Shown here: in pieces, positions 1 through 64,000 of the stretch
How the letters are laid out: each line of letters opens with the position of its first letter
Position numbering within the stretch: position 1 is the stretch's first letter
Origin: Patescibacteria group bacterium
Lineage (GTDB): Bacteria > Patescibacteriota > Minisyncoccia > Phycocordibacterales > DATDWN01
Reading direction: 5' to 3'
Assembly: GCA_040384485.1 (NCBI GenBank)
Contig: JAZKJH010000003.1
Coordinates: forward strand, 7,556 to 71,555
Length of the DNA: 64,000 nt
The notes under the pieces: model-generated
Databases searched by the model: none
Told to the model about the DNA's origin: nothing
The model's input: the letters and a program-made list of their open reading frames with translations, nothing else
Position numbers and translations under genes: made by a program

Positions 1-946
1 ATTCGACATTACCTTTTGGAGAGTAACCTCTCGCAAAAGATGTTGCGGTCGGAAACAGTGTCAAAACCAGGGTGTCGTCTCTCACCGAAACAGTTCTCGG
101 TGTAAGAAACGAAAGGTACTTCAGGAGTTTTAGGTCGAGTAGAGATGGGTTCTCATCCGCCCTGTTACCCATGAGTCCATACCCTGTGTAATGATTCAGT
201 CCCAAGATGTGCATGAGTTCATGACGGATCAGGTCTATCACGAGCGCATTGGCATTCTTGAATGACATAGTACCACCAGCTATTCGACCATCATCATGGA
301 ATTTCCTGGATACCTGACCGGAAGAACCGATCGTTTCATCTATGGTGACAGAAAACGCGACTGGCTCATTACCTGGTTTGGTTCCTGCGGTAGCAGAAAT
401 TCTTCCTTCCAGCATGTTGTTTAGCCAGACTGTTTCCTCTATGACCATATTTAACCCTGGAAAGTTTTTCAACAATTCTGGGTCGATGTTGATATAGAGG
501 TTGTCTTTCAAAATGAGTGCTGGTCTCTTGCCAGGATTTGAAGGAGCTGTTGTGTCTCCGTATATCGCCTCTTCAATGAACTGTTGGGTGATAACGCCAT
601 CCAGTCTCATGATTTTATAATCAGCGACCTTAGATCGAAGTTTGGTGTTCCATGGACCATGAAACCCGTTGGCCTCAATCTTCATGTTTGGCTCAGTCCC
701 GGTAGGAACTTCCCACACAACTTTTCCTTCGGCGTCGGCAGTCTTTTTGATTCCGCCAACATCTACAACTGCTCCAAAAACTGGAGTATTGTTTTCGTCT
801 ACCACTCTCATTGTGACAGCGGTAGTTGGCGCACTCGGTGGCGCAGATGGACCGGTTGGAGCTTCTGTACCACCTCCGCTTCCGCCACAAGAAATATTGA
901 TGACCATGGTGGTCACCAGAACAAAGCGTACAAAAAATACTCTCAC
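1..946 (-). CDS. Secreted zinc metalloprotease (metzincin-like lipoprotein), 3' end cut by window edge
   Basis: This minus-strand frame is absent from the ORF track because it runs off the window. GTG start at 944-946 follows an AAGGGAGG RBS. The N-terminus is hydrophobic with a lipobox-like ..NISC/GGSGG. HELMHILGLNH = HExxHxxGxxH zinc-binding signature encoded near coordinates 160-200. Confidence 0.55.
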   Translation of the reverse strand, partial: MRVFFVRFVLVTTMVINISCGGSGGGTEAPTGPSAPPSAPTTAVTMRVVDENNTPVFGAVVDVGGIKKTADAEGKVVWEVPTGTEPNMKIEANGFHGPWNTKLRSKVADYKIMRLDGVITQQFIEEAIYGDTTAPSNPGKRPALILKDNLYINIDPELLKNFPGLNMVIEETVWLNNMLEGRISATAGTKPGNEPVAFSVTIDETIGSSGQVSRKFHDDGRIAGGTMSFKNANALVIDLIRHELMHILGLNHYTGYGLMGNRADENPSLLDLKLLKYLSFLTPRTVSVRDDTLVLTLFPTATSFARGYSPKGNVE

Positions 947-1090
947 GGCGACCTCCCTTGTCTATGTTTGTTTGCAAAAATCAACGAACTTTATCTGGCT
1001 TAATCCTACCACCAAGCACATTTGGACACAAGTCAACCCCCTATACAAAAACCACAGCAACTTTCATTGCTGTGGTTTTTGATTTTCATT

Positions 1091-4000
1091 TTAGAATTCC
1101 AAATAATCAAACAATCTAGGAATAAAGTTTGGAATAATAGTTCCAGGTTGCTCTACTTCTAACACACACAAGTATGATGAGTCGGTACATAGACCACTCC
1201 AACCAGAGAACTTCCAGAAAGAAGATATCGGATATGCTCGAAGATAGATGACTGTTCCTTCTTCATATATCACTGGACAGTCTGTCGTTCCTGGCTGACA
1301 AGTGATACCCCCTTCGATATCTACACTACCTTTTGGAGTGGCATCGATAACAATGTTGTGTTGAGCTTGAGGGTTTGAAGCTGTACAAGTTCCACTAGGT
1401 GCTCCTCCGTTTAGACCGTTACATACCCATGTTGCACTCGCTCCCGGAGCTGGGAAGGCAGGACTGGCTGACTGAGACCCGGCAGAACAATATGTATCGC
1501 TTCCGTATGAACTAGATCCTACTGGATACGTTCTGTTTGCTGTTCCGCAGAATCCGTTTACAGGAGCAGCAGAAATAGTTACAGAGTAGTTTGTCCATGC
1601 TGAGTTAAGTCCTGGTGCATCTTGAGTTAGGGCTCTGAACGTTTTAGCTCCTGTTGTCGTCCAAGAATATGTAGTGTTTCTGCTTGTTCCTGAACTTACA
1701 TATGATACTCCAGCCGGAAGCCACTCGTCTGCAGTTCCATCCATGTTCCAGTCGACTCCGTATCTTACGGTATCGCTTTGAGCATCCGTAGCTGAGAAAG
1801 TATATGTATAACTTGTATCTGGGTAACCGCTGGTAGAACCAGAAATTGTAGGAACATTTGGAGCTGTGTTACAAGTTGCTGTTGCCGCACAAGCTTGTGA
1901 AGATGCTCCGGAACAGGTTGCTCCTCCGTATGCCGGAGTTGGGTTGGTACAAGTTCTAGTTTGAGAACTTGCAGGTAAACCGCAAGCAGTAGGACATGAT
2001 GCTGGAGACCAAGCTGACCAACCACCATCTAATGACATGTTGAAGTTGGTATCATTGTTTACCCAACCTTGATACAAACCTTGAGTATTGTGAACATAAC
2101 CAGAAATATCGTTACCTGTTGTTGGTGTCGTAAAGTTGGTGTTAGCAATAATAGTAAATGTAGTTGTTCTAGTAATTCCACTTACTGAAGTTCTACAAGA
2201 AACTAGATTTATGTACTCATGACCATAACCATATTGAATTGCGGCCACCCCTTCAGGTAAGTTGCTGCTGTTAAGACAAGTCATTTTATTCTTCTGACTA
2301 TCCCATCCAGTATAGTTGGTATCATAGTACCAAGTTAGATAACCTCTATAGTTACCGATGTTTCCGCCTTGGTAGTTAATGAGGGCATACTCGTGAGTAA
2401 TACTCGCACCTCCACCAATGCCAGTTGGATTAGTTCCAGTTACAACTACATTGTACTGAGTTGAACCATTTGGGTTAACATTTGTTGAACTGATTGTGGT
2501 GCTGACATGTGATGGATAAGCAGAAGCGAAAGTTGCAGAGATAGTTTGACTAGAAGTGATGTTGTTAAAAGTATACGCACTGACTGCTCCAACCGATGAA
2601 CCGTTTACAAGAACATCTGAAATGTAGTACCCAGCAGAAGGTGAAATCGTATATGCTTGACTGCTTCCATATGTTTTAGATGTAGCTCCTGCTGGAGAAA
2701 CAGTTCCACCAGATCCGGCTGAAGCAGTTATGGTGTAAGAGTTTAAAGCACAAGTTGCCGATACTGTACACGCACCAGTTATTGCTCCGGTGGTATAAGT
2801 TGTTCCTGAAAGAGATCCACTACAACCACTAACAGACGGTGTGCCGTAGCCTGTACTCGGAGTTACAGTAAAAGTTGTTGCTGAACCATTATTTACCGAT
2901 CGAGAACTTGGTGATATGGAACAACCCGTTCCCGCTGAAGTTGAGACATTATGTACCAGGCCAAAATTTATATCGAAGTTATCCCAACCGTCTCCAAGGT
3001 TACCGGTGTTCTGTACCGCTCCAGATATATCGTTTGCTGATCCGGGAGAAGTGAAAGCAGGATCAAACCTAACGTTAAAGTTAACTGTTCTACTGTTTCC
3101 AGAATCACTCACAGTACAAGAGTTAAGGTTGATGTATTCCGTACCGTAACCCAATCCATATACAATACCAACTCCCCCTCCACAACTCGCAGTACTACCT
3201 GGTTTTGCTGACCACAAACTACTTGCTCCTGTGTTCCACATTAGATATCCCTTGTAGTTACCTCCATTTCCACCTTGATAGTTAATAAGACCAAGTAAAT
3301 AATATAGATTAGATGCGCCTCCTGGATTAGAGCCGGTAACGGAAACTGTGTATGCAGTAGAGTTGTCAGCAACTATATTTGAAGAACTTATTGTTACACT
3401 ATCCACTGAAGGTGTACATGTGTTATTTGCTGGTGTTGTTGCGGAACAACTACTCCAACCACTCCATGATCCCTGACTGCAAGTTCTGGTTTGCGTACCT
3501 GTTGATGTGCTTCCGCAGGCATTCGCCGCAGAGGTACAACTTTGTGAAGATGCTCCAGAACAAGCTGGGTAATCTACCGTAATAGATGCCGTATCTGATG
3601 CGGCTGTTCCAGCAGCATTAACACAAGTAAAAGTATATGTTGCATTTCCTTGTCCCCATGATAAATTCCCCGAGTCATAACTGGTCGCACCAAGAGGTGC
3701 GTTAGTCCAGTTTCCAGAGTAACTACCTGAACGAGACCACGTACAAGAGGATGCATTTGTTGATGTCATTGTTATACGAAAAGATGTCGGACTCTGTACG
3801 CTAGTTGGCGTTGCAGTTGCATCAACAGTAGAAAGTGGGCACAACGCATTTGATGGAGTTACTCCTGCTGCTCCACTACATGTTCCGTTACACTGTTGTG
3901 TACCTGCGCTACCAGGGTTAGTCATCCCACAAGCGTTTGGCGAAGACGTCGCACCAGTACATGCATTGCCGTATCCCGTAGGGTTTGCTGGTGCAGTAGA

Positions 4001-5239
4001 TGAACAAGTTCCGTTACATTGCCAAGTACCATTCGCCTGAGTTTGTCCACACGCGTTAGCTGGAGATGTACATGCTGCACCATATGTGTTTCCTCCAGGT
4101 ATTGTTACTGCTGGTGCAGTAGATGAGCAGCTTCCGTTACATTGTAAAGTTCCATTTGCTTGAGTTTGTCCACACACGTTAGCTGGCGATGTACATGAGT
4201 TTCCGTATCCAGCTGGGTTTGATGGCGTTGAAGCTGAACAGCTACTCCAGCCGCTCCAACTTCCCGCATTACAAGTTCTAGTTTGAGTACCATTTGCAGT
4301 TGTACCACAGGAGTTAGCAGCGGATGTACAGCTTTGCGAAGATTCCCCAACACAAGGCGGGTAGGTCACAGTAAAGTTTTGAGTCAGCTCATTGCCAAAC
4401 CATTCGTAACCTGAATTGCCTCCTCCAATATTCCCACACTGAGTCCCATCCCATAGCTGATATGTATAGTCTGGAAAAGGCCCGTGATGCATCTGCATAG
4501 TAAGACTATAATTTCCAGGCGTAGATGGTGCAGTCAGAGTAATAGTTCTGTAGCCCCAAGAACCCCCACCATATCCACTAGGAGCAGTCGGGGGATTAGC
4601 ATAAGAACCTAGGTCATCCGAATACAAACTGAGAGACTGGCCTCCGCTCTTTTGAATAAATTTATAAAACGCTGTACTGTCCCATCCCCAACCTCCGTGG
4701 TACCACCAGGTCGTTCCGGTGTTTCTAATTCTTACTGTAAAGTTATAGGTCTGACCTATTATCATTGTTCCAGGCAATGCACTCGTTAGTTCGGCTTCTG
4801 CGGATTCTATACAACTATCAGAAATAGTGTGTACAACTCCAGGGCCTGAGCTATATGTTGCTCTATAGAAATTTGAATAACCACAAAATGTTGGAACATT
4901 CGATGCATCGTAAACATAAACGTGAACAAAAATGTTCCCTGTTTCTGGATGACTTGCAAGGTTTATGTCTGCATACCAGGTACCACCTCCCTGGTTAACA
5001 CCTGGATACCAAACTATGTCGTCCTGTCCTCCTGATTCACTCCAAGTCGGAAAGTATAAATGCCCCAATGAACCAGTAACACCATGTGCATATGCTCTTC
5101 TGGTTCCAGAGACGCCATAAACTGTATCCCCACTAGGAGCAGCGTAGGAACACCATGCTGCTTGAGCACCTACTTCACTTGGGATAATTAGGCTTCCTAA
5201 AAAAGTAATTATCAATCCCAAAAAAATGAGTTTTTTCAT
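1091..5239 (-). CDS. Giant secreted cysteine-rich surface protein (1382 aa) with TSP1-like WSxWS/QTRTC repeats, Cys-rich ~35-aa repeats and a C-terminal InlB-B-repeat-like (F.GWSG.C) domain
   Basis: Uninterrupted 4.1-kb ORF. Signal peptide MKKLIFLGLIITFLGSLIIPSEVGA. Repeated SQSCTSAAN.CG.T..GTQTRTC..GSWSGWSSCS and GGWSAWSPASCPTACG...QTRTC motifs resemble thrombospondin type 1 repeats. The C-terminal ~225 aa are identical to the downstream paralog. Confidence 0.8.
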   Translation of the reverse strand: MKKLIFLGLIITFLGSLIIPSEVGAQAAWCSYAAPSGDTVYGVSGTRRAYAHGVTGSLGHLYFPTWSESGGQDDIVWYPGVNQGGGTWYADINLASHPETGNIFVHVYVYDASNVPTFCGYSNFYRATYSSGPGVVHTISDSCIESAEAELTSALPGTMIIGQTYNFTVRIRNTGTTWWYHGGWGWDSTAFYKFIQKSGGQSLSLYSDDLGSYANPPTAPSGYGGGSWGYRTITLTAPSTPGNYSLTMQMHHGPFPDYTYQLWDGTQCGNIGGGNSGYEWFGNELTQNFTVTYPPCVGESSQSCTSAANSCGTTANGTQTRTCNAGSWSGWSSCSASTPSNPAGYGNSCTSPANVCGQTQANGTLQCNGSCSSTAPAVTIPGGNTYGAACTSPANACGQTQANGTWQCNGTCSSTAPANPTGYGNACTGATSSPNACGMTNPGSAGTQQCNGTCSGAAGVTPSNALCPLSTVDATATPTSVQSPTSFRITMTSTNASSCTWSRSGSYSGNWTNAPLGATSYDSGNLSWGQGNATYTFTCVNAAGTAASDTASITVDYPACSGASSQSCTSAANACGSTSTGTQTRTCSQGSWSGWSSCSATTPANNTCTPSVDSVTISSSNIVADNSTAYTVSVTGSNPGGASNLYYLLGLINYQGGNGGNYKGYLMWNTGASSLWSAKPGSTASCGGGVGIVYGLGYGTEYINLNSCTVSDSGNSRTVNFNVRFDPAFTSPGSANDISGAVQNTGNLGDGWDNFDINFGLVHNVSTSAGTGCSISPSSRSVNNGSATTFTVTPSTGYGTPSVSGCSGSLSGTTYTTGAITGACTVSATCALNSYTITASAGSGGTVSPAGATSKTYGSSQAYTISPSAGYYISDVLVNGSSVGAVSAYTFNNITSSQTISATFASAYPSHVSTTISSTNVNPNGSTQYNVVVTGTNPTGIGGGASITHEYALINYQGGNIGNYRGYLTWYYDTNYTGWDSQKNKMTCLNSSNLPEGVAAIQYGYGHEYINLVSCRTSVSGITRTTTFTIIANTNFTTPTTGNDISGYVHNTQGLYQGWVNNDTNFNMSLDGGWSAWSPASCPTACGLPASSQTRTCTNPTPAYGGATCSGASSQACAATATCNTAPNVPTISGSTSGYPDTSYTYTFSATDAQSDTVRYGVDWNMDGTADEWLPAGVSYVSSGTSRNTTYSWTTTGAKTFRALTQDAPGLNSAWTNYSVTISAAPVNGFCGTANRTYPVGSSSYGSDTYCSAGSQSASPAFPAPGASATWVCNGLNGGAPSGTCTASNPQAQHNIVIDATPKGSVDIEGGITCQPGTTDCPVIYEEGTVIYLRAYPISSFWKFSGWSGLCTDSSYLCVLEVEQPGTIIPNFIPRLFDYLEF
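1092..1764. repeat. Copy 1 of ~673-bp direct repeat (3' coding end of giant surface protein gene)
   Basis: Sequence beginning tagaattccaaataatcaaacaatctaggaataaag... reads the same as 5749..6421 (offset 4657 bp). Identity starts inside the stop codon and ends at ...gactccgtatc. Confidence 0.8.
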
Positions 5240-5243
5240 GTTA

Positions 5244-5624
5244 TTAAAAATTTAGAATCTGAACTTTGTCTGCTAGATACTGACCCTCCCCGTCAACTTT
5301 ATAAAAGACAACTACTCGTTGCCCAACTTTTATATCTGAAATAGAAGCTGGTATGTTTTTGTATGCATTACCTTCTTTAATTTGTTGGGTAAAAACAGTA
5401 GTGCTATCCAACAAAGCTATTGTTTGAGTGGAGCCGGCAGTCAGGGTAATAGTTTGTCCTTCCAGACTTACAACATCCGCCATAATAAAATCAGGTAATA
5501 CACCTACATTTTCATTTTGTGAGTTAATATTTTTATTTGAGGAACTTTTTTCATAAAAGTAGAAACAAAAGAGAATCACTAGAAAAACCACCAACAAACC
5601 CAAAAAAGATTTATACTTTTTCAT
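5244..5624 (-). CDS. Small N-terminally membrane-anchored hypothetical protein (126 aa)
   Basis: ORF with N-terminal TM segment, 5 bp upstream of the giant gene 1091..5239 (likely co-transcribed). Conserved 35-bp motif ~25 bp upstream. Confidence 0.5.
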   Translation of the reverse strand: MKKYKSFLGLLVVFLVILFCFYFYEKSSSNKNINSQNENVGVLPDFIMADVVSLEGQTITLTAGSTQTIALLDSTTVFTQQIKEGNAYKNIPASISDIKVGQRVVVFYKVDGEGQYLADKVQILNF

Positions 5625-5647
5625 AATACCTATATTCTACTATACAT

Positions 5648-5683
5648 AAAAATAGAATACACTTTTTGCATTGTGGATAGTAC
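5648..5683 (-). promoter_or_regulatory. Conserved upstream motif AAAATAGAATACAyTTTTTkCAkTTGTGGATAGTrC (copy 1)
   Basis: Near-identical 35-bp sequence (29-30/35) also present at 8305..8340 upstream of the paralogous giant gene. Contains a TATCCACA-like (DnaA-box-like) core and AT-rich -10-like elements. Confidence 0.45.
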
Positions 5684-5747
5684 ACCAAACGGCTGTATAA
5701 AAACACTGCTTCAAATCAGGTTTGGCTAGGTTACTTTTTTCGTGACC

Positions 5748-8222
5748 CTAGAATTCCAAATAATCAAACAATCTAGGAATAAAGTTTGGAATAATAGTTC
5801 CAGGTTGCTCTACTTCTAACACACACAAGTATGATGAGTCGGTACATAGACCACTCCAACCAGAGAACTTCCAGAAAGAAGATATCGGATATGCTCGAAG
5901 ATAGATGACTGTTCCTTCTTCATATATCACTGGACAGTCTGTCGTTCCTGGCTGACAAGTGATACCCCCTTCGATATCTACACTACCTTTTGGAGTGGCA
6001 TCGATAACAATGTTGTGTTGAGCTTGAGGGTTTGAAGCTGTACAAGTTCCACTAGGTGCTCCTCCGTTTAGACCGTTACATACCCATGTTGCACTCGCTC
6101 CCGGAGCTGGGAAGGCAGGACTGGCTGACTGAGACCCGGCAGAACAATATGTATCGCTTCCGTATGAACTAGATCCTACTGGATACGTTCTGTTTGCTGT
6201 TCCGCAGAATCCGTTTACAGGAGCAGCAGAAATAGTTACAGAGTAGTTTGTCCATGCTGAGTTAAGTCCTGGTGCATCTTGAGTTAGGGCTCTGAACGTT
6301 TTAGCTCCTGTTGTCGTCCAAGAATATGTAGTGTTTCTGCTTGTTCCTGAACTTACATATGATACTCCAGCCGGAAGCCACTCGTCTGCAGTTCCATCCA
6401 TGTTCCAGTCGACTCCGTATCGGATTTGGTCGCCTTGTGGATCAGTCGCAGTAAATGTGTATGTGTAACTTGTGCTTGGATATCCTGTCGTTGGACCAGA
6501 TATTGTTGGGGCGTTTGCTGATGTATTACATGATGCTAAAGGAGAAGTAGTTTGAGCTGGGCTAGTTGCTCTTGACCCCGACTGCCCACCAGCATTTGAT
6601 GCTCTAACAGTATATGTATATGCAGTTGAACCACTCAAGCCAGTGTCTGAATGAGACGTACCTGTACTGTTATAAATCACTGCTCCATTTCTGTAAACTT
6701 GATAACTTGTCGCTCCAGACACAGAAGACCATGACAAATTGATAGTGCCGGTACCGCAAGTACTCGGTGTTGCGGTAAGAGATGCTGGAATAGCTGGTGG
6801 ATTTGCAGTCCATGTAGCAGTTAGACTTTGACCACCAGATGGCATAGTTGAAGCTAATGCTGGAGACCATCCTGCAAAAATGAATCCGGCCCTAGTCGGG
6901 TTTGCTGGTGCTGAAACAGCAGTACCGTATTGTTGCGTAATAGTTGAAACGGCAGAACCACCTGCTGAGTTGAAGGTTATGTTGTACGAATTTACGGTAC
7001 ATCCAGTTGCTGAATACGTACCAGACAATGAACCGTTTGAACAAGTTCTTGTTTGCGATGAACATACATCAGCAGCTGATGCAGAGTAAGCTGTGTTTGA
7101 ATACCCGTGAGCTACTGTTCCCCATGGACTTGAACAGCTAGCTGGACCTTCTACAGAACAAGATGTTGCTGTGTAGCTTCCTGACATACTTCCATTTGAA
7201 CAAGTTCTAGTTTGAGGTGCACATGATGAGCCGTATGGTACTGATGAAGATTGGTAAGCTGTGTTTGAATACCCGTGAGCTACTGTTCCCCATGGACTTG
7301 AACAGCTAGCTGGACCTTCTACAGAACAAGATGTTGCTGTGTAGCTTCCGGTCAGTGTTCCGCTTGAACATGTTCGTGTTTGGGATGCACAAGAGGAACC
7401 GTATGGGACCGAAGATGTTTGGTATGCAGTGTTTGAGTATCCATGCGTTACTGCTCCCCAAGGGGTACTCGCACAACCTGGGGTACAAGATGTAACTGTG
7501 TAGCTTCCTGACATGCTTCCGTTTGAACAAGTTCTAGTTTGAGGAGAACATGCGCCTGCTGGAGACGACTCAGAGTATGCAGTGTTAGAGTACCCGTGAG
7601 CTACTGTTCCCCATGGACTAGAACAACCACAATAATTAGCGACAGCGGTTGGACCACTAGACGCAGATGGTGACGTGCCACCTGCATTTGAAGCAGTTAT
7701 TGTATATGAGTAGGATCCTCCTATTGTAAGTCCGGTGTCTGAAATAGCTAGAGACCCTCCGTTGTATATAAGTGTGCCGTTTCTATATACTTGGTAACTT
7801 GTTGCTCCTGCCACTGCATTCCATGAAAGATTTATCCAGTTATTACCACAAGAACTGGGTCCTGACCAAAAACCTGTTACCGTTTCCAGTATTGAACCGT
7901 AACAATAAGCCACATCTTGATTCCCTAGGTTTCTAGTATAACCTTCGTACACATATCCGCTTTGAAAATAACAAATGTTTGAAAAGGTATATGGATTTAC
8001 TGTTTGATATTCGGTTGTACCTCCCCCATTATTTGAACACGAAACTCTATACTCGTGGGCAGTTCCGTCCCAACTGCCAGATGTTGGGGTGGCTAAAATG
8101 GTTATGTCAGCATAACCACCGCTTTGACTAACTTGTACCGAACAAACTTCTTCAGCCAAAAGCGTACCTGCCGAAAAAACATATAAAAATGCGAGCGCAA
8201 AAACAAATATAAAATTTTTCAT
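5748..8222 (-). CDS. Giant secreted cysteine-rich surface protein paralog (824 aa) with FN3-like, InlB-B-repeat-like and four tandem ~56-aa Cys-repeats
   Basis: Signal peptide MKNFIFVFALAFLYVFSAGTLLA. FN3-like ...ATSYQVYRNG... modules. GFIFAGWSP InlB-B-like repeat. Four tandem SPWGTVAHGYSNTAY..C..QTRTCSNGS.SGSYTATSC repeats. C-terminus identical to gene 1091..5239. Confidence 0.8.
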   Translation of the reverse strand: MKNFIFVFALAFLYVFSAGTLLAEEVCSVQVSQSGGYADITILATPTSGSWDGTAHEYRVSCSNNGGGTTEYQTVNPYTFSNICYFQSGYVYEGYTRNLGNQDVAYCYGSILETVTGFWSGPSSCGNNWINLSWNAVAGATSYQVYRNGTLIYNGGSLAISDTGLTIGGSYSYTITASNAGGTSPSASSGPTAVANYCGCSSPWGTVAHGYSNTAYSESSPAGACSPQTRTCSNGSMSGSYTVTSCTPGCASTPWGAVTHGYSNTAYQTSSVPYGSSCASQTRTCSSGTLTGSYTATSCSVEGPASCSSPWGTVAHGYSNTAYQSSSVPYGSSCAPQTRTCSNGSMSGSYTATSCSVEGPASCSSPWGTVAHGYSNTAYSASAADVCSSQTRTCSNGSLSGTYSATGCTVNSYNITFNSAGGSAVSTITQQYGTAVSAPANPTRAGFIFAGWSPALASTMPSGGQSLTATWTANPPAIPASLTATPSTCGTGTINLSWSSVSGATSYQVYRNGAVIYNSTGTSHSDTGLSGSTAYTYTVRASNAGGQSGSRATSPAQTTSPLASCNTSANAPTISGPTTGYPSTSYTYTFTATDPQGDQIRYGVDWNMDGTADEWLPAGVSYVSSGTSRNTTYSWTTTGAKTFRALTQDAPGLNSAWTNYSVTISAAPVNGFCGTANRTYPVGSSSYGSDTYCSAGSQSASPAFPAPGASATWVCNGLNGGAPSGTCTASNPQAQHNIVIDATPKGSVDIEGGITCQPGTTDCPVIYEEGTVIYLRAYPISSFWKFSGWSGLCTDSSYLCVLEVEQPGTIIPNFIPRLFDYLEF
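5749..6421. repeat. Copy 2 of ~673-bp direct repeat
   Basis: Same sequence as 1092..1764. Encodes the shared C-terminal domain ...FWKFSGWSGLCTDSSYLCVLEVEQPGTIIPNFIPRLFDYLEF. Confidence 0.8.
7088..7700. repeat. Intragenic tandem repeat, period 168 bp, ~3.7 copies
   Basis: aagctgtgtttgaatacccgtgagctactgttccccatggacttgaacagctagctggaccttctacagaacaagatgttgctgtgtagcttcc recurs at 7088, 7256 and 7424 (diverged), with a fourth at 7577. Encodes the ~56-aa Cys-repeats. Confidence 0.75.
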
Positions 8223-8304
8223 GAGATTATGCGTAGATTTAAATTTAGATTAAACCAAGATGTAATATTCAAACAGCACTAACTATATATAGCTTACTAC
8301 ACAT

Positions 8305-8340
8305 GAAAATAGAATACATTTTTTCAGTTGTGGATAGTGC
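8305..8340 (-). promoter_or_regulatory. Conserved upstream motif (copy 2)
   Basis: gaaaatagaatacattttttcagttgtggatagtgc, ~85 bp upstream of the start of gene 5748..8222. Paralogous to 5648..5683. Confidence 0.45.
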
Positions 8341-8342
8341 GA

Positions 8343-9689
8343 CTATATCCCCTGTCTTGAAAGTAGAGATTTTATCGTTTTGAGGGCGATTTTTATATCA
8401 AGCCAAAACGAGCGGTTCTTTATATAGTATATGTCGTAAGTCAGTTTCTCTTTTGTCAGAGACACTTCAGCTCCGTGGTGTGGGTGAATTTCCTGGTGGA
8501 TCTGAGCCCAGCCAGAGAGTCCTGGTTTTATAAGGTGTCTAATATTGTAATATGGTATTTCTTTGTCGTAGATAGAAACTCCGGAAGGCAACTCTGGTCT
8601 CGGTCCAATAAGGGAGATATCCCCTTTTATTACATTCCATAATTGAGGAAACTCATCTATTCTAGTTTTTCGAAGTATGTTACCAACTCTTGTCACGCGG
8701 TTTTCACTTCCTGCGTTCAAATCAACAATGTTTTTACTCATTGAACGAAATTTATAAAGCTTGATAAGTTTGCCGTCCTTTCCAACCCTTTCTTGAGAAA
8801 TAAATATCGAACCCTTGTCATCTAGTTTTATTGCAATGTAAACAAAAGGATAAAACAAAAGTGATGCGATTCCTAGAATTGCTGACAAAGTTATGTCCAT
8901 AATTCTCTTAAGAAAATCATAAGTGAAGTTTGGTGAGATGGATATGTTTTCCAAAAACCAACTATAGGTAACTAGGGACAGAGGGATGCGGTCGAAAATG
9001 TCCTCGTATATTTTATGAGAATCAATGAATCTAACTTTTGAAAATACCAAGTTATACAAATGTGGGAGCAGAGTGCTTATTTTTTCGTTTGCGAAATCAA
9101 CCGCAATTATTTTTATATCATTTGAATACACTTGCCTTATAATATCCTCTTGAATGTCGATAGAATCAATATTGTTTACATCTACCGAAGAAACAAACTG
9201 CAAGTCATATCTGTTGTTGCCATTTACTTCTGACAATAACTCTTTCATTTCACCTCCAGCTCCTATTATTAACGCAGGCTGCTTTTCCTTTTTTGTTATA
9301 ACTGACAAACCATACAGTCTCCAAAAAAGTACACCGGCAAAAGAAATAAGTAGATACAAAAACAATATAGTTTTTGGCGTGATACCAAAAAAAGGAAAAG
9401 CATAGAAAAAAACTACCGCTACAATACTGTTAGCAACTTGAGCATTAAAAACTATTGAAGGTAGCTTACTTTTAAGTATAAGGGTATGCTTTTCATACAA
9501 TCCTGCAATAAAATAAACTATGAACCACAATATGAATAGTAGAGAAAAAGGTATAAGGTGATCTAAATAAAGCTCTTTTTCTGGAAATTCTGTAAAGCGG
9601 ATAGAGAGTGTCAGCCAAAGTGAAAACGCAAAGAAAAATACATCTCCCAAAAAGAGTAGGACGGGTTCTTTTCTAGTAAGAATATCCAT
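8343..9689 (-). CDS. Polyprenyl-phosphate sugar phosphotransferase (WbaP/CpsE-like bacterial sugar transferase)
   Basis: C-terminal ...KLYKFRSM...RIDEFPQLWNVIKGDISLIGPRPE... bacterial sugar transferase signature. Multiple N-terminal TM helices. Confidence 0.85.
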   Translation of the reverse strand: MDILTRKEPVLLFLGDVFFFAFSLWLTLSIRFTEFPEKELYLDHLIPFSLLFILWFIVYFIAGLYEKHTLILKSKLPSIVFNAQVANSIVAVVFFYAFPFFGITPKTILFLYLLISFAGVLFWRLYGLSVITKKEKQPALIIGAGGEMKELLSEVNGNNRYDLQFVSSVDVNNIDSIDIQEDIIRQVYSNDIKIIAVDFANEKISTLLPHLYNLVFSKVRFIDSHKIYEDIFDRIPLSLVTYSWFLENISISPNFTYDFLKRIMDITLSAILGIASLLFYPFVYIAIKLDDKGSIFISQERVGKDGKLIKLYKFRSMSKNIVDLNAGSENRVTRVGNILRKTRIDEFPQLWNVIKGDISLIGPRPELPSGVSIYDKEIPYYNIRHLIKPGLSGWAQIHQEIHPHHGAEVSLTKEKLTYDIYYIKNRSFWLDIKIALKTIKSLLSRQGI

Positions 9690-9732
9690 ATGAAGTGCTA
9701 ATATAGTATGCTAAAATGACTACAAACGCAAT

Positions 9733-10872
9733 ATGAACCAGGAAAAAACAGCTATAAATAAGGTTTGTTTTGTTGTCACTAAGGGCGTATGGGGAGGTGC
9801 TCAAAAGTATGTATACAACCTAGCAACAGGCCTGCCCAAAGATAGATACGAAGCTGTAGTTGTATGTGGCGAAGGAGGAGAACTTGTGAGCAGGCTGGAA
9901 GCAGCTCGGATACGTGTATACACCATAAACACCTTAAAACGTGACATTTCAATAAAATCAGAACTCCAAAGTTTCTTGCAACTTTTCAATATACTCAGAA
10001 CTGTGCGGCCCAATGTTTTACATCTCAATAGCCCAAAAGCGGGAGGGATCGGAGCCGTGGCTGGAAGACTACTAGGTATACCTAAAATAATTTTCACTTC
10101 CCACGGGTTTGCTTTCAATGAGATTCGCTCCCCTTTTCAAAAAGCCGTGATCAGGTTGTTCTCTTGGTTAATCTTGATATTGAACAAGCAAGTTATTGTT
10201 ATCTCTGACAAAGAAAAAGCGGATGCTTTGAATATGCCCTTTATATCAGAAAATAAAATTACCTTAATAAAAAACGGCGTTGAGAGTATTGGTTTTAAAG
10301 ACCGCGAACTTGCTCGAACGGAATTGATACAAATAGTAAATAAAGAAATCCCAAAAAACGTAACCTGGATTGGCACAGTCGCTGAACTACATAAAAACAA
10401 AGGTTATGAATATATGCTTTCTGCCTTGAGTAAACTCTCCTACCCTTTTGCTTACTTCATCATCGGTGCTGGTGAAGAAAAGGAAAAAATAGAAAAGTTA
10501 ATCCAGGAATTAAATTTATCCGACAAGGTTTTCATGGTTGGGTTCTTAAACCACGCCAGTGAACACTTGAAAGCCTTCGACATTTTCACACTGACATCAG
10601 TCAAGGAGGGTCTACCTTATACCGTTATAGAAGCTGGATTTGCAGGAGTACCCGTAGCTGCAAGCAACGTTGGTGGTATACCAGACATAATAGAAAACGG
10701 AACAAGCGGAATACTAGTGACAAAAGAAAAACCTGGAGAAATCCTAAAAGCTCTGGAGTACGTAAATGAACATCGAAACGAAGTGGAAACATTTGCACAA
10801 AACCTTAAACAAAAAGTTGAGAAAGAATTTTCACTTGATGTAATGTTGGAAAAAACAATAAAGTTGTACTGA
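9733..10872 (+). CDS. Glycosyltransferase family 4 (GT-B fold)
   Basis: EGLPYTVIEAGFAGVPVAASNVGGIPDIIENGTSGILV = GT4 E-x7-E region. Confidence 0.85.
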   Translation: MNQEKTAINKVCFVVTKGVWGGAQKYVYNLATGLPKDRYEAVVVCGEGGELVSRLEAARIRVYTINTLKRDISIKSELQSFLQLFNILRTVRPNVLHLNSPKAGGIGAVAGRLLGIPKIIFTSHGFAFNEIRSPFQKAVIRLFSWLILILNKQVIVISDKEKADALNMPFISENKITLIKNGVESIGFKDRELARTELIQIVNKEIPKNVTWIGTVAELHKNKGYEYMLSALSKLSYPFAYFIIGAGEEKEKIEKLIQELNLSDKVFMVGFLNHASEHLKAFDIFTLTSVKEGLPYTVIEAGFAGVPVAASNVGGIPDIIENGTSGILVTKEKPGEILKALEYVNEHRNEVETFAQNLKQKVEKEFSLDVMLEKTIKLY

Positions 10873-10947
10873 AAAAAATTATTAGATTTTTATAAAATAA
10901 AAGACGGTTTTGGAACATTGCTCCAAAACCGTCCGCATCAGACACTC

Positions 10948-11493
10948 TCACCTAACCAAAACCTTCTCCCTCAAAGTGCATGGGATAGAAATTCCTGTAT
11001 TCTTCACAAGAGAGGTCTTTGACCCAGAAGCAACCTTAACTATATATCGATCTCCCAAAACCGCAAAGGAAACATCAGTAACAACTCTAGACTGACCAAG
11101 ATCTCCAAATCTGAAGTCAACCAGTCCTTCATCACTTACTTCGGACGATGTCTTCCCTTTTGAAAAACCGAGTAGAACCGCATATCCCTTATTCAAGTAC
11201 AAGAACTGAGAATCCCCGGAGGCATTAGTTTCCTCCAATACGGAAGGAGAAACTGTTACGTCAACTGGGCTACTTTCCAATCGACATTCGAATTGAAAGA
11301 ACTTATTTGGGTCACCTGACAATCGAGAAACATCGATGATTGCCTGATGCACCGTATGGCTCCCATCCTCTTTCGCGATAGAAACACTCAAGTAGGCATG
11401 TGGCGGTTTACTTACATTCTCCCAGTATTTCGTCGCGCAACTCGATGAGACCAAAAGAACACCCAACGCCGCTAGTCGCATATACACTGTCAT
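10948..11493 (-). CDS. Hypothetical lipoprotein
   Basis: MRLAALGVLLVSSSCAT signal peptide with lipobox. No recognisable catalytic motif. Confidence 0.45.
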   Translation of the reverse strand: MTVYMRLAALGVLLVSSSCATKYWENVSKPPHAYLSVSIAKEDGSHTVHQAIIDVSRLSGDPNKFFQFECRLESSPVDVTVSPSVLEETNASGDSQFLYLNKGYAVLLGFSKGKTSSEVSDEGLVDFRFGDLGQSRVVTDVSFAVLGDRYIVKVASGSKTSLVKNTGISIPCTLREKVLVR

Positions 11494-11545
11494 TAAGCCC
11501 CCCGGCTCATAGTATAGTATTTCTAAAAAACTTCAAATGTAGAAA

Positions 11546-12685
11546 CTATACTCCGTCTAGTTCATTTTTTGAAAGATCTTTGTGAATACTCCTACTCGAT
11601 CCCCTCATACCCATGAGCATCCCAAGTCCCAAAAATTCTGTTAGCAAGTGACTCCCTCCATAACTCATAAACGGAAGTGTGTTTCCTGTTACTGGAAGTA
11701 AACCGATATTCATTCCCACATGAATCACTGTATGAACTACAAATAAAATAGTGAGTCCCGCACCAAATAATATCTCGAAGTTCCCTCCTCCGTTAAAAGA
11801 TATTTTGAGCATTCTCCAAAAAACTAGTCCGTAAAGAATAAACAGAAGACCTACTCCGATAAACCCCCACTCTTCTGCAAAAGATGCGAACATAAAGTCG
11901 GTTTCGTACTCTGGTAAATACTGAAGCTTACTCTGTGTTCCGTATCCTATCCCCTTACCGAGTACACCTCCTGAACCTACCGCAATAACTGACTGATAGG
12001 CGTTATACCCTGTACCCCGAATATCTGCGAGAGGATTGATGAAGTTTGCTATTCGAGCCTTTTGATATGGTTTGAAAACTGCTGTCCACAAAAACCCGAA
12101 CGAAAGAAGCCCTATCAAAAAAACTCCGAACAAATGTTTTTTGGAAATACCTGAGACTAACACCATTCCTAACCAGACAAAAAATATAATAATAGCAGAA
12201 CCAAAGTCAGGTTGTAAAAATACGAGTCCAAAAATCACAAACACATAAAAACCGGATACTAGTATGTGTCTCACGTTGGCTATTTCTATATGACGCCGTG
12301 AAAAATATTTTGCAAGAATTAAAATAACCACTAGCTTGATAGGGTCTGCAGGTTGAAAAGAAAAGAACCCCAAGTTAAACCAACTCTGAGCACCCTTGAA
12401 AACACTCCCCACGATAAACAGCAACGAGAGTAGCCCAACGGACAGCATAAAAAGCGAGACTATTATTTTTGTATTCTTCAGAAATGACCAGTTTATCTGA
12501 CTGGTGATTATAAATGCGACTATTGAAACTATAAGCCAGATTGATTGCCGTTCAAAAAAAGCACTCTCTCCCACAAAAGAGTTCATGGTAACTAGTCCAG
12601 CCAAACTCAAAAAAATAACACTTAAAAACAATGTTAAATCAATATTCTTAAAAAGAGTTTTATAAAGCTGACCTAATATGTTCAT
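11546..12685 (-). CDS. SEDS-family peptidoglycan glycosyltransferase (FtsW/RodA)
   Basis: ~10 TM helices plus conserved GSGGVLGKGIG...LPE.ETDFMFA...PFMSYGGS motifs. Confidence 0.9.
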   Translation of the reverse strand: MNILGQLYKTLFKNIDLTLFLSVIFLSLAGLVTMNSFVGESAFFERQSIWLIVSIVAFIITSQINWSFLKNTKIIVSLFMLSVGLLSLLFIVGSVFKGAQSWFNLGFFSFQPADPIKLVVILILAKYFSRRHIEIANVRHILVSGFYVFVIFGLVFLQPDFGSAIIIFFVWLGMVLVSGISKKHLFGVFLIGLLSFGFLWTAVFKPYQKARIANFINPLADIRGTGYNAYQSVIAVGSGGVLGKGIGYGTQSKLQYLPEYETDFMFASFAEEWGFIGVGLLFILYGLVFWRMLKISFNGGGNFEILFGAGLTILFVVHTVIHVGMNIGLLPVTGNTLPFMSYGGSHLLTEFLGLGMLMGMRGSSRSIHKDLSKNELDGV

Positions 12686-12690
12686 ATAGA

Positions 12691-13446
12691 CTAAGGTATT
12701 CTATGAATAACGTTTACAACACTGACTGGCCTTTCAAAAGGTTTTTGCCATGTAAATACAAAGTCCTGAGTCTCTCCCCTAAAAAGGTTCGTCACATAGG
12801 TTCGGGAAGTTCCTATCACGTTCTCGTCAGCATCCATCACAAGCACAACTAACTCTATATCTTTTATATCTTTTATGGACCTGTTGGTCACTGTCCCTCT
12901 CACCTTTGGTGCAGTCTCGGCAGTTTCTACTGAACCATATGTAACATTGACCTCTGGTTCTACTGATGTATCTTTCTGCCAAGGTGAAAAAGCTGTGAAG
13001 CGGAACTCGGCAAATTTGGGAACTGTATGACGCACAATAATACCGGTTTTAAATATCGCAAATCTTTTGTTTTTCGGAATAGAAGTGGAACCACTTTCAA
13101 CTAAAATAGGTCGGTTGTCTTCGTCAAAGAGTCTGAAGTCATATGTAGCTTTGGCATTTTTAGAGTTTATGTTTGGATTTTCCACTAACGCAGTCACACT
13201 ATATACATCTCCAGAAATAGGAAAAACTTTTGCCCAGATAACTGTTGGGGAAAGTGCGTCGTTGGAACACAGGTTCACACAGCTTCCGCCACAGTCTATC
13301 CCGGCCTCAGTACCGTTTTTTACACCGTCAGTACAAGTAGGTGCTTGATAAAGCAGATTCCATGCCAAGATAACTACACCGACCAAAACAACAAACAAAA
13401 AACTACCCCCGTACACAAATCTTCTTTTTGTAGACCACATTGCCAT
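12691..13446 (-). CDS. Hypothetical membrane-anchored protein
   Basis: ORF with N-terminal TM segment and Cys-rich stretch CTDGVKNGTEAGIDCGGSCVNLC. Sits in an operon-like array. Confidence 0.45.
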   Translation of the reverse strand: MAMWSTKRRFVYGGSFLFVVLVGVVILAWNLLYQAPTCTDGVKNGTEAGIDCGGSCVNLCSNDALSPTVIWAKVFPISGDVYSVTALVENPNINSKNAKATYDFRLFDEDNRPILVESGSTSIPKNKRFAIFKTGIIVRHTVPKFAEFRFTAFSPWQKDTSVEPEVNVTYGSVETAETAPKVRGTVTNRSIKDIKDIELVVLVMDADENVIGTSRTYVTNLFRGETQDFVFTWQKPFERPVSVVNVIHRIP

Positions 13447-13471
13447 ATCAACATATTATAGCAAAATTAGC

Positions 13472-16400
13472 CTAGTTCGCTAGACACAAAGTCGTGTCGC
13501 AAAATTCAAGATTATCTACAATAATAGACCCTGGAATTGTTTCGTATACATCGTCAGAGGTGCCTAGTATCTTGGAATTACTTACAATAACATCTGCAAC
13601 AGATCGACCAACGGGACTTACTGCCTCTACTGCATACCCGGATTCAAAATCGGAAATGGTAAGCCCTGTCGCGTCGACCACTCCACCTACTACATACAAA
13701 CCACTTTGACCTGTGTTGTTGATGTTTAAATCAGTGATAGTTGTAGTTGAAAAATATAGTGCGAGACCGTTATTCTCCGAACCATCAATCGTAGTACTAC
13801 TTATCTCGGCGAACGAATTATATATTGCGATGCCGTCATTGCCTGCATTTTCTATAACAATATTATCCATTACCATTATAGAGCTGTTATAACCTGCAAC
13901 AGCTTCCCCTGTTGTGCTTGCAATGGTTACATTTTCTAAAACTAAAGATGCACCGTTATAAGCATTTATTCCACTTCCATTGTTCAAAAAACTTGAATTA
14001 GTTATTTTTACTTTGGATTCATTTAATAATCCGATAGTTTCTGTGTTCTTAAATAAAACGTTTTCAAAAGTACTTGTTGCTTGGTTGGTGTTAAACCAGA
14101 AAAATCCTCCCGAACTTTCGGATGCTGATTCAAAAGTAGTTATCTCTCCTGCCCCGCCTGCAACAACCTTACCTAGAACCAAAAAGTTTCCGAAGTTTGG
14201 ATCATCGTCTTTTATAAACATTATCTCTGAACCTTCCTCGATAGTTAGTGTGGACGATGCAGAAACAATAATAGTATCGAAGACTGCATATGGACCGTTT
14301 TTAGAATCTAAAACTAAATCTTCCTCTATCAATGTACCTCCATCATTTATCAGATAACTTAAACTGTTATGCTCTCCGGGAGTAGCGTTTACTTCTTCCC
14401 CATCCGAGTCTGTGCCATTCTTTATAAAACTCAGGTTGTAACCCCAGTTTGAAAAGTCGGATCCAAGATTCATAGATTTTTTTCGTTCTATACTTTCCCA
14501 ATTTCCCTGGTTATAAATATCTGTACTGTCTTCAATTTTCCAAAATGGAGTAGAATCAAAACGATCCTCTCCATAAAGCAAAACTATTTCTTCTCCATAA
14601 TCGTTGAAGATATTTTCTACTGGCTCATCCCAACTAAAAATACTGGCTCCATTGTCAACACTAACTGAGTTACTCCCTCTCATCAGTAATAAATATGAAT
14701 TTGGAGCCAAAGTTCCGACCAGAGGTATAATTGTATTTCCATTATTTATTTTCAATCCCCAATGAGACATATCTATACTGTGGCTGGTGTTATTTTTAAG
14801 TTCCAACCACTCATCTCCATCGCTTGCTGATGTCCCCCAAAAAGCTATCTCATTTATAGCTACCGGAATTGTTGCCACAGAAAAGCTAGCGGTAGTGGTG
14901 GGTGGTTCTGTGGATCCAGCGAGTATTGGAGAGAGCTCAAATGTGTAGTCAGAAAAATCTTCTAAGGTAAGTGCTATGCTTGTAGAAGTTGTTGTTGAGA
15001 CTGCACCGTTTAAAGAAATGTTGTACCCTAAAGCACCAGTTTCTGCCTCCCATGATATTGAAACAACAGTATCGGATATTAGACATCTGGATATAGATAT
15101 GGATTCATTACATTGGTTGATGGTAATCTTTTGAATTGGAGCGGGAGTTATACCACCCGAGTTCGCATTGTTTTGATTTGTAGGAGCTGTTTTTACTTTT
15201 CCACCCGCATCACTTTTTGGCATAATCGGTACGATTTGAATAATCTCTGGTATCGGTTTCTCCTCAACTTTCTCTTTTTCTATTTCTTTCTCCTCATCTT
15301 TTTGTGGAAGTTTTTCTACTGTCGAAGAAGGTGTGGTTTTACTCACAACCTTAGTTACTTCCTTATCTTTCAGTTCATCTGGTTTTTGCTCAGTGTCAGA
15401 AGAAGATGTTTGCGCAACAGATTCTATCTGGTTTGAACTGAACATGGAGTTCAAACCGCTTGCGAGCAATCTCCCTGAATTGAAAACGAAGTGACTAGTT
15501 TGTTCTATACCCTTGTAAACCAAAGTTCCACCAGTTTCTAAAATATTTTTACTAACTCCATATAGCTGTACAGTAGTATCCAAACCAAAAACAACTACAT
15601 CACTCCCAGTATTTAAAACAAAATTTGATGTTTTATACAGCCCCGATATGGTTGCCGAGCCTGTGTTGGCGACTGGATCAGCAACTACAAACATAGCTCC
15701 AGTTATTTTATGCCCTAGTGATATTTTAGGAGGATTAATGCAAGGACCATCTGGTTTTTGTATCGTATTATCCTGAAGACGATTCAGTGATTTTTCTATA
15801 TCAGAAACTATTCTTCCAGCTTGGTGTTTTAAGTAAGTTGTAGAAAACCCATGACCATTTGAATCCCCATCTTTTGAAATATCTATAGTTATGTTGGGAG
15901 TCATTATATTCCTACGTAAAGTGCTGCCCACCAAACCAGCAATAACTTTGTCGGTGGTGGATGTGAGCCATAGTCCTTCACCAGAAATCCTTCCTGATGG
16001 AGTAGCTAACGCATACACCCCTATAGACTCTTTAGGTACTCCACCTTCCTGCCCTGCCACCACATCATAAAAACTGTTGGCATAAAAATTGCCCTGTGAA
16101 TGGGCAACAATTAAAACTTTTTGAGTTGTGATCTTCTGACTCGCGGTTTTTAACATCTCGGTCAAATCGTAGTCTTGAATGATTTCATCATCCAATAGTC
16201 CCTGATATGCTGCCTTGAGTACATCCCCTAACCCAGCCAAGTGTGAAGGGTTGTGTATAAAATCAATTTTGAGCGGTTGGTTGTTGAAATTAAAACCAAA
16301 TTTTCTTTCAAGTTCTCTTTTATTGTCTCTGGCTTCTTCTTCGTTTGTAAAAATACCATTAAGGGTCAAAATCGTGTACCCGTCTTTCGAACAAGCATCA

Positions 16401-16474
16401 TTTGCCAAAACTAAAGTTGGTGACAGAAGAAATAAAAATACAATTATTTTTATTTGTTTTTTCCAAAAATTCAT
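13472..16474 (-). CDS. Secreted multidomain protein (1000 aa): alpha/beta-hydrolase (lipase-like AHSQG), Glu/Lys-rich linker, FN3-like, lamin-tail-domain-like, C-terminal parallel beta-helix repeats
   Basis: Signal peptide. VAHSQGN nucleophile-elbow motif. INEIAFWGTSASDGDEWLELKNNTSHSIDMSHWGL resembles LTD. C-terminal repetitive N-x-G/S/T beta-helix-like repeats. Confidence 0.7.
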   Translation of the reverse strand: MNFWKKQIKIIVFLFLLSPTLVLANDACSKDGYTILTLNGIFTNEEEARDNKRELERKFGFNFNNQPLKIDFIHNPSHLAGLGDVLKAAYQGLLDDEIIQDYDLTEMLKTASQKITTQKVLIVAHSQGNFYANSFYDVVAGQEGGVPKESIGVYALATPSGRISGEGLWLTSTTDKVIAGLVGSTLRRNIMTPNITIDISKDGDSNGHGFSTTYLKHQAGRIVSDIEKSLNRLQDNTIQKPDGPCINPPKISLGHKITGAMFVVADPVANTGSATISGLYKTSNFVLNTGSDVVVFGLDTTVQLYGVSKNILETGGTLVYKGIEQTSHFVFNSGRLLASGLNSMFSSNQIESVAQTSSSDTEQKPDELKDKEVTKVVSKTTPSSTVEKLPQKDEEKEIEKEKVEEKPIPEIIQIVPIMPKSDAGGKVKTAPTNQNNANSGGITPAPIQKITINQCNESISISRCLISDTVVSISWEAETGALGYNISLNGAVSTTTSTSIALTLEDFSDYTFELSPILAGSTEPPTTTASFSVATIPVAINEIAFWGTSASDGDEWLELKNNTSHSIDMSHWGLKINNGNTIIPLVGTLAPNSYLLLMRGSNSVSVDNGASIFSWDEPVENIFNDYGEEIVLLYGEDRFDSTPFWKIEDSTDIYNQGNWESIERKKSMNLGSDFSNWGYNLSFIKNGTDSDGEEVNATPGEHNSLSYLINDGGTLIEEDLVLDSKNGPYAVFDTIIVSASSTLTIEEGSEIMFIKDDDPNFGNFLVLGKVVAGGAGEITTFESASESSGGFFWFNTNQATSTFENVLFKNTETIGLLNESKVKITNSSFLNNGSGINAYNGASLVLENVTIASTTGEAVAGYNSSIMVMDNIVIENAGNDGIAIYNSFAEISSTTIDGSENNGLALYFSTTTITDLNINNTGQSGLYVVGGVVDATGLTISDFESGYAVEAVSPVGRSVADVIVSNSKILGTSDDVYETIPGSIIVDNLEFCDTTLCLAN

Positions 16475-16475
16475 T

Positions 16476-17078
16476 TTAGTCTGGCAATTTTGAGTAATCT
16501 ATATCACAATAAGGATCTAAAGAACTGTAACTTCCTATTTGGTCATAGAAACTTTTCTGAAACTCCTGCCTATGTTCAGTATTGGAATGCAATTTTTCAA
16601 CAAATTCAACCAGCTCATCACTTTCCTTGAAAAATCTTTCTAAATTACTTCTAGATAATATTTCGGTAGTACACAAAGAAGCTCTGTCGCCCTCCTGAGA
16701 TACAGCAACCACAATATCAGTATTAACAAACGGCTGGGTAAATTCCATCTGCAGAGCCAATGCATACTGCAAAGATACAGCTCTTTTTTTAGCGGAGTTA
16801 GGATACTTTTCAAAAATAGCTAGTTCTACGTCATCCCTTATTCCGTTTGCATTTGCATCCACTCCTACCACAGTTACGTCAGCCCTATCTCCCGGAGGCG
16901 GAGGAAGGTCCTTACCCATCACATCATCGAGTGTAAGTTTAGTTGCGTGAATCTTGGCAACCACAGCATCAGTCTTTTTTTGGTTATTCAATAAAAAACC
17001 TCTATACACCACAACCCCCAAAAACAAAACTAAAATAGTTACTCCCGCCCACTTCGCTATCTTTTTAAAAAGATTCAT
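16476..17078 (-). CDS. Hypothetical membrane-anchored protein (200 aa)
   Basis: N-terminal TM. Start overlaps the downstream gene by a few nt, so likely co-transcribed with 13472..16474. Confidence 0.45.
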   Translation of the reverse strand: MNLFKKIAKWAGVTILVLFLGVVVYRGFLLNNQKKTDAVVAKIHATKLTLDDVMGKDLPPPPGDRADVTVVGVDANANGIRDDVELAIFEKYPNSAKKRAVSLQYALALQMEFTQPFVNTDIVVAVSQEGDRASLCTTEILSRSNLERFFKESDELVEFVEKLHSNTEHRQEFQKSFYDQIGSYSSLDPYCDIDYSKLPD

Positions 17079-17135
17079 ATAGAAATATTATTACCCAAAT
17101 TATACCAACCCTATCCCACCATTCACATCAAAATT

Positions 17136-17846
17136 GTGGATAACTATCCAAGGGCATCCCTTGGATATAGGTATACTATTATTATGGAGAGAAGATTTGA
17201 ATTCTCAATTGGAGAATTTTATCACGTCTACAATAGGGGCAACAACAAATCCACAATATTCTTTGATGATAAGGACCGGGCCCGTTTCCAAAAGTTACTT
17301 TATATATGTAACGGCTCCAAACCTGTTGTTTTCAAAAATGTCCAAGGGGTGCCCTTGGATAAAATAGATGTGGGAGAAAAACTGGTTGATATTGGCTTAT
17401 ATTGCCTTATGCCGAACCACTTTCATCTTTTATTGCGAGAAATAAAAGAAGGCGGTATTAGTCGTTTCATGGAAAAAATGTCCACCGCATATTCAATGTA
17501 TTTTAATAAAAAATACAATAGAACTGGTAAATTGTTTGAGGGAAGGTTCCAAGCATCTCACATACAGGATGATCGACATCTTAAATATCTGTTCTGCTAT
17601 ATACACCTCAATCCAGTTAAAATAATCAATCTTAATTGGAGAACTGCAGAAATAAAAAGCGCAAACGAAACACAAAAATATTTAGACCAGTATACTTACT
17701 CAAGTTTTATGGATTACAAATCAGTTTCTCGAAAAGAAGATATTATTCTTAATAAATCATCCTTTCCGGAGTACTTTTCCGAACCGAGAGAATTTGAGAA
17801 GTTTATAGATGAGTGGCTCACCATCCAAGGGATGCCCTTGGATTAA
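17136..17846 (+). CDS. HUH Y1 transposase, IS200-like / REP-associated tyrosine transposase
   Basis: FYHVYNRGNNK...CLMPNHFHLLL (HuH motif) typical of Y1 transposases (PF01797-like). The more likely start is MERRFEF at ~17184. Confidence 0.8.
   Translation: MDNYPRASLGYRYTIIMERRFEFSIGEFYHVYNRGNNKSTIFFDDKDRARFQKLLYICNGSKPVVFKNVQGVPLDKIDVGEKLVDIGLYCLMPNHFHLLLREIKEGGISRFMEKMSTAYSMYFNKKYNRTGKLFEGRFQASHIQDDRHLKYLFCYIHLNPVKIINLNWRTAEIKSANETQKYLDQYTYSSFMDYKSVSRKEDIILNKSSFPEYFSEPREFEKFIDEWLTIQGMPLD
17148..17164. repeat. REP-like palindrome CCAAGGGCATCCCTTGG (copy 1, 5' of transposase)
   Basis: Perfect 7-3-7 palindrome. Five copies lie within 1.6 kb. Confidence 0.8.
17342..17358. repeat. REP-like palindrome copy 2 (CCAAGGGGTGCCCTTGG), inside transposase CDS
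   Basis: Encodes ..QGVPLDK.. within the ORF. Confidence 0.7.
17825..17841. repeat. REP-like palindrome copy 3 (CCAAGGGATGCCCTTGG), at transposase C-terminus
   Basis: Encodes ..IQGMPLD* at the end of the ORF. Confidence 0.7.
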
Positions 17847-17877
17847 ATAACAGCATATAATTAGGTCACAAATCTAT

Positions 17878-17894
17878 CCAAGGGCATCCCTTGG
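17878..17894. repeat. REP-like palindrome copy 4 (3' of transposase)
   Basis: CCAAGGGCATCCCTTGG, identical to copy 1. Confidence 0.8.
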
Positions 17895-17940
17895 ACTGTT
17901 AGGTGAGACCTATGTAGAGTTATCCACAGGTTAAGGTAAC

Positions 17941-17969
17941 AAAAAACCCAGGAGGACCTGGGTTTTTTT
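17941..17969. terminator. Bidirectional rho-independent terminator
   Basis: aaaaaa-CCCAGGAGGACCTGGG-ttttttt between convergent genes. Confidence 0.7.
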
Positions 17970-17988
17970 AGTTTAAGAGAGGTGTGGT

Positions 17989-18681
17989 TTATTCGAGTTC
18001 AGATAGGAGGAAAGTAAGATTTGGGTCGTTTGGGATAGCCTTCAAGCCTTCATTCAATGCTGCCTTTGCCTTGGTTATATTCTTCCCCACATACTGGTAG
18101 ACCTCCGCTAGCTGTGCGTACAGGTATGACTCTCCTTTAGCTCTAGCGATAGCTCTTCTGTAGTATGTGTCTGACATTCCTACATTTTTCATATGAAGTC
18201 CGTATAGGTTTCCGATGTTACCCAATGCAACAAAGTTCTTTGTATCTAGCTTGCTAGCATACTCCCAAGAAATAATAGCTCCGTCATAGTCCCCTGCGCT
18301 CTTCTGGTATGAACCCAAGTCTATCCAAGCTGCTACCACTTCTGGTTTTGTTTTTAGGAAATCCTGTAATTCTTTTATTTTTGGAGCAGCTGAAGATATT
18401 TCTTGTGCAGAAACATTTACCGCAAGAGATGACTTAACCAAAACTCTGTCTAGGTTTGGAATAGGTTTTGGAACCGAAGTTGGTGAATCTATTTTTTGTA
18501 TCTCGTACTCTACCCCTGATGGAAGAGTTACTTTGTTACCTGTTGTAGTTGCTACTGCTTCGTTATTCCCAATACCTTCCTCTACACCTCGTGAACGTCC
18601 GTCCAGAAGCACATATAGCCCAACCAGGACCAATATTGCTACTGCACTTAGTATTATTTTGTTTGTTTTTGTCATTTCCAT
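17989..18681 (-). CDS. TPR-repeat protein with N-terminal membrane anchor
   Basis: Several 34-aa TPR-like units (W..LG..Y...G.Y..A...Y..A) in the C-terminal half. N-terminal TM. Confidence 0.6.
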   Translation of the reverse strand: MEMTKTNKIILSAVAILVLVGLYVLLDGRSRGVEEGIGNNEAVATTTGNKVTLPSGVEYEIQKIDSPTSVPKPIPNLDRVLVKSSLAVNVSAQEISSAAPKIKELQDFLKTKPEVVAAWIDLGSYQKSAGDYDGAIISWEYASKLDTKNFVALGNIGNLYGLHMKNVGMSDTYYRRAIARAKGESYLYAQLAEVYQYVGKNITKAKAALNEGLKAIPNDPNLTFLLSELE

Positions 18682-18736
18682 AGTGAGAAAAGTATATCAT
18701 ACTCCCAGTATCTTTTAAACCTCTCTCATCCAAAAT

Positions 18737-18753
18737 CCAAGGGCATCCCTTGG
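18737..18753. repeat. REP-like palindrome copy 5 (solo, ~0.8 kb from the element)
   Basis: CCAAGGGCATCCCTTGG in the intergenic region upstream of the TPR gene. Confidence 0.75.
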
Positions 18754-18858
18754 ATAGTGGGAACGGAGGTTTAGATAAAACAAAAACCACCCTTGCGGGT
18801 GGTTTTTGTTGATTAACTTAATCTGTCTTGAAATATATTGCTATATCTCAAAGATAGG

Positions 18859-21800
18859 TTAGTTAGATCGTGTCCAAGTCTGAACTGGGAATGCAGAGTT
18901 GCTTGGGAATCCAGGCAATCCGTATCCGTTTGTCCAATCAAGGTTACTCTGAGTAGCTGTTGTAGCTTCAGCAGTTGTTGTTGAGAATGGTGACCAGATA
19001 ATGTTATCTAGATCTCCATCGTTTGCCTCAATTCCAGCTACTGTTCCCATCAAGTTTGCAAGTGATGGATACGCTGTATCAGCTTTTAGAGCGATACTGA
19101 TTGTGTCAGTAACAGATGCTCCGTCAACTGCAGTCGCAGCTCTCAATACGAATGTTTTCGTACTGTTTGCTGAAATGATCTGAGCTTGTGATGTACCACT
19201 AGCTAGGATTTCCAACAATGTACCTCCGTTTCCAGAAGCATCAGCAGCAACTGTGTTGAATGCAACACCGTCTCCGTAAAGTGTAAATCCAGATACTGCA
19301 CCTCCTGATGTCGCAGTTGTGAATGAGAATTTCTGGAATACGATGTCTCTACTTGATGGGTTCTTTACAGTGAATTTGTATAGATCTCCACCAGCAGATA
19401 GTGTTCCACCGTTGCTTGTTACAGCAACCTCAGGAACTGTTCTGAAGATTCTTAGACCGTTTGTTGAAACGTCTGAAGTTGTTCCGCCAGAAACTGTTGT
19501 CTGAGAGTCAGCACCTAATCCGTAGTTACCATTGATTCCGTTGTTACCACCATCGTAGTTAACAGTTAGGAATGCTCCTGGTGTTCCTTGGTTTACAGTC
19601 TGAGCTGTTAGATCACCTTTTACTACTATAACTATTGACTCACCTGCTGCTATTCTAGGAGCAGGAGTTAGCATTGTTGATGTAGCTAGGTCAGATACAG
19701 ATCCGCCGAATTGAGCAGTTCCGATTTGAGCACCGTTGTACCACAATGTAACTTTCTGATCTACTAGGTCTGCTGGAGAGTTTGAAGCAACGTTACCCAA
19801 TTCTAGGGCAATTTGTTTCAAGTCAACAGCTTCTGTAGCACCAGCTGTGAATCGTAGTCTAGCCAATTCAACTCCTGTAGTTCCTGCTTGCGCAAGTTTG
19901 TACAATAGAGCTGAGTCGTTAGAAACTGTAAATGTTCCAGTTGTTGCAGAAGTCATTGTTTGACCAGAGTTTGCAACTGTAACCTCAGTTACTGTCAAAC
20001 CAGATGTAACACCTGTTGCACCTGTGTATGAAGCATCGAAGTCAGTCATACTCCATGTAACTGAACCTGAAGTTGCGCCTGATGCTAGAGAACATTTCAA
20101 TGACAAAGTCTTTGAAGTTCCTTTTGCAACTACGAAACCACCGTTGTTAAATGTGAATGTGTTTGAACCAGAAGCTACTGTAATGTTTGTTGCGTCTGTT
20201 AGGTTTGTCGCACCATCGTATAGCGCACAGTTTGAAAGCTGATTAGCTGTGATAGTTGAAAGACCTAGTTCAGCAATAAAGCTTGATAGTCTAACGTCCT
20301 CTCCTGACTGACCTGCGTCAAGAACGTATCTTGCGAACTCAAAGTTTTGAGCACCCGCGATAACAGCTCTTGCTGAAGGTTGTGAAGATTGAGTGATAGT
20401 CAATGCACCTCCTCTAACTGTCATCAAGTTTCCTGTGATAACTGAGTTAAATGATGAAAGACTAACTGTGTCTCCTGTTGAAGAACCTGTTACACCTGTC
20501 CACTGAGTAGAAGGTGTTGTAGAAGCTTGAACTGTGTCTCCTGTTACGAAAGTAGAGTTTAGTCTACCAACAAGTCTAACAACAGTTGTTCCTACTGGGA
20601 AAGTTACAGAATCAGTAAATGTTACTGTTCCTGCAGCACCAGATGTTACTACACCGTCAACTGGACCAGCTAGCACAACGCCATTCTGGTTAACCAATTT
20701 GATGTTAGTAATAGCATCTACTGTGTTTCCGTTTGCGAACAAGTTGAATACCATTTGGTCAACAGTAACAGCTTCACCTCTCATTTTAACCTCAAATCCT
20801 CCCAAAGGTTGATCTGAAACTAGAACAGCGATGTTTTGAGCACCAACTGTGTTAGATGATGAAATTGTACTTGCTGAACCAGCTGTTATTGTAACAACAC
20901 CTTGTGCATCGAATGCAGGTGTGTTTGTTACTGTAAAGCCTGTTCCAGATGAAAGACTGATTCCGTAACCATATGTCTCACCTGTTACATAGATATCAGT
21001 TGCTTTGTAGATATCGAATGCAACTGTTCTGTTTGTACCACCAACGATATCTCCTTTGATAGAGATTTCTTTAGATACACCCTCTGCGATCATAAGACCA
21101 CCAGAGAATACTGCAGAATAGTATTTACCATCTGAAGAAACTGTTGTTGGGTAAGCAGTACCATCTACATAAACCTTGATGTTTGCAAGGTCAGAAGCTG
21201 ATGCTGAACCTGACTGGTTCCATCTGATAGACCATACTTTGATATCCTCACCTGAACCTGCATCAACTTTAACTGATGAGAAGGTGTGGTTTGTTGTTCC
21301 GATTTCTTTACTAGATGACACGTTTGGATCAAGAGCTCCTCTAGAACCTTGTGCAGTTCCTAATGAAAGAGTGTTGTTCAAAGTGTGGCTAGCTCCTGTG
21401 ATAGGAAGAGAACCAGAAACTGTAGCTGAAGTGTTAACTGAAACTAGTTTCAAACTAACAACCTGTCCAGCATATGAAGTCAAATCTGCCTTCATGTTAC
21501 CAGCGATTGTGTAAGTTCGAGTTGTCCCTGCTGGGATAACCCAAGACTCACCTACGATAGCTTGACCGTTTGAGTTAAGTGTTTTCGCAACACCGATTTG
21601 CATACCGTCACTGTTCAATAGAACAATTCCAGCGAATGCTGCATCGTCTCCTAGGCCTCCTCTTTCAACTGTAACAGAGTTAACTGTAACATCTGAAGCA
21701 CCGGCTGTAAGAGTGAAAGTTGTGAAAGGAACTCTAGCTGACCCTTTTGGAGCCAATGAGTTTGTTGGTTGTGAACCAGCTGACACTGAAACTGATCCTG

Positions 21801-22272
21801 CTACTGGTGTAGTTGGAGTAGTTGGTGTTGTTGGTGTTGTACCACCCATTGAGTTCAACTTCGCTCTTGTGATCGCACCTACGTAACCAGCTGCTGGTGT
21901 GATTCCATGTTTTACTTGGAATTTTACAACTGCTGCTCTTGTAGCTAGACCAAAGTATGAAGTTTCCATACCAGGTGAGCCAGCTCCTGTAGCTGCAACT
22001 CTTGTATCAGCACTCATGTTAAGAACTTTTTGCAAGTTCATAACATCTGTACTTCTACTACCTACTGTTAAGTTTGTATTGAATGTGTATCCAGTTGAAG
22101 CTGAAGTACCACCACTCAATGCTGCCAACTGTGCTGACAATGAAGCGATCATTGCTTGTAGTTCTTCCATAGTTGCTGCACTAGTTGCACTTGGTGCAAC
22201 GAATGACAACGCCATAGCGAAACCTACAAATCCAGCGACGAATTTTGCAGTTTTTGATTTTGTTAAATTCAT
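18859..22272 (-). CDS. Large surface protein (~1137 aa) with N-terminal coiled segment and PG_binding_1-like peptidoglycan-binding domain, followed by long beta-rich Thr/Ser/Gly-rich region (S-layer-like)
   Basis: Start refined to MNLTKSKTAKF (signal peptide) at 22272. ...VGSRSTDVMNLQKVLN...YFGLATRAAVVKFQVKHGITPAAGYVGAITRAKL matches the PG-binding domain pattern. Confidence 0.8.
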   Translation of the reverse strand: MNLTKSKTAKFVAGFVGFAMALSFVAPSATSAATMEELQAMIASLSAQLAALSGGTSASTGYTFNTNLTVGSRSTDVMNLQKVLNMSADTRVAATGAGSPGMETSYFGLATRAAVVKFQVKHGITPAAGYVGAITRAKLNSMGGTTPTTPTTPTTPVAGSVSVSAGSQPTNSLAPKGSARVPFTTFTLTAGASDVTVNSVTVERGGLGDDAAFAGIVLLNSDGMQIGVAKTLNSNGQAIVGESWVIPAGTTRTYTIAGNMKADLTSYAGQVVSLKLVSVNTSATVSGSLPITGASHTLNNTLSLGTAQGSRGALDPNVSSSKEIGTTNHTFSSVKVDAGSGEDIKVWSIRWNQSGSASASDLANIKVYVDGTAYPTTVSSDGKYYSAVFSGGLMIAEGVSKEISIKGDIVGGTNRTVAFDIYKATDIYVTGETYGYGISLSSGTGFTVTNTPAFDAQGVVTITAGSASTISSSNTVGAQNIAVLVSDQPLGGFEVKMRGEAVTVDQMVFNLFANGNTVDAITNIKLVNQNGVVLAGPVDGVVTSGAAGTVTFTDSVTFPVGTTVVRLVGRLNSTFVTGDTVQASTTPSTQWTGVTGSSTGDTVSLSSFNSVITGNLMTVRGGALTITQSSQPSARAVIAGAQNFEFARYVLDAGQSGEDVRLSSFIAELGLSTITANQLSNCALYDGATNLTDATNITVASGSNTFTFNNGGFVVAKGTSKTLSLKCSLASGATSGSVTWSMTDFDASYTGATGVTSGLTVTEVTVANSGQTMTSATTGTFTVSNDSALLYKLAQAGTTGVELARLRFTAGATEAVDLKQIALELGNVASNSPADLVDQKVTLWYNGAQIGTAQFGGSVSDLATSTMLTPAPRIAAGESIVIVVKGDLTAQTVNQGTPGAFLTVNYDGGNNGINGNYGLGADSQTTVSGGTTSDVSTNGLRIFRTVPEVAVTSNGGTLSAGGDLYKFTVKNPSSRDIVFQKFSFTTATSGGAVSGFTLYGDGVAFNTVAADASGNGGTLLEILASGTSQAQIISANSTKTFVLRAATAVDGASVTDTISIALKADTAYPSLANLMGTVAGIEANDGDLDNIIWSPFSTTTAEATTATQSNLDWTNGYGLPGFPSNSAFPVQTWTRSN

Positions 22273-22460
22273 ATATATGTTTTTAATAAGAAATGATCTC
22301 TCTAAAGTTATTAATAAAATGTGTTTAGAGAAAACCATTTGTGAAAACTATTAACTAATTACCTTAATAATTTCTGATACGGCCACTTCAATATTCTTCG
22401 AACTTTCATTCGAAGAATATTCCGTGACCGCATCACATGCAATTTTTTTGTGCTCATATT

Positions 22461-22764
22461 TTGTTCACATCTCCACATGGTGGCAGAGCCGAACAACTCG
22501 ACACGAGTACAAAAAAATAGATGGCGTGTTGAGTGGGAATTTCTAGAGTGTCTAAAATGTAGGAATAAAGCGGTAAGTCGGAAAACTAACATTAGCGGCT
22601 TTTTATGCCGCTGTGTATAAATCCATATTTTGTTGTCAAAGAACTGTCTGTTCTGAAAGATATAAAAGCTATACAGAACTTATGCACATAGCCCTCGCGG
22701 GCTATGACACATATATAAGTATATAGTCTCTATATCAGACTTTCAAATAACAGCGTGTGGATAA
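22461..22764. promoter_or_regulatory. Cluster of DnaA-box matches (TTATNCACA) in a 620-bp hairpin-rich intergenic region
   Basis: Perfect matches: TGTGTATAA at 22612-22620 (rc TTATACACA), TTATGCACA at 22680-22688, TGTGGATAA at 22756-22764 (rc TTATCCACA). One-mismatch TTGTTCACA at 22461-22469. Several perfect hairpins lie in the same region (22392-22420, 22689-22708, 22771-22797). Confidence 0.4.
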
Positions 22765-22951
22765 CTGGTTTTTTGAGGTTTTAGGACCTCAAAAAGTTGT
22801 ACTACCCAACCTACCAATATTAGACAAAAATGAGCAAAAAGTCAATCCAACAGACGAGAAATATGCTCGCTCTGACAGGGTGATTTTTGCCAAGAATTTT
22901 TGCCTCAATACCATAGACGGGAATAATGTAGAAATATTACTCAAAATAGTT

Positions 22952-23755
22952 TTAACTCAATGAATACTTGCTCCATCTTCTTACTCCTGCTCGTTTTAGA
23001 ATTCCACTAGCTATAAGAGAGTTGAGTTCTCGCTGCACTGTTTTTTCACTACAGTCCTTTATAACTTCAGTAATGTCCTTTATCATTACTTCTTTCTTTT
23101 TTCTTATTAAGTTCAAAATTGTAGTTTGTCTATCTGTTCTTCTAAATGCCTCATTTGTAGAGCTGACAACTGGTCTGTCTTTTACTGTGGTTGGAGATGA
23201 ATATCGGTTAAAATTTGAAACCTCAATTTCTGATTTTTGGATCGTGCTTGGGTTAGCAAAAACTACAGAATTAGTTGTCTGTGGGATTTGTGGGACTGTA
23301 GCTTTCTCAGTTGATTCAAAAATATTTTTTACCGCATTTTCCCCTGAAAAATTTTGTGAGTTTTGAGCCCCTTCTAGAATAGTGATCAGGTTATGAAACT
23401 CTGTGTTTATAATAGAAAAATTCATCTCTGAAATAAGTCCGCCTCTGTATGCAACTTCTAGAAAGGAAGATGCTTCTAAGACACGAGTTTTCACACCGTA
23501 TATAAAATCATTTTTACCTCCGTCTCTTTCCCCTTTTGAACGAATCATATAAGACAATAGTTCTGTAACTTTTTGTCGCAAAACATTTCGCATTGGTTCA
23601 GTTTCTGGAAACAAGTTTGTGATCATGTAGACCGCCGAAGCTAGTTTTTCTGTCTTTTTGAACGCAGAAACAAACACAGGTTCAGTGCCAAAAAAAGATA
23701 TTATTTCCTTGCTCTTTTGAGATACTTCGATACTTGAGTTGTTGTTTGGATTCAT
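22952..23755 (-). CDS. Putative transcriptional regulator with C-terminal winged-helix DNA-binding domain
   Basis: C-terminal ...TTILNLIRKKKEVMIKDITEVIKDCSEKTVQRELNSLIASGILKRAGVRRWSKYSL is wHTH/DeoR-like. The N-terminal domain is unassigned. Confidence 0.5.
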   Translation of the reverse strand: MNPNNNSSIEVSQKSKEIISFFGTEPVFVSAFKKTEKLASAVYMITNLFPETEPMRNVLRQKVTELLSYMIRSKGERDGGKNDFIYGVKTRVLEASSFLEVAYRGGLISEMNFSIINTEFHNLITILEGAQNSQNFSGENAVKNIFESTEKATVPQIPQTTNSVVFANPSTIQKSEIEVSNFNRYSSPTTVKDRPVVSSTNEAFRRTDRQTTILNLIRKKKEVMIKDITEVIKDCSEKTVQRELNSLIASGILKRAGVRRWSKYSLS

Positions 23756-24224
23756 TGTTTTTGTAGTTTAAACTGACTGTTAGGAGTCCGTAAAATGTCC
23801 TTATTTGTAGCGGTATGTCTTATATTTGTCTTTATTATGTCTTATATAATAACAAATGTCTTTGATAAAGTCAAGGCCAGTTGTAAGACAAAATAAAACA
23901 GGTTGTCTGTCTCATACCTGCAGCAAGCAGTCGAGGTATGAGGCTGACAACATCAGGACTGTTTTGTTGGTGTGGGAAGTGGCTCCGCCACCACTACTTT
24001 ACGCCTCTCTTGTTCATAGCTAAGACTATGAACGATTCGTGGCTTCCAATAAAGCACGAAACAAAACATTGAATTAGTTAGACTCCTACTGAACATGAAC
24101 TTGCTATTTCTAATCCCCTATTTTGTTCGTGGTTGTGTGCGTTTTTGTGTTAAAATATATAGCGATACAACTCAATTATTAGTTAACTTTACTGGTATAA
24201 AATAGTACTGGTTCTAGAACTCGG

Positions 24225-26471
24225 ATGGCACAAAAAAAGAAAGAAAAGATAGAGAAACCGAAAAGGAAATCTAAGGAAATTATTGATGAAAATTCTGGAG
24301 GTGATTATCTCAAAAAAGAAACTTTAAACGCGATTATTGCGGTGGTGTTTTTCGTGATTGGAATGTTCCTTTTGTTGTCCGCTGGACCTATCGCAAAAGG
24401 TGGAAAAGCCGGTGAATGGGTATACTATATTTTTCACGATAAAATGTTTGGAGTTGGATATTATCTACTACCTATTATTTTGTTTATTTTGTGTGTTTCT
24501 TTTTTCAGATCCCTTCAAAAAAAGTTGGCGAAAACTCACAGCTTTGGTGGACTACTCTTGTTTATTTCTTGCTTGGCCCTGATCGATATTTCATCACCAG
24601 GAAATGGAGGAATTGTCGGTGGTTTTATTTCCAAACCACTCATTAGTATGTTTGATACATATGTCAGTGTGATCGCACTTATCGCACTTTCACTCATCTC
24701 TCTTATTGTTATTTTTGACGCTCCAATACGGTTCAACTTTGTTAGAAGATGGTTCGGTAAAAAAGAAGAAGGCGAACTTTTGGACGAAGAAGATGATGGT
24801 CCGGAACTAATAATTTCCAACGACGGGAAAAATAAAATGACTCTTAAAGAGGCTGAGAAAATGGCAGAAGAAAAAGAGCCAATTATAAAAAAACCCGAGG
24901 AACCTAAAAAAGATAAAGATGAGTTTGGTATTGCCCCACTACTTTCGAACGGGAAGGAGTTCGTCCCCCCACCACTTTCTTTGCTTGAACAGGACAAAGG
25001 TAAGCCTGGAGTTGGAGACATCAAAGCAAACTCAAATATAATAAAAAGAACACTTCAAAACTTTGGCATCAGCGTAGAGATGGATGAAATATCTATTGGA
25101 CCGTCTATTACTAGATACGCCCTAAAACCTGCAGAAGGAGTAAAGTTGGCTAAAATAGTTGGACTCCAAAACGACCTCTCTCTAGCTCTGGCTGCCCACC
25201 CTATTCGTATAGAGGCTCCTATTCCAGGTAAGTCATTAGTGGGTATCGAGATACCGAACAGTATAAAAACAACCGTGGGACTTGGAACCCTGCTTGGATC
25301 AAACGACTTCCAAAACTCAGAAAAAGCTCTGCTTGTTTCTCTGGGCAAAGGAATCTCGGGAATGTCGTACTTTGCTGACCTAGCCAAATCCCCTCACATG
25401 CTTATCGCTGGTTCTACTGGGTCTGGAAAGTCTGTTACTATTCACGCCCTCATCACTTCCCTTCTATATAGAAACTCTCCGGACAACTTGAAGTTCATTA
25501 TGGTGGACCCAAAAAGAGTTGAGCTTACTCTATATAACAAAATCCCACATCTACTAACACCTGTTATCACAGATGCAAAGAAGGCTATCTTGGCACTGAA
25601 ATGGGCAGCAAAAGAGATGGATCGTCGATATGATGTTCTACAAACCGAAGGTCTGCAAAATATTTCTTCGTATCACAAAAATGTTCTGGAGCCTGAACTA
25701 AAGAAACGCAAAGGTAAACCTGCAGATGAGGACGCTAAGCCTATCGAGACTATGCCTTATATAGTAGTAGTTATCGACGAGTTGGCAGATATTATGCAAG
25801 CCTATCCTCGAGAACTTGAGTCAGCTATTGTACGCCTTGCTCAGATGTCCCGAGCTGTTGGAATACACCTCATGCTTTCTACTCAGAGGCCTTCCGTAAA
25901 CGTTATTACCGGTCTTATCAAAGCCAACATCCCTACCCGTATCGCCCTGCAGGTGTCTTCCCAGATAGACTCACGAACTATCTTGGATATGTCAGGTGCT
26001 GAAAAACTACTGGGTGCTGGAGATATGTTGTATTTGTCAGGAGAAATGTCTCAACCTCAGCGTATTCAGTCTGCGTTTATCCGCGAGACAGAAGTGAAAG
26101 CAGTTGTTAAGTATCTAGTAGACAGCTATGCGAGTGAAATACCGAGCGAAATAAACCTAACTGGTGAGAATCAGAAAAATAGTATATTTGAAGCTGCTTT
26201 GGGTGACGATAAAATGGAGGACGATGACGACCTATACGAGGATGCGAAACAAACTGTTATGCAGGCTGGTAAAGCTTCTACTTCTTATCTACAAAGAAAA
26301 CTTGGTGTTGGTTATGCCAGAGCAGCTAGACTTATAGATATGCTTGAAGAAAGAGGTGTGATAGGTCCTGGCTCTGGAGCAAAACCTAGAGAAGTGCTTA
26401 TGGGCGGTGCGAGTGACGCCCCGACAGAAAGTGGTGACTCGGAGGAAAATAACACACCTCTTAGTAGCTAA
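24225..26471 (+). CDS. ftsK: DNA translocase FtsK/SpoIIIE
   Basis: N-terminal TM segments, charged linker, Walker A GSTGSGKS, VVVIDELADIM Walker B, C-terminal gamma-like domain. Confidence 0.95.
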   Translation: MAQKKKEKIEKPKRKSKEIIDENSGGDYLKKETLNAIIAVVFFVIGMFLLLSAGPIAKGGKAGEWVYYIFHDKMFGVGYYLLPIILFILCVSFFRSLQKKLAKTHSFGGLLLFISCLALIDISSPGNGGIVGGFISKPLISMFDTYVSVIALIALSLISLIVIFDAPIRFNFVRRWFGKKEEGELLDEEDDGPELIISNDGKNKMTLKEAEKMAEEKEPIIKKPEEPKKDKDEFGIAPLLSNGKEFVPPPLSLLEQDKGKPGVGDIKANSNIIKRTLQNFGISVEMDEISIGPSITRYALKPAEGVKLAKIVGLQNDLSLALAAHPIRIEAPIPGKSLVGIEIPNSIKTTVGLGTLLGSNDFQNSEKALLVSLGKGISGMSYFADLAKSPHMLIAGSTGSGKSVTIHALITSLLYRNSPDNLKFIMVDPKRVELTLYNKIPHLLTPVITDAKKAILALKWAAKEMDRRYDVLQTEGLQNISSYHKNVLEPELKKRKGKPADEDAKPIETMPYIVVVIDELADIMQAYPRELESAIVRLAQMSRAVGIHLMLSTQRPSVNVITGLIKANIPTRIALQVSSQIDSRTILDMSGAEKLLGAGDMLYLSGEMSQPQRIQSAFIRETEVKAVVKYLVDSYASEIPSEINLTGENQKNSIFEAALGDDKMEDDDDLYEDAKQTVMQAGKASTSYLQRKLGVGYARAARLIDMLEERGVIGPGSGAKPREVLMGGASDAPTESGDSEENNTPLSS

Positions 26472-26495
26472 TAAAACTAAAACCAGCACCCTTCC

Positions 26496-26849
26496 ATGAA
26501 CCGCAATGCCATATCTACTATCCGAATAGGCTTCTTAGTTCTCCTTGGGGTCATTATTGTCGGGTATTCAGCTTTCCAAGCAGAGAAACTGATCCGAGGG
26601 CCAGTTATAGAGATATACTCCCCTCAGAACGGGTCTACCTACAGCAAGGCTTTAATAGAGATAGAGGGACTGGCTAAAAATATCGCTCATATAAACCTAA
26701 ACGGCAGGAAGATATTTACTGACAAAAACGGCTACTTTAAGGAAAAATTGCTCCTATCCCCTGGCTATAATATAATTAAGCTAGATGCTGAGGATAAGTT
26801 TAATCAGTACGAGGAGGAGATTTTAGAAGTGGTTTTGAAGGAGTATTAG
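26496..26849 (+). CDS. Hypothetical small membrane-anchored protein
   Basis: 117-aa ORF with N-terminal TM, between ftsK and recA. Confidence 0.45.
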
Positions 26850-26892
26850 AAAATTAAAGTGTGGGATTATTAGTATTTTTATTTTAATTATT

Positions 26893-27957
26893 ATGAAGAA
26901 AAAAGCACCGAAGGAAGCAAAAGGAGAAATAGGAACAGTGAATGTAGAGAATACTCTACGAGAAATCAGAACGAAGTTCGGTGATGATTCTATTATGATG
27001 CTTGGCGACAAGCCTCATGTAGATGTAAATGCAATCTCAACTGGTTCAATAGGTTTGGATGCAGCACTCGGAGTTGGTGGTTTGCCGAGAGGGAGAATAG
27101 TGGAAATATTTGGACCAGAATCATCTGGTAAAACTACCCTGTCTCTACATGTTGTAGCAGAAGCACAAAAGTCAGGAGGTATCTGTGCATTCATAGATGC
27201 AGAGCATGCCATGGACCCAGAGTACGCGCAGAGACTTGGTGTGAAAATTGATCAGCTACTTATCTCACAACCCGACAACGGTGAACAGGCTCTAGAAATA
27301 GTAGAATCTCTTGTTCGTTCAGGAAAAATAGATGTGATAGTTATCGACTCAGTAGCAGCTCTGACTCCGAAAGATGAAATTGAAGGAGATATGGGAGCTC
27401 ACCATGTTGGAAAACAAGCTCGCCTTATGTCTCAAGCCCTAAGAAAGCTTACGGCTATTGTTGCTCGTTCAAAAACTTTGGTTATTTTTATAAACCAAAT
27501 CCGTATGCAGATTGGTGTTATGTTTGGAAACCCAGAAACAACTCCTGGTGGAAAAGCTCTCAAGTTCTACACATCAGTTAGAATTGATATTCGACGAATT
27601 GCCCAAATCAAGAAAGGCGAAGAAATAATGGGAGGAAGAATCCGAGTAAAGGTTGTAAAAAACAAAGTGGCTGCTCCTTTCAAACAAACCGAGTTTGACC
27701 TAATGTATAACGAAGGTATCTCAAGAGAGGGTGAAATAATCGCCTTGGGAGAAAAAATGGGAATCATAAGCAAATCTGGAACAAGCTACTCATACGGTGA
27801 GGAAAAACTAGGACGAGGATATGATGCCACAAGGCAGTTCCTAAGAGCCGAGAAGAAAGTTGCAGATAAAATACTGAAAGAAATTAGAGAAGCTTTGAAG
27901 AAAAATGGAGGATCTGTGGTAGCTAGTACTGGAGGAGAAAGCGAAAGCGCAGAATAA
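26893..27957 (+). CDS. recA: Recombinase RecA
   Basis: [17 protein letters not shown] Walker A, ...[22 protein letters not shown]..., and the rest of the RecA core. Confidence 0.95.
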
Positions 27958-27960
27958 CTA

Positions 27961-27998
27961 AAAAAACACCGGCTACTCAGTCGGTGTTTTGTTTTTGT
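27961..27998 (+). terminator. Rho-independent terminator after recA
   Basis: ACACCGGCTACTCAGTCGGTGT hairpin followed by tttgtttttgtt. Confidence 0.7.
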
Positions 27999-28101
27999 TA
28001 GGACAGAAAGTATTTTGGAAAGAACCTGCAGATAAGCAAAAAACCGACTAGCAAGTTTTTTGCTAAATCGGTTTGAGAAGAATGATTTCGAGACTCTCCC
28101 T

Positions 28102-28224
28102 TTACGAGCGCCTCCTCCTTACACTTATCGGTGTTGTGATTGAACGAATCAGGAAAAAGAACAAAACCCCCAAGAAAAAGTGCCCGTTGAGAGTCATGAC
28201 CACCAGCACGAAGTATTTGAACAT
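28102..28224 (-). CDS. Small hydrophobic peptide (40 aa) driven by a consensus promoter
   Basis: ATG at 28224 follows AGGAGG RBS. MFKYFVLVVMTLNGHFFLGVLFFFLIRSITTPISVRRRRS. The ORF track extends it upstream through the promoter. Confidence 0.35.
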   Translation of the reverse strand: MFKYFVLVVMTLNGHFFLGVLFFFLIRSITTPISVRRRRS

Positions 28225-28242
28225 GTATCTCCTCCTGTATAA

Positions 28243-28272
28243 ATAATACACCATATTAGTGTATTTGTCAAT
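28243..28272 (-). promoter_or_regulatory. Consensus sigma70-type promoter TTGACA-17-TATTAT
   Basis: Minus-strand reading: ccgataTTGACAaatacactaatatggtgTATTATttatacAGGAGGagatacATG. Confidence 0.55.
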
Positions 28273-28292
28273 ATCGGCTGGTTTGTGTAAAG

Positions 28293-28335
28293 ATAACAAA
28301 AACCAGTACAAAGCTGGTTCTTGCTTCGCACTGGT
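28293..28335 (-). terminator. Rho-independent terminator (ACCAGTGCGAAGC stem family) after the 105-aa ORF
   Basis: Minus strand: ACCAGTGCGAAGCAAGAACCAGCTTTGTACTGGT + TTTTGTT. The stem sequence is shared with the terminator at 28697..28740. Confidence 0.65.
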
Positions 28336-28652
28336 TAAAAACTGAAAAGAACCTTCTGGTACTCATTGGGTTGATCAATCGGAACATACTTCCCTGTTTC
28401 CGAGTCACCCTCCCACTGATACCAATACTGTGCCGCTTCGGTGTCTAGGCCTCCGTAAAGCTGGTTGGCCTCGAACTCTACCACCAAGGCAAAATCGTAT
28501 GACTTCTCGAAAATATCTCCGATATTTTCCTCCACGACTTTCTTTGCTTGTTGCAAATCGGTGCAGATTGCAACTGTGCGAGCCCCACCAAATCTTTCTG
28601 CTGCTGGACTTGGCCAACCCTGAACTATTGTGATTACTGAATAAAGTTTCAA
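28335..28652 (-). CDS. Hypothetical acidic protein (105 aa), GC-rich, TTG start
   Basis: GGAGGG RBS 6 nt before the TTG start. Upstream TTGACA...TATTGT promoter-like elements. Local GC ~53% versus ~35% background. Confidence 0.5.
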   Translation of the reverse strand: MKLYSVITIVQGWPSPAAERFGGARTVAICTDLQQAKKVVEENIGDIFEKSYDFALVVEFEANQLYGGLDTEAAQYWYQWEGDSETGKYVPIDQPNEYQKVLFSF

Positions 28653-28696
28653 AATCCCTCCGATACAATAATGCCTTTAAAACAAATTTTGTCAAT

Positions 28697-28740
28697 ACAA
28701 AACAAAAACCAGTGCGAAGCTCTGCTTGCTTCGCACTGGT
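28697..28740 (-). terminator. Rho-independent terminator (same ACCAGTGCGAAGC stem) after ORF 28745..29146
   Basis: Minus strand: ACCAGTGCGAAGCAAGCAGAGCTTCGCACTGGT + TTTTGTTTTG. Confidence 0.65.
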
Positions 28741-28744
28741 CAAA

Positions 28745-29146
28745 CTATTTCTTTTTTGGACAGCTGTTAGGAACTGCTGAAACAGAGACTCCACCGTTTG
28801 AGGAGTAACTGTTCCCTGCATAGACCATAACTCCGTTACTGGTGTCACAGAATGCAAAAACATAACCTGGTGATGTCGCACGAGGATGTGAGCTGTCCTT
28901 GGGAAGCTGAACCCATCCCGCAATAACCATCCCTTGGTTATGTTGTCCGCCCAGCTGATCCAATGACTGAACTTGCGCTGAGCTTTGCGCAACAGCATTG
29001 CTCTTCACTTGCTCTGAAGCTTCCACCTTTTCATCATGAGCGTAGAAATACTCACGAATAATGTAGCCGCTTGATGCGAAAACTACAATGAAGAGCGCAA
29101 TTCCAACTACGTACGGCCAAGGAGTCTTTTCTCTTTCTTGTGACAT
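28745..29146 (-). CDS. Hypothetical membrane-anchored protein (133 aa from MSQEREK), GC-rich
   Basis: TM helix PWPYVVGIALFIVVFASSGYII. Ser/Gly/Asn-rich C-terminal half. Start refined from the ORF-track 29197 to M18. Confidence 0.5.
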   Translation of the reverse strand: MSQEREKTPWPYVVGIALFIVVFASSGYIIREYFYAHDEKVEASEQVKSNAVAQSSAQVQSLDQLGGQHNQGMVIAGWVQLPKDSSHPRATSPGYVFAFCDTSNGVMVYAGNSYSSNGGVSVSAVPNSCPKKK

Positions 29147-29189
29147 GTAAAACCTCTCTGCGGATACACTAACATAGTAGTTTAAATAG

Positions 29190-29221
29190 TCAAACAAAAC
29201 CCGCCTTTCGGCGGTTTTGTT
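29190..29221 (-). terminator. Rho-independent terminator downstream of efp
   Basis: CCGCCGAAAGGCGG hairpin followed by GUUUUGUUUG on the minus strand. Confidence 0.65.
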
Positions 29222-29800
29222 TTAGAATCCTCCTCCTGCTCTTTCTGTGTATTCTCCTGATTCCGTGTTTACTCTTACAACCTCCCCTTCTTTTATAAAC
29301 ATCGGTACTTGTATCTCAGCTCCGGTCTCAAGCTTTACAGTCTTTGTGGCCCCTTGAGCTGTGTTACCTTTTACGGCTGGGTGAGCTTCTGTAACTTTCA
29401 GTTCCACTTTGATAGGGACTTTTACACCTATTGTTTTTTCATTAAAAGATAGTACTTCTACAAGGGAATCTTTTTTAATAAACTTTGCTGGTTTTCCGAT
29501 AAATGATTCCTCTATTTTATACCTGTCACTAGGATTCTCTGGATCACAGAACCAATACTCTCCCCTGTTTTCATATAAAAACTTTACCTCTCTAGATTCA
29601 ATCTCAGCTTCTGCTACTTTTTCTGAAACGTGAAAAGAATGCTCAGTTACCTTGCCAGTAATGAGGTTCTTTAGTTTTGTGGCGTTAACAGGTTTCCGCT
29701 GTTGCTTTCTAAACACGTGTGAGGTAAGCACCTCCCAAGGTTCACCGTCCAGAACGATGTATTTTCTCTCAACTATTTCGTTGTATTCTAACATTGCCAT
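29222..29800 (-). CDS. efp: Translation elongation factor P
   Basis: Typical EF-P N-terminus MAMLEYNEI...YIVLDGEPWEVL and three-domain length of 192 aa. Confidence 0.9.
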   Translation of the reverse strand: MAMLEYNEIVERKYIVLDGEPWEVLTSHVFRKQQRKPVNATKLKNLITGKVTEHSFHVSEKVAEAEIESREVKFLYENRGEYWFCDPENPSDRYKIEESFIGKPAKFIKKDSLVEVLSFNEKTIGVKVPIKVELKVTEAHPAVKGNTAQGATKTVKLETGAEIQVPMFIKEGEVVRVNTESGEYTERAGGGF

Positions 29801-29951
29801 GATGGTAATAGATTATGGATTAAAGAATTCATTAAACTTTCAAAATCTGGATGAAATCCGCGGCGGATGAGAAAAATAATTGGAGACGTACAAAAGTACG
29901 GTGACAATTATTTTTAGAAATCCAACAAAGGAGTTCGCCAGATTTGGAAGT

Positions 29952-30152
29952 TTATCGACTTACGTAAGGAAGTAGTCCCATGAACCTAGCTCGTTTAATA
30001 GCATTAGCCAAATTTCTTTGGTGATGAGCTGTGATTCCTGTTCTCTTTCGAGACAAGATTCGAGCATGTGGGTTTAAGAATTTCTTCAAAACCTCCACAT
30101 CCTTGTGGTCTATATGTTTTATATTATTTTCAGTAAAGTAACACTTTTTCAT
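29952..30152 (-). CDS. rpsR: 30S ribosomal protein S18
   Basis: ...[43 protein letters not shown]. Confidence 0.9.
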
Positions 30153-30319
30153 AATTTTAATTTTCTAATTTTTAATTTTTTATTTACTTGAGTTGAGCAG
30201 GTTTCAAATTTGAGACAAGGTCGAGGCAAAAGTTTTGAGAGAATCCGAGGCGTATTAAATATACGGTGAGGATTGTCGAGAAGCTTTTAACGAAGAGATT
30301 GTCCAAATTTGGAAACTGA

Positions 30320-30769
30320 TTAAAAAGGGATGTCTTCAGGGTTTATCTCCTCCTCTGGATACTCTATAGAGTCCAACCCTTTATCCTCACTCGCCTTTGC
30401 AGGACTTCCAGCTGCTGGTTCACTGTAGTTAGAACCTCCTTCTTTTTTAGGACCGAATTGAATTCTGTCCGCAATAACTTCTGTTCTGTATTTTTTAACT
30501 CCTGTAGCATCGTCCCAACTTCGTGTCTGCATTCTTCCTTCAATCAAGATAGAGTTCCCTTTCTTCATGTACTGACTAACAATATCTGCTTGTTTTCCGA
30601 ACACAACTACATTGTGATAATCCACATTTTCTTGCTTAACACCGTTTTTGTCTTTCCAAACCCGGTTAGTAGCGAGAGAGAAGCTAGCTACTTTAATACC
30701 CGAAGGAAGAACTTTGACTTCTGGATCTCGAGTCAAGTTTCCTATAAGCATTGCTCTGTTTAAATACAT
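30320..30769 (-). CDS. ssb: Single-stranded DNA-binding protein
   Basis: OB-fold MLIGNLTRDPEV..., acidic C-terminal tail ending DIPF. Confidence 0.95.
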   Translation of the reverse strand: MYLNRAMLIGNLTRDPEVKVLPSGIKVASFSLATNRVWKDKNGVKQENVDYHNVVVFGKQADIVSQYMKKGNSILIEGRMQTRSWDDATGVKKYRTEVIADRIQFGPKKEGGSNYSEPAAGSPAKASEDKGLDSIEYPEEEINPEDIPF

Positions 30770-30786
30770 ATTTTTGTTATTAGCTT

Positions 30787-31254
30787 TTAAACTACTGCAA
30801 CTTCTTCTTCAGCAACAACTTCCTCTTTTGGAAGCTCAGCTTCTTCTTGACTATCTTCAGCAACATCTTCTCTTCTTGATTTCTCCTCCTTCAATAGCTT
30901 CATTTTACCATTGATAAGAGTATTCTCTTTTACTGTCTTGATAATTAAATGTCTTAGGATTTCATTGTCAGCATCGAAGTTTTTCTTTACTGCTTCTATC
31001 CCTTTTATTTCAGCCTCTGACTCAAGTGGAATTTCAAACTTGATCCAACCAAAGTAACCTTTGTTAACTTTGTGGCGCAATGTTGAAACTACCTTTGTCA
31101 TTGGGTAAGCGAGGTCAATAAGGACTGGGTCCTCATCGGAAATCAACTCACCGCCTGCCTGGCTCACCACCTCTTTAAGAGATGCTGCCTTAGCAGGAAC
31201 TTGCTCTACAGCAAGGGACGGAAGAAGCAAATACGACACTTCGTATACTGTCAT
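30787..31254 (-). CDS. rpsF: 30S ribosomal protein S6 with acidic C-terminal extension
   Basis: MTVYEVSYLLLPSL... S6 fold. AAGGAG RBS before ATG at 31254. Classic rpsF-ssb-rpsR order. Confidence 0.85.
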   Translation of the reverse strand: MTVYEVSYLLLPSLAVEQVPAKAASLKEVVSQAGGELISDEDPVLIDLAYPMTKVVSTLRHKVNKGYFGWIKFEIPLESEAEIKGIEAVKKNFDADNEILRHLIIKTVKENTLINGKMKLLKEEKSRREDVAEDSQEEAELPKEEVVAEEEVAVV

Positions 31255-31331
31255 TTTGTCTCCTTTTTCTTGTATTTTTTCTGTTTCCATAAGGCCAAGA
31301 ATATCACAATAACTCCCTATCTGCAATAGCG

Positions 31332-32132
31332 CTACTGAATACCGAAAACCCTAGAAATATTGACCAAAATGGCACTTTTTGTATCTTCTAAAGAAAGCTC
31401 TTTTAGTTCGGCTATTCTAGCTACCACCTTGTCTACATAGTATGGAGAGTTACGTTGCCCCCTGTAAGGCTCTGGAGCAACAAAGGGTGCATCTGTTTCT
31501 GACATAAGCATATCTATCGGGGTCGCCTTTATTAACTCGTCGTAGTCCTTGGTAAAGGTTATTACACCAGTAAAAGATACTGTAAAACCTAAGCTCAAAA
31601 ATCTTTTAAGCACCTCCGTATCTCCAGCAAAAAAGTGAGCGTTACCTTTCAGGGCTCCTCCCGAAGTCCTGTGGTGATGCTCCAGAATATCGAGGGCATC
31701 AGAATATGCATCCATAGTTCCTTTGCTACTCCTTATATGAAGCATCAGTGGTTTGTTCAAAGTTAGGGCTAGGTCGATATGATATTCAAAAATTGTTTTT
31801 TGGATTGATTTTAAAACACCATCATCTGGACTCATTCTAAAATAGTCCAGACCAGTTTCTCCTACAGCTACCACTTTTGGATGATTCCCTAACTTTTCAA
31901 GCCTTGTATCAAACACAGTATCCAAGGTGATATCTCCCGGATGCTGTCCAATACAAGCAAAAAGATTCTCATACTTATCTGCAAACTCAACACATGTTTG
32001 GCTGGTAGCAAAATCCACACCTATAGAGATAGTCCCTATCTTGGCTTCTTTCATTTTTTCTATTTCCTCCTCTCTGTCTTTATCGAATCCAGAAAAATAA
32101 AGATGGGAGTGAATATCAAAGTATTCAAACAT
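31332..32132 (-). CDS. tatD: TatD-family metal-dependent deoxyribonuclease/hydrolase
   Basis: FDIHSHL...(H-x-H), ...EIGLD..., typical TatD motifs. 266 aa. Confidence 0.85.
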   Translation of the reverse strand: MFEYFDIHSHLYFSGFDKDREEEIEKMKEAKIGTISIGVDFATSQTCVEFADKYENLFACIGQHPGDITLDTVFDTRLEKLGNHPKVVAVGETGLDYFRMSPDDGVLKSIQKTIFEYHIDLALTLNKPLMLHIRSSKGTMDAYSDALDILEHHHRTSGGALKGNAHFFAGDTEVLKRFLSLGFTVSFTGVITFTKDYDELIKATPIDMLMSETDAPFVAPEPYRGQRNSPYYVDKVVARIAELKELSLEDTKSAILVNISRVFGIQ

Positions 32133-32133
32133 T

Positions 32134-33573
32134 TTAGTCTTTTCTTACAAACAGTGGGCTACTCGGAGTTTTGTTTGCTTTTATTAACTCTTTTATTTTT
32201 GTAGATGTTTCAGGCATTATTGGGTTTAATATTCTTGCCACTGAATACAAACCGACTGCTAGTTCGGTTACCATTTTCTCCCCTGCCTCCTTGTCAGTTT
32301 TTATAACCTTGAAAGGTTGGTTGTTTTGTATGTATGAGTCTAGCTCACTTATTTTCTCCCAAATGAAACCCACCGCCTTGCTTATCTCAAAATTATTTAG
32401 GTGAACGAAATACTCTTCCATGTTCTCGGACTCAGCGATACTAACCGGTGATGACAGGTTATCACTAGCCATTTTCATTATTCTAGAAACCAAGTTCCCA
32501 ACCCCGTTTGCGAACTTGGCATTATATATTTCCTTCAATCTGTCTTTTGAAACACTACTGTCCTCAAAATTAGATAACTCTCCGGCGACATAGTACCGCA
32601 AGAAATCCACACCGTATTCATCTATTATTTCTTTTGGACCAACAACATTACCCAAAGACTTACTCATTTTTCTGCCGTCTTCTGCATTAATGAAACCGTT
32701 GATAACAATGTTGTTACTTGGGTTAAGACCAGCTGACATAAGCATTGCCTGCCACATTGCCGACTGTTGTCTTAGATTGTCTTTACCACAATACTGCACC
32801 GGAGTTCCGTTTACCCAATATTTTTCGTAATTAGTTAAATCCTCAGGCCAACCCAGAGTAGAGATGTAGTTTACTAGTGCATCAAACCAAACGTACATAA
32901 CATGATCCAGGTCGTTTGGCACAGGCACACCCCAAGGCATTTTTGATTTAAGTCTGGAAATACTGAAATCCTCTAATCCCCTTTCAACAAAAGCTTTGAT
33001 CTCATTGAATCTAAAATCTGGTAGAACAAAATTTGGGTTTTTGGCATACAAATCCAAAAGTTTAGTTTGGTACTTACTAAACCTAAAAAAATAATTCTCT
33101 TCTTCTCTTATTTCCAACTCCTTATTTGGGTGCACGGGACACTTACCATCCTCCAAATCTGAATCCTGTTTTTCCAACTCACAACCGATACAATATTTAA
33201 CTTTGTAGTTCTTTTTGTATATATCATCATTATCCAGACACTTCTGCCAAAAAGCTTGAGCTGCTTTTATATGATGTTCGTCGGTTGTTCTGATAAAGTG
33301 CAAGTCATCACTTAGTCCCAGCAATCCTTTTAAGTCTTTGAAACTTTCAGCATATTTATCTACATAAGATTTCACATCGGTTCCTGCACTAACAGCGTTT
33401 TCGTATATTTTTTGCCCATGCTCGTCAGTTCCTGTGTTAAAAAACACATCAAAATCTTGAAGTTTTTTTGAGCGTGCGATTATGTCTGCACGAATAATCT
33501 CCATAGCGAAACCTAAGTGAGGCTCGGAGTTCACATACGGCAGAGTTGTTGTTATATAAAAGTTTTTACTCAT
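32134..33573 (-). CDS. metG: Methionyl-tRNA synthetase (short form)
   Basis: FYITT.LPY.N..PHLG, NTGTDEHGQKI, KMSKSLGN. The HIGH motif reads HLGF (second His replaced by Phe; checked codon by codon). Confidence 0.9.
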   Translation of the reverse strand: MSKNFYITTTLPYVNSEPHLGFAMEIIRADIIARSKKLQDFDVFFNTGTDEHGQKIYENAVSAGTDVKSYVDKYAESFKDLKGLLGLSDDLHFIRTTDEHHIKAAQAFWQKCLDNDDIYKKNYKVKYCIGCELEKQDSDLEDGKCPVHPNKELEIREEENYFFRFSKYQTKLLDLYAKNPNFVLPDFRFNEIKAFVERGLEDFSISRLKSKMPWGVPVPNDLDHVMYVWFDALVNYISTLGWPEDLTNYEKYWVNGTPVQYCGKDNLRQQSAMWQAMLMSAGLNPSNNIVINGFINAEDGRKMSKSLGNVVGPKEIIDEYGVDFLRYYVAGELSNFEDSSVSKDRLKEIYNAKFANGVGNLVSRIMKMASDNLSSPVSIAESENMEEYFVHLNNFEISKAVGFIWEKISELDSYIQNNQPFKVIKTDKEAGEKMVTELAVGLYSVARILNPIMPETSTKIKELIKANKTPSSPLFVRKD

Positions 33574-33575
33574 AG

Positions 33576-34649
33576 TTATGAATTTAACATTTTTTCCATT
33601 TTTTCTATTTTATCTTTCTCGAAGTCATTGAAGAACTCTAGTATTACAGCTGAGATAGGCACGGCCAATATAAGACCGATAAAACCGACTAGTTCCCATC
33701 CTGCGGCCAGTGCCACAATAGAAACCACTGGAGACACTCCGACCACTTTTTTCACCACCAAAGGATAGATGAGTTGGTTTTCAAATTGATGAACAATAAG
33801 ATATAGCCCCATTACTATAACCGCCATCGGCAACCCTCCACTAACAAAAGCAATTAGTATGGCAGGTATAGATGCAAGAATCGGACCGAACAGAGGTATT
33901 ATTTCAAATATCGCTGCAAGAACAGCAAGAAGCAGCGCGTTTGGAACACTCAAAAGGGTTAGTCCTAGATACACCAACATTCCTATGATAACTGCCAGCA
34001 CGAGTTGTCCTTGCATCCAAAGCCCGATTTTTTTCTGAGAGCGTTTCCACAACGAGACGATGTAGTTCTCATGTTTGATGGTGGTGATAGCCTTCAAAAA
34101 CTTAGCCACACCGTCCTCTTCTACTGCCAAATAGAAAGATAAAATAATAGTTAGAATAAAACTAAGTACCCCTCCAAAGAAAGTGGCCAGACTTCCGAAA
34201 GTGTTTGAATATATCCCGGCCATAACGGTGTTGATTCCATGAATAACGTCGTCAAAATTAAACGTATTGGCTATACCGGTGATTGATTCTCCAACAAGAC
34301 CAGTAGTACTCACAGTTTCTACACCTTCCTTGGCACTCATATATGCTGGAAAGTTACGGAGAAAGTCGCTAGATTCAGAAAGCAATGGGATAAGTAGGAA
34401 AAATACTGCACCAACTAGGAACATGGCTATGAGTAAATAGATGAGAATGACTGCAAACAATCTTGGGATTTTTCTTTTTACAAACCATTGAGTTCCGGGT
34501 TCAATAGCAGAAGCTATAACTATCGACATTAGGAGTACTAGCACTAGATCCTTAAGTAAATACAAAGTAAGAAACAAAAGAATAACAACTATCGCTTTTG
34601 TGATTGTTCCTAGACTTATTGCTATTACGTTGTCTTTTATCTCTGGCAT
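33576..34649 (-). CDS. AI-2E family transporter (UPF0118/PerM-like)
   Basis: 8 TM helices with the characteristic central hydrophilic loop. 357 aa. Confidence 0.75.
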   Translation of the reverse strand: MPEIKDNVIAISLGTITKAIVVILLFLTLYLLKDLVLVLLMSIVIASAIEPGTQWFVKRKIPRLFAVILIYLLIAMFLVGAVFFLLIPLLSESSDFLRNFPAYMSAKEGVETVSTTGLVGESITGIANTFNFDDVIHGINTVMAGIYSNTFGSLATFFGGVLSFILTIILSFYLAVEEDGVAKFLKAITTIKHENYIVSLWKRSQKKIGLWMQGQLVLAVIIGMLVYLGLTLLSVPNALLLAVLAAIFEIIPLFGPILASIPAILIAFVSGGLPMAVIVMGLYLIVHQFENQLIYPLVVKKVVGVSPVVSIVALAAGWELVGFIGLILAVPISAVILEFFNDFEKDKIEKMEKMLNS

Positions 34650-34689
34650 ACCCCAATAGTATCACTACCACTAACGTTTGTAAAAAATA

Positions 34690-35958
34690 CTAAAAATGTA
34701 GAATTTTTTTGAGATTTGAGTCGTCTTTTATATTGCCGACAACTGCCATGTTTAGACTTTCGTCCACAAAAATTTCTTTAGCTAGATTCTGGATATCTTG
34801 TGCAGTAATTTGCTGCATTTTATCAGCAAGTTCTTCCGGAGTAATTATTGGCACACCTATTGCATCCTGGTTCGCGTAATAGCGGGCAACATCATTTGAA
34901 GATTCTAAGTCTAAATACATGCCTCCAATCGCATAATCCTTTGCTTTTTTTAATTCCTCTTCAGAAATTATTTCATTTTTAAAACGATTTAATTCGGCGA
35001 TAATAGCGAGCGTGATTTCTTCTATCCTATTCAAGTCAATTCCGGATGAGATAGCTAAAAAACCATGATCAGTAGCTTCTTCTGTTTGAGCATGTACATA
35101 ATAACAAGCTCCCATTTCTTCACGAAGTTTTCTCCAGAGTCTGCCGCTCATACCACCACTCAAGACAGAAACAAGTACTTTAAGTGTTGTGTTTCTTTTG
35201 TCATGAGCATCAAAGGTTCTGATAGCTATACATATATGAGTCTGGTCGGATTCTTTGGTATGAATTTTTAGAGCAGGTTCGGTTTGTGCCTCTGTAACTT
35301 TTTGTTTTAGTGACTTGTCCCCAGTTGAAATACCGGAAAAAAGGTTTTCAATCTTTTGAACAACAATTGCTTCGCCAAAGTCGCCCGCAACGACTACGGT
35401 GGTTGCAGAAGCTACATAATGCTTTTTTCTGTATTCAATAAAATCTTCTCTGGAAATAGATTTAATATTTTCTTTTGGACCGACTATACTACGTCCTGCG
35501 GGTTGGTTTCCGTACATAAGCTCCATGAGCACAAACTGAACTTTGGCAGGAAGATAATCCTCGTACATATTTATCTCCTCTATAATAACCCCTCTCTCTT
35601 TTTCTATTTCCTCCGAAGGCAAAGTTGAGTTTAAATATATATCTGAAACAATATCCAAAACTTTTTCAGCATGTTTTGAATGGCTTTTTATAAAATAGTT
35701 TGTCCATTCTGTAGACGTAAAAGCATTAGAAATAGAGCCCATACTGTCAGTTTCTATTGCGATATCTAATGGCCTTGGTCTCTTCTCTGTTCCTTTAAAA
35801 CACATATGCTCCAGAAAATGTGAGATTCCGTTCTGTTCTTTAGTTTCGTACTCTGATCCGGTTTTTACAAGAGTCATCACAGTCACGCTCGGACTATTCT
35901 TCATCGGTATAGTTATAACGGTTAAACCGTTATTGAGTTTGGTTTTTTTGTATTCCAT
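34690..35958 (-). CDS. M16-family zinc peptidase (insulinase/pitrilysin-like)
   Basis: HFLEHMCFKGT inverted zinc-binding HxxEH motif. Confidence 0.8.
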   Translation of the reverse strand: MEYKKTKLNNGLTVITIPMKNSPSVTVMTLVKTGSEYETKEQNGISHFLEHMCFKGTEKRPRPLDIAIETDSMGSISNAFTSTEWTNYFIKSHSKHAEKVLDIVSDIYLNSTLPSEEIEKERGVIIEEINMYEDYLPAKVQFVLMELMYGNQPAGRSIVGPKENIKSISREDFIEYRKKHYVASATTVVVAGDFGEAIVVQKIENLFSGISTGDKSLKQKVTEAQTEPALKIHTKESDQTHICIAIRTFDAHDKRNTTLKVLVSVLSGGMSGRLWRKLREEMGACYYVHAQTEEATDHGFLAISSGIDLNRIEEITLAIIAELNRFKNEIISEEELKKAKDYAIGGMYLDLESSNDVARYYANQDAIGVPIITPEELADKMQQITAQDIQNLAKEIFVDESLNMAVVGNIKDDSNLKKILHF

Positions 35959-35960
35959 AT

Positions 35961-37271
35961 CTAGATTTGTGTTTTAATAAAAGCGATCAACTCTTCTACC
36001 GTAATTCTTTTTTGTTCGCCTGTGTCTCTATCTCTCACTGTAACTCCTGCATCTTTTTCAATAGTTTCGAAATCGACAGTAACACACCAAGGAGTACCTA
36101 TCTCGTCTTGTCTTCTGTATCTTTTTCCAATATTACCGTTGTCGTCAAATTCAACAGCACCGAACTCCTTTTTCAACAGTTTATATACTTCTCTAGCCTT
36201 CTCTACTAGTTCTGGCTTGTTTTTAAGCAAAGGAAAGACAGCTATTTTAACAGGAGCTATGCTTGGTTTGAATGCGAGATACGGACGAACCTCTCCGTCT
36301 TTTTCTTCTTCCTTGTATGCAGAAACTAGAACTGCCAAAAGAGTTCTGCCGTGTCCAAATGACGGCTCTACCACGTGAGGAGTAAATCTATTTTTGTTTT
36401 CTTCTTCAAAATAAGAAAGTTCAGTCCCGGACTCTTCACTGTGTTTTCTCAAATCATAGTCTCCTCGGTATGCCAAACCATACAACTCCTTTTTACCAAA
36501 CGGGTAATCGAACTCGAAATCGATAGTTCGTTTAGAATAGTGTGCTCTGTCTTCTTCACCCACTTCTAACTCGTGAACCATACTCTTTTCTATCCCAACT
36601 CTTTCAATCCATCTCCACATCTCACTTCTCCACATTTCAAAATACTTATCCCAAGTTTCTTCTCTAACAAAATATTCAAACTCCATCAAGTCAAATTCTC
36701 TAACTCTGAAAATAAAATCTCTTGGGGCTATTTCGTTTCTATATGCTTTACCTATCTGGGCAATACCGAAAGGTAGTTTTGGTCGCATTGTGTCCAAAAT
36801 ATTTTTGAAGTTCAAAAACATTCCTGGCGCTATCTCACCTCGTAGATATGCCACACTATCGCCCCCACTACCGACATTTACCGGGAACATCAAGTTAAAC
36901 TTTTTTTCCTCGCCTAGTTTTCCACCACAGTCTGGGCATTTAGTTTTATCTTCCAAGTGATCAGCTCTAAAACGATGATGGCATTTCTCACACTCTATAA
37001 CAGGATCTGCGAAGCCTGCCAAGTGTCCTGAGGCTCTCCATACTGCCTCTGGCATTATAGTTGCTGTAGAGATACCGAACATATTTTCCTGTTCTTTGAC
37101 GAAGTGCTTCCACCACAAATCCTTTATATTGTTGGAGAGTTCCTGTCCGTAGTGACCGTAGTCGTAAACACCAGAAAGACCGCCGTATATTTCAGAACCT
37201 TGAAATATAAAACCTCGCCTCTTACAAAGAGATACTATTTTTTCCATTAAGTCGTTTTTTGTGTCTGCCAT
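35961..37271 (-). CDS. glyQS: Glycyl-tRNA synthetase (alpha2 dimeric type)
   Basis: N-terminus ...LCKRRGFIFQGSEIYGGLSGVYDYGHYG... and class II core motifs. Confidence 0.9.
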   Translation of the reverse strand: MADTKNDLMEKIVSLCKRRGFIFQGSEIYGGLSGVYDYGHYGQELSNNIKDLWWKHFVKEQENMFGISTATIMPEAVWRASGHLAGFADPVIECEKCHHRFRADHLEDKTKCPDCGGKLGEEKKFNLMFPVNVGSGGDSVAYLRGEIAPGMFLNFKNILDTMRPKLPFGIAQIGKAYRNEIAPRDFIFRVREFDLMEFEYFVREETWDKYFEMWRSEMWRWIERVGIEKSMVHELEVGEEDRAHYSKRTIDFEFDYPFGKKELYGLAYRGDYDLRKHSEESGTELSYFEEENKNRFTPHVVEPSFGHGRTLLAVLVSAYKEEEKDGEVRPYLAFKPSIAPVKIAVFPLLKNKPELVEKAREVYKLLKKEFGAVEFDDNGNIGKRYRRQDEIGTPWCVTVDFETIEKDAGVTVRDRDTGEQKRITVEELIAFIKTQI

Positions 37272-37313
37272 ATATCGTTTATACTACCCCGTCTTTTAAC
37301 TTTAGCCAAATAC

Positions 37314-39224
37314 CTATTTTATAACTGTTCCGTCAGAGGTTTTAAAGTTTGGATCAGTAAATGCTGTTGTGGCAGATGAAGCCCCTATATTTATAGGAGT
37401 TTTTGTATAACTATCTTCTGCAGCTGCGTTGGTTTGTAGTAGAAGAGCTGGGGTGGAACCAACTTGAGTCAGGCTCGGAATAATGCCCACTTTAAAATAA
37501 ACTGTTTTTGGAGAATACTGAAAACCTGCCCCTCTACTTATATTTCCCACATTCCAATAAACAGCCCTTGATCCTTCGTCATATGTAACCTTTTCAGTTG
37601 ATGGCGAAACCTCTCCTTTCCACACAACTCCTAATGGTAGAGTTGCTGATACAGTTCCCTTCTCTAGATTGTTTGTAGTGTTTGTAAGAGTCCAGGCAAT
37701 AATATATGTGGTCTCAGTGTCTGCTTTCGGTGGAATAGGACCTGTGGTACCAAGTGGCACACCAGAACGGAATGTTTTTGAAGTAAATCCTAGTGTACTT
37801 GGAAACTTAATAGTTATTTTTTCTTCAGAAAATACTGATCCAGTTTCTATTCCTGATCTGACACCTTCGACTGTGACTGCTATATCTATGTGAGGGTTCT
37901 CTATTCCAAGCAGACTGTTAGGGTTCTGTATGGCACCTAATGACAAGGAAACCTGACCGTTGTCTCCAGGGTTTAGGGTCTCAAGTTTAGGCAGGTTATT
38001 CTTGTCCCAAATAACTGAACCGCTTAAAGACTCGTAATAACCACCGTTTGAGGGAGAAACTGAACTCCTATTTAAAACGTTTCCAGAAATCTTAGCTGTG
38101 ATTTTGTTGTTTATTAGCTTATCAGGAAGTGTATTTTGCCAGTCTATGTTTACTGAAGATGTCTGTCCTATTCGTCCGATATTACCTTCTCCGGCTGAAA
38201 CAGCAAGATCAAAAAATGATTTACGGATAGCTATTGTAGCCACATCTGCAACTAGTATAGTGTCGAAATCAAAAACCGAATCCGCACTCTCTGTTCCGAG
38301 AGATATTTGAAAAGATCGCTCTTCGTTGTTTTGCCCAACTAAAGAACCAGTGATGCTTATGGTTTTCTTTTCCCCATTTTTTAGATCTCCAATATTCCAC
38401 ATAGAATCCCTGACTGGTTTTAAGTTTGAAGTTTCGTACGTAAAGCCGTATGGAAAATCTACCTTCATGAGTGCATCCTGGATAACTGAAGCTGAGTTGG
38501 TGGTGATATCTATTGATAAAGTAAACTCTTGTCCAGAAGTAATTTCACTTGGATAAGAAAGTTCAAGAATAACTGGAGAAGAGCCTATAACAACATCGTA
38601 TGATTTTTCTTTTGAGAAAGTAGCATTCGAACCAACTACTTTATACTCAATCCTCAAAACAAAACTTCTAACTGCATCTTTTTCACCGAACACAAGAGAA
38701 CGAAGAACGTAGTCTTTGCTCTCCCCACTTTCAATATTGCCTAATGGAATTTTCTCAAAGCTAAGTGGGGTGCTGTTAGTAACTTCTTTTGACCCGTTAG
38801 GATACGTAACAAACAAGTTTACATCCTGTATCTCAGTTGGGTTGCCGTTTATAACCGACAAACCCATCACAAACTCCTCCCCAGAAGCAACAATGCTTGG
38901 TGCAGTTATTTCGACATCCAGGTTGTTAGAAGATATGGTGTTGAGCCCTCCATAAAACATAAACACTGCAATACCAAGAGAAACAACAAAGAATGCGGCA
39001 GATATTCCTAGAAATTTATGGAAGAATGAATTGTTTGTTTTTGCCATTGGGGTTGATTCTTTTTCTAGCTCAAAAGAGGTGTTAGTGCCCCAATCTGTTT
39101 TTACATTATTTTCTATAGGAGAAACTGGGGTGTGTTTCTCTTTGGGAACAAGACTTTCATCTCTAGAATATAAAGTCCGCTTTAGTCTTTCTATGCTACT
39201 TTTTTCCAAATCCATATTGCCCAA
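37314..39224 (-). CDS. Large membrane-anchored hypothetical protein (636 aa), beta-rich, adhesin/DUF11-like
   Basis: N-terminal TM after a short cytoplasmic segment. Long extracellular Ser/Thr/Asn-rich region. Confidence 0.55.
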   Translation of the reverse strand: MGNMDLEKSSIERLKRTLYSRDESLVPKEKHTPVSPIENNVKTDWGTNTSFELEKESTPMAKTNNSFFHKFLGISAAFFVVSLGIAVFMFYGGLNTISSNNLDVEITAPSIVASGEEFVMGLSVINGNPTEIQDVNLFVTYPNGSKEVTNSTPLSFEKIPLGNIESGESKDYVLRSLVFGEKDAVRSFVLRIEYKVVGSNATFSKEKSYDVVIGSSPVILELSYPSEITSGQEFTLSIDITTNSASVIQDALMKVDFPYGFTYETSNLKPVRDSMWNIGDLKNGEKKTISITGSLVGQNNEERSFQISLGTESADSVFDFDTILVADVATIAIRKSFFDLAVSAGEGNIGRIGQTSSVNIDWQNTLPDKLINNKITAKISGNVLNRSSVSPSNGGYYESLSGSVIWDKNNLPKLETLNPGDNGQVSLSLGAIQNPNSLLGIENPHIDIAVTVEGVRSGIETGSVFSEEKITIKFPSTLGFTSKTFRSGVPLGTTGPIPPKADTETTYIIAWTLTNTTNNLEKGTVSATLPLGVVWKGEVSPSTEKVTYDEGSRAVYWNVGNISRGAGFQYSPKTVYFKVGIIPSLTQVGSTPALLLQTNAAAEDSYTKTPINIGASSATTAFTDPNFKTSDGTVIK

Positions 39225-39248
39225 TTATAACATACTGAAAAATACAAA

Positions 39249-39830
39249 CTACAACTGGCTTTCTTTTAATGCTTTGTTTATTACAAATACCAACTCTCTT
39301 TTACCTAAAATAGTTTCTGAAATGACATCTTTGCTAAATTCGCTGTCTTGCAAAAAACGGTCCAGATTGACTCCACCTTCAACATACCCGAGCAGGTTGA
39401 GTACACGGAGGACTGTAAGTACCTCGAGCCCCGGTAAATCCTCTGGATCAGCACCTTTTAGAAAACCGAAGCTTTTGTGTACTAGCTCGTAGATGTCATG
39501 CTGAGGATACTCTCCCGCAATCATTTTTATCAACACTGCAGATATCTGAGCCAATAATTTTCTGGAGTAAACGGGTGTTGAAAAGAAAAAGTTTTCCTTT
39601 TCAACTACATTGGTTATCTTCCACCCATTTTTTGACTTTATAAGTGAAAATGTTCCGGAAGTATATTCTTCTAGTCCTGATCTAAGTTTTGAAGCAGAAA
39701 GCCTGGCCGACTTTGCTTTTGCCATAACTAGTCCCAAATCTTGGGTCAACAAGTACACTGACACATCAGCTTCCCCGCTTCCCATACGTTTTAGAACAAT
39801 ACCCTCTGTAGTGTATATATGGTAAGACAT
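39249..39830 (-). CDS. recO: DNA repair protein RecO (short form)
   Basis: N-terminal OB-fold pattern ...TEGIVLKRMGSGEADVSVYLLTQDLGLV.AKAKSARLSASKL... Confidence 0.6.
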   Translation of the reverse strand: MSYHIYTTEGIVLKRMGSGEADVSVYLLTQDLGLVMAKAKSARLSASKLRSGLEEYTSGTFSLIKSKNGWKITNVVEKENFFFSTPVYSRKLLAQISAVLIKMIAGEYPQHDIYELVHKSFGFLKGADPEDLPGLEVLTVLRVLNLLGYVEGGVNLDRFLQDSEFSKDVISETILGKRELVFVINKALKESQL

Positions 39831-39846
39831 AATGACTGTGTGATAT

Positions 39847-42800
39847 TTAGAACTTAATCATTAGTGACAAACTCCCGTTTTCCAAAGAAACTTCATTTAC
39901 TTGTTTGTCGTTTGAATATTCTATTGCACCAACTCCTGTTGGAGTCGTGATCATATTTTTATATTCTTCTATAACAGCTTTTGTATTTTCGTCGACACAC
40001 AAAACTAAAGTTACAGAATCACTAGGACTTAGATTTTCTTTTTTCCTCAAATCCTGTATTCCTCGAACAATGTCCCTTGCCACTCCTTCCTTTCTCAAAT
40101 CATCTGTCAGGTCTGTGTCCAACTGAAGAGATTCTCCAACAGACACAGTTTTTACATTAACCTCATCAGCTATTATATCCAACAATTCTTGATTGAAGTT
40201 TTTATTTACAACCAAGCTTTGTAAAGGTTGTCGTACTTTGTGTCCGCTTTTCTGTCTTAGTTCCAATGCTGCAGTGACCACCCCACGTACTGATTCCATT
40301 TCTTCTACTAGTGCAGAGTCGATAGCACCAGCTTTTGGCCAACTACATAAATGCACACTTTCGTCGTCACCATCTTTTCTTACTTTCAGATATATTTCTT
40401 CAGCAAAAAACGGAGTAAATGGTGCCATATACTTCATAAGCTCTTGCAAAACAAACCCGGTTGTAGAAAGCGCATCGGTCTTTTCTTGTAGGTTATCTGA
40501 TTTAAACCTGTCTCTGGATCTTCTTACATACCAAGTAGAAAAATCGTTTACAAAATCTCTAACAGATCTAGCAGAATCAAAGACCTTAAATGCATCTAGA
40601 TTTTTTGTCCCCCCTTCTACCAGCTCGTTCAGTCTAGAAATAATCCATCTGTCCAAAACATCAGAACTTTCGTTGTTTGGTTTTATTGATCCGTCGTTGT
40701 ACATATTGTAGAACGCAAGAATATTTACTATTGGATTGAAAACTTTTTTAGTTATTTCATCCACAGTTTTCTCATCAAAGTTCTTCGAATCGCCTGGATT
40801 GTTTACTGAATACATCCAGAAGCGAAGTGCGTCAACTCCGTACTTGTTCATCAAATCCCAAGGGTCTAGAATATTTCCAACAGACTTACTCATCTTCTTA
40901 CCTTCTTTGTCCAATATATGACCCAAACAAATTACATTTTTATATGCTTTTCCTTTGCCCAAAAGAACCCCTATAGCATGCAAGGTATAGAACCACCCGC
41001 GAGTTTGATCTATCGCTTCTGAAATAAAGTCTGCTGGATAATTCACGTCTCCTTGGAAAGGATAATGATCCTGAGCAAAAGGCATAGCACCTGAGTCAAA
41101 CCAAACATCCATAACTTCTTTTACTCTCTTCATTGGAGTACCATCTTCGTCCACCAACTGCACTTCGTCTATATATGGTTTATGCAAATCTAGCTCAAAA
41201 TCAGAGTTGTATGGAAGCGGAACAAAATCCACTTTTCTTATTTCTGCGTTTTCGTAGTTTCTAAAACTTCTAGTAGATGTAAATAGTTTGGCTCTGGTGT
41301 AACCGTCTGCAACCAGACTCATGGCACGAGTAAGCCCACCATGAGAAACGATGAGAATATTTTTACCAGAGTATTGTTTCTCTAGTTTATACAAAAACTC
41401 TCCTACTCTTTTCAAAACATCATCGTATGACTCCCCACCTTCCGCTCTCCAAGCGTAACGGTCCGGACTTGAGTTTCTAGCAACAAAATAATCTTCTATT
41501 GGTTTTCCGTTCCATTCTTTTCCAGCATTCCATTCAACTATTGAGTCGTCCACGATAACCGACTCTGGAGAAATCCCTATAACCCCCGCAACTGTTTTTG
41601 CTGTTTGCATTGTCCTCTCAAAAGGAGAAGCTATTATCAAATCTATATTCTTATCTTTTAGGTATTCTGCATTCGCTTTTGCCAAAGCAACTCCTTTGTC
41701 AGTTAGAGGATCGTGATTTTCCACATTACAACTCCAAACTCCGTTTATGTTGCCCACCGACTCCCCGTGTCGCATAACAAAATAATTATTACCAGACTTC
41801 TTAACATATTTTTTCAAGTCAGCTATTGAACTGACAACTAGTTTGTCTCCGTTTTGTTTTTCCCAAATTGGCATAGGTGTTCCCCAGTATCTCTCTCGAC
41901 TTATTGCCCAGTCTTTTATTTCCCTTAGCCACTCACCAAACCTCCCCTCCTTTATGTGTTCCGGTTCCCAGTTCACCGCCTCGTTCTCTTTTACCAACTC
42001 ATCACGCAGGCTCGACATTTTTATATACCAAGAATCTCTTGCGTAGTAGATAAGTGCAGTTTTACATCTCCAGCAGTGAGGATAAGAGTGTTCATACTTT
42101 TCTTTTTTGAATAACTGCCCTCTTCCAGCCAGGTCTTTTATTATATCTATCGCCACCTCTTCATCTTTTACAAAACGGTTAGACAAAAACCCCATCTCAT
42201 CTAGGAAATGTCCGTCCTCCTTCACTAAGTGAAATTTTGGTAAACCTATTTGTGTTCCCAGAACAAAGTCTTCTTGCCCGTACATAACCGCAGTGTGCAC
42301 AATACCCGTTCCGTCGGTAGTAGTAACAAAGTCAGCAGAATAAACTTTGTATGATTTCGCGAATGCTTCGGGATTCTTTTCGGTAAATTTTTCGGCAAAG
42401 TACGGGTAGAGTGGTTCATATTCCATTCCAACACACTCGCTTCCTTTGTGTTCTGCAACTATTTCATATGGTTCTGTAATAACTGACAAACGTTCTTTTG
42501 CAAGAACAAGTATTTCATTTCCAACCTTTGCTTCGACATAAACAATATCCGGACCAACAGCTAGTGCTACGTTTCCAGGCAGAGTCCATGGGGTTGTAGT
42601 CCAGGCAAGGAAATAGGCGTTTTCAAAACCTTTTATTTTAAACTTTGCAGTAACAGATAAATCTTTGTCGTCTTGATAACCCTGAGCCAGTTCATGTGAG
42701 GACAGTGCTGTTCCACAACGTGGGCACCATGGTAGAACTTTGTAGTCTTTGTATAGCAAGCCTTTGTCGTCTACGGTTTTGAGAATATTCCAAACAGATT

Positions 42801-43269
42801 CTATGTAGTTGTTTTCGAAAGTGTAGTAAGCCTCTTCTTTGTTTACCCAGTAACCTATTCTGTCTGTAAACTTTTCCCAATCAGAAATATACTGAAATAC
42901 ACTTTCTTTACATTCGCGGTTAAACTTCTCTACTCCATACTGTTCTATGTCCTTTTTTGAAGTCAGTCCTAGTTTTTTCTCTATTTGAAGTTCTACCGGA
43001 AGTCCGTGTGTATCCCAACCAGCTTTTCGGCGCACGGAAAAACCTTGCATAGTTTTGTAGCGAGGGATTATGTCTTTGAATGCTCTAGCTTCTAGGTGAT
43101 GAAGTGCTGGCTTCGCGTTAGCTGTAGGAGGTCCTTCAAAAAATACAAACTCCCCTTTCGGTGATTCTTTTTGTAGAGTTTTATCAAAGATTTTGTTTTC
43201 ACTCCAAAAATTCAGAATGGATTCTTCTTTCTGGGCTACTTCTGATTTATTTTTTTCTTCTTCTTTCAT
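39847..43269 (-). CDS. ileS: Isoleucyl-tRNA synthetase (type 2-like) carrying an inserted histidine-phosphatase (PGM-family) domain
   Basis: PPTANAKPALHH (variant HIGH), WCPRCGTALSSHE, DWAISRERYWGTPMPIW ... DVWFDSG, KMSKSVGN. Residues ~493-657 (nt 41299..41793) form an RHGE...SHGG histidine-phosphatase module. Confidence 0.9.
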   Translation of the reverse strand: MKEEEKNKSEVAQKEESILNFWSENKIFDKTLQKESPKGEFVFFEGPPTANAKPALHHLEARAFKDIIPRYKTMQGFSVRRKAGWDTHGLPVELQIEKKLGLTSKKDIEQYGVEKFNRECKESVFQYISDWEKFTDRIGYWVNKEEAYYTFENNYIESVWNILKTVDDKGLLYKDYKVLPWCPRCGTALSSHELAQGYQDDKDLSVTAKFKIKGFENAYFLAWTTTPWTLPGNVALAVGPDIVYVEAKVGNEILVLAKERLSVITEPYEIVAEHKGSECVGMEYEPLYPYFAEKFTEKNPEAFAKSYKVYSADFVTTTDGTGIVHTAVMYGQEDFVLGTQIGLPKFHLVKEDGHFLDEMGFLSNRFVKDEEVAIDIIKDLAGRGQLFKKEKYEHSYPHCWRCKTALIYYARDSWYIKMSSLRDELVKENEAVNWEPEHIKEGRFGEWLREIKDWAISRERYWGTPMPIWEKQNGDKLVVSSIADLKKYVKKSGNNYFVMRHGESVGNINGVWSCNVENHDPLTDKGVALAKANAEYLKDKNIDLIIASPFERTMQTAKTVAGVIGISPESVIVDDSIVEWNAGKEWNGKPIEDYFVARNSSPDRYAWRAEGGESYDDVLKRVGEFLYKLEKQYSGKNILIVSHGGLTRAMSLVADGYTRAKLFTSTRSFRNYENAEIRKVDFVPLPYNSDFELDLHKPYIDEVQLVDEDGTPMKRVKEVMDVWFDSGAMPFAQDHYPFQGDVNYPADFISEAIDQTRGWFYTLHAIGVLLGKGKAYKNVICLGHILDKEGKKMSKSVGNILDPWDLMNKYGVDALRFWMYSVNNPGDSKNFDEKTVDEITKKVFNPIVNILAFYNMYNDGSIKPNNESSDVLDRWIISRLNELVEGGTKNLDAFKVFDSARSVRDFVNDFSTWYVRRSRDRFKSDNLQEKTDALSTTGFVLQELMKYMAPFTPFFAEEIYLKVRKDGDDESVHLCSWPKAGAIDSALVEEMESVRGVVTAALELRQKSGHKVRQPLQSLVVNKNFNQELLDIIADEVNVKTVSVGESLQLDTDLTDDLRKEGVARDIVRGIQDLRKKENLSPSDSVTLVLCVDENTKAVIEEYKNMITTPTGVGAIEYSNDKQVNEVSLENGSLSLMIKF

Positions 43270-43469
43270 TTTTTTAGTAATCTTAAAATTTTATTAATAG
43301 CAACTGACGCAGCCAAAATGATTATGATTATCGCTAAAACCTTAGCATCATTATTTCTTTCTAGCCCTGGAACTGTTGGCAAAGTGGCTGAAACTTTTTC
43401 AGTTATAAAGAAATAACCAGTAGTTATATATGCCAGATGTTTAAATTTCATTTTTATTGGTTTTAATAA

Positions 43470-43705
43470 ACAAAAACCCGTCCGCGTATAACAAATAATT
43501 GCTATACAAGGACGAGCTTCTCGTGGTACCACCTTGTTTTTTACCCCGCCCAGTTGCGGGGACTCTCTTTACTGCTATAACGGGCTTACCCGTTGGGTTC
43601 TACATCTGCCTCTGCAGATTCTTCCCAAAACTCGGGGGTGATTAGTCCCCCTCAGCGTCTATATCAAAATATTACCAAACAAAACCTTTTATGTCCAAAC
43701 GAATA
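43470..43705 (-). promoter_or_regulatory. Candidate T-box riboswitch leader for ileS
   Basis: Minus strand contains AAGGUGGUACCACGA at 43523-43531 (T-box consensus AGGGUGGNACCGCG), an AGAGA GA-motif, and a downstream CGUCC...GGACGGGUUUUUGUUU terminator (43472-43500). Confidence 0.4.
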
Positions 43706-43717
43706 TAATTTTTGATA

Positions 43718-43750
43718 TTAAAAAAGGGCTTCGCGATAATTCGCGAAGCC
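43718..43750 (-). terminator. Rho-independent terminator after ORF 43772..44140
   Basis: GGGCTTCGCGAATTATCGCGAAGCCC + TTTTTT on the minus strand. Confidence 0.75.
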
Positions 43751-43771
43751 CTCGACAAGTGACCCATTGGT

Positions 43772-44140
43772 CTACTTACAACCACCTCCGATGAGGCCAC
43801 CCAAGAAGTGGATTTTCTGCCCGTCGGCGAGCGTCATCCACCCTGTTCCATTGCGGATCCAAACCCGCAAGGGACGGAACTCCTGCCCCTCAACTTTCAC
43901 AACGCAGTTGGCGGCGTTGTGGGCTTCGAGCTTCGCAATCAATGCCTGGGATTGCGCTGCCCCGATTCTGGCCTCTTCCTTACCAAGCCAAACTGTGGCG
44001 ATTGCGAGAACAATGATAATGCTCGCGACGCCAACTTTGTGACGAACTTCGAACATCGACCACAGGCTTGGGAGGAAAACCATCCCTCCAATAAAAGCGA
44101 CGAAATCCAGACAGAACACAACAAGGAACAGAGTTTCCAT
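43772..44140 (-). CDS. Hypothetical protein (122 aa): two N-terminal TM helices plus C-terminal soluble domain ending ...GGLIGGGCK. Lies in a 58%-GC island
   Basis: ATG at 44140 with GGAGAA RBS, perfect promoter upstream, terminator downstream. The ORF-track N-terminal extension (to 44206) is 5' UTR. Confidence 0.55.
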   Translation of the reverse strand: METLFLVVFCLDFVAFIGGMVFLPSLWSMFEVRHKVGVASIIIVLAIATVWLGKEEARIGAAQSQALIAKLEAHNAANCVVKVEGQEFRPLRVWIRNGTGWMTLADGQKIHFLGGLIGGGCK

Positions 44141-44238
44141 GATTTTCTCCTTCTGAGAAACTAACTGGAGGCAAAGGCCGTTTTCTTCAGTCGTGTATAC
44201 GACCAAAACCAGTTAATAAACTTGGTCTTACTTATTAT

Positions 44239-44267
44239 ATTATATATCATTTATGTGTATTTGTCAA
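44239..44267 (-). promoter_or_regulatory. Perfect consensus sigma70-type promoter TTGACA-17-TATAAT
   Basis: Minus strand: tatcTTGACAaatacacataaatgataTATAATataataag. The same TTGACAAATACAC -35 region as the promoter at 28243..28272. Confidence 0.6.
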
Positions 44268-44357
44268 GATACATAAACAGCAAGAAAATAACCTTATTCA
44301 TAGGTCTTTTTAGATACTGAACTGAAACTTGTTCTAGGGGTAAATTTTGGTGGCAAA

Positions 44358-46004
44358 CTACATTCTCTCTGGAACTTTTACCCCCAGTAATTCTAAACCT
44401 TTTGCCATTGTCTGTGCGAACACTTGAGTCAGGGCTATTTTGTATTTTGAATCCGAATCTTCACCTATTATTTTTCCGTTAGCATAAAACGAGTTAAACT
44501 CCCCGGCCAGCTCAGTTAGGTAGGTTACTAGATAATGCGGAGCATATTCCCTACCCGCTTTTTCTACGACACCAGAAAACCTTTCAAGTAATCTCTCTAG
44601 GTTTGTCGTCTGCCAGTCTTCTGGAATATCCGACAAACTAGCTTCACTGTCAGTTACTTTTGATAAAATAGATTTTGCTCTGACAACTGAGTATTGTAGG
44701 TACGGGCCAGAGTCTCCTTCAAAAGAAAGGGACTTTTCAAAGTCAAAAATAATATCCCCTCCTATCGCTTGGCGAAGGATAGAGTATTTGATGGCACCTA
44801 TTGCAACTATTTCTGCAACCTCGCCTTTTTCTGATTCTGAAAACTCTCGGTCAGATATTTTTTCCAAAACCTTTTCTCTGACCTGTTCGATTAAAGATTC
44901 TGCAGAAATAATGTTTCCTGTTCTAGAAGACATTTTCCCTGATGGAAGTTTTAACATTCCGTGTGACAGATGATGTAGTTTTCCATTAAGTTCGGGAAAA
45001 ACTTGCCTTATGGCACACTCTACAACTTTGAAAACGGCGTCCTGTTCGTTTGCGGTTATTGTTACCGAAGTATCGTAGTTGTATATCTCTTTCTTAATCT
45101 CGGCTAGTCCAACTTCTTTGGCTTCGTATGTAGGAAGACCTTCTGAGTTCAGAAAAACCCTTGTGTGAAGTCCGAAGTTCTCGCCTTGAAATATTATAGC
45201 TCCGTTCTCACCCTGCTCGAAAACCTTCCCGATGTTTTCCTGCACTATTTTTCTTCCTATTTCTCCTGATTCGCTCTCATAAAAATGGTAGTCGAATTTA
45301 CTATTGAGTCTCTCGTATATTGATTCAAATTTTTCAAAAGACCTAGTTCGACCGTTAATATATATATTGTTTATCTCTTCATCAGAACTATCGTAAATTT
45401 TTTTATTTATTTCTATTATTTCTTTTTTTGACTCTTCGTTATCTTCATATGCATTGTGACCTTCAGCATAAGCGTTTTGAAAATCAATACTGTTTTTAAT
45501 ACCCCATACTGCTTTCGCGACATGAAGGCCTTTGTCACCGTGATATGTTGCGGTTTTCACCTCACCTTCGTTTGCAACCACAATTCTTTTTATTGACTCC
45601 CCAATAGTGTTATTCATTAAGTGGCCAATATGAAATTCCTTAAACGGGTTTGGTTGTGTGTGCTCAATAAAAAACTTTTTGCCTTTATAAACCTCAGAAA
45701 CCAAAGGTTTGCTTATCTCTGAATTAAAATACTTCTCATCAAAGAAAAAGTTTATAAATCCTGGTTTTATAACATCAATTCGTTTTATATGTCTTATATC
45801 TTGGGCCACAACAAACTCTTTTATTTCTAGAGCTAGTTCTAGTGGGTTTCTGCCAAACTCCTTTGCGTACACCATCGCTGTATTACTGGTATAGTCCCCC
45901 ATTTCAATATGTGTTGGGTAAGTCAAAAAAGTCGTTGGATTTTCTACCCCAAGATTTTTCAAACCCTTTTCTATCGCAACAATAAGTTCTTGTTTTGTAT
46001 TCAT
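44358..46004 (-). CDS. argS: Arginyl-tRNA synthetase
   Basis: HIGH motif FHIGHLMN. C-terminus ...LELLGVKVPERM typical of ArgRS. Confidence 0.9.
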   Translation of the reverse strand: MNTKQELIVAIEKGLKNLGVENPTTFLTYPTHIEMGDYTSNTAMVYAKEFGRNPLELALEIKEFVVAQDIRHIKRIDVIKPGFINFFFDEKYFNSEISKPLVSEVYKGKKFFIEHTQPNPFKEFHIGHLMNNTIGESIKRIVVANEGEVKTATYHGDKGLHVAKAVWGIKNSIDFQNAYAEGHNAYEDNEESKKEIIEINKKIYDSSDEEINNIYINGRTRSFEKFESIYERLNSKFDYHFYESESGEIGRKIVQENIGKVFEQGENGAIIFQGENFGLHTRVFLNSEGLPTYEAKEVGLAEIKKEIYNYDTSVTITANEQDAVFKVVECAIRQVFPELNGKLHHLSHGMLKLPSGKMSSRTGNIISAESLIEQVREKVLEKISDREFSESEKGEVAEIVAIGAIKYSILRQAIGGDIIFDFEKSLSFEGDSGPYLQYSVVRAKSILSKVTDSEASLSDIPEDWQTTNLERLLERFSGVVEKAGREYAPHYLVTYLTELAGEFNSFYANGKIIGEDSDSKYKIALTQVFAQTMAKGLELLGVKVPERM

Positions 46005-46427
46005 TTATTTTCCTGTGCTTCCAAAACCACCAATTCCTCTTTCTGTACTAGATAACTCTTCTGTTTCTACTATCTCAATGTGTTCAACTTTCTGTATTAA
46101 CATCTGCGCAACCTTGTGACCTTTTTCGAAAGTGTAACTTTCTTTACCTAAGTTTATAACCCCCACAACCACTTCCCCTCTATATCCAGAATCTATCACA
46201 CCTCCCAGAGTTTTTATACCGTGCTTCATAGACAGACCACTTTTGTCCCAAACTAGGCCCACAAAACCTTCTGGTATTTCTGTTGCAACTCCAGTTTTTA
46301 TCCCTATTTTTTCTCCTGGACTAACTGTTGTATTTTCTAAAGCGAACACATCCATCCCTGCATCACCTTTTGTTGCGTACGCTGGCAACTTTGAGTCTGG
46401 ATACAACTTCTTGAACTTAACTATCAT
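46005..46427 (-). CDS. dut: dUTP diphosphatase
   Basis: ...IDSGYRGEVVVGVINLGKE... dUTPase motifs. 140 aa. Confidence 0.9.
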   Translation of the reverse strand: MIVKFKKLYPDSKLPAYATKGDAGMDVFALENTTVSPGEKIGIKTGVATEIPEGFVGLVWDKSGLSMKHGIKTLGGVIDSGYRGEVVVGVINLGKESYTFEKGHKVAQMLIQKVEHIEIVETEELSSTERGIGGFGSTGK

Positions 46428-46493
46428 ACGCCCATAATAGCATTGACCCAGGTGTTTTTAAAGAGTAGTATCGGCTACAGAAGGAGGTACGGC

Positions 46494-47009
46494 ATGTGGA
46501 ACATAACGCTAGTTGTGGCAATGGACAGAAACCGAGCAATCGGTGTTGGCAACAAGATTCCTTGGAGGTTGCCTGAGGAACAGCACTACTTCAAGAGTAG
46601 GACAATCGGCAAAGTGGTGGTAATGGGTCGCAAGACTTATGAATCACTTCCGAGGTCAGTACGTCCCTTACCTTGGCGGATAAACGTAATTCTGACGCGA
46701 GACACAAGTTTTGTGGCAGAAGGTTGTGGAATTGTTCATGACCATAAAACCATTCTCGAAAGAGCTGCACTTGGTCAAATGAACATGATTATCGGAGGTG
46801 AAGAGATTTACAAACTCTTTCTTCCTTATGCCAATCGACTCTTGGTCACGATAATCGACACTGAAATCGAAGGCGCAGACAAGTTCTTTCCAGAAATAAA
46901 CTCTGAGGAGTGGCAAGAAGTTTTTCTTCGTTCACACGAAGCAAATACAAAAAACGCACACTCATTTGCCTTTTTGGAGTACTTCAGAAAGCCGTCCCGT
47001 GGAGCCTAA
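46494..47009 (+). CDS. folA: Dihydrofolate reductase
   Basis: MWNITLVVAMDRNRAIGVGNKIPWRLPEEQHYFKSRTIGKVVVMGRKTYESLP. GGAGG RBS before ATG at 46494. GC-rich. Confidence 0.85.
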   Translation: MWNITLVVAMDRNRAIGVGNKIPWRLPEEQHYFKSRTIGKVVVMGRKTYESLPRSVRPLPWRINVILTRDTSFVAEGCGIVHDHKTILERAALGQMNMIIGGEEIYKLFLPYANRLLVTIIDTEIEGADKFFPEINSEEWQEVFLRSHEANTKNAHSFAFLEYFRKPSRGA

Positions 47010-47235
47010 AAGCTCCACGGTTTTTTTATTGGAAGCCGAGAATATCTCGTAGCGAAGCGCACGAGAATGAGAGGCGTATGATAGTGGTGGCGGAGCCACT
47101 TCTAATACCAACAAAACAGCCCCGATGTTGTCCGTTCAACACACCATCAGCTTGCTGCAGGATTTGAGCGGACAACCGGTTTTATTTGACTCAAACTTTC
47201 TATAGTTATAGTATGTGCCGAGAAATGGAGGGGTG

Positions 47236-48135
47236 ATGAACCCAAACTATGCACCTTACGAAAAACGAAAAGCAGATACTCAGTACAAGCACAATCTTCG
47301 ACGGGTGCTCAAACGAGGTCAGTTGACTGGAAATCCTTTCCAGACCCAAAAGACCCTGACGCACCTGACTTTGCCAGCCATGAATTTCAAATTGGCAAAC
47401 GGATTCCCGCTCATCACTGAGAGGAAAGCCAGTTTTTGGAGAGCTCCCATCGGTGAACTTCTTGCTTTCATTCACGGAGCAAGAACTATCGAGGAACTCG
47501 ATAGTTGGGGTTGCAAGTGGTGGGACAAATGGGCTACCCCTGAAAAATGTGCCGACTTTGGCCTGCCACCTGGCGACCTCGGTCCTGGCTCATACGGAGC
47601 TGCCTTCCACGACTTCCCCATGCCCAACGGTGGAACTTGGAACCAGTTCGAAGCTGTGATTAAGCAAATCAAAGCTTTGCCCAGCCTGAGAACGCATTTG
47701 GTTACAAGTTGGATTCCGTTCTACTCGGTTGGTGACAACAGAAAAGTTGTTGTGGCTCCGTGTCATGGAAACATGATTCAGATTACTGTAATCAATGGTA
47801 AGCTGACTCTTCGCATGGTACAGAGGTCAGGAGACTTTCCCATCGGTGTGCCGTCGAACATGGTTCAGTACGCGGCGCTGACTATTATGATTGCACATGT
47901 CACTGGTTACGAGCCATACATGTACATTCACCAAGTCAACGATGCCCAGATGTATCTGGATCAGGAGGAACAAGTGCGTGGAATTGTTTCGAGAGAGACA
48001 GTTCCGTACCCAACCCTCAGGCTCACTGCGGAAGGTTTGAAAGTCACTGACTTGTTCGATTTCAGACCAGAGCATTTCGAGTTGTCTGACTACCACCCAG
48101 GACCAGCGATCCCGGGTATCCCAGCGACAATCTAG
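47236..48135 (+). CDS. thyA: Thymidylate synthase family protein (divergent ThyA)
   Basis: GFPLITERK..FW......ELLAFIHG, DLGPGSYG, VAPCHG (PCH catalytic Cys), QRSGDFPIGVPSNMVQYAAL (Asn retained, consistent with dUMP specificity). Start refined to MNPNY with GGAGGGG RBS. Confidence 0.75.
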   Translation: MNPNYAPYEKRKADTQYKHNLRRVLKRGQLTGNPFQTQKTLTHLTLPAMNFKLANGFPLITERKASFWRAPIGELLAFIHGARTIEELDSWGCKWWDKWATPEKCADFGLPPGDLGPGSYGAAFHDFPMPNGGTWNQFEAVIKQIKALPSLRTHLVTSWIPFYSVGDNRKVVVAPCHGNMIQITVINGKLTLRMVQRSGDFPIGVPSNMVQYAALTIMIAHVTGYEPYMYIHQVNDAQMYLDQEEQVRGIVSRETVPYPTLRLTAEGLKVTDLFDFRPEHFELSDYHPGPAIPGIPATI

Positions 48136-48218
48136 TTCTTTCCAAACACACAAGCTGTACTCTCTGGGGTATGGCTTGTTTTTTATTCGCAAAGTGATAT
48201 AAAGCTATTGGAGGAAAC

Positions 48219-48674
48219 ATGTCCGAAGTACACCTTGGAAACGCTCGGGATCCCGAACAACTCCGAAGAATGGAGGAATTGCAAAAAAAAGGAGACTGTC
48301 ATTTTTGTGGAGACATTGGCCAGAAACACACTGCGCCTGTTATCAAAACGACAGAAAACTGGTTTGTAGTTGCAAACGACTTTCCGTACAAAGGTTCAAT
48401 TCACCACTATCTGGTAGTAAGTCGTGCTCACATCACGAAAATTTCCGAGGTGAGAACCGATGCAAGAATTGAACTGTTTGAAGTTGCTCATTGGCTCGAA
48501 ACAAAACTTGATGTAAATGGATTTTCATTTTTTGTCCGGTCAGGAAACATGTCGCTGACTGGTGCAACACTCGACCATTTGCATTTCCATTTTTTGGTTG
48601 GTGCCGAAAAGCCAAAGAACGCGAAATTTCCCGATGACAACTTGCTTGTAACCCTAGGGTACAAGGAAAAATAA
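48219..48674 (+). CDS. HIT-like (histidine triad, HxHxH) nucleotide hydrolase/transferase family protein with CxxC
   Basis: ...LDHLHFHFLVG histidine-triad-like motif and CHFCGD zinc-ribbon-like element. Confidence 0.5.
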   Translation: MSEVHLGNARDPEQLRRMEELQKKGDCHFCGDIGQKHTAPVIKTTENWFVVANDFPYKGSIHHYLVVSRAHITKISEVRTDARIELFEVAHWLETKLDVNGFSFFVRSGNMSLTGATLDHLHFHFLVGAEKPKNAKFPDDNLLVTLGYKEK

Positions 48675-48678
48675 ATAA

Positions 48679-48713
48679 CCCCCGACTCTACTCACGTAGA
48701 CTCGGGGGTTTTT
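48679..48713. terminator. Bidirectional terminator between convergent genes
   Basis: CCCCCGACTCTACTCACGTAGACTCGGGGG + TTTTT. Confidence 0.75.
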
Positions 48714-49567
48714 CAAATTCTCACCTGAACAATGGAAACTCTTCCCTCACGCAAGACTTCCGTCGCATTCAGAACTGAGTAACCATCCTTAAAGAACACT
48801 TTCTTGATTCCTGCTGCCACAATTTCTCGGGCGCAGTCCTCACATGGGAAAGTTGTAACGTACACAGAAGCACCTTCTGTAGCCAAACCTCTCCTGGCAC
48901 ATTCAGCAATCACTCCTCGCTCTGCATGCATTGCACAAGACTTTCCCTTCTCTCCTGCATTTGCATATAAACGAGGATCACTGAACGCATAAGTTACGTA
49001 TTCATCAGGCATGTGCCTGTTGAAGGCAATGGCGAGAGAATCACCTTTGGAGTCCACGATGAGTGCTGCAACTTGCCGCCACCAATCAGGACTTTTAGGT
49101 AAAACTTGTATTGCCGCTTTCATACAAACTTTGTCAAAGTGACTGTTACTAACGACCATATCTGGAATAACCGGCTGCTCCCTAGTCACTGCAGACATAT
49201 CGTATCTTGCCCAAATCATTTCAAATACAATCTGTTCTTTTGGAACATCTTGCATGAACTTCTCAACAAGAAGTTGTGTGACATCTTCGTCAGGCAGGTA
49301 AACTTTACATCCTGATACATAAGACAGATGCTCTTTCACATCCTCAGTGCCAACTACATACACAGAGCGAACTAGGCCACCGATTCCCTCAATCGACTCC
49401 TTAATCATATGTGCGGGTAAGGAAGCCATGTTTCTAGCCAACCTAGGCACAAGGGACTCTACAAGTTCTTTTGAAACCAGATACAAAACCGAGTTCGGAC
49501 CGTGTTTCGTAAACCAATCAATGTGTCGTTGGTTGAGTGTGGGTATGTAAGCAACAAGAATACTCAT
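48713..49567 (-). CDS. Deoxycytidylate (dCMP) deaminase with ~140-aa N-terminal extension
   Basis: C-terminal CAMHAERGVIAEC...PCEDCAREI zinc-binding cytidine/dCMP deaminase motifs (H-A-E, PCxxC). Confidence 0.75.
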   Translation of the reverse strand: MSILVAYIPTLNQRHIDWFTKHGPNSVLYLVSKELVESLVPRLARNMASLPAHMIKESIEGIGGLVRSVYVVGTEDVKEHLSYVSGCKVYLPDEDVTQLLVEKFMQDVPKEQIVFEMIWARYDMSAVTREQPVIPDMVVSNSHFDKVCMKAAIQVLPKSPDWWRQVAALIVDSKGDSLAIAFNRHMPDEYVTYAFSDPRLYANAGEKGKSCAMHAERGVIAECARRGLATEGASVYVTTFPCEDCAREIVAAGIKKVFFKDGYSVLNATEVLREGRVSIVQVRI

Positions 49568-50253
49568 TGCTTATCTCCCTCCTTTTTGCCCAATTTCACA
49601 GTGCGACCTTCTCGATGAAAATAATCTTCGATGGCTGTACTGATACCATTAATTGCTGCCCTCGCCGAATTCAAAGACTCGTCGATATGATCAACAAGTC
49701 CACCAGCTCCGTCAATCATCAAGTCCCGAAGACGTGCGGTTGTGGAAATAGTCGCTGTTGGCTCAAGAACCACCAGCTCTCCACAAAGCTCTTTAAGCTT
49801 TCGGTGGTCTTCCTCACTGATATCTTTTGTAGATTTGGACATTACTAGAACATCTGGTTTGATTAACCGGATGATATACATCGGATCGTCAACATGCCGG
49901 TCAACATCCCGAATTGTCAAAATGTTAACAGAACGAATGTTTGCCAGAAGCTCTAACCTTTCCTCGAAAGGCACGGCTGGTCGTCGTTCGTTGGCCTTGC
50001 CTTTGCGAAGACGCGTGTACTCATCAGAGTCCACTGCCACCACAAGAATTGCACCTTCTCCGCCTGCCTTCAAAGCTTCTGCGAGATAACGTGCATGACC
50101 GATGTGTAAAAGATCGTAAACGCCTTGGGTCATCACAATGGGATGGCCGACTTGTCGAAATGACTCGATTGTTCGAGTCAAAACTTCGTAATCAGCGATA
50201 AACCTATCTTTCAGGTCAACGGTTGTGCCGAGAATCCTTCTCAATGGAACCAT
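49564..50253 (-). CDS. Cytidylyltransferase-like nucleotidyltransferase (TagD/RfaE-domain-II family)
   Basis: GVYDLLHIGHARYL (HxGH), ...VAVDSDE..., ...ISTTARLRD matches the glycerol-3-phosphate cytidylyltransferase pattern. Start refined to MVPLRR with AGGGAG RBS. Confidence 0.7.
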   Translation of the reverse strand: MVPLRRILGTTVDLKDRFIADYEVLTRTIESFRQVGHPIVMTQGVYDLLHIGHARYLAEALKAGGEGAILVVAVDSDEYTRLRKGKANERRPAVPFEERLELLANIRSVNILTIRDVDRHVDDPMYIIRLIKPDVLVMSKSTKDISEEDHRKLKELCGELVVLEPTATISTTARLRDLMIDGAGGLVDHIDESLNSARAAINGISTAIEDYFHREGRTVKLGKKEGDKQ

Positions 50254-50303
50254 ATCATTCTCCCTATCAAATAACTTTCCTGCTATAAAGATATACCAAC
50301 CAA

Positions 50304-50338
50304 ACAAAAAAGATACTGGACATCCAGTATCTTTTTTG
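50304..50338 (-). terminator. Rho-independent terminator immediately after rplK
   Basis: AGATACTGGACATCCAGTATCT hairpin flanked by A-run/T-run. rplA does not follow rplK. Confidence 0.7.
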
Positions 50339-50363
50339 TTTTAAAATTTGTTTAAATTTTAGA

Positions 50364-50786
50364 CTATTTTACGTCCACGCCCATACTTCGAGCACTTCCT
50401 TCGATGATTTTCATTGCTGCCTCAACATCGTTTGCGTTTAGGTCAGGCATTTTCTTTTCTGCTATTTCTTTCACCTGAGCTTTTGTAAGAGTTCCTATCT
50501 TAGAAACTGCGTTTTTACCAGAGCCTTTTTCTTTTCCTAGAGCTTTCAAAATAAGGTTTGAAGCTGGAGGAGTCTTAAGTACGAAAGAGAAAGTTCTGTC
50601 CTCGTATACTGAGATTTCTACAGGAACAACATCTCCCACCATTTTAGATGTAGCATCGTTGAACTGCTTTACGAATTCACCAATGTTTACTCCCGCCTGT
50701 CCCAAGGCTGGTCCAACTGGAGGCGCAGGGTTAGCCTTACCTGCTGGAATGACGAGTTTTAGTTTTTTTGTTATCTTTTTTGCCAT
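50364..50786 (-). CDS. rplK: 50S ribosomal protein L11
   Basis: [35 protein letters not shown]... canonical L11. Confidence 0.95.
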
Positions 50787-50831
50787 AAATTTGTGTGGTG
50801 ATACTCTAATATAAAATCACTTAAATTGCAA

Positions 50832-51377
50832 TTATATCTTCTTAATTTGTAGGAAATCCAATTCGACAGGTGTTTCTCGTCCGAACATAGCTACGAGGAC
50901 CTTTACCTTACCTCTCTCCTCATCTACCTCGTTTACCTTACCTTCCAAATCCTTGAATGGACCATCAACGATCTTGATAGCGTCGTTTATAGCAAGGTCA
51001 ATTTTGTGTTTTGCTGTATGAGCATTCATCCGGGCAAACAAATCATCAACCTCCTTTTTATCTATTGGAACTGGATACACTCCTGAACCTACGAAACCGG
51101 TAACACGGGGGGTGTTTCTAACCACGAACCAAGAATCCTCAGTCACTATCATGTCTACCAAAATGTAACCAGGATATATTTTTTCATCTTCCTCAACTCT
51201 TTTACCAGCCTTTATTTTTATTTTCTTTTCTGTAGGAACAATCACGTTGAAAATTTTGTCTTCCATTCCAAGGGATTCTATTCTTTGTTTTAGGTTTCTT
51301 TGCACTGCGTTCTCATACCCAGAGTATGTGTGAACCACGTACCAATTTCTCCCAGTTTGCACTTGTTGTCGTGACAT
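50832..51377 (-). CDS. nusG: Transcription termination/antitermination factor NusG
   Basis: NGN domain WYVVHTYSGYE... and KOW ...GKVKVLVAMFGRETPVELDF. Confidence 0.9.
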   Translation of the reverse strand: MSRQQVQTGRNWYVVHTYSGYENAVQRNLKQRIESLGMEDKIFNVIVPTEKKIKIKAGKRVEEDEKIYPGYILVDMIVTEDSWFVVRNTPRVTGFVGSGVYPVPIDKKEVDDLFARMNAHTAKHKIDLAINDAIKIVDGPFKDLEGKVNEVDEERGKVKVLVAMFGRETPVELDFLQIKKI

Positions 51378-51405
51378 ATTTTATAGTAGGTTAAAAGTAA
51401 ATAAA

Positions 51406-51585
51406 TTAAATAACAAACTTCTCGATGATTTGCTGAAGAATATAATCAAAGAATCCCAAAAAGAATGCAGTAAAGATTGATATCAAAACTACGACAATAG
51501 TAAAAATAGTTGCCTGACTTTTTGTCGGCCAACTAACGTGCTTTAACTCTCCTCTTGTATCTTTTATGTATGTTATAAGACTCAT
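51406..51585 (-). CDS. secE: Preprotein translocase subunit SecE (59 aa)
   Basis: Not in the ORF track (<60 aa). MSLITYIKDTRGELKHVSWPTKSQATIFTIVVVLISIFTAFFLGFFDYILQQIIEKFVI. Canonical secE-nusG-rplK order. Confidence 0.7.
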   Translation of the reverse strand: MSLITYIKDTRGELKHVSWPTKSQATIFTIVVVLISIFTAFFLGFFDYILQQIIEKFVI

Positions 51586-51675
51586 AAATTTGTATTAAAA
51601 AACCCCTCCTGGGGTCCTGATTTATATGTATATATAATACTCCTTTAAGGTTAAATAGTCAATACCAAAAACTGA

Positions 51676-51705
51676 CAAACAAAAACCCCTATTTAGGGGT
51701 TTTTG
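51676..51705 (-). terminator. Rho-independent terminator after ORF 51726..52544
   Basis: CCCCTAAATAGGGG hairpin + UUUUUGUUUG on the minus strand. Confidence 0.65.
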
Positions 51706-51725
51706 TTGAGCCATATTTTGAGAAG

Positions 51726-52544
51726 TTATCTTACTTCGTAAACTATGGTTACGTTAGACACGATTTCATTTTCTCCTACAGGTAGCTGAGGTGCTGCAGA
51801 CTGTGCAACTGCCATGTCAGCTGAGATACTCTTGGATTCCATACCACCCATTCCGTAGTACATAGGATAGTAATCCCCTTGCTCTGAGAAGTTCACAATC
51901 TTAACTAATTTTAATCCTAGAGAACGAGCTAGCACTTTTGCTTCTTCTTTTGCATTTTCTATCGCCTCCTCTCTTGCTTGTTTTTTAACACCCTCTAGAT
52001 CATCGACAACAAAATTTAAACCACTAACATTTGAGGCTCCGAGAGATCCTATTTTTGTTAAAACATCCCCTGCTTCTTCTGTCTTTCTGATTTTAACTGT
52101 TATGTTTTGACTTACTTCATAACCAGTTAATACTTCTCTTCCTGGAGGACAATAACCTCCTGCACAAACTCCTCCTGTTCTATATTCATACTTTGGGTAT
52201 GAGTTGTATCCAGTTGTCTTAATATCTTTTTCTTCAATATTCATAGCCTTAAGTGCATCTAAAATTGTATTCATTTTTTTAGTTGCCTTATCTTGAGCGA
52301 CTGCTACTGTATTTCCAGTTTCAGTTACTGAAAAATTAACCTCTGCTACATCTGGAATCGCTACAATAGTACCTTTTCCAGTAACGTTTATAGTATTTGT
52401 CGGGTACACATTACCTCCTATATATCGAAACTCTTTAAGGGTATTTAGAGCCTTAAGACCTAGGAAGACTGCTAATAAAAATACCACGGCTATCAAGCCG
52501 TTAATAAGTCTTCTTCTTTGTATATCTGTCAGATTTATGAACAT
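51726..52544 (-). CDS. SIMPL/DUF541-domain periplasmic protein (BP26/OMP28-like)
   Basis: N-terminal TM anchor. Domain pattern ...VTGKGTIVAIPDVAEVNFSV...GYEVSQNITVKIRK... characteristic of DUF541. Confidence 0.65.
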   Translation of the reverse strand: MFINLTDIQRRRLINGLIAVVFLLAVFLGLKALNTLKEFRYIGGNVYPTNTINVTGKGTIVAIPDVAEVNFSVTETGNTVAVAQDKATKKMNTILDALKAMNIEEKDIKTTGYNSYPKYEYRTGGVCAGGYCPPGREVLTGYEVSQNITVKIRKTEEAGDVLTKIGSLGASNVSGLNFVVDDLEGVKKQAREEAIENAKEEAKVLARSLGLKLVKIVNFSEQGDYYPMYYGMGGMESKSISADMAVAQSAAPQLPVGENEIVSNVTIVYEVR

Positions 52545-52609
52545 ATTTAATACTGGTTATTACTTTATAATGCAAACATTATACCATAGACGTAACTATT
52601 GACCTTTTA

Positions 52610-53152
52610 TTACAACCATTTTTTTGACACGTAAACAATTGTTACCCCCAAAACTATTCCGGCCACGATGTCCGACAACCAATGCACTCCTAAGTAGACC
52701 CTAGAAAACGCCACAATAAATATAAAAGTTACACAAAAGAACAAGGCCGGAAACCTGCGAATTCCTTTCAACTGTTCCTTAAAAATATAATAGAGTGACA
52801 AGAAAAAAACTGTAGCGATGGTCGCGTGGTAACTCGGAAAACTGTTACTCAAAACTGCCACAACCCCCCCATCCGGACGGTTGATACCAAAAATATATTT
52901 TAAAATCAGAACCAAAATACCAGTTATAAGTATGGTTGCCCCAAACAAAAAGGCCGTTCTAATGTTTTTATGATATAGAATTAGTAAAATAGAAATCCCA
53001 ATTAGCAAAACGAAATAGATATCTGCATCAAATGCTCGGGTAAAAAAGTGAAAAAAATCCGTCAAAAATGGAACTCTGTTGGTTAGGAAATATTCATAAA
53101 CAAGTAAATCGAAAAAGTTCATATTAATTTTCAAACCGCGCGTATATCCCAC
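52610..53152 (-). CDS. PAP2-family phosphatase (phosphatidic acid/undecaprenyl-PP phosphatase-like)
   Basis: PSYH and SRVYLGVHWLSDIVAG correspond to PAP2 motifs 2-3. Multiple TM segments. Confidence 0.8.
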   Translation of the reverse strand: MGYTRGLKINMNFFDLLVYEYFLTNRVPFLTDFFHFFTRAFDADIYFVLLIGISILLILYHKNIRTAFLFGATILITGILVLILKYIFGINRPDGGVVAVLSNSFPSYHATIATVFFLSLYYIFKEQLKGIRRFPALFFCVTFIFIVAFSRVYLGVHWLSDIVAGIVLGVTIVYVSKKWL

Positions 53153-54005
53153 TAGGCAAAAGTTTGTTGGATTCTGACTGCTTAATAAAAAGCTCTCCTG
53201 AACTCAAACCCCCTTCTATCCCCTCTAAAGCTCCCCCCAAAACCTGCAAATATGTTTTGTGGGAATAAACTGAGGAATACCCGTTTAGGATAACGGCAAC
53301 AGGATTTGGAGACAGGATTTTTTTTATTTTTTTTAAAAAAGGAGCTAAATCTTCTTCTATTTTCCACACTTCATTTTTAACCCCCTTTCCATATACAGGA
53401 GGATCAAGTAGGACTATGTCATATTTTTTCCCTCTTTTTATTTCTCTCTCAACAAACTTTCTTACATCGTCCACAATAAGTCTAACTGGTTTCTCTCGTA
53501 GATTGTTTAGCTTTAAATTTTTGTCAGTTAAATCAACTGCGAACTTGGAAGCATCTACATGACAGACAGCGGCCCCAGCTCTCAAACAGGCCATTGTTGC
53601 ACCGCCAGTATAAGCAAAAAGGTTAAGCACTTCTATATTTCTTCCCTTTTCAACATGTTTCGATATTTTCTCCTCAAGCCAACTCCAGTGGGAAGACTGT
53701 TCAGGAAAAACTCCTGTATGTTTCGATGGTAACAACTTTAGATTAAAAGCTAATCCGGAAATATCTACGGATAGTCTTTCTGGATTTTCAATCGTATTTA
53801 TTTTCCAAGCACCTGCAGCGCCAGTGCGACTAAAAACCGCATCAGCCGCAGCCCAAACATTCTCTCCGAGAGACTTGGACCATATTGCCTGTGCTTCGGG
53901 TCTTCGTAAAACAATACTACCGAACTTCTCTAATTTTTCTCCTTCTCCGCTATCTATTAGCTCGTAGTCGTTTTGTTTTTCAGTAATGAGATCTCCTTTT
54001 TGCAT
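53124..54005 (-). CDS. Class I SAM-dependent methyltransferase (RlmI/RlmK-like rRNA m5C MTase core)
   Basis: FAYTGGATMA (SAM-binding GxGxG-like), DVRKFV, LLDPPVYG (DPPxF/Y catalytic motif). Confidence 0.7.
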   Translation of the reverse strand: MQKGDLITEKQNDYELIDSGEGEKLEKFGSIVLRRPEAQAIWSKSLGENVWAAADAVFSRTGAAGAWKINTIENPERLSVDISGLAFNLKLLPSKHTGVFPEQSSHWSWLEEKISKHVEKGRNIEVLNLFAYTGGATMACLRAGAAVCHVDASKFAVDLTDKNLKLNNLREKPVRLIVDDVRKFVEREIKRGKKYDIVLLDPPVYGKGVKNEVWKIEEDLAPFLKKIKKILSPNPVAVILNGYSSVYSHKTYLQVLGGALEGIEGGLSSGELFIKQSESNKLLPSGIYARFEN

Positions 54006-54092
54006 ACACTCAATTGTATCAAAGAAAATATTAAAATGATAAAAGAAGATATAGAAAAAAGCTCGACACGATGGTATGTGTCGAGCTTTTGT

Positions 54093-54509
54093 TTACAAAA
54101 ACCTGGGAAGGTGTGAGATGGTTGCCCAAATCACCATGCTCTCCAAAAAAAGAGAAGGTACAGAAAACCTTGTTCTATGTCCGTCATAGATGAGACACAG
54201 CCCCAGACATACCGCTAAGTAAAGGTGAACACTAGCAACAATAAAGCTGCCGTCTGCACCGAAACTAAAGTTCGAGAATCCGAAACTCACGACTGAAACT
54301 ATGGCTGCCAGACAAGATATTGCAATCGAAAACCACCCTTTTCTAAAGGCGGTAAGTGCAACAGCTCCGATTAAGCAACTGACCAACACCAGGGCAAGTT
54401 CCTCACTCATATGATTGATGAGGAATAAATAAGAACTGATTGTGACCAAAACTGAAAAAGTTTCGGCCAAAAGCAGCTCAAGAAACCTCTGTCGCTTTGA
54501 CTCAGTCAT
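54093..54509 (-). CDS. Hypothetical integral membrane protein
   Basis: Four predicted TM helices. 138 aa. Confidence 0.45.
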   Translation of the reverse strand: MTESKRQRFLELLLAETFSVLVTISSYLFLINHMSEELALVLVSCLIGAVALTAFRKGWFSIAISCLAAIVSVVSFGFSNFSFGADGSFIVASVHLYLAVCLGLCLIYDGHRTRFSVPSLFLESMVIWATISHLPRFL

Positions 54510-54569
54510 ATCATCCTCCTCAAAAAGCTCTGTATATAATTAAGAACTATCCCTACAATAAAGTCAAAT

Positions 54570-55025
54570 CTAGTTTTGATTTTTAAACTCATCTCTCACT
54601 TCCATCCAGATTTTGCCTAAATGGTTTTGCCCGTTTTTGTTTGGTCCCCACCCCCAAAAGTCGTCTCTCCAAGAATCCTCTACAAGTTCTTTCCCACCTG
54701 ACTCAAGCAACTTCTCTTTGACATAAGGGTGCTGTAAAACCTTTTGTATTAAAATACTTTTCATTACATTCAACTTTATTTCGTCCCAATTTGAAACCTG
54801 TTTGTCTTTATGCAGCCTAGCGACCAACATAGCATCGTGAGCAGATTTGGTGTCTCTGATTTCTTCTTTTATATTCTCATTATCAAATTTCTCAGAATGA
54901 TACACGTGCTCGGAAGTCATATACGTCTTCCCTTTCCAATCTATAGCAAATGAAGAGAAGTTGGAAAAAACATAGTATTCATTTTCGTAAAAGAATATTT
55001 GTGTTTCGGTATCTAATCTATACAT
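54570..55025 (-). CDS. NADAR-domain protein (YbiA/DUF1768-like N-glycosidase)
   Basis: FFYENEYYVFSNFS...EHVYHSEKF...WRDDFWGWGPNKNGQNHLGKIWMEVR. Confidence 0.75.
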   Translation of the reverse strand: MYRLDTETQIFFYENEYYVFSNFSSFAIDWKGKTYMTSEHVYHSEKFDNENIKEEIRDTKSAHDAMLVARLHKDKQVSNWDEIKLNVMKSILIQKVLQHPYVKEKLLESGGKELVEDSWRDDFWGWGPNKNGQNHLGKIWMEVRDEFKNQN

Positions 55026-55044
55026 GACTAAATATTATCACTTA

Positions 55045-55085
55045 AGAACAGAAAAGTCCTTACACCGTAAGGACTTTTCTGTTCT
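55045..55085. other. Perfect 19-bp-stem hairpin (AGAACAGAAAAGTCCTTAC-acc-GTAAGGACTTTTCTGTTCT) followed by TTTTGTTTT
   Basis: Lies between the NADAR gene start and the tRNA-His 3'-end duplicate. The T-run follows on the plus strand, where no upstream plus-strand gene exists. Confidence 0.6.
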
Positions 55086-55089
55086 TTTG

Positions 55090-55108
55090 TTTTGGGTGGC
55101 TACAGGGA
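55090..55108. repeat. Direct repeat of the tRNA-His 3' end (TTTTGGGTGGCTACAGGGA), copy 1 (fragment)
   Basis: 19/19 identical to 55261..55279, which is the 3' end of intact tRNA-His. No 5' half of a tRNA accompanies it. Confidence 0.7.
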
Positions 55109-55260
55109 ATTGGTCACGAGTTTCTAATTCACTTCGTTCATAAGAACTCTCGACCCCGACTCGGCCCCAGCCTATGGCTGGCTTCGCGGCCTCCGTCTTT
55201 CGACTCCCCGTATCCATACCAAAAATATATTTCGCAAACACTCCGCATTTCCTGCGTTAT

Positions 55261-55279
55261 TTTTGGGTGGCTACAGGGA
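55261..55279. repeat. Direct repeat copy 2 (3' end of intact tRNA-His)
   Basis: TTTTGGGTGGCTACAGGGA. Confidence 0.7.
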
Positions 55280-55337
55280 GTTGAACCCTGACTAAAAGCT
55301 CCACAAGCTCTTGTGCTACCGCTACACCATAGCCACC
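55266..55337 (-). tRNA. tRNA-His (anticodon GUG) with encoded G-1
   Basis: Manual fold: acceptor GUGGCUA/UAGCCAC with extra 5' G pairing discriminator C73. D-stem GUGU/GCAC. Anticodon stem AGAGC/GCUUU with loop UUGUGGA. T-arm CAGGG-UUCAACU-CCCUG. Confidence 0.8.
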
Positions 55338-55406
55338 ATATTGCTTCAATAATATGAAGATTACTAATTTATACCAGAAAGGAGCGTTTTAGTCTATAAA
55401 ATAGTC

Positions 55407-56711
55407 TTGGATATTATTATATTCAATACTATAATGACCGATATGCATAAAACAGACTTTGATCCCTATGATTTCTCAAAAAAAGAGATATCTGGTATAC
55501 CAGTTTATTATAAAAATTTACCTTGGGCACCATGTATTCATATTCACATAGTCTTCAATACTGGGGCATTTAATGACCCTGCTGGAAAAGAAGGTTTGTC
55601 GCACTTCCTTGAACACATGATTTTTGACGGATCACCTTTACTAAAAAGTAAAAAAGAGATTAAAGAATGGTCAAAATCAAACGCGCTAAACACTTGGAAT
55701 GCAGGAACTGGATTTTATGACACTTCCTATTACCTTAAATGTCTTCCGGAGAAATATAATACAGTCTTAATAGGTATGAAGGATATGATTTTTAATTCAT
55801 ATTTGCGTGAAGAAGACATAGAGAACGAGCGAAAGGTTATACTGCAGGAAGCATGGGGCAGATTTCAAAATCAAAAATTTTTAGATTACTTAAAAGTAGT
55901 TTTTGACAACTTATATTATGGGCACAACAAAGCTAGATTTAATTCGCCTCTTGGCTGGCCGGAAACGATTGAAAAAATATCGAGTGAAGATATTCGAAGC
56001 TGGTATAAAGATAATTATGTAAAAGGTAACTTCTATATTGTGGTTGTGGGTGCAATAGACCAGAATCACATTGAAGATCTTTCAAAATATTTTAACGATA
56101 TTCCTACAAGCTTAACTCAAAAAAGAAACGTTGGATTGGTAAATAAGCCGAAACAAAACAGATTTGTTAAAACTGCAGATGAAATAGGAGAAGTTAAGGA
56201 ACAGGTAGAAATAACCATCTCGAGATTTATGGACAGTCTATCACTAGAAAATTCCTATATAATGTCAGGAACACGAAGGTTGCTGCAGGATATCCTTCAT
56301 GAAAAAATGAGGATTGAAAACAGTCTTTGCTATGGGGTAAATGTACGCTCTGGTTCGTCCCAAGACTACTCTGAAATATTGATGAATGTAAAGACTGATG
56401 AAATAAATATTGAAATAGTGGAGAAGATGTTTTGGGAAACGATTGAGGAAGTCATCTCAGGAAAACATATGGATAGATTTGATAAGCTAAAAATACTTAG
56501 TTTGGAACAAATAGAATCCCAAGAAAGAATGTCGGGAGATATTATTAGGACGGCAATATACGAAATTAACATACACAAAAAAATAGAAACTCTAGAAGAA
56601 TCTCTTTCTATGGCGAAAAAAGTTAGCTACGAAGATGTGGTTCGTTTTGCAAGCGAGACATTTATACCGTCACATGTATTTACTGAAATAATTCTGCCTT
56701 CGAAGAAATAA
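55407..56711 (+). CDS. M16-family zinc peptidase (second copy)
   Basis: HFLEHMIFDGS HxxEH motif. Confidence 0.8.
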   Translation: MDIIIFNTIMTDMHKTDFDPYDFSKKEISGIPVYYKNLPWAPCIHIHIVFNTGAFNDPAGKEGLSHFLEHMIFDGSPLLKSKKEIKEWSKSNALNTWNAGTGFYDTSYYLKCLPEKYNTVLIGMKDMIFNSYLREEDIENERKVILQEAWGRFQNQKFLDYLKVVFDNLYYGHNKARFNSPLGWPETIEKISSEDIRSWYKDNYVKGNFYIVVVGAIDQNHIEDLSKYFNDIPTSLTQKRNVGLVNKPKQNRFVKTADEIGEVKEQVEITISRFMDSLSLENSYIMSGTRRLLQDILHEKMRIENSLCYGVNVRSGSSQDYSEILMNVKTDEINIEIVEKMFWETIEEVISGKHMDRFDKLKILSLEQIESQERMSGDIIRTAIYEINIHKKIETLEESLSMAKKVSYEDVVRFASETFIPSHVFTEIILPSKK

Positions 56712-56712
56712 T

Positions 56713-56741
56713 AAAAAAAACCGGGATAACCCGGTTTTTTT
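56713..56741. terminator. Bidirectional terminator
   Basis: aaaaaaaa-CCGGGATAACCCGG-ttttttt. Confidence 0.7.
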
Positions 56742-56756
56742 ATTATTAATTCTTAG

Positions 56757-59000
56757 CTACCTAAACAAACTATTGAATAGACTTTTGATTGCTTCTAGAG
56801 AGTTTGCTATTTGGTCTAAATTGGTTGAATTGGCTTTAGACACACTTCCACAACTCACCTTTACTCCTGTCGGATTTAGTTTTGTGTACTCACCTCCAAC
56901 ATTTCTTGCATAAACATACACATAATGATTCTTACCGTCCTTCAGACTACTTGGGGTGAAGAAACTAAAAGCGTGTTGACCCACATCAGCTCTGTTTATA
57001 TTCGCATCGTAGTCACCTATTTTCTTCCAATATAGATTTTCCACTTTACTCCAAACTTGTACCTGAATAGCTGTGTTTGGGTTATCTCCATCCTTCGCCC
57101 AACCCCCAAAGATGTCACAATTTGCTGCATCCAAATATCCAGAAGTTGCTACAGCTGGTGCGTCTCTTGGAGGAGTATCTTCGTAGACGGTTATGTTAAA
57201 CATTTTGACTGCGATTTGGGTACCAGATTGAACAGTTACAGTAAACACGTAATAGCCGGGAGTAGTTGGTACACCACTGAGAGTAAAGGATGTTTTACAA
57301 GGGCCCTCACTTCTGCAAGCAATCTGGATTATTTCAGTTCCAGGGGGTATTATGCCGGAAGAAACAGACCAAGAGTATGATTGTGAACCGCCAGTAGCTT
57401 GTATGGTAGTTGACCAATTCTCCCCCGCTTTTGTTTTTGGAAGATTAAAATCTGAAGTAATAGAAAGTGGACTAAAAGTTTCTGCGATTATCAGGGTCTG
57501 TTCAGTTGAAACAATTCCAGATCCTCCAATATCCAAACGCAAAGAAAACTTATATGTGCCTGCTCGAGTGGGAGTGCCTGTAACACCTATACAACTAGGT
57601 GAACATGAAGCAGTTTTTTGTAGAGTTAGTCCTGGAGGTAATTCTCCGGAAGCTAAGCTGTATGATGTCGCCTTGCTAATATCTCCAGTAAAATTAAATG
57701 ATCCAGTATAGTTACTACCCGTAAAACCCATTGGCAAACTTATTGATTTAATGGTCGGAACTACCTCGCCATTAGAATCACCTTTAACTGTTACCTGAGC
57801 AACAGCACTCATGGTCACTCCACGAAAATTCTGATACGTAGCTTTTAGTATAGTGGCGCCTGGAGCAACCCCAACAATATCAGTGGTTGGTTTTGGACAC
57901 TCTTGCCCAACTACACATCTTGGCGTAGCTATCGCTAGTCTAGCTATCGATTCGTTTGCAATGGACCATGTTGGACTTACCTCTGTTGGTGCAGGTCGGC
58001 AAACAATATTTCCAGAAGTAGGACACCCGGTAGTGAATATTGCCTTAAGCCTACTCATGTCGTTTACATTCAAATTTATTGGGTTAGGAGAAATCTCAAA
58101 AATATCTGGTGAAAGTGCTACAGTAGTTTGAGTATTAGAAGTTGTAGTTGGTTGTGTTTGAGTGGTTGTAGTATTTGTAGCGTCACCTGCCTCTACTGAA
58201 ATAGTAAATTCTTTTCTTCCAACTTTATCACCATACTTAACCATAACTACAAATTTCCTATCTGCCACAGTAACTGATGGTGTTCCAGAAATAACCATAT
58301 CATTACCGTTTTCTCGCAAATACAAACCGGTTGGCAACTGCCCAGATTCGATTGACCATAGATAATGCGCAGTCACAACTCCACTTGGTCCACCAGAAAC
58401 AGCCAAGTTCACCTGATATGTAGAATTTATTCTAGCTTTTGGAAGAATAGCTGCATTTGTGATTGTTAAGTTTTGAGACGTTGATGGAGTAACGGTGGTA
58501 GACGATGTGTTTGAGTTTGTTGTAGTTGAGGATGAGCTGGTACTACAAGGATACAGCTTATTTAATTTTGCACGTGTTCCGGCTCCAACTATACCTGTGC
58601 CGAATTTTAATCCAGAAGGAGTAAGCACTTCCCCTTTATACTTCTCTTGAAAACCAGTTACTGCAGAGGCAGTACTCTCTTCATATGTTGAACTAGTCTT
58701 TTCTTCACTGTCTATACTAAAACCTTCTTTAGTCAGTACCTCGTGAAGCCAAGAAACACTCTTGCCATTACTTCCAGCTCTTAGGGTTGCTGTGAACGCA
58801 ACACAATTATTGGAATTAGCTGACTGATTGGATCCTGAAAGAGTTGCGTTTTGAGTCTGCAGAGCCTTTACTTGCTCCATCAGCTTCTGAACCAATGCTT
58901 GTAGTTCCGAAGTCGACATTGTCGCAGTTTGTGCTGATACAAAAAAAGGCAACAAAAGAAAAGCCCCTGTTACCATCCCCCACTTGATGAATTTATTCAT
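56757..59000 (-). CDS. Large surface protein (747 aa) with N-terminal coiled segment, PG-binding-like domain, Thr/Ser-rich linker and multiple putative-Ig (He_PIG-like) domains
   Basis: Signal peptide. ELQALVQKLMEQVKALQ coiled segment. ...GTRAKLNKLY PG-binding-like end. Repeated G.TGTPT.AGTY.F Ig-like modules. Architecture parallels 18859..22272. Confidence 0.8.
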   Translation of the reverse strand: MNKFIKWGMVTGAFLLLPFFVSAQTATMSTSELQALVQKLMEQVKALQTQNATLSGSNQSANSNNCVAFTATLRAGSNGKSVSWLHEVLTKEGFSIDSEEKTSSTYEESTASAVTGFQEKYKGEVLTPSGLKFGTGIVGAGTRAKLNKLYPCSTSSSSTTTNSNTSSTTVTPSTSQNLTITNAAILPKARINSTYQVNLAVSGGPSGVVTAHYLWSIESGQLPTGLYLRENGNDMVISGTPSVTVADRKFVVMVKYGDKVGRKEFTISVEAGDATNTTTTQTQPTTTSNTQTTVALSPDIFEISPNPINLNVNDMSRLKAIFTTGCPTSGNIVCRPAPTEVSPTWSIANESIARLAIATPRCVVGQECPKPTTDIVGVAPGATILKATYQNFRGVTMSAVAQVTVKGDSNGEVVPTIKSISLPMGFTGSNYTGSFNFTGDISKATSYSLASGELPPGLTLQKTASCSPSCIGVTGTPTRAGTYKFSLRLDIGGSGIVSTEQTLIIAETFSPLSITSDFNLPKTKAGENWSTTIQATGGSQSYSWSVSSGIIPPGTEIIQIACRSEGPCKTSFTLSGVPTTPGYYVFTVTVQSGTQIAVKMFNITVYEDTPPRDAPAVATSGYLDAANCDIFGGWAKDGDNPNTAIQVQVWSKVENLYWKKIGDYDANINRADVGQHAFSFFTPSSLKDGKNHYVYVYARNVGGEYTKLNPTGVKVSCGSVSKANSTNLDQIANSLEAIKSLFNSLFR

Positions 59001-59077
59001 AATAAATATTAAATTTTAATATTTATATTATAACTAGCCCAAAATCAAAATACCAGACCTATAGTGAATACTCTCAG

Positions 59078-59099
59078 TCGGAATTCGAGTCTCCCGACC
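59078..59099. repeat. Inverted fragment resembling the tRNA-Leu T-arm
   Basis: GTCGGAATTCGAGTCTCCCGAC. Its reverse complement GGGAGACTCGAATTCC resembles tRNA-Leu 59237..59253 (GGGAGACTCGAACTCCC). Confidence 0.45.
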
Positions 59100-59120
59100 A
59101 AATAAAAACTGCATAAGCAG
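59100..59120 (-). terminator. Terminator downstream of tRNA-Leu
   Basis: CUGCUUAUGCAG hairpin + UUUUUAUU on the minus strand. Confidence 0.5.
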
Positions 59121-59128
59121 TTTATATT

Positions 59129-59152
59129 CGGTGCCCAGAGGGGCTCGAGTCT
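59129..59152. repeat. Direct partial copy of the tRNA-Leu 3' end
   Basis: CGGTGCCCAGAGGGGCTCGAGTCT versus tRNA-Leu 59226.. TGGTGCCCAGAGGGAGACTCGAACT. Confidence 0.6.
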
Positions 59153-59225
59153 TACAGACTCAGTACCCGCAATTGGATATAATATTTCGCTTCGCTCATA
59201 TTCTTAATTCCGAACAAGTTACTAC

Positions 59226-59310
59226 TGGTGCCCAGAGGGAGACTCGAACTCCCACACCTTACGGCACACCCACCTCAAGGGTGCTTGTCTACCAATTTCA
59301 ACATCTGGGC
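59226..59310 (-). tRNA. tRNA-Leu (anticodon GAG), long variable arm, CCA encoded
   Basis: Acceptor GCCCAGA/UCUGGGC. Anticodon stem CACCC/GGGUG with loop UUGAGGU. Variable arm GCCGUAAGGUGUG. T-arm GGAGUUCGAGUCUCC. 3' ACCA. Confidence 0.85.
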
Positions 59311-59380
59311 GTAACCTTTGAAGTATATTTAAATTCAGAATTTATTTCAATCAAAAAACCGACAATTGTCGGTTTTTTGA

Positions 59381-59836
59381 TTATTCTGCTTTTGTTTCTT
59401 CTGATTTCTCTTCTACTACCGGAGTTTCCTCTGCAACAACTTCTTCTGCATCTGGAGTGTTGTCTGGCAAAGCTCTGATGTTTCTCATTTGTCTTCGGAT
59501 TTCTTTCGCTGCCTTGTCTCGTATGTGATATAGTTTTGCTCGTCTTACCTTTGATCTCTTTAGTGTCTCAACAGAATCGATCATTGGAGAGTATAGTGGG
59601 AAAATCTTCTCTACACCCACACCTGATGCAACTCTTCGTACTGTGAAAGTAGCTCCTGCCTCCTTTCCGTGTTTTACAGCAATAACCAAGCCTTCAAAAG
59701 CCTGAAGTCTTGTTTTACCTTTTTCTTGGATCTTCTGCCAAACACGAATATTGTCTCCAGCTCTAATATCTAGTTTCTTTCTATCTGCTATTTTTACTGG
59801 TGACTGCACAGTTGTTGCTGATGTCATAAGACTCAT
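59381..59836 (-). CDS. rplS: 50S ribosomal protein L19 with acidic C-terminal extension
   Basis: ...IRAGDNIRVWQKIQEKGKTRLQAFEGLVIAVKHGKEAGATFTVRRVASGVGVEKIFPLYSP... Confidence 0.9.
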   Translation of the reverse strand: MSLMTSATTVQSPVKIADRKKLDIRAGDNIRVWQKIQEKGKTRLQAFEGLVIAVKHGKEAGATFTVRRVASGVGVEKIFPLYSPMIDSVETLKRSKVRRAKLYHIRDKAAKEIRRQMRNIRALPDNTPDAEEVVAEETPVVEEKSEETKAE

Positions 59837-59853
59837 AATCTAACATATGGTGG

Positions 59854-60579
59854 CTAGTTTTGCAACAGATCCATGGCGCGAGCAAAATCCTCAGGATACG
59901 GAGCTGTAACCTTGTGAACTGTGCCGTCTAACAGAGCGAACTCTATACTGTAGGCATGGAGAGCCAATCGTTTAAACCCAACAAGTTGGCTGTTTTTTGG
60001 GGCATATAGTGGGTCCGCAACTAAAGGATGGTGAATTGCCTTAAAATGCGCCCGAATCTGGTGAGTTCTTCCGGTCTTCGGTTCCACCTCGACAAAGGAC
60101 CACTCTTTTGTAGCCTTTAGGGTTTTATATTCAGTAACTGCATCTCTCAATTCCCCTCTAGCTCCGCGTTGCGCCGACCACATTCTGAAGTCTTTATTGC
60201 TTCTTCCGATCGGTCTATCTATAACACCCTGATGATCTTTAACCTCGCCCAATACAAAGGCATGGTAAGTTTTTTTTATTGTGTGTTCCTGAAATTGGAT
60301 CTTCAATGACTCGAATGCCTCTTGGGTTTTAGCCACCAACATAACTCCTGAGGTGTCTCTGTCCAGACGATGCACTATTCCAGGCCTTAGGATCACATTT
60401 CCTTGTGTGTCTCTGTTTGGCTCTCCCACATTCTTTGTCTCAGGGTAATTTTCTAAAACCCAATCAGTTAGAACGGGCTCATTTGTTTTTCCGTCGCCAT
60501 GAACTACCAAACCCGCAGGTTTATTGATAGCTAAAATATTTTTATCTTCATAAAGAATAGTTGGGGTCATTTGTTTCAA
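59854..60579 (-). CDS. RluA-family pseudouridine synthase
   Basis: HRLDRDTSGVMLVAK catalytic Asp motif. 241 aa. Confidence 0.9.
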   Translation of the reverse strand: MKQMTPTILYEDKNILAINKPAGLVVHGDGKTNEPVLTDWVLENYPETKNVGEPNRDTQGNVILRPGIVHRLDRDTSGVMLVAKTQEAFESLKIQFQEHTIKKTYHAFVLGEVKDHQGVIDRPIGRSNKDFRMWSAQRGARGELRDAVTEYKTLKATKEWSFVEVEPKTGRTHQIRAHFKAIHHPLVADPLYAPKNSQLVGFKRLALHAYSIEFALLDGTVHKVTAPYPEDFARAMDLLQN

Positions 60580-60590
60580 AAATTAATTCA

Positions 60591-61286
60591 CTATTTCCCT
60601 ATTCTTCTTTCTCTATTTGAAAAATTTTCTATTATTCCTAGTAACTCTTCTTTTGAAAAGTCCGGCCACAAAGTAGGAGTAAAAAACAACTCACTATACA
60701 CTCCCTGCCATGGCAAAAACCCAGAAAGTCGCATTTCACCTGATGTACGGATGATAATATCTGGGTCCGGCATAGAACCTGTTTGTAAATGTTTTGCAAA
60801 ATATTCCTCCGTCACTTCTCCTGGATTAGGATTCTCAGAAATAATCTCCTTTACTGCCGACAATATCTCACTTCTACCTCCATAATTGAGTGCAAAGTAT
60901 ATATGTGGGCCTAAATTATTTTTGGTCTTTTCTATTGCATTTTTAAGTCTATCCTGTAGTTCGACTGGAAACCTAGTCATGTCACCTACACAGTGAAGTA
61001 CTCCACCTTCTTGCATAAAATGTTCAAGTTCAGTCCCTAAAAATTCTCCCAAAAGATTTATGAGATACTCAACCTCCTCTTTTGTTCGGTTCCAGTTTTC
61101 TGTTGAAAAAGTGAAAAGTATAAGATGCTTAACACCCACCTCTTTTATCCAACCTGCCACCTCTTTTAGTTTTTGACTACCGGCATAGTGTCCAGCTAGA
61201 GTTTGTTCCCCTCTCGCCTTTGCCCACCTCCGGTTCCCGTCCATAATAATCCCAATACAGTCAGGGATCTTGGTTTCTGAATTCAT
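60591..61286 (-). CDS. uppS: Undecaprenyl-diphosphate synthase
   Basis: IIMDGNRRWAK..., ...LTLFTFSTENW..., ...RTSGE.RLSGFL... cis-prenyltransferase motifs. Confidence 0.95.
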   Translation of the reverse strand: MNSETKIPDCIGIIMDGNRRWAKARGEQTLAGHYAGSQKLKEVAGWIKEVGVKHLILFTFSTENWNRTKEEVEYLINLLGEFLGTELEHFMQEGGVLHCVGDMTRFPVELQDRLKNAIEKTKNNLGPHIYFALNYGGRSEILSAVKEIISENPNPGEVTEEYFAKHLQTGSMPDPDIIIRTSGEMRLSGFLPWQGVYSELFFTPTLWPDFSKEELLGIIENFSNRERRIGK

Positions 61287-61367
61287 TTATATAATGATAT
61301 AGCATTTGTTCAAAATTTTCTAGTAACTCTTGAATAGTAGTCGATACTAGTGTATAAATATCATATT

Positions 61368-61440
61368 GCGCGGTTAGCTCAGTTGGTAGAGCAACCCGTT
61401 TACACCGGGTAGGTCACAGGTTCGAGTCCTGTATCGCGCA
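61368..61440 (+). tRNA. tRNA-Val (anticodon UAC)
   Basis: GCGCGGU acceptor. Anticodon stem ACCCG/CGGGU with loop UUUACAC. T-arm ACAGG-UUCGAGU-CCUGU. Confidence 0.85.
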
Positions 61441-61631
61441 CAAGCCTAAAAACCAAAACTTCTTTTGGTTTTGCCGGACCTGTGCGAGCCGGAGCTATGT
61501 TTTTCTAGTAAGAAAAACCAGCGAGGCAGGGTCGTGGAAATTTTGTTTTGACGAAAACAAAATTATCCCTGACCACAAACCTAAAAATGGATTTAAAGAA
61601 TTTTGTGTGCGACGGCAAACAAAACACCCAT

Positions 61632-61703
61632 GCTCTCGTAGTTCAATGGATAGAACAGAGCTCTTCTAAGGCTTTGATGTAGGTTCGATTCCTGCCGAGA
61701 GCA
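61632..61703 (+). tRNA. tRNA-Arg (anticodon UCU)
   Basis: Acceptor GCUCUCG/CGAGAGC. D-stem GUUC/GAAC. Anticodon stem GAGCU/GGCUU with loop CUUCUAA. T-arm GUAGG-UUCGAUU-CCUGC. Confidence 0.85.
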
Positions 61704-61748
61704 CAATTAAAAAACACCCGAAAGGGTGTTTTTTAATTGTGCTCTCGG
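61695..61748 (+). terminator. 25-bp perfect inverted repeat terminator that incorporates the 3' end of tRNA-Arg
   Basis: CCGAGAGCACAATTAAAAAACACCC-gaaa-GGGTGTTTTTTAATTGTGCTCTCGG. The inner ACACCC-gaaa-GGGTGT + TTTTTT is a canonical terminator. Confidence 0.65.
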
Positions 61749-61894
61749 AGAAAGCCGTCGAGACGGCTTTTGTCAGGAATCTAAGCCTGTTTGAGATATT
61801 TTTGGATTTTAAGAACAAAAATATCCAAACTGGACACTGCTCCTGTAAGGAGAGGTTACTGCCGAAATTGTTAGTTTGATACACACTCGAACTC

Positions 61895-62230
61895 CTAAAC
61901 CCCAGGATCTATCTTCACAACATTCCCACTATCTAATTCGACGAACTTCATAGTTCTATAATCTATGTCTTTAACAACGGCGTCTAGAAGTGGCCTGTTG
62001 ATTCCCGTAGCACTTTGATCCTCTACCCTTTCAACTTGAAAAATAGATTTGTTATTTATTTGGTAGTAAAAAAATACCGCGTATATAGCAACGAATAAAC
62101 TTATAACAAAACTTGTTACAAGCATAATGTTCCAATCACGCGTTGGTCGTATTCCTTTTTTTTGGTAGGAATGTTTAGCCGACTTTAATTTCTCTAACCA
62201 AACTCGAAATTGTTCTGAGGATTTTTTCAT
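61895..62230 (-). CDS. Hypothetical membrane-anchored protein downstream of pilO (pilus-assembly associated?)
   Basis: 111 aa, single TM. Position after pilM-pilN-pilO. Confidence 0.4.
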   Translation of the reverse strand: MKKSSEQFRVWLEKLKSAKHSYQKKGIRPTRDWNIMLVTSFVISLFVAIYAVFFYYQINNKSIFQVERVEDQSATGINRPLLDAVVKDIDYRTMKFVELDSGNVVKIDPGV

Positions 62231-62236
62231 ATCTGT

Positions 62237-62797
62237 TTATATATATTTTAACACTCTTATCTCGAGGTTTCCCTCCCATGTACTTGCCGTTGGAGTAGCC
62301 GCAGAATCACTCGGTGTACCTCCTCTTATTAAATTAACTCTTTCAATTGTGACCTTAAAGGGCATATTTTCTATTTGAGATATAAAAGTATAAAGAGAAT
62401 TCCATCTACCTATAACTTTTACTCGGATTCTAAGTGAGGTGAGCCCGTTTGGTTTTAAACCCTCTACTTCCTCAATAGCTAGGGACTGAACCTCTACTGA
62501 CAAACCCTTGTTACGGGCCAATGACTCTAAATCCTCTAGGAAAGCAACATCGCCGTCTTTAATGACAAAGAAATCATTAACTTTCTTTTGATCATCTTTT
62601 ATCGAATCCAAGTTTTTTTGAGTTGATATTGCATAACTACGTAGATCATCATGCTCAAAAAGTACATTTTCTAAACTAGATGTTTCTTTGGTTTTATTTT
62701 TTATGTCATTAAACAAAAAATACTGCAGAAGGCAGAGTGAAGAAACACCTAGAAACAAAAAAATGATACTTGTTTTTAATATCTTATTATTTTTCAT
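62237..62797 (-). CDS. pilO: Type IV pilus assembly protein PilO-like
   Basis: N-terminal TM, coiled segment, C-terminal ...FKVTIERVNLIRG... pattern. Synteny after PilN/PilM. Confidence 0.55.
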   Translation of the reverse strand: MKNNKILKTSIIFLFLGVSSLCLLQYFLFNDIKNKTKETSSLENVLFEHDDLRSYAISTQKNLDSIKDDQKKVNDFFVIKDGDVAFLEDLESLARNKGLSVEVQSLAIEEVEGLKPNGLTSLRIRVKVIGRWNSLYTFISQIENMPFKVTIERVNLIRGGTPSDSAATPTASTWEGNLEIRVLKYI

Positions 62798-63338
62798 TTG
62801 AAATTTTCATGGTTAAAAACAAAGAGAAGCTTATGTTTCTATCTTTGGTAAAGTTGGATATAGGGGAATCTACTTTATCAAAAAGTTTTGATGACTCTAG
62901 TTTTTTTATAAAAGTTAACAGTGACTCTCTCTCCCCTGCTGAACCCGTTAAAGTAATGGTGACTTGGTTGTTTGTAGATTTGTTGAAAGTAAATTCATTT
63001 ATAAGTATGGAAGGGCTTTTTTGTTCAATAATACTGTCCAAGGTTTGGGTTGGGCTAAAACCAGTTTGGGTTTTTTTGATAATCTCTAATTTTTTATTTA
63101 TCGATTGTATTTGTGACGACAATTCTTCTACTTCTTCTATCAAAAGTGCATCTTCTGATTCAGCGACAACAGAAGCTGCCTCCTTTTGATTATAGAAGGA
63201 AGTCACCCAGGAAGGAAAGAAAGCTATGAGTGTAAAAATTTGTATAAAAATAATAAAGTTTAAAATAACAACAAAGCGCCGGGCACCGTATTGTTTTTTT
63301 ATCTCTTGTTTTAAGTTGTCAGGAAGTACATTAAACAT
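62787..63338 (-). CDS. pilN: Type IV pilus assembly protein PilN-like
   Basis: MFNVLPDNLKQEIKKQYGARRF (PilN INLLP-type N-terminus) followed by TM and coiled region. Confidence 0.6.
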   Translation of the reverse strand: MFNVLPDNLKQEIKKQYGARRFVVILNFIIFIQIFTLIAFFPSWVTSFYNQKEAASVVAESEDALLIEEVEELSSQIQSINKKLEIIKKTQTGFSPTQTLDSIIEQKSPSILINEFTFNKSTNNQVTITLTGSAGERESLLTFIKKLESSKLFDKVDSPISNFTKDRNISFSLFLTMKISNEK

Positions 63339-63344
63339 ATTACT

Positions 63345-64000
63345 TTATATTAATGTCTCACTAGGGAGGGCTAACCCTATAGCATCCGCAAAACGTAAGC
63401 TATCTTCTTTGGAAACTTCTGGAACGACCTCTTCAAAATTAAAGATGTTAATCCAGGGGTTTCCTATGGCTGATGGAACATCGAGATGTTGAGACAAGTA
63501 TTCAGTTATATTTTCAGGTAAATCCGAACCACAAACAATAACTTCGGATATTTTTCTTTCTGGTTTATCAACGTTTTCTTTTAGGGTGTGCCAGTAGGTG
63601 TATAATTTTTTGATTTCTTGCAATAAAGACTGTAGTTCCCCTTCGCTAGTAATTTTAGTAACTACAGTTGAAGTAAAGTGGACCAAACCAAAACTAACTA
63701 CATATAAACCAACTTTTTCTGGACCAAAATGTACCAGCAGAACTGTATTATCTTTTCCTTTCAACATTACTGCCCTAGCAATTGCTTGCGATTCAATCTC
63801 CAAAGAAAGCAGGGTTAATCCAGACTCGTTTGCAATTTGAATATAGTTGTCTAATACAGAAACTGGCAAAGCCGAAACAACCACATCAAGATGCCCTTTG
63901 GCACTATGGTCTATAAGTTTGTAGTCAAAAATAAGTTCAGATGGGGGGACAGGAACGTTCTCTTCGATTTTTGACTCTATGACACCGCGAACTTCTTCTT
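63345..64000 (-). CDS. pilM: Type IV pilus assembly protein PilM (actin-like ATPase fold), 5' end beyond window
   Basis: ...VLLVHFGPEKVGLYVVSFGLVHFTSTVV... and ...GSDLPENITEYLSQHLDVPSAIGNPW... The frame stays open upstream of the ORF-track GTG to the window edge. Confidence 0.6.
   Translation of the reverse strand, partial: EEVRGVIESKIEENVPVPPSELIFDYKLIDHSAKGHLDVVVSALPVSVLDNYIQIANESGLTLLSLEIESQAIARAVMLKGKDNTVLLVHFGPEKVGLYVVSFGLVHFTSTVVTKITSEGELQSLLQEIKKLYTYWHTLKENVDKPERKISEVIVCGSDLPENITEYLSQHLDVPSAIGNPWINIFNFEEVVPEVSKEDSLRFADAIGLALPSETLI

Follow-up and report, generated by a model that had tools for sequence, protein, structure and literature searches.

Does a phosphatase lodged inside an aminoacyl-tRNA synthetase take part in tRNA charging, or did it come to rest there by chance? 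This question is raised by the ileS gene (39847..43269, minus strand; 1140 aa plus stop) of the window, by which we mean the whole 64,000-nucleotide stretch of DNA analysed here, which comes from a Patescibacteria bacterium of the Paceibacteria/Parcubacteria type. The preliminary description of this DNA had claimed a complete, in-frame histidine phosphatase within an intact isoleucyl-tRNA synthetase (IleRS), and the claim holds: the insert matches PF00300, it has all five catalytic residues and the reading frame is open. The window protein would thus be a two-enzyme protein, a type-2 synthetase (IleRS2) whose CP3 subdomain bears a phosphatase on its tip.

The host enzyme and the site of insertion

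The ileS reading frame runs from an ATG start to a TAA stop with zero internal stops or frameshifts over its 1140 codons, and its product is identical to NCBI MES3004944.1. It scores 870.9 bits against the TIGR00392 ileS model (cutoff 621.4), in two stretches with the insert between them. The best PDB match is the IleRS2 structure 8c8w; IleRS2 structures reach E=1e-248 versus 1e-101 for IleRS1, Foldseek matches the protein to 8c8v (E=4e-78), and MupA/MupB-like models score about 790 bits. In the C-terminal part, Pfam places Anticodon_1 at residues 873-1017 and DUF5915 at 1049-1138. By its DUF5915 domain, its higher scores against IleRS2 than IleRS1 structures and its MupA/MupB-like model scores, the window protein is assigned to IleRS2.

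Residues 1-489 (41803..43269, minus strand) comprise the first Rossmann (HUP) half, the CP core, the editing domain, CP2 and the first half of CP3, which ends at the helix SIADLKKYV. Residues 690-1140 (39847..41202, minus strand) comprise the second CP3 half, the second Rossmann half, the anticodon-binding domain and the type-2 C-terminal domain (DUF5915), and include ELDLHKPYID (CP3), DVWFDSG and KMSKS. The KMSKS signature (residues 792-796; 40882..40896, minus strand) is invariant in 53 homologs, as are the editing motifs W223-L230 (WTTTPWTL) and G320, G322, V324, H325 and D334 (GTGxVH...D334); the CP1 editing domain is present and matches the isolated editing-domain structures 1wk8 and 1ue0. 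The class I HIGH signature takes the non-canonical G/AXHH form, ALHH (residues 55-58; 43096..43107, minus strand), which aligns to GVHH/HVGH of P. megaterium IleRS2 (PmIleRS2). The motif had been flagged as atypical (PALHH); it is real, but it is a published natural variant of IleRS2 (PMC10485003), and D. radiodurans IleRS2, which has a natural ALHH, is active and mupirocin hyper-resistant with a Ki of 6.6 mM (PMC10485003). The HLGF of the neighbouring MetRS, flagged with it, is likewise real but is the majority form, HxGF occurring in 96/112 of the closest relatives. Judged by these motifs, the host is an intact, apparently working IleRS with predicted charging activity.

Upstream of ileS lies a T-box leader-like RNA (RF00230; 43505..43664, minus strand) in which Stem I is almost entirely missing. 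The match spans the full model at E=8e-15, with a score of 69.9 bits that falls below the gathering threshold of 93. Since 4 nt stand in place of seventy-two Stem I model positions, the specifier is not visible. The T-box core and the E-value argue that the leader is homologous to the T-box, and equivalent matches lie upstream of fused ileS in loci L003 and L004; the leader is probably a cis-regulator of the fused ileS. PADLOC gave no defence-system matches for the insert or for the two ORFs in the argS-ileS spacer.

The preliminary description had placed the phosphatase at 41299-41793, residues 493-657 (GNNYFVMRHGES...ILIVSHGGLTRAMSLVADGY), and had proposed an alignment with other IleRS sequences to fix the point of insertion. 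When the window protein was aligned to the PmIleRS2 structure 8c8w, residues 7-489 corresponded to chain residues 5-478 and residues 690-1046 to chain residues 483-851. As the alignment covers only both flanks, residues 490-689 (41203..41802, minus strand) are extra. An insertion is therefore real, but its length is about 200 aa and not about 165. It consists of an N-terminal linker, KKSGN, a histidine-phosphatase fold and a C-terminal linker, FVPLPYNS. Where the window protein has 200 aa, PmIleRS2 has a 4-residue turn. Ordinary enzymes with a segment of equivalent length would have spoken against an insertion; in unfused Patescibacteria IleRS, the alignment columns of the insert hold only 3-7 residues.

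Two details of the original account of the site have to be corrected. In orthologs, more than a short connector separates DWAISRERYWG from DVWFDSG; this interval holds the CP3 subdomain of roughly 50-60 aa, often with a CxxC...CxC zinc knuckle. The insertion also does not lie in the catalytic core: it is in CP3, a connective-peptide subdomain that is itself inserted in the Rossmann fold, and the phosphatase sits in a surface loop at the CP3 tip. The zinc-knuckle cysteines are gone from the window protein and kept in many relatives. According to IleRS structure papers, CP3 is a peripheral subdomain whose topology varies among IleRSs, and these papers assign no contact between CP3 and tRNA. The GC content of the insert (0.39-0.42) is like that of the rest of ileS. 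As both junctions were modelled at pLDDT 93-95, and an F..LPHN linker motif is conserved and specific to fused proteins, the attachment of the phosphatase is suggested to be fixed and not floppy.

Family and catalytic residues of the inserted domain

A search with histidine-phosphatase models, which the preliminary description had recommended, matched Pfam His_Phos_1 (PF00300) to residues 497-662 (41284..41781, minus strand) at E=9.8e-30 and 104.1 bits (cutoff 21.7), and the excised segment gave E=7e-31 and 107.8 bits. The catalytic positions, all on the minus strand, are R500-H501 of the RHG motif (41767..41772), in which the histidine is the predicted phospho-acceptor; R552 (41614..41616), the second phosphate-binding arginine; E579 (41533..41535), the predicted proton donor; and H643 of the SHG motif (41341..41343). 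Both catalytic histidines are thus present, as originally reported, and both are invariant in relatives. All five residues are retained in 53/53 full-length homologs, and again in 23/23 fused and 79/79 free-standing relatives, with N507 and R621 also invariant across fused and free forms. Some homologs have 2-4 tandem phosphatase copies in IleRS; all 10 complete copies of these variants keep the five residues, with single substitutions only at G502, N507 or R621. Mean pairwise identity is 40% for the insert and 51% for the host IleRS.

The insert has the alpha/beta fold of branch 1 of the histidine phosphatase superfamily, and its closest folds are of the phosphatase type (iPSP1, GpgP, PhoE and CobC), ranking above mutases. 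These structural neighbours are capped enzymes that act on small molecules, so that a metabolite is no worse a fit for the substrate than an RNA end. After the catalytic glutamate the sequence reads E-W-N-A-G-K-E-W-N-G, the E..G...G pattern of PhoE/CobC-type phosphatases. The PGM-family label might suggest a cofactor-dependent phosphoglycerate mutase (dPGM), but the domain resembles the phosphatase-type members instead, and no dPGM equivalog cutoff was reached (dPGM_arch, 67 vs 225; pgm_1, 24.8 vs 81.7; PRK14115, 19.7 vs 305; PRK01112, 31 vs 320). Scores also fell below the equivalog cutoffs for CobC (TIGR03162, 66.4 vs 162.9), PspA (NF045917, 64.1 vs 350) and the phosphohistidine phosphatase SixA (TIGR00249, 31.8 vs 74.5), so that by model score the insert resembles these families and is a member of none. 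Taken together, its sequence and predicted fold identify it as a complete histidine phosphatase of branch 1, similar in kind to PhoE, phosphoserine phosphatase and CobC, and we infer from its residues that it is catalytically active.

Distribution of the fused and free-standing phosphatase

The architecture recurs far beyond the window. PF00300 is carried by all of the best 120 full-length homologs, and fusions are numerous among the representatives of 50%-identity clusters. In GTDB species genomes, 24/30 loci have the insert within the IleRS reading frame, and the 21 loci that were aligned all have it at one shared column. The fusion is widespread and old. Fused IleRS occur in two deeply separated IleRS2 clades with the same insertion column, and they are not monophyletic on a bootstrapped host tree (0/100 bootstraps). 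Distances between inserts show only a weak correlation with those between hosts (Spearman 0.20), and the neighbour-joining tree of the inserts is poorly resolved and incongruent with that of the hosts. Repeated insertion or recombination of the phosphatase as a cassette may explain this non-monophyly.

Candidate phosphatase fusions to other synthetases were rejected, as P0319, P0269, P0263, P0241, P0242, P0292, P0284 and P0364 are all fragments of IleRS fusions. A lone in-frame read-through between ArgRS and the phosphatase, in locus L093, may be a sequencing error.

In unfused sister lineages the same phosphatase subfamily is encoded by a separate gene, hp, in the order argS-hp-ileS-recO, and in fused genomes the order is argS-ileS::hp-recO without a second phosphatase copy in the locus. 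In the window, the two conserved neighbours are argS upstream (44358..46004, minus strand; arginyl-tRNA synthetase, with Arg_tRNA_synt_N, tRNA-synt_1d and DALR_1) and recO downstream (39249..39830, minus strand; RecO_N). In one sister-lineage locus, L031, hp and ileS overlap by 4 nt, and L032 has the same argS-hp-ileS-recO neighbourhood. Across 79 free-standing metagenomic loci, ileS follows on the same strand in 65, within 100 nt of the phosphatase stop in 54, and argS precedes the phosphatase in 64; where at least 2.5 kb of downstream sequence was available, ileS followed in every case (43/43). Packing between hp and argS is roughly as tight as between hp and ileS. The 25 fused loci and the window have one phosphatase match each, inside ileS, and the fused and separate forms never occurred together in the loci examined. 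No remnant of a free-standing phosphatase was found in the argS-ileS spacer of the window (best E=0.012, 102 queries). None of ileS, argS and recO was found within 6 kb of the distant homologs from Clostridia and a Tenericutes-labelled MAG, and the ileS linkage is specific to this phosphatase subfamily. We infer that the insert originated from the operon neighbour hp.

The two forms also differ in charge. Measured against the background of their loci, free-standing phosphatases stand at +5.3 charges per 100 aa and fused inserts -1.3 (Mann-Whitney p=1.6e-6, a test that ignores kinship). Proteome charge differs lineage-wide between the fused and free-standing groups, and part of the raw difference is this proteome-wide shift; the contrast persists after normalisation to the locus background. 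It is suggestive of RNA binding by the free-standing form.

Possible roles of the phosphatase and comparison with known systems

The explanation that we favour, with somewhat better than even confidence, is that the insert is an active phosphatase working together with the synthetase. A phosphatase that is either fused to IleRS or encoded in its operon points, by the gene-fusion ("Rosetta-stone") argument, to a putative functional partnership between the two that has gone unrecognised. In the proposed mechanism, His501 would accept the phosphate, Arg500, Arg552 and His643 would hold it, and Glu579 would donate the proton. The phosphatase would act with the synthetase, not independently, on a phosphomonoester connected with aminoacylation, the preferred candidates being a tRNA whose 3' end is phosphorylated or some other substrate of the nucleotide type, for instance 2'/3'-phosphonucleotides, a nucleoside diphosphate or pyrophosphate. 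Fusion would tether it to the enzyme-tRNA complex, and the fused form would therefore need no strongly basic surface. A bolder version, which we think unlikely, makes the phosphatase a third catalytic pocket open to the acceptor end of tRNA or, in broader terms, an enzyme linked to aminoacylation on which many Patescibacteria depend. Prior to charging, it would clear A76 of tRNA of a 2'/3'-phosphate or pyrophosphate left there by damage or by toxins such as CCA-pyrophosphorylating enzymes, and would be supplied in trans by the argS-hp-ileS operon or in cis by the IleRS insert.

The main rival to partnership is neutral capture, a serious possibility that we nonetheless rate as less than probable. 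Here, a housekeeping small-molecule phosphatase (for phosphoserine, a sugar phosphate or a nucleotide) with no mechanistic tie to aminoacylation happened to lie beside ileS, was rearranged into the permissive CP3 loop and lost its separate copy, the fusion being kept only because the phosphatase is needed. This would suit the closest folds, which belong to the metabolite phosphatases iPSP1, GpgP, PhoE and CobC, as well as the peripheral position of CP3 and its variable topology between IleRSs. Since recO is unrelated to aminoacylation and hp is packed equally tightly against argS, the conserved synteny could reflect inheritance in compact genomes. IleRS also tolerate insertions, since GNAT and IS200-like transposase domains are found inside Patescibacteria IleRS as well, the former with its own NCBIfam model, ileS_w_GNAT. 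However, recurrence at one column in two deep IleRS2 clades, without monophyly, goes beyond the persistence that a single accident calls for, and the either/or distribution of fused and free forms holds throughout. The junctions are conserved and confidently modelled, and distant homologs outside Patescibacteria lack the ileS linkage. A purely metabolic enzyme would also leave unexplained why the free forms are unusually basic for their genomes and the fused forms are not.

The remaining alternatives bear on the nature of the insert itself. That it descends from a phosphatase but has lost catalysis, and now serves as a structural, tRNA-binding or ligand-sensing module, is improbable, since the invariance of the five catalytic residues, N507 and R621 across forms otherwise about 40% identical would be unexpected without selection for catalysis; the ten complete tandem copies likewise keep R500, H501, R552, E579 and H643. 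A glycolytic dPGM fused for co-expression is less probable still: every dPGM model is far below cutoff, phosphatase-type structures outrank mutases, and the insert has the E..G...G pattern after its catalytic glutamate. At that position dPGMs have an ERHYG-type block, and they have a longer C-terminal tail than the insert domain (about 170-200 aa). The preliminary description had itself worried about an assembly chimera, and a wrongly joined segment or a broken gene might be suspected in a metagenome-assembled genome, all the more as some homologs are short ORFs on long contigs. The chance of this is negligible. The fusion is not an assembly chimera, because it recurs in well over 100 independent assemblies, and the architecture is common to more than 120 independent clusters. 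All 1140 codons are open, both junctions are in frame, composition is uniform, and the identical protein is found on a 225-kb contig from two sources. The short ORFs, which had been candidates for split ileS genes, are explained by frameshift-ridden assemblies (L117 and L118, in which EF-Tu is also fragmented) or by a recoded organism (L036; UGA=Trp, with 19 in-frame TGA at conserved Trp positions).

Few enzymes have been studied as closely as the aminoacyl-tRNA synthetases, in which nested catalytic domains are, to our knowledge, known only for editing. A literature search found no description of an IleRS-phosphatase fusion, in keeping with the suspicion that the architecture was undescribed, nor is a phosphatase mentioned in a 2026 preprint that surveys 96,219 IleRS sequences. 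NCBI names many fusion proteins, the window's included, only 'class I tRNA ligase family protein'; as this label hides the fusion, annotations call for caution. In the loci examined, a large uncultivated bacterial radiation has retained a phosphatase that appears active, placed either within IleRS or within the operon of ileS. If the functional link is real, tRNA charging would have an overlooked phosphorylated intermediate, damage product or inhibitor, and the acceptor-end reading, if true, would add a previously unknown step of tRNA-end repair or quality control built into a synthetase. If the link is not real, the locus would still be a clean natural case of the capture of a neighbouring gene into the permissive loop of an essential enzyme.

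Among known systems, the host resembles the bacterial IleRS2 of D. radiodurans and P. megaterium (8c8u/8c8v/8c8w; Brkic et al. 2023, PMC10485003), with which it shares the fold, the DUF5915 C-terminal domain, KMSKS and the exact ALHH motif of DrIleRS2. A domain in CP3 sets the window protein apart from every solved or described IleRS2. The PhoE/iPSP1/GpgP/CobC-type phosphatases (PDB 1h2e, 4ij5, 6s2q, 6e4b and 9mmh) are 22-28% identical to the insert, whose subfamily differs from them in being embedded in a synthetase or linked to it in an operon, with strongly basic free-standing members. Other phosphatase fusions include mycobacterial Rv2228c/RnhC (NCBIfam NF005567), which joins RNase H to an acid phosphatase, and MutT1 (PDB 3fjy and 9cxx), which joins a Nudix domain to a histidine phosphatase. 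These are end-to-end fusions with other partners, whereas the window domain is nested inside a class I synthetase subdomain and scores far below the family cutoffs (77 vs 326). The CP1 editing domain of class Ia enzymes and the INS domain of ProRS, which are visited by the flexible tRNA 3' end, also place a second hydrolytic site in the Rossmann-fold domain of a synthetase; they are esterases of unrelated fold that act on aminoacyl-tRNA, and their likeness to the phosphatase insert is one of architecture only. Curators had already noticed an IleRS with an extra catalytic domain in NCBIfam NF040702 (ileS_w_GNAT), which has another domain and, by model coordinates, another insertion site, and against which the window protein scores 303 (cutoff 1999). 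One relative, P0355, has both His_Phos_1 and GNAT.

Insertion of a histidine phosphatase into a type-2 isoleucyl-tRNA synthetase

The ileS ORF of the window (39847..43269, (-) strand) runs for 1140 codons from an ATG start to a TAA stop without interruption. Its product scored 870.9 bits against the NCBIfam ileS equivalog model (cutoff 621.4) and carries the Pfam domains tRNA-synt_1, Anticodon_1 and DUF5915 together with His_Phos_1, in agreement with the preliminary description of an intact frame containing a phosphatase, with no stop or frameshift. The nearest solved structures were those of Priestia megaterium IleRS2 (8c8w/8c8v/8c8u, E ~1e-248), followed by T. thermophilus and yeast IleRS, with type-1 IleRS far more distant. 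The full-length protein was modelled with AlphaFold2 (mean pLDDT 83, pTM 0.72), and Foldseek matched this model to IleRS2 structures with E=4e-78.

The phosphatase had been described as a ~165-aa module in the catalytic core, at 41299-41793 (residues 493-657). Translation of this span recovered both reported motifs, with RHGE at its start (...YFVMRHGES) and the second histidine motif at its end (...ILIVSHGGLTRAM...). As the protein aligns cleanly to P. megaterium IleRS2 on either side of the module (query 7-489 to chain 5-478; query 690-1046 to chain 483-851), residues 490-689 (41203-41802, (-) strand) stand in place of a 4-residue turn, and the extra segment thus extends beyond the module first delimited. 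In Patescibacteria IleRS without the insert (unfused), these columns contain 3-7 residues. Residues 40-168 and 513-632 make up the catalytic (HUP) core as defined for PmIleRS2, and in yeast/Candida nomenclature the connective-peptide subdomain CP3 extends from the CP2-3 linker (ARDWNVSRNRYWG) to the DxWFxSG strand; the phosphatase is therefore located at the tip of CP3, which is nested within the Rossmann fold, but outside the core itself. CP3 of T. thermophilus IleRS binds zinc; the CxxC...CxC knuckle flanking the insert is retained in many orthologs, and its cysteines are lost in the window protein. In the IleRS literature examined, CP3 is assigned no tRNA contact, although both the tRNA CCA end and reveromycin A bind in a pocket lined by the adjoining CP2-3 linker. 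AlphaFold2 confidence across the insert and both junctions was high (pLDDT 88-96), and the GC content of the insert equals that of the remaining ileS gene.

His_Phos_1 matched residues 497-662 of the window protein (E=9.8e-30, 104 bits, cutoff 21.7) and the excised segment (E=7e-31), which bears out the proposed family. With the insert domain as query, fold comparison gave the highest values for the phosphoserine phosphatase iPSP1 (4ij5, 20.7), glucosyl-3-phosphoglycerate phosphatase (6s2q, 20.2), PhoE (1h2e, 19.9), a riboflavin-pathway phosphatase (9mmh, 19.6) and CobC (6e4b, 19.0), followed by human phosphoglycerate mutase PGAM1 (1yfk, 17.8), SixA (1ujc, 15.2), and Sts-2 and PGAM5 (3d4i and 5muf, 13.9). 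The insert scored below the NCBIfam equivalog cutoffs for CobC, PspA, SixA, GpmB and all dPGM models. It belongs to the superfamily but to none of its characterised families. Its predicted catalytic set (R500-H501-G502, N507, R552, E579, R621 and H643) is shared without change by 53/53 full-length homologs, as well as by 23/23 fused and 79/79 free-standing relatives. Since these residues are invariant while between-species identity of the domain is ~40%, versus 51% for the host IleRS, the pattern indicates selection on catalysis.

Distribution and origin of the fusion

The NCBI entry MES3004944.1, encoded on a 225-kb contig and titled 'MAG: class I tRNA ligase family protein [Patescibacteria group bacterium]', is identical to the window protein. 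PF00300 and IleRS domains occurred together in all 120 best full-length matches (58-100% identity, 1107-1184 aa), whose named taxa include Minisyncoccia, Paceibacterota, Zambryskibacteria, Nomurabacteria and Parcubacteria. Among 30 loci returned from GTDB species-representative genomes, 24 carry the insert within an open frame with IleRS motifs (~1100-1230 aa, shorter at contig ends), and its position falls in the same alignment column in 21/21 aligned loci. An exhaustive search without a profile, using the insert as sole query, likewise returned many 50%-identity cluster representatives that are IleRS fusions. The concern that the window gene is an assembly chimera was not borne out by this recurrence, which excludes it for practical purposes and leaves an artefact unlikely.

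The fused hosts form two IleRS2 groups, with A/GxHH or HYGH-type signatures. Tandem phosphatase domains occupy the same site in four relatives, with two copies in P0274, P0281 and P0301 and four in P0243; all ten complete copies retain R500, H501, R552, E579 and H643. In another relative, P0355, an IS200-like Y1 transposase domain, His_Phos_1 and a GNAT acetyltransferase domain all lie within tRNA-synt_1. A metagenomic fusion, L036 4495-8130 (JGI 3300040675, GC 26%), contains 19 in-frame TGA and zero TAA/TAG codons. As these TGA codons occupy sites of conserved tryptophan (WDTHGLP, RYWG, TRGWF), this organism reads UGA as Trp (code 4-like), unlike Gracilibacteria/Absconditabacteria, where UGA is Gly, and the architecture is thus also present in a UGA=Trp organism.

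Gene callers split the L036 fusion into many small ORFs. On the long contigs of P0016 and P0024 (L117 and L118), both ileS and EF-Tu are split into several short ORFs, which points to indel-rich assemblies; such records inflate database counts of 'partial' fusion proteins. At one further locus (L093 5381-7567), ArgRS and the downstream phosphatase share a 729-codon frame (...VMGISSPQQM|KRIELNNKYYIMRHGQ...), an apparent read-through fusion seen in this single case, for which sequencing error is possible.

Among free-standing phosphatases, those most similar to the insert (36-38% identical) have genes adjoining ileS. In a Staskawiczbacteria locus (L031), the gene for a 197-aa phosphatase shares 4 nt with the start of an insert-less, 933-aa ileS, with recO further downstream; a second locus (L032) has the order argS, phosphatase, one ORF plus a retroelement, ileS, recO. 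The retroelement region (7618-9055) holds a bAvd-like gene and a reverse-transcriptase gene, a pair resembling a diversity-generating retroelement. A profile built from the free-standing family, scanned against metagenomes, yielded 80 loci, 79 free-standing and one fused. Of the 79, 65 have a downstream ileS on the same strand (43/43 where at least 2.5 kb of sequence follows), the phosphatase stop is within 100 nt of the ileS start in 54 and within 25 nt in 47, and argS lies upstream in 64, with a junction as tight as that to ileS. Distant homologs (Clostridia and a Tenericutes-labelled MAG) had no ileS, argS or recO within 6 kb.

The window has the same order and strand, with argS at 44358-46004, ileS with its insert, and recO at 39249-39830 (all (-)). 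This arrangement is common to 25 further fused loci, and each of these, like the window, has exactly one phosphatase match, inside ileS. No phosphatase remnant was found in the 1.09-kb argS-ileS spacer of the window. In the loci examined, the fused and operon-adjacent forms are thus shown to stand in an either/or relationship. The spacer contains a GC-rich patch (43770-44070; 0.51-0.59 versus 0.40 window-wide) at the position held by the phosphatase gene in unfused relatives. The patch, with a 144-aa ORF (43772-44206, (-) strand) that is hydrophobic in its N-terminal half, gave no Pfam or PADLOC match and nothing above chance in Rfam.

The simplest reading of these gene orders is that the phosphatase was an operon neighbour that moved into CP3 of the adjacent gene. 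When 87 host IleRS were placed in an NJ tree (812 columns) and bootstrapped, the fused state was monophyletic in 0/100 replicates, an unfused trio clustered with a fused protein in 100/100, and the main fused A/GxHH clade, including the window, had 98/100 support. Insert and host distances were weakly correlated (Spearman 0.20). Either repeated insertion or recombinational swapping of a phosphatase-ileS cassette could produce this non-monophyly and weak correlation.

Proposed function of the phosphatase

By homology with PhoE-type enzymes, the domain would be an active phosphomonoesterase with His501 as phospho-acceptor and Glu579 as proton donor. We infer that it is coupled to IleRS and acts jointly with the synthetase, as suggested by gene-fusion logic (fused or operon-adjacent forms), by conserved, confidently modelled junctions that include a fused-specific F..LPHN motif, and by a charge contrast. 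Net charge per 100 aa is +6.7 in free-standing phosphatases versus a locus background of +1.4, and -2.6 in fused inserts versus -1.35; the background-corrected difference gave p=1.6e-6 (Mann-Whitney, a statistic that ignores phylogeny). A basic surface may be required where the free form must itself find a polyanion (tRNA) or the acidic synthetase, and may become dispensable once the domain is tethered to IleRS. Our preferred candidate substrate is a phosphorylated or pyrophosphorylated tRNA 3' end, followed by nucleotide-type products or by-products (2'/3'-phosphonucleotides, nucleoside diphosphates, PPi) and, third, a phospho-residue on the synthetase.

Neutral capture, in which a housekeeping phosphatase entered a permissive loop and became fixed there once the free copy was lost, is a serious alternative that we regard as a real possibility though not the probable one. 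It draws its weight from the presence of recO in the cluster, the equally tight packing against argS, the metabolite phosphatases that are its nearest folds, and the other inserted domains that Patescibacteria IleRS tolerate. That the insert is a dPGM is unlikely given its scores against the dPGM models, and a dead structural domain is likewise unlikely beside the invariant catalytic set.

We found no description of a histidine phosphatase in or beside IleRS in the literature searched, and a 2026 preprint annotating the domain architecture of 96,219 IleRS sequences mentions no phosphatase, consistent with the initial impression of an unrecognised architecture. The sequences are public, with the window protein and many relatives labelled just 'class I tRNA ligase family protein'. 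The fusion, an IleRS2 with a nested second enzyme, is real and widespread, and apparently undescribed. Because operon and fusion forms are complementary, it is more than a curiosity and offers a testable hypothesis on aminoacylation in Patescibacteria.

Leader RNAs and synthetase signature motifs

A T-box leader-like RNA (43505-43664, (-) strand; RF00230, 69.9 bits, below the gathering threshold of 93, E=8e-15) lies in the argS-ileS spacer, with ~235 nt between it and the ileS ATG. It retains an intact T-box core (AAGGUGGUACCACG), and 4 nt stand in place of 72 Stem I model positions, so no specifier loop is visible. Similar matches lie ahead of fused ileS in the two nearest relatives tested from GTDB (L003 3303-3454 and L004 4133-4272), and none was found in L001, L002, L009 or five unfused loci. 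In this AT-rich region an 88-aa ORF (43266-43532, (-) strand) with a GTG start and a hydrophobic C-terminus overlaps the 3' end of the element and, through ATGA, the ileS start codon. It had no family match, and could represent either a spurious call or a small coupled ORF.

The HLGF motif noted in the neighbouring MetRS (32137-33609, (-) strand; KMSKS intact) was found as described, with Phe at the fourth HIGH position versus HLGH in A. aeolicus MetRS (2csx). HxGF is the majority form, in 96 of 112 scored sequences among the 120 closest relatives (Patescibacteria MetRS fragments), with HxGH in 16. It is a lineage-wide variant and no error, and to our knowledge has not been described.

A clade of 22 unfused Patescibacteria IleRS (100/100 support) combines a GVHH/GIHH (once GAHH) HIGH motif with EMHKS/GMHKS instead of KMSKS (for example ...DEKGEEMHKSKGNAIWFDE), so that both class I signature motifs are non-canonical. 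In its member loci (L040, L047, L048, L054, L055, L057, L058, L066, L073, L078, L079, L084-L086, L089, L095, L098, L102, L106, L107, L111 and L114), ileS lies downstream of the free-standing phosphatase, and two members tested scored 704 and 791 bits, above the TIGR00392 ileS cutoff.

The HIGH motif of the window IleRS, earlier called atypical, is indeed non-canonical but not unexplained, as natural IleRS2 forms include G/AXHH, which is HXGH with its first and third positions exchanged (PMC10485003). IleRS2 of D. radiodurans has ALHH, catalyses with normal efficiency and is inhibited by mupirocin with a Ki of 6.6 mM (PMC10485003). The host, which shares ALHH with D. radiodurans IleRS2, is thus a known kind of enzyme.

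Follow-up and report, generated by a model that had tools for sequence, protein, structure and literature searches.

Among the closest known counterparts of the locus analysed here is the canonical set of dTMP genes, comprising dut, a comEB-type dCMP deaminase, thyA and folA, of which thyA and folA are adjacent in many bacteria (PMC11974145). In CPR bacteria folA is common and functional and complements E. coli (PMC11974145), and dTMP synthesis belongs to the minimal gene repertoire (PMC11974145, PMC12455944), so that its presence in a reduced genome is not as striking as an earlier note on this DNA had supposed. The OD1-L1 Parcubacteria are described in the literature as having lost ribosomal protein L1 (PMC5220378); the passage of that paper citing Brown et al. 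2015 gives this loss as the definition of the group.

Here, we analysed a 64-kb stretch of DNA from a metagenome-assembled genome, termed the window, in which a block of thymidylate genes (46440–50340) lies next to secE-nusG-rplK. We consider it probable that this block, including the history and the recurrent-exchange composition outlined below, represents a native, clade-wide thymidylate-supply cluster of Parcubacteria (Patescibacteria/CPR) and not an inserted island.

Gene content and predicted chemistry of the block

Pfam and TIGRFAM matches confirmed all genes claimed in the earlier note, namely dut, folA, thyA, a HIT protein, a dCMP deaminase with an extra N-terminal domain and a cytidylyltransferase-like gene:

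46005..46427, minus strand: dut, dUTP diphosphatase (Pfam dUTPase 107 bits; TIGR00576 153 bits, above cut-off)
46494..47009, plus strand: folA, dihydrofolate reductase (DHFR_1 176 bits)
47236..48135, plus strand: thyA, thymidylate synthase, Parcubacteria variant (PF00303 201 bits; TIGR03284 159 bits, cut-off 108)
48219..48674, plus strand: Hint-like HIT protein (PF01230 28 bits, cut-off 21.5)
48713..49567, minus strand: dCMP deaminase fusion, whole gene (deaminase domain at residues 145–259 by Pfam)
48713..49153, minus strand: dCMP-deaminase domain of the fusion, approximately residues 139–284 (PF00383 55 bits)
49154..49567, minus strand: N-terminal domain of the deaminase, residues 1–138 (predicted nucleotidyltransferase-like Rossmann-type fold)
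49564..50253, minus strand: HldC/TagD-like nucleotidyltransferase, cytidylyltransferase-like (PF01467 44 bits)
50302..50341, no strand: two-way intrinsic terminator at the rplK/cluster boundary (perfect 19-nt arms)
50364..51585, minus strand: secE-nusG-rplK operon, no rplA after it (L11, TIGR01632 190 bits)

The dut gene directly adjoins argS. For folA the likely start is ATG 46494; the open reading frame opens earlier at TTG 46443, and the DHFR_1 domain begins at residue 21 of this longer frame. The chosen starts of thyA (299 aa) and of the transferase (229 aa; ATG 50253 with a GGGAGA ribosome-binding site) are the same as in the independent gene calls on the assembly L001. The transferase stop and the deaminase start overlap by 4 nt, which suggests translational coupling, and this pair is transcribed in the direction of rplK, with folA, thyA and HIT on the opposite strand. 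Terminator-like sites follow folA (hairpin, 46997–47020) and thyA (48150–48179), and a promoter-like site precedes thyA (47186–47214). The strong terminator said to close secE-nusG-rplK was borne out as a hairpin at 50302–50341 with a folding energy of −23.7 kcal/mol and A and T runs flanking both sides, 95% conserved in the closest metagenomic relatives, L083 and L084; it would insulate the transferase-deaminase pair from rplK.

Judged by family membership, Dut would convert dUTP and the deaminase dCMP into dUMP, which ThyA would methylate to dTMP, oxidising methylene-tetrahydrofolate to dihydrofolate, and FolA would regenerate tetrahydrofolate. The four families and their intact catalytic motifs, together with the thyA-folA adjacency, match the canonical dTMP genes. 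The locus differs from them in the 138-residue nucleotidyltransferase-like domain of the deaminase, in the HldC-like transferase and the Hint-like protein as constant cluster members, and in ThyA, where only two of the four arginines that bind phosphate remain, R21 being lost and R127 replaced by Thr (72 of 79 homologues). These losses, as well as two conserved nucleotide-handling accessory genes and an extra deaminase domain lacking an assigned role, could point to a hydroxymethylase or an enzyme acting on a non-standard substrate, whose product the transferase and the HIT protein would elaborate as in phage thymidine hypermodification. We regard such a modified DNA base as improbable, as ThyA retains its full set of catalytic residues and the dUMP-specifying N177 (C146, H147, E58, R166, D169, N177 and Y209 are conserved in 78–79 of 79 homologues), and the L. 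casei equivalent of R127 is reportedly non-essential. Furthermore, thyA adjoins folA, a gene that only a true reductive methylation, with dihydrofolate as its product, would require, the window shows neither a second thyA nor a thyX, and the folA genes of CPR bacteria complement E. coli (PMC11974145).

Conserved position beside rplK and the loss of rplA

As the earlier note had observed, rplK is not followed by rplA, and no homologue of L1, nor of L10 or L7/L12, was found in the 64-kb window. The note had read this as a horizontally acquired, possibly phage-derived module that landed in, or displaced, the rplK-rplA junction. The missing rplA, the higher GC of the block with its limits at gene boundaries, the td/frd/cd sets carried by phages and the 3,534 phage records matching ThyA all fit a recent event of this kind, which the comparison with related genomes nevertheless contradicts and leaves very unlikely.

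Among 80 species-level genomes (Zambryski-, Nomura-, Kaiser-, Adler- and Nealsonbacteria as well as other Paceibacterota), there are 54 in which secE-nusG-rplK is immediately followed by the same set of genes in an unchanged order, with no rplA. The common order, secE-nusG-rplK-[transferase-deaminase]-[HIT-thyA-folA]-(dut)-argS-ileS, recurs in dozens of Parcubacteria species at protein identities of just 30–60% (deaminase 30–55%), and transferase, HIT and thyA accompany the deaminase in 77 of the 80 genomes, even where the cluster has another location. L083 and L084 share the layout of the window exactly, with protein identities to the window of 71–96% in the flanks (PAP2 51%) and 59–81% in the cluster; nucleotide divergence from both is equal inside and outside the block, without a jump in identity at the cluster edges.

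Pfam-verified rplA was present in three relatives only (L053, L066 and L074), where the cluster follows it either immediately or after a gap of about 1.3 kb. In L066 and L074 rplA directly adjoins the cluster, an arrangement that the earlier note itself had named as evidence against an insertion. These three lineages form the outgroup of the rplA-less clade in a nusG+rplK tree, which, like our other trees, was built by neighbour-joining from few genes with long branches; the nearest neighbours of the flank genes are noisy too. The comparison thus shows that the cluster adjoined a secE-nusG-rplK-rplA operon before rplA was lost, and that a deletion of rplA, in the ancestor from which the L1-less Parcubacteria descend, brought rplK next to it. 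The window and the 54 related genomes resemble the OD1-L1 Parcubacteria in having rplK without a following rplA, and differ in that the former rplA position is always taken by the thymidylate cluster. To our knowledge, the published description of OD1-L1 is silent on what occupies this position.

The phage comparison pointed in the same direction. T4-type td/frd/cd modules hold the same three enzyme families together, but no phage ThyA exceeds 35% identity, compared with 42–81% in Parcubacteria, their accessory genes differ, and the fused deaminase is covered by no phage record. A homologue turned up in a single one of 2.9 million viral contigs, in which thyA and HIT are absent. No integrase, tRNA, other mobility gene, flanking or att-like repeat was found at the cluster. 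Thus, an origin from phages or a distant phylum is not supported.

Finally, since the source is a metagenome-assembled genome, a GC-richer fragment could have been joined into an AT-rich contig during assembly or binning. Such a chimera is extremely improbable, as these junctions are shared by more than 55 assemblies made independently in many studies, and the separate Logan assembly L001 spans the rplK/cluster junction with proteins 99–100% identical.

Base composition and proposed exchange among Parcubacteria

The GC contrast described in the earlier note is real, but was overstated: the block has 45.7% GC, the remainder of the window 39.6% and the immediate flanks 37–39% (not ~48–50% against 33–36%), and only the thyA stretch reaches 50%. 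The five cluster genes show GC3 values of 0.40–0.53 (thyA 0.53, folA 0.45–0.47), ranking 3, 7, 8, 12 and 13 among 55, and the other 50 ORFs average 0.345 (sd 0.07); dut, at 0.31, resembles the flanks, in agreement with its description as an AT-rich left edge. A permutation test for any equally GC3-rich run of five genes among the window ORFs gave p = 0.28, and positions 1–8000 equal the block in raw GC because of their amino-acid composition (GC2 ~0.62, GC3 ~0.28). Taken alone, the window is therefore weak evidence for an offset, which becomes convincing only because relatives repeat it.

Across genomes, the cluster is richer in GC3 than its flanks in 25 of the 27 with flank values below 0.40 and poorer in 13 of the 15 with flank values of 0.55 or more, with a regression slope of 0.49; these sign tests ignore shared ancestry. 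L006 and L002 display sharp plateaus of ~52% GC in the cluster versus ~35% in the flanks. The compositional anomaly of the block is thus real, and the composition of the cluster does not track its genome. As the shift extends to every codon class and to the spacers within the cluster, it does not reflect codon selection.

Gene identities are mosaic. The thyA genes of L054 and L081 are 85% identical against ~50% for the flanks, L044 and L047 show the reverse (flanks 71–96%, cluster 44–63%), L006 thyA is 78% identical to L023 and 46% to L021 at equal flank divergence, and in the L005 group the flanks are distant and the cluster nests within the clade of the window. This suggests exchange in place among Parcubacteria. 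The raised GC is most likely, with moderate confidence, due to other Parcubacteria, whose homologues would repeatedly have replaced the cluster, or individual genes in it, without any change of chromosomal position; this would pull the composition toward a clade-wide middle value. Hence, the horizontal acquisition proposed earlier holds in the form of apparent exchange at a fixed position, and not as a recent or phage import. Xenologous displacement in conserved operons was reportedly described by Omelchenko and colleagues in 2003; fixed position, discordant gene identities, foreign-looking composition and sharp edges are common to both. Here, in contrast, the donors appear to be other Parcubacteria instead of distant phyla, and the effect seems recurrent and clade-wide with composition decoupled in both directions, as judged without formal reconciliation.

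Several observations fit a strictly vertical inheritance, with the offset maintained through selection, or through a local bias of mutation or repair confined to the 3.8-kb block. The order of per-gene GC (thyA > folA > deaminase and transferase > HIT) is repeated in the window, L083 and L084, where the offset persists despite heavy turnover at four-fold sites. In the sister genomes L083 and L084 the cluster shows no surplus of GC-to-AT changes, with 6 of these and 16 in the opposite direction; the numbers are small, and they agree better with an offset that is stably upheld than with an import that is fading. Lineages whose clusters are all GC-rich have reached essential saturation at four-fold sites relative to one another, so that an old transfer should no longer look foreign, which counts against exchange. 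The cluster tree broadly agrees with the flank tree. No exchange event was detectable in the window genome since its split from L083 and L084, and 5.8 billion proteins yielded no near-identical donor of any cluster gene; the top matches, ThyA at 81% and the deaminase at 62%, both come from the closest relatives. We nonetheless consider vertical inheritance the less likely, if still serious, explanation: there is no known mechanism for a block-specific equilibrium that is richer in AT-rich and poorer in GC-rich genomes, codon selection does not account for the shift, and the tree conflicts and mosaic identities are clear.

The deaminase fusion and its accessory genes

The deaminase domain matches the profiles of solved dCMP deaminases (4p9c, 2hvv and 1vq2), and its HAE and PCxxC zinc motifs are invariant. 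Residues 1–140 have no Pfam match. An AlphaFold2 model of the N-domain (pLDDT 89, pTM 0.81) found its best solved-structure matches in cytidylyl- and adenylyltransferases (5x3d, 5xf2 and 1coz; TM 0.55–0.62, E ~5e-3), predicting a nucleotidyltransferase-like Rossmann-type fold that belongs to no sequence family. Among 1.84 billion representatives it occurs only at the amino terminus of ~280-aa proteins (472 clusters).

An anti-phage nucleotide-depletion system centred on the deaminase appears highly unlikely. The deaminase shares the zinc-deaminase core of anti-phage dCTP deaminases, with partial matches to NCBIfam NF041025 (77 bits) and PADLOC dCTPase (78 bits), and the HIT protein weakly matches ThsC. 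These deaminase matches, however, span only ~65 residues around the zinc site, the NCBIfam score is far below the cut-off of 400 bits, and the N-domain differs from the kinase-like domain of those defence proteins. The genomic context differs as well: nearly every relative has the gene at a fixed core-genome place with thyA, folA and dut as neighbours, which speaks for a housekeeping role in metabolism.

The closest solved structure to the transferase is HldC (5x9q), and its HxGH and ISTT motifs are invariant. The HIT protein, which adjoins thyA in 78 of 80 relatives, combines an HLHFHF histidine triad with an N-terminal CHFC motif and weakly matches solved HIT/Hint structures. Speculatively, judged by fold and by the conserved gene neighbourhood, the transferase and the HIT protein might act together on a deoxynucleoside triphosphate such as dCTP and so supply the deaminase with its monophosphate substrate, and the N-domain might serve as a nucleotide-sensing regulatory module. 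Overall, the block is ordinary biology with one odd compositional feature. Its interest lies in that feature and in the uncharacterised parts of the cluster, namely the N-domain of the deaminase and the two accessory proteins (HldC-like and Hint-like).

Layout of the cluster and loss of rplA

The block at 46440-50340 holds five genes, of which folA, thyA and a Hint-like HIT gene lie on the plus strand and converge on a minus-strand pair formed by a nucleotidyltransferase and a fused dCMP deaminase.

Features of the block and its immediate surroundings, in window coordinates
46005-46427, minus strand: dut, left of the block, followed by argS and ileS, also on the minus strand
46494-47009, plus strand: folA
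47236-48135, plus strand: thyA
48219-48674, plus strand: Hint-like HIT gene
48713-49567, minus strand: deaminase of 284 aa, its C-terminal half a dCMP deaminase; 4-nt overlap with the transferase gene
49564-50253, minus strand: HldC/TagD-like nucleotidyltransferase (transferase); ATG start, GGGAGA upstream
50302-50341: terminator hairpin with perfect 19-nt arms, A and T tracts, -23.7 kcal/mol
50364-50786, minus strand: rplK
50832-51377, minus strand: nusG
51406-51585, minus strand: secE

All family assignments of the block genes passed their Pfam cut-offs, so that the gene list of the earlier note was correct, as was its strong terminator beyond rplK. This hairpin lies inside the 110-bp spacer between rplK and the cluster, and further terminator-like hairpins follow folA and thyA, with a promoter-like site before thyA. 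A profile search of the 64-kb window for L1, L10 and L7/L12 gave no homologue, confirming that rplK is followed by the spacer and the cluster rather than by rplA.

A profile search with the fused deaminase retrieved 80 species-representative genomes, all from Parcubacteria/Patescibacteria (Zambryski-, Nomura-, Kaiser-, Adler-, Sung-, Lipton- and Nealsonbacteria, and Paceibacterota), those nearest to the window being labelled Minisyncoccia, Parcubacteria or Zambryskibacteria, in keeping with its placement within the Parcubacteria. The deaminase was accompanied by the transferase, the HIT protein and thyA in 77 of the 80. The order secE-nusG-rplK, transferase-deaminase and then HIT-thyA(-folA) on the opposite strand, without rplA, was found in 54 genomes, often with dut, argS and ileS next; the position of folA varied slightly among relatives. 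The cluster was located elsewhere in 15 genomes, and the contigs were too short to judge in eight. As the deaminase is merely 30-55% identical across these genomes, the gene arrangement is old. In the two closest relatives, the metagenomic contigs L083 and L084, the layout is identical to that of the window and the terminator is 95% conserved, with a nucleotide identity to the window of ~72-75% that is alike inside and outside the block; the encoded proteins are 71-96% identical for the flanks (PAP2 51%) and 59-81% for the cluster. The rplK/cluster junction was furthermore reproduced in a separate assembly (L001, Logan).

We found rplA in three loci (L053, L066 and L074), Pfam-verified at 175-201 bits. 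The order is secE-nusG-rplK-rplA-transferase-deaminase in L074 and nusG-rplK-rplA-folA-transferase-deaminase in L066, whereas in L053 rplA lies ~1.3 kb from thyA. A neighbour-joining tree of nusG plus rplK placed these three loci as the outgroup to all loci lacking rplA. Absence of rplA is an established feature of this lineage; the OD1-L1 Parcubacteria take their name from the lack of rpL1 (PMC5220378). In the simplest history, the cluster would have adjoined the L11-L1 operon first, with rplA lost once afterwards. The insertion at, or displacement of, the rplK-rplA junction that the earlier note had proposed is contradicted by the same order recurring in 54 species and by rplA abutting the cluster in L066 and L074; the relatives thus show rplA directly beside the same genes, an ancestral arrangement.

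Neither rplJ nor rplL follows rplK or rplA in the window or in any of the 82 related loci, the loci retaining rplA included, so that the classical L11-L1-L10-L12-rpoBC linkage no longer holds anywhere in the group.

Phage, mobile-element and defence readings

A phage origin was examined by searching 50,697 phage records with ThyA and the deaminase (tblastn), by an IMG/VR scan and by a PHROGs scan, and was rejected, as these yielded only domain-level matches of at most 35% identity. The best phage matches of ThyA were 32-35% identical, compared with 42-81% in Parcubacteria, and in the tblastn search none of the 50,697 records matched the fusion beyond its deaminase half. The suggested origin from phages or a distant phylum hence found no support. 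A homologue was present in one of 2.9 million IMG/VR contigs. This contig, L082 (IMGVR_UViG_3300037483_001116, 158 kb, 62% GC), carries the transferase-deaminase pair alone at 9522-10804, with no thyA or HIT gene nearby, and may be a cellular contig labelled viral.

Likewise, the patchy presence or empty site by which genomic islands are recognized was not what we observed: L083, L084 and 54 less closely related species all carry the cluster at the same position. The ORFs include no integrase or transposase, no repeat brackets the cluster, and there is no tRNA at its edges, the nearest tRNA being at 55265. Functional folA is common in CPR bacteria, and dTMP synthesis belongs to their minimal repertoire (PMC11974145, PMC12455944). 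The dTMP genes are therefore expected here, and their presence in a reduced genome is not the exceptional feature it had been taken for. Together, the cluster genes are the lineage's own, and the reading as a phage-like island displacing rplA, which would have been notable had this framing held, is wrong.

An anti-phage defence system was also considered and rejected, since PADLOC and NCBIfam gave partial matches at the zinc site only. Against NF041025, the model for anti-phage dCTP deaminase, the deaminase reached 77 bits where the cut-off is 400, over residues 212-275 only. The anti-phage enzyme has an N-terminal kinase-like domain, in contrast to the different fold of the N-domain in the window's deaminase.

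Base composition and proposed exchange among Parcubacteria

The window has an overall GC content of 39.9%, with 45.7% in the block, 39.6% elsewhere and 37-39% in the immediate flanks, and within the block ~50% is reached by thyA only. The GC offset described in the earlier note is thus real, albeit overstated in magnitude, and dut is AT-rich like the flanks, as had been noted, with a GC3 of 0.31. The GC3 of the five block genes ranges from 0.40 to 0.53 (0.44), compared with 0.345 ± 0.07 across the other 50 ORFs. A gene-order permutation, asking for a five-gene run equally GC3-rich anywhere in the window, gave p = 0.28, and the window on its own is therefore weak evidence of an anomaly. At 1-8000 raw GC equals that of the block, owing to second codon positions in very large proteins rich in Gly, Ala and Thr. 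Four very large ORFs in the window (747-1382 aa; 1091-5239, 5748-8222, 18859-22338 and 56757-59000, all on the minus strand) have a GC2 of 0.50-0.64 and a GC3 of only 0.25-0.28. Since amino-acid composition alone makes such ORFs as rich in raw GC as the block, raw-GC island calling is unreliable here.

Relatives showed a larger GC offset than the window did. In the related loci L006 and L002 the block, over its entire length and including its spacers, forms a plateau of ~50-55% GC within flanks of ~30-40%, with sharp edges at the same gene boundaries. Across 51 genomes, cluster GC3 exceeded flank GC3 in 25 of 27 with a flank GC3 below 0.40, by up to +0.37, and fell below it in 13 of 15 genomes with a flank GC3 of at least 0.55, by down to -0.23. 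Regression gave cluster GC3 = 0.27 + 0.49 × flank GC3 (r = 0.64); both these sign tests and the regression ignore shared ancestry. The compositional decoupling of this housekeeping cluster is thus reproducible. The shift covers two-fold and four-fold codons and both C and G, trending to even base use. Codon selection was ruled out as its cause, because two-fold Y, two-fold R and four-fold sites shift together with the spacers, which were delimited by alignment ends and include some coding ends. A single ancient import that is losing its foreign composition does not fit, on two counts: saturation at four-fold sites is essentially complete between lineages whose clusters have all stayed GC-rich, and in the cluster of the sister pair L083/L084 GC-to-AT changes (6) are not in excess over the reverse (16; the numbers are small and parsimony is biased).

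Comparing flanks and cluster between relatives revealed strongly conflicting similarities. For the pair L054/L081, thyA is 85% and the transferase 72% identical, compared with about 45-53% for most flank genes; for L044/L047, the flanks are 71-96% identical and the cluster 44-63%. The thyA of L006 is 78% identical to that of L023 and 46% identical to that of L021, at equal flank divergence. Two transferase types occur inside the window's own subclade, and in neighbour-joining trees the L005 group (L005, L009, L014 and L016) is distant in nusG/rplK, its cluster being nested in the window's clade. These sequence comparisons indicate that the cluster, or single genes of it, would have been replaced in place. 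With moderate confidence, the decoupled composition is best explained by Parcubacteria recurrently replacing like with like at this locus. The main rival explanation is a composition bias maintained locally at the cluster. For the window itself, gene identities follow those of the flanks closely across all relatives (residuals at most 0.06), and neighbour-joining trees gave no gene-tree conflict with its closest relatives. A search of 5.8 billion proteins with the ThyA of the window and of L006 revealed no recent thyA donor, with no match above 81% and 78%, respectively.

To the left of the block, an ORF of 121 aa (43775-44140, minus strand; 52% GC, GC3 0.62) lies between argS and the T-box leader of ileS. 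The ORF is equipped with a promoter-like site of its own (TTGACA-17 nt-TATAAT), a ribosome-binding site and a terminator hairpin; searches of Pfam, NCBIfam, PADLOC and PHROGs gave no match. L083 and L084 lack the ORF and carry a PemK toxin gene in its place, in L083 along with other genes. Recent acquisition is more plausible for this ORF than for the flagged block. The T-box leader upstream of ileS (43505-43664, minus strand) scored 69.9 bits (E = 8e-15), below the Rfam gathering score of 93, and is therefore absent from a default Rfam scan. In ileS (39847-43269) an inserted His_Phos_1 domain (41284-41781, minus strand; 104 bits, residues 497-662) splits the catalytic domain, and this histidine-phosphatase insertion in the isoleucyl-tRNA synthetase is also annotated in L084. 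Among relatives that are otherwise similar (L002-L081), the identity of IleS to that of the window has two modes, at about 0.45-0.49 and 0.62-0.78, which suggests two IleS types that may be swapping within the clade.

Predicted enzymes and their proposed pathway

ThyA scored 200.6 bits for PF00303 (cut-off 24.3) and 158.9 bits for TIGR03284 (cut-off 108.35). In E. coli numbering, based on a reference sequence that aligned cleanly, the window protein has Cys146-His147, Glu58, Asp169, Tyr209 and the dUMP-specifying Asn177, as do 78-79 of 79 homologues. Of the four arginines that bind phosphate (R21, R126', R127', R166), only R166 and R126 are retained: R21 is replaced by Pro in the window and by Ile, Pro or Thr across the family, and 72 of 79 homologues have Thr for R127. 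Because the R127 equivalent of the L. casei thymidylate synthase is reportedly non-essential, ThyA is expected to be a working synthase; that it would convert dUMP to dTMP with release of dihydrofolate is supported indirectly by the adjacent folA. Activity as a hydroxymethylase was also considered; the retained Asn177 and the adjacency of folA speak against it. An insertion follows the SAW motif in the Parcubacteria ThyA proteins (the window and 79 homologues, loci L002-L081), and His207 is often Gln (26/79, the window included). A database protein, P0132, that is 61% identical to the window's ThyA is labelled 'Thermoplasmatota archaeon' and lies on a 4.5-kb contig, probably a mis-binned Parcubacteria fragment. 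FolA scored 175.7 bits for PF00186 (cut-off 25) and 125 bits for the type 3 DHFR equivalog model, below its cut-off of 168.

The dCMP deaminase half of the fusion (PF00383, 54.6 bits, cut-off 25) matches solved dCMP deaminases, with H214, E216, P241, C242 and C245 of the zinc-binding H-A-E and P-C-x-x-C motifs invariant; with 54 bits, it did not reach the cut-off of 219 of the ComEB equivalog. The N-domain (residues 1-138) had no match in the Pfam search. Its structure model (pLDDT 89, pTM 0.81) is closest to cytidylyl/adenylyltransferase folds (Fom1, HldC, TagD; TM 0.55-0.62, E about 5e-3), and it carries N-Q-R-H at the H-x-G-H position of HIGH-motif nucleotidyltransferases (PF01467). Among 1.84 billion representatives the domain is confined to the N-terminus of ~280-aa proteins, in 472 clusters. 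From the model, we read the N-domain as a putative nucleotide-binding, possibly regulatory domain. That it is a copy of the adjoining transferase was rejected, as profile-profile comparison found no similarity. The transferase (PF01467, 44.3 bits, cut-off 21) has intact HxGH and ISTT motifs with G44, D47, H50, G52, H53 and T171 invariant, and its 80 bits for the RfaE domain II equivalog remained below the cut-off of 181. The HIT protein (PF01230, 28.3 bits, cut-off 21.5) contains the histidine triad as HLHFHFL and showed weak matches to solved Hint proteins.

By family membership, dUMP would be formed from dUTP by Dut and from dCMP by the deaminase, ThyA would convert it to dTMP, producing dihydrofolate, and FolA would regenerate tetrahydrofolate. 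More speculatively, the transferase and the HIT protein could turn dCTP into dCMP via a nucleotidylated intermediate, supplying the deaminase. We put forward, as a tentative and rather unlikely proposal, that the cluster is a fixed-position exchangeable cassette, repeatedly replaced in place, whole or gene by gene, with versions from other Parcubacteria and therefore showing near-even base use in AT- or GC-rich hosts and, jointly, that transferase, HIT protein and N-domain would constitute an undescribed deoxycytidine-nucleotide route into thymidylate synthesis, in organisms unable to make nucleotides from scratch.

GC-based island calling misfires on such conserved housekeeping loci, and the block offers a clean test case for conserved loci as hot spots of like-for-like exchange in CPR versus a local compositional force. 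It represents a compact, clade-wide five-gene thymidylate unit in bacteria otherwise dependent on scavenged nucleotides, and knowing what the deaminase fusion and the two accessory enzymes do would shed light on the balance of DNA precursors in CPR bacteria.
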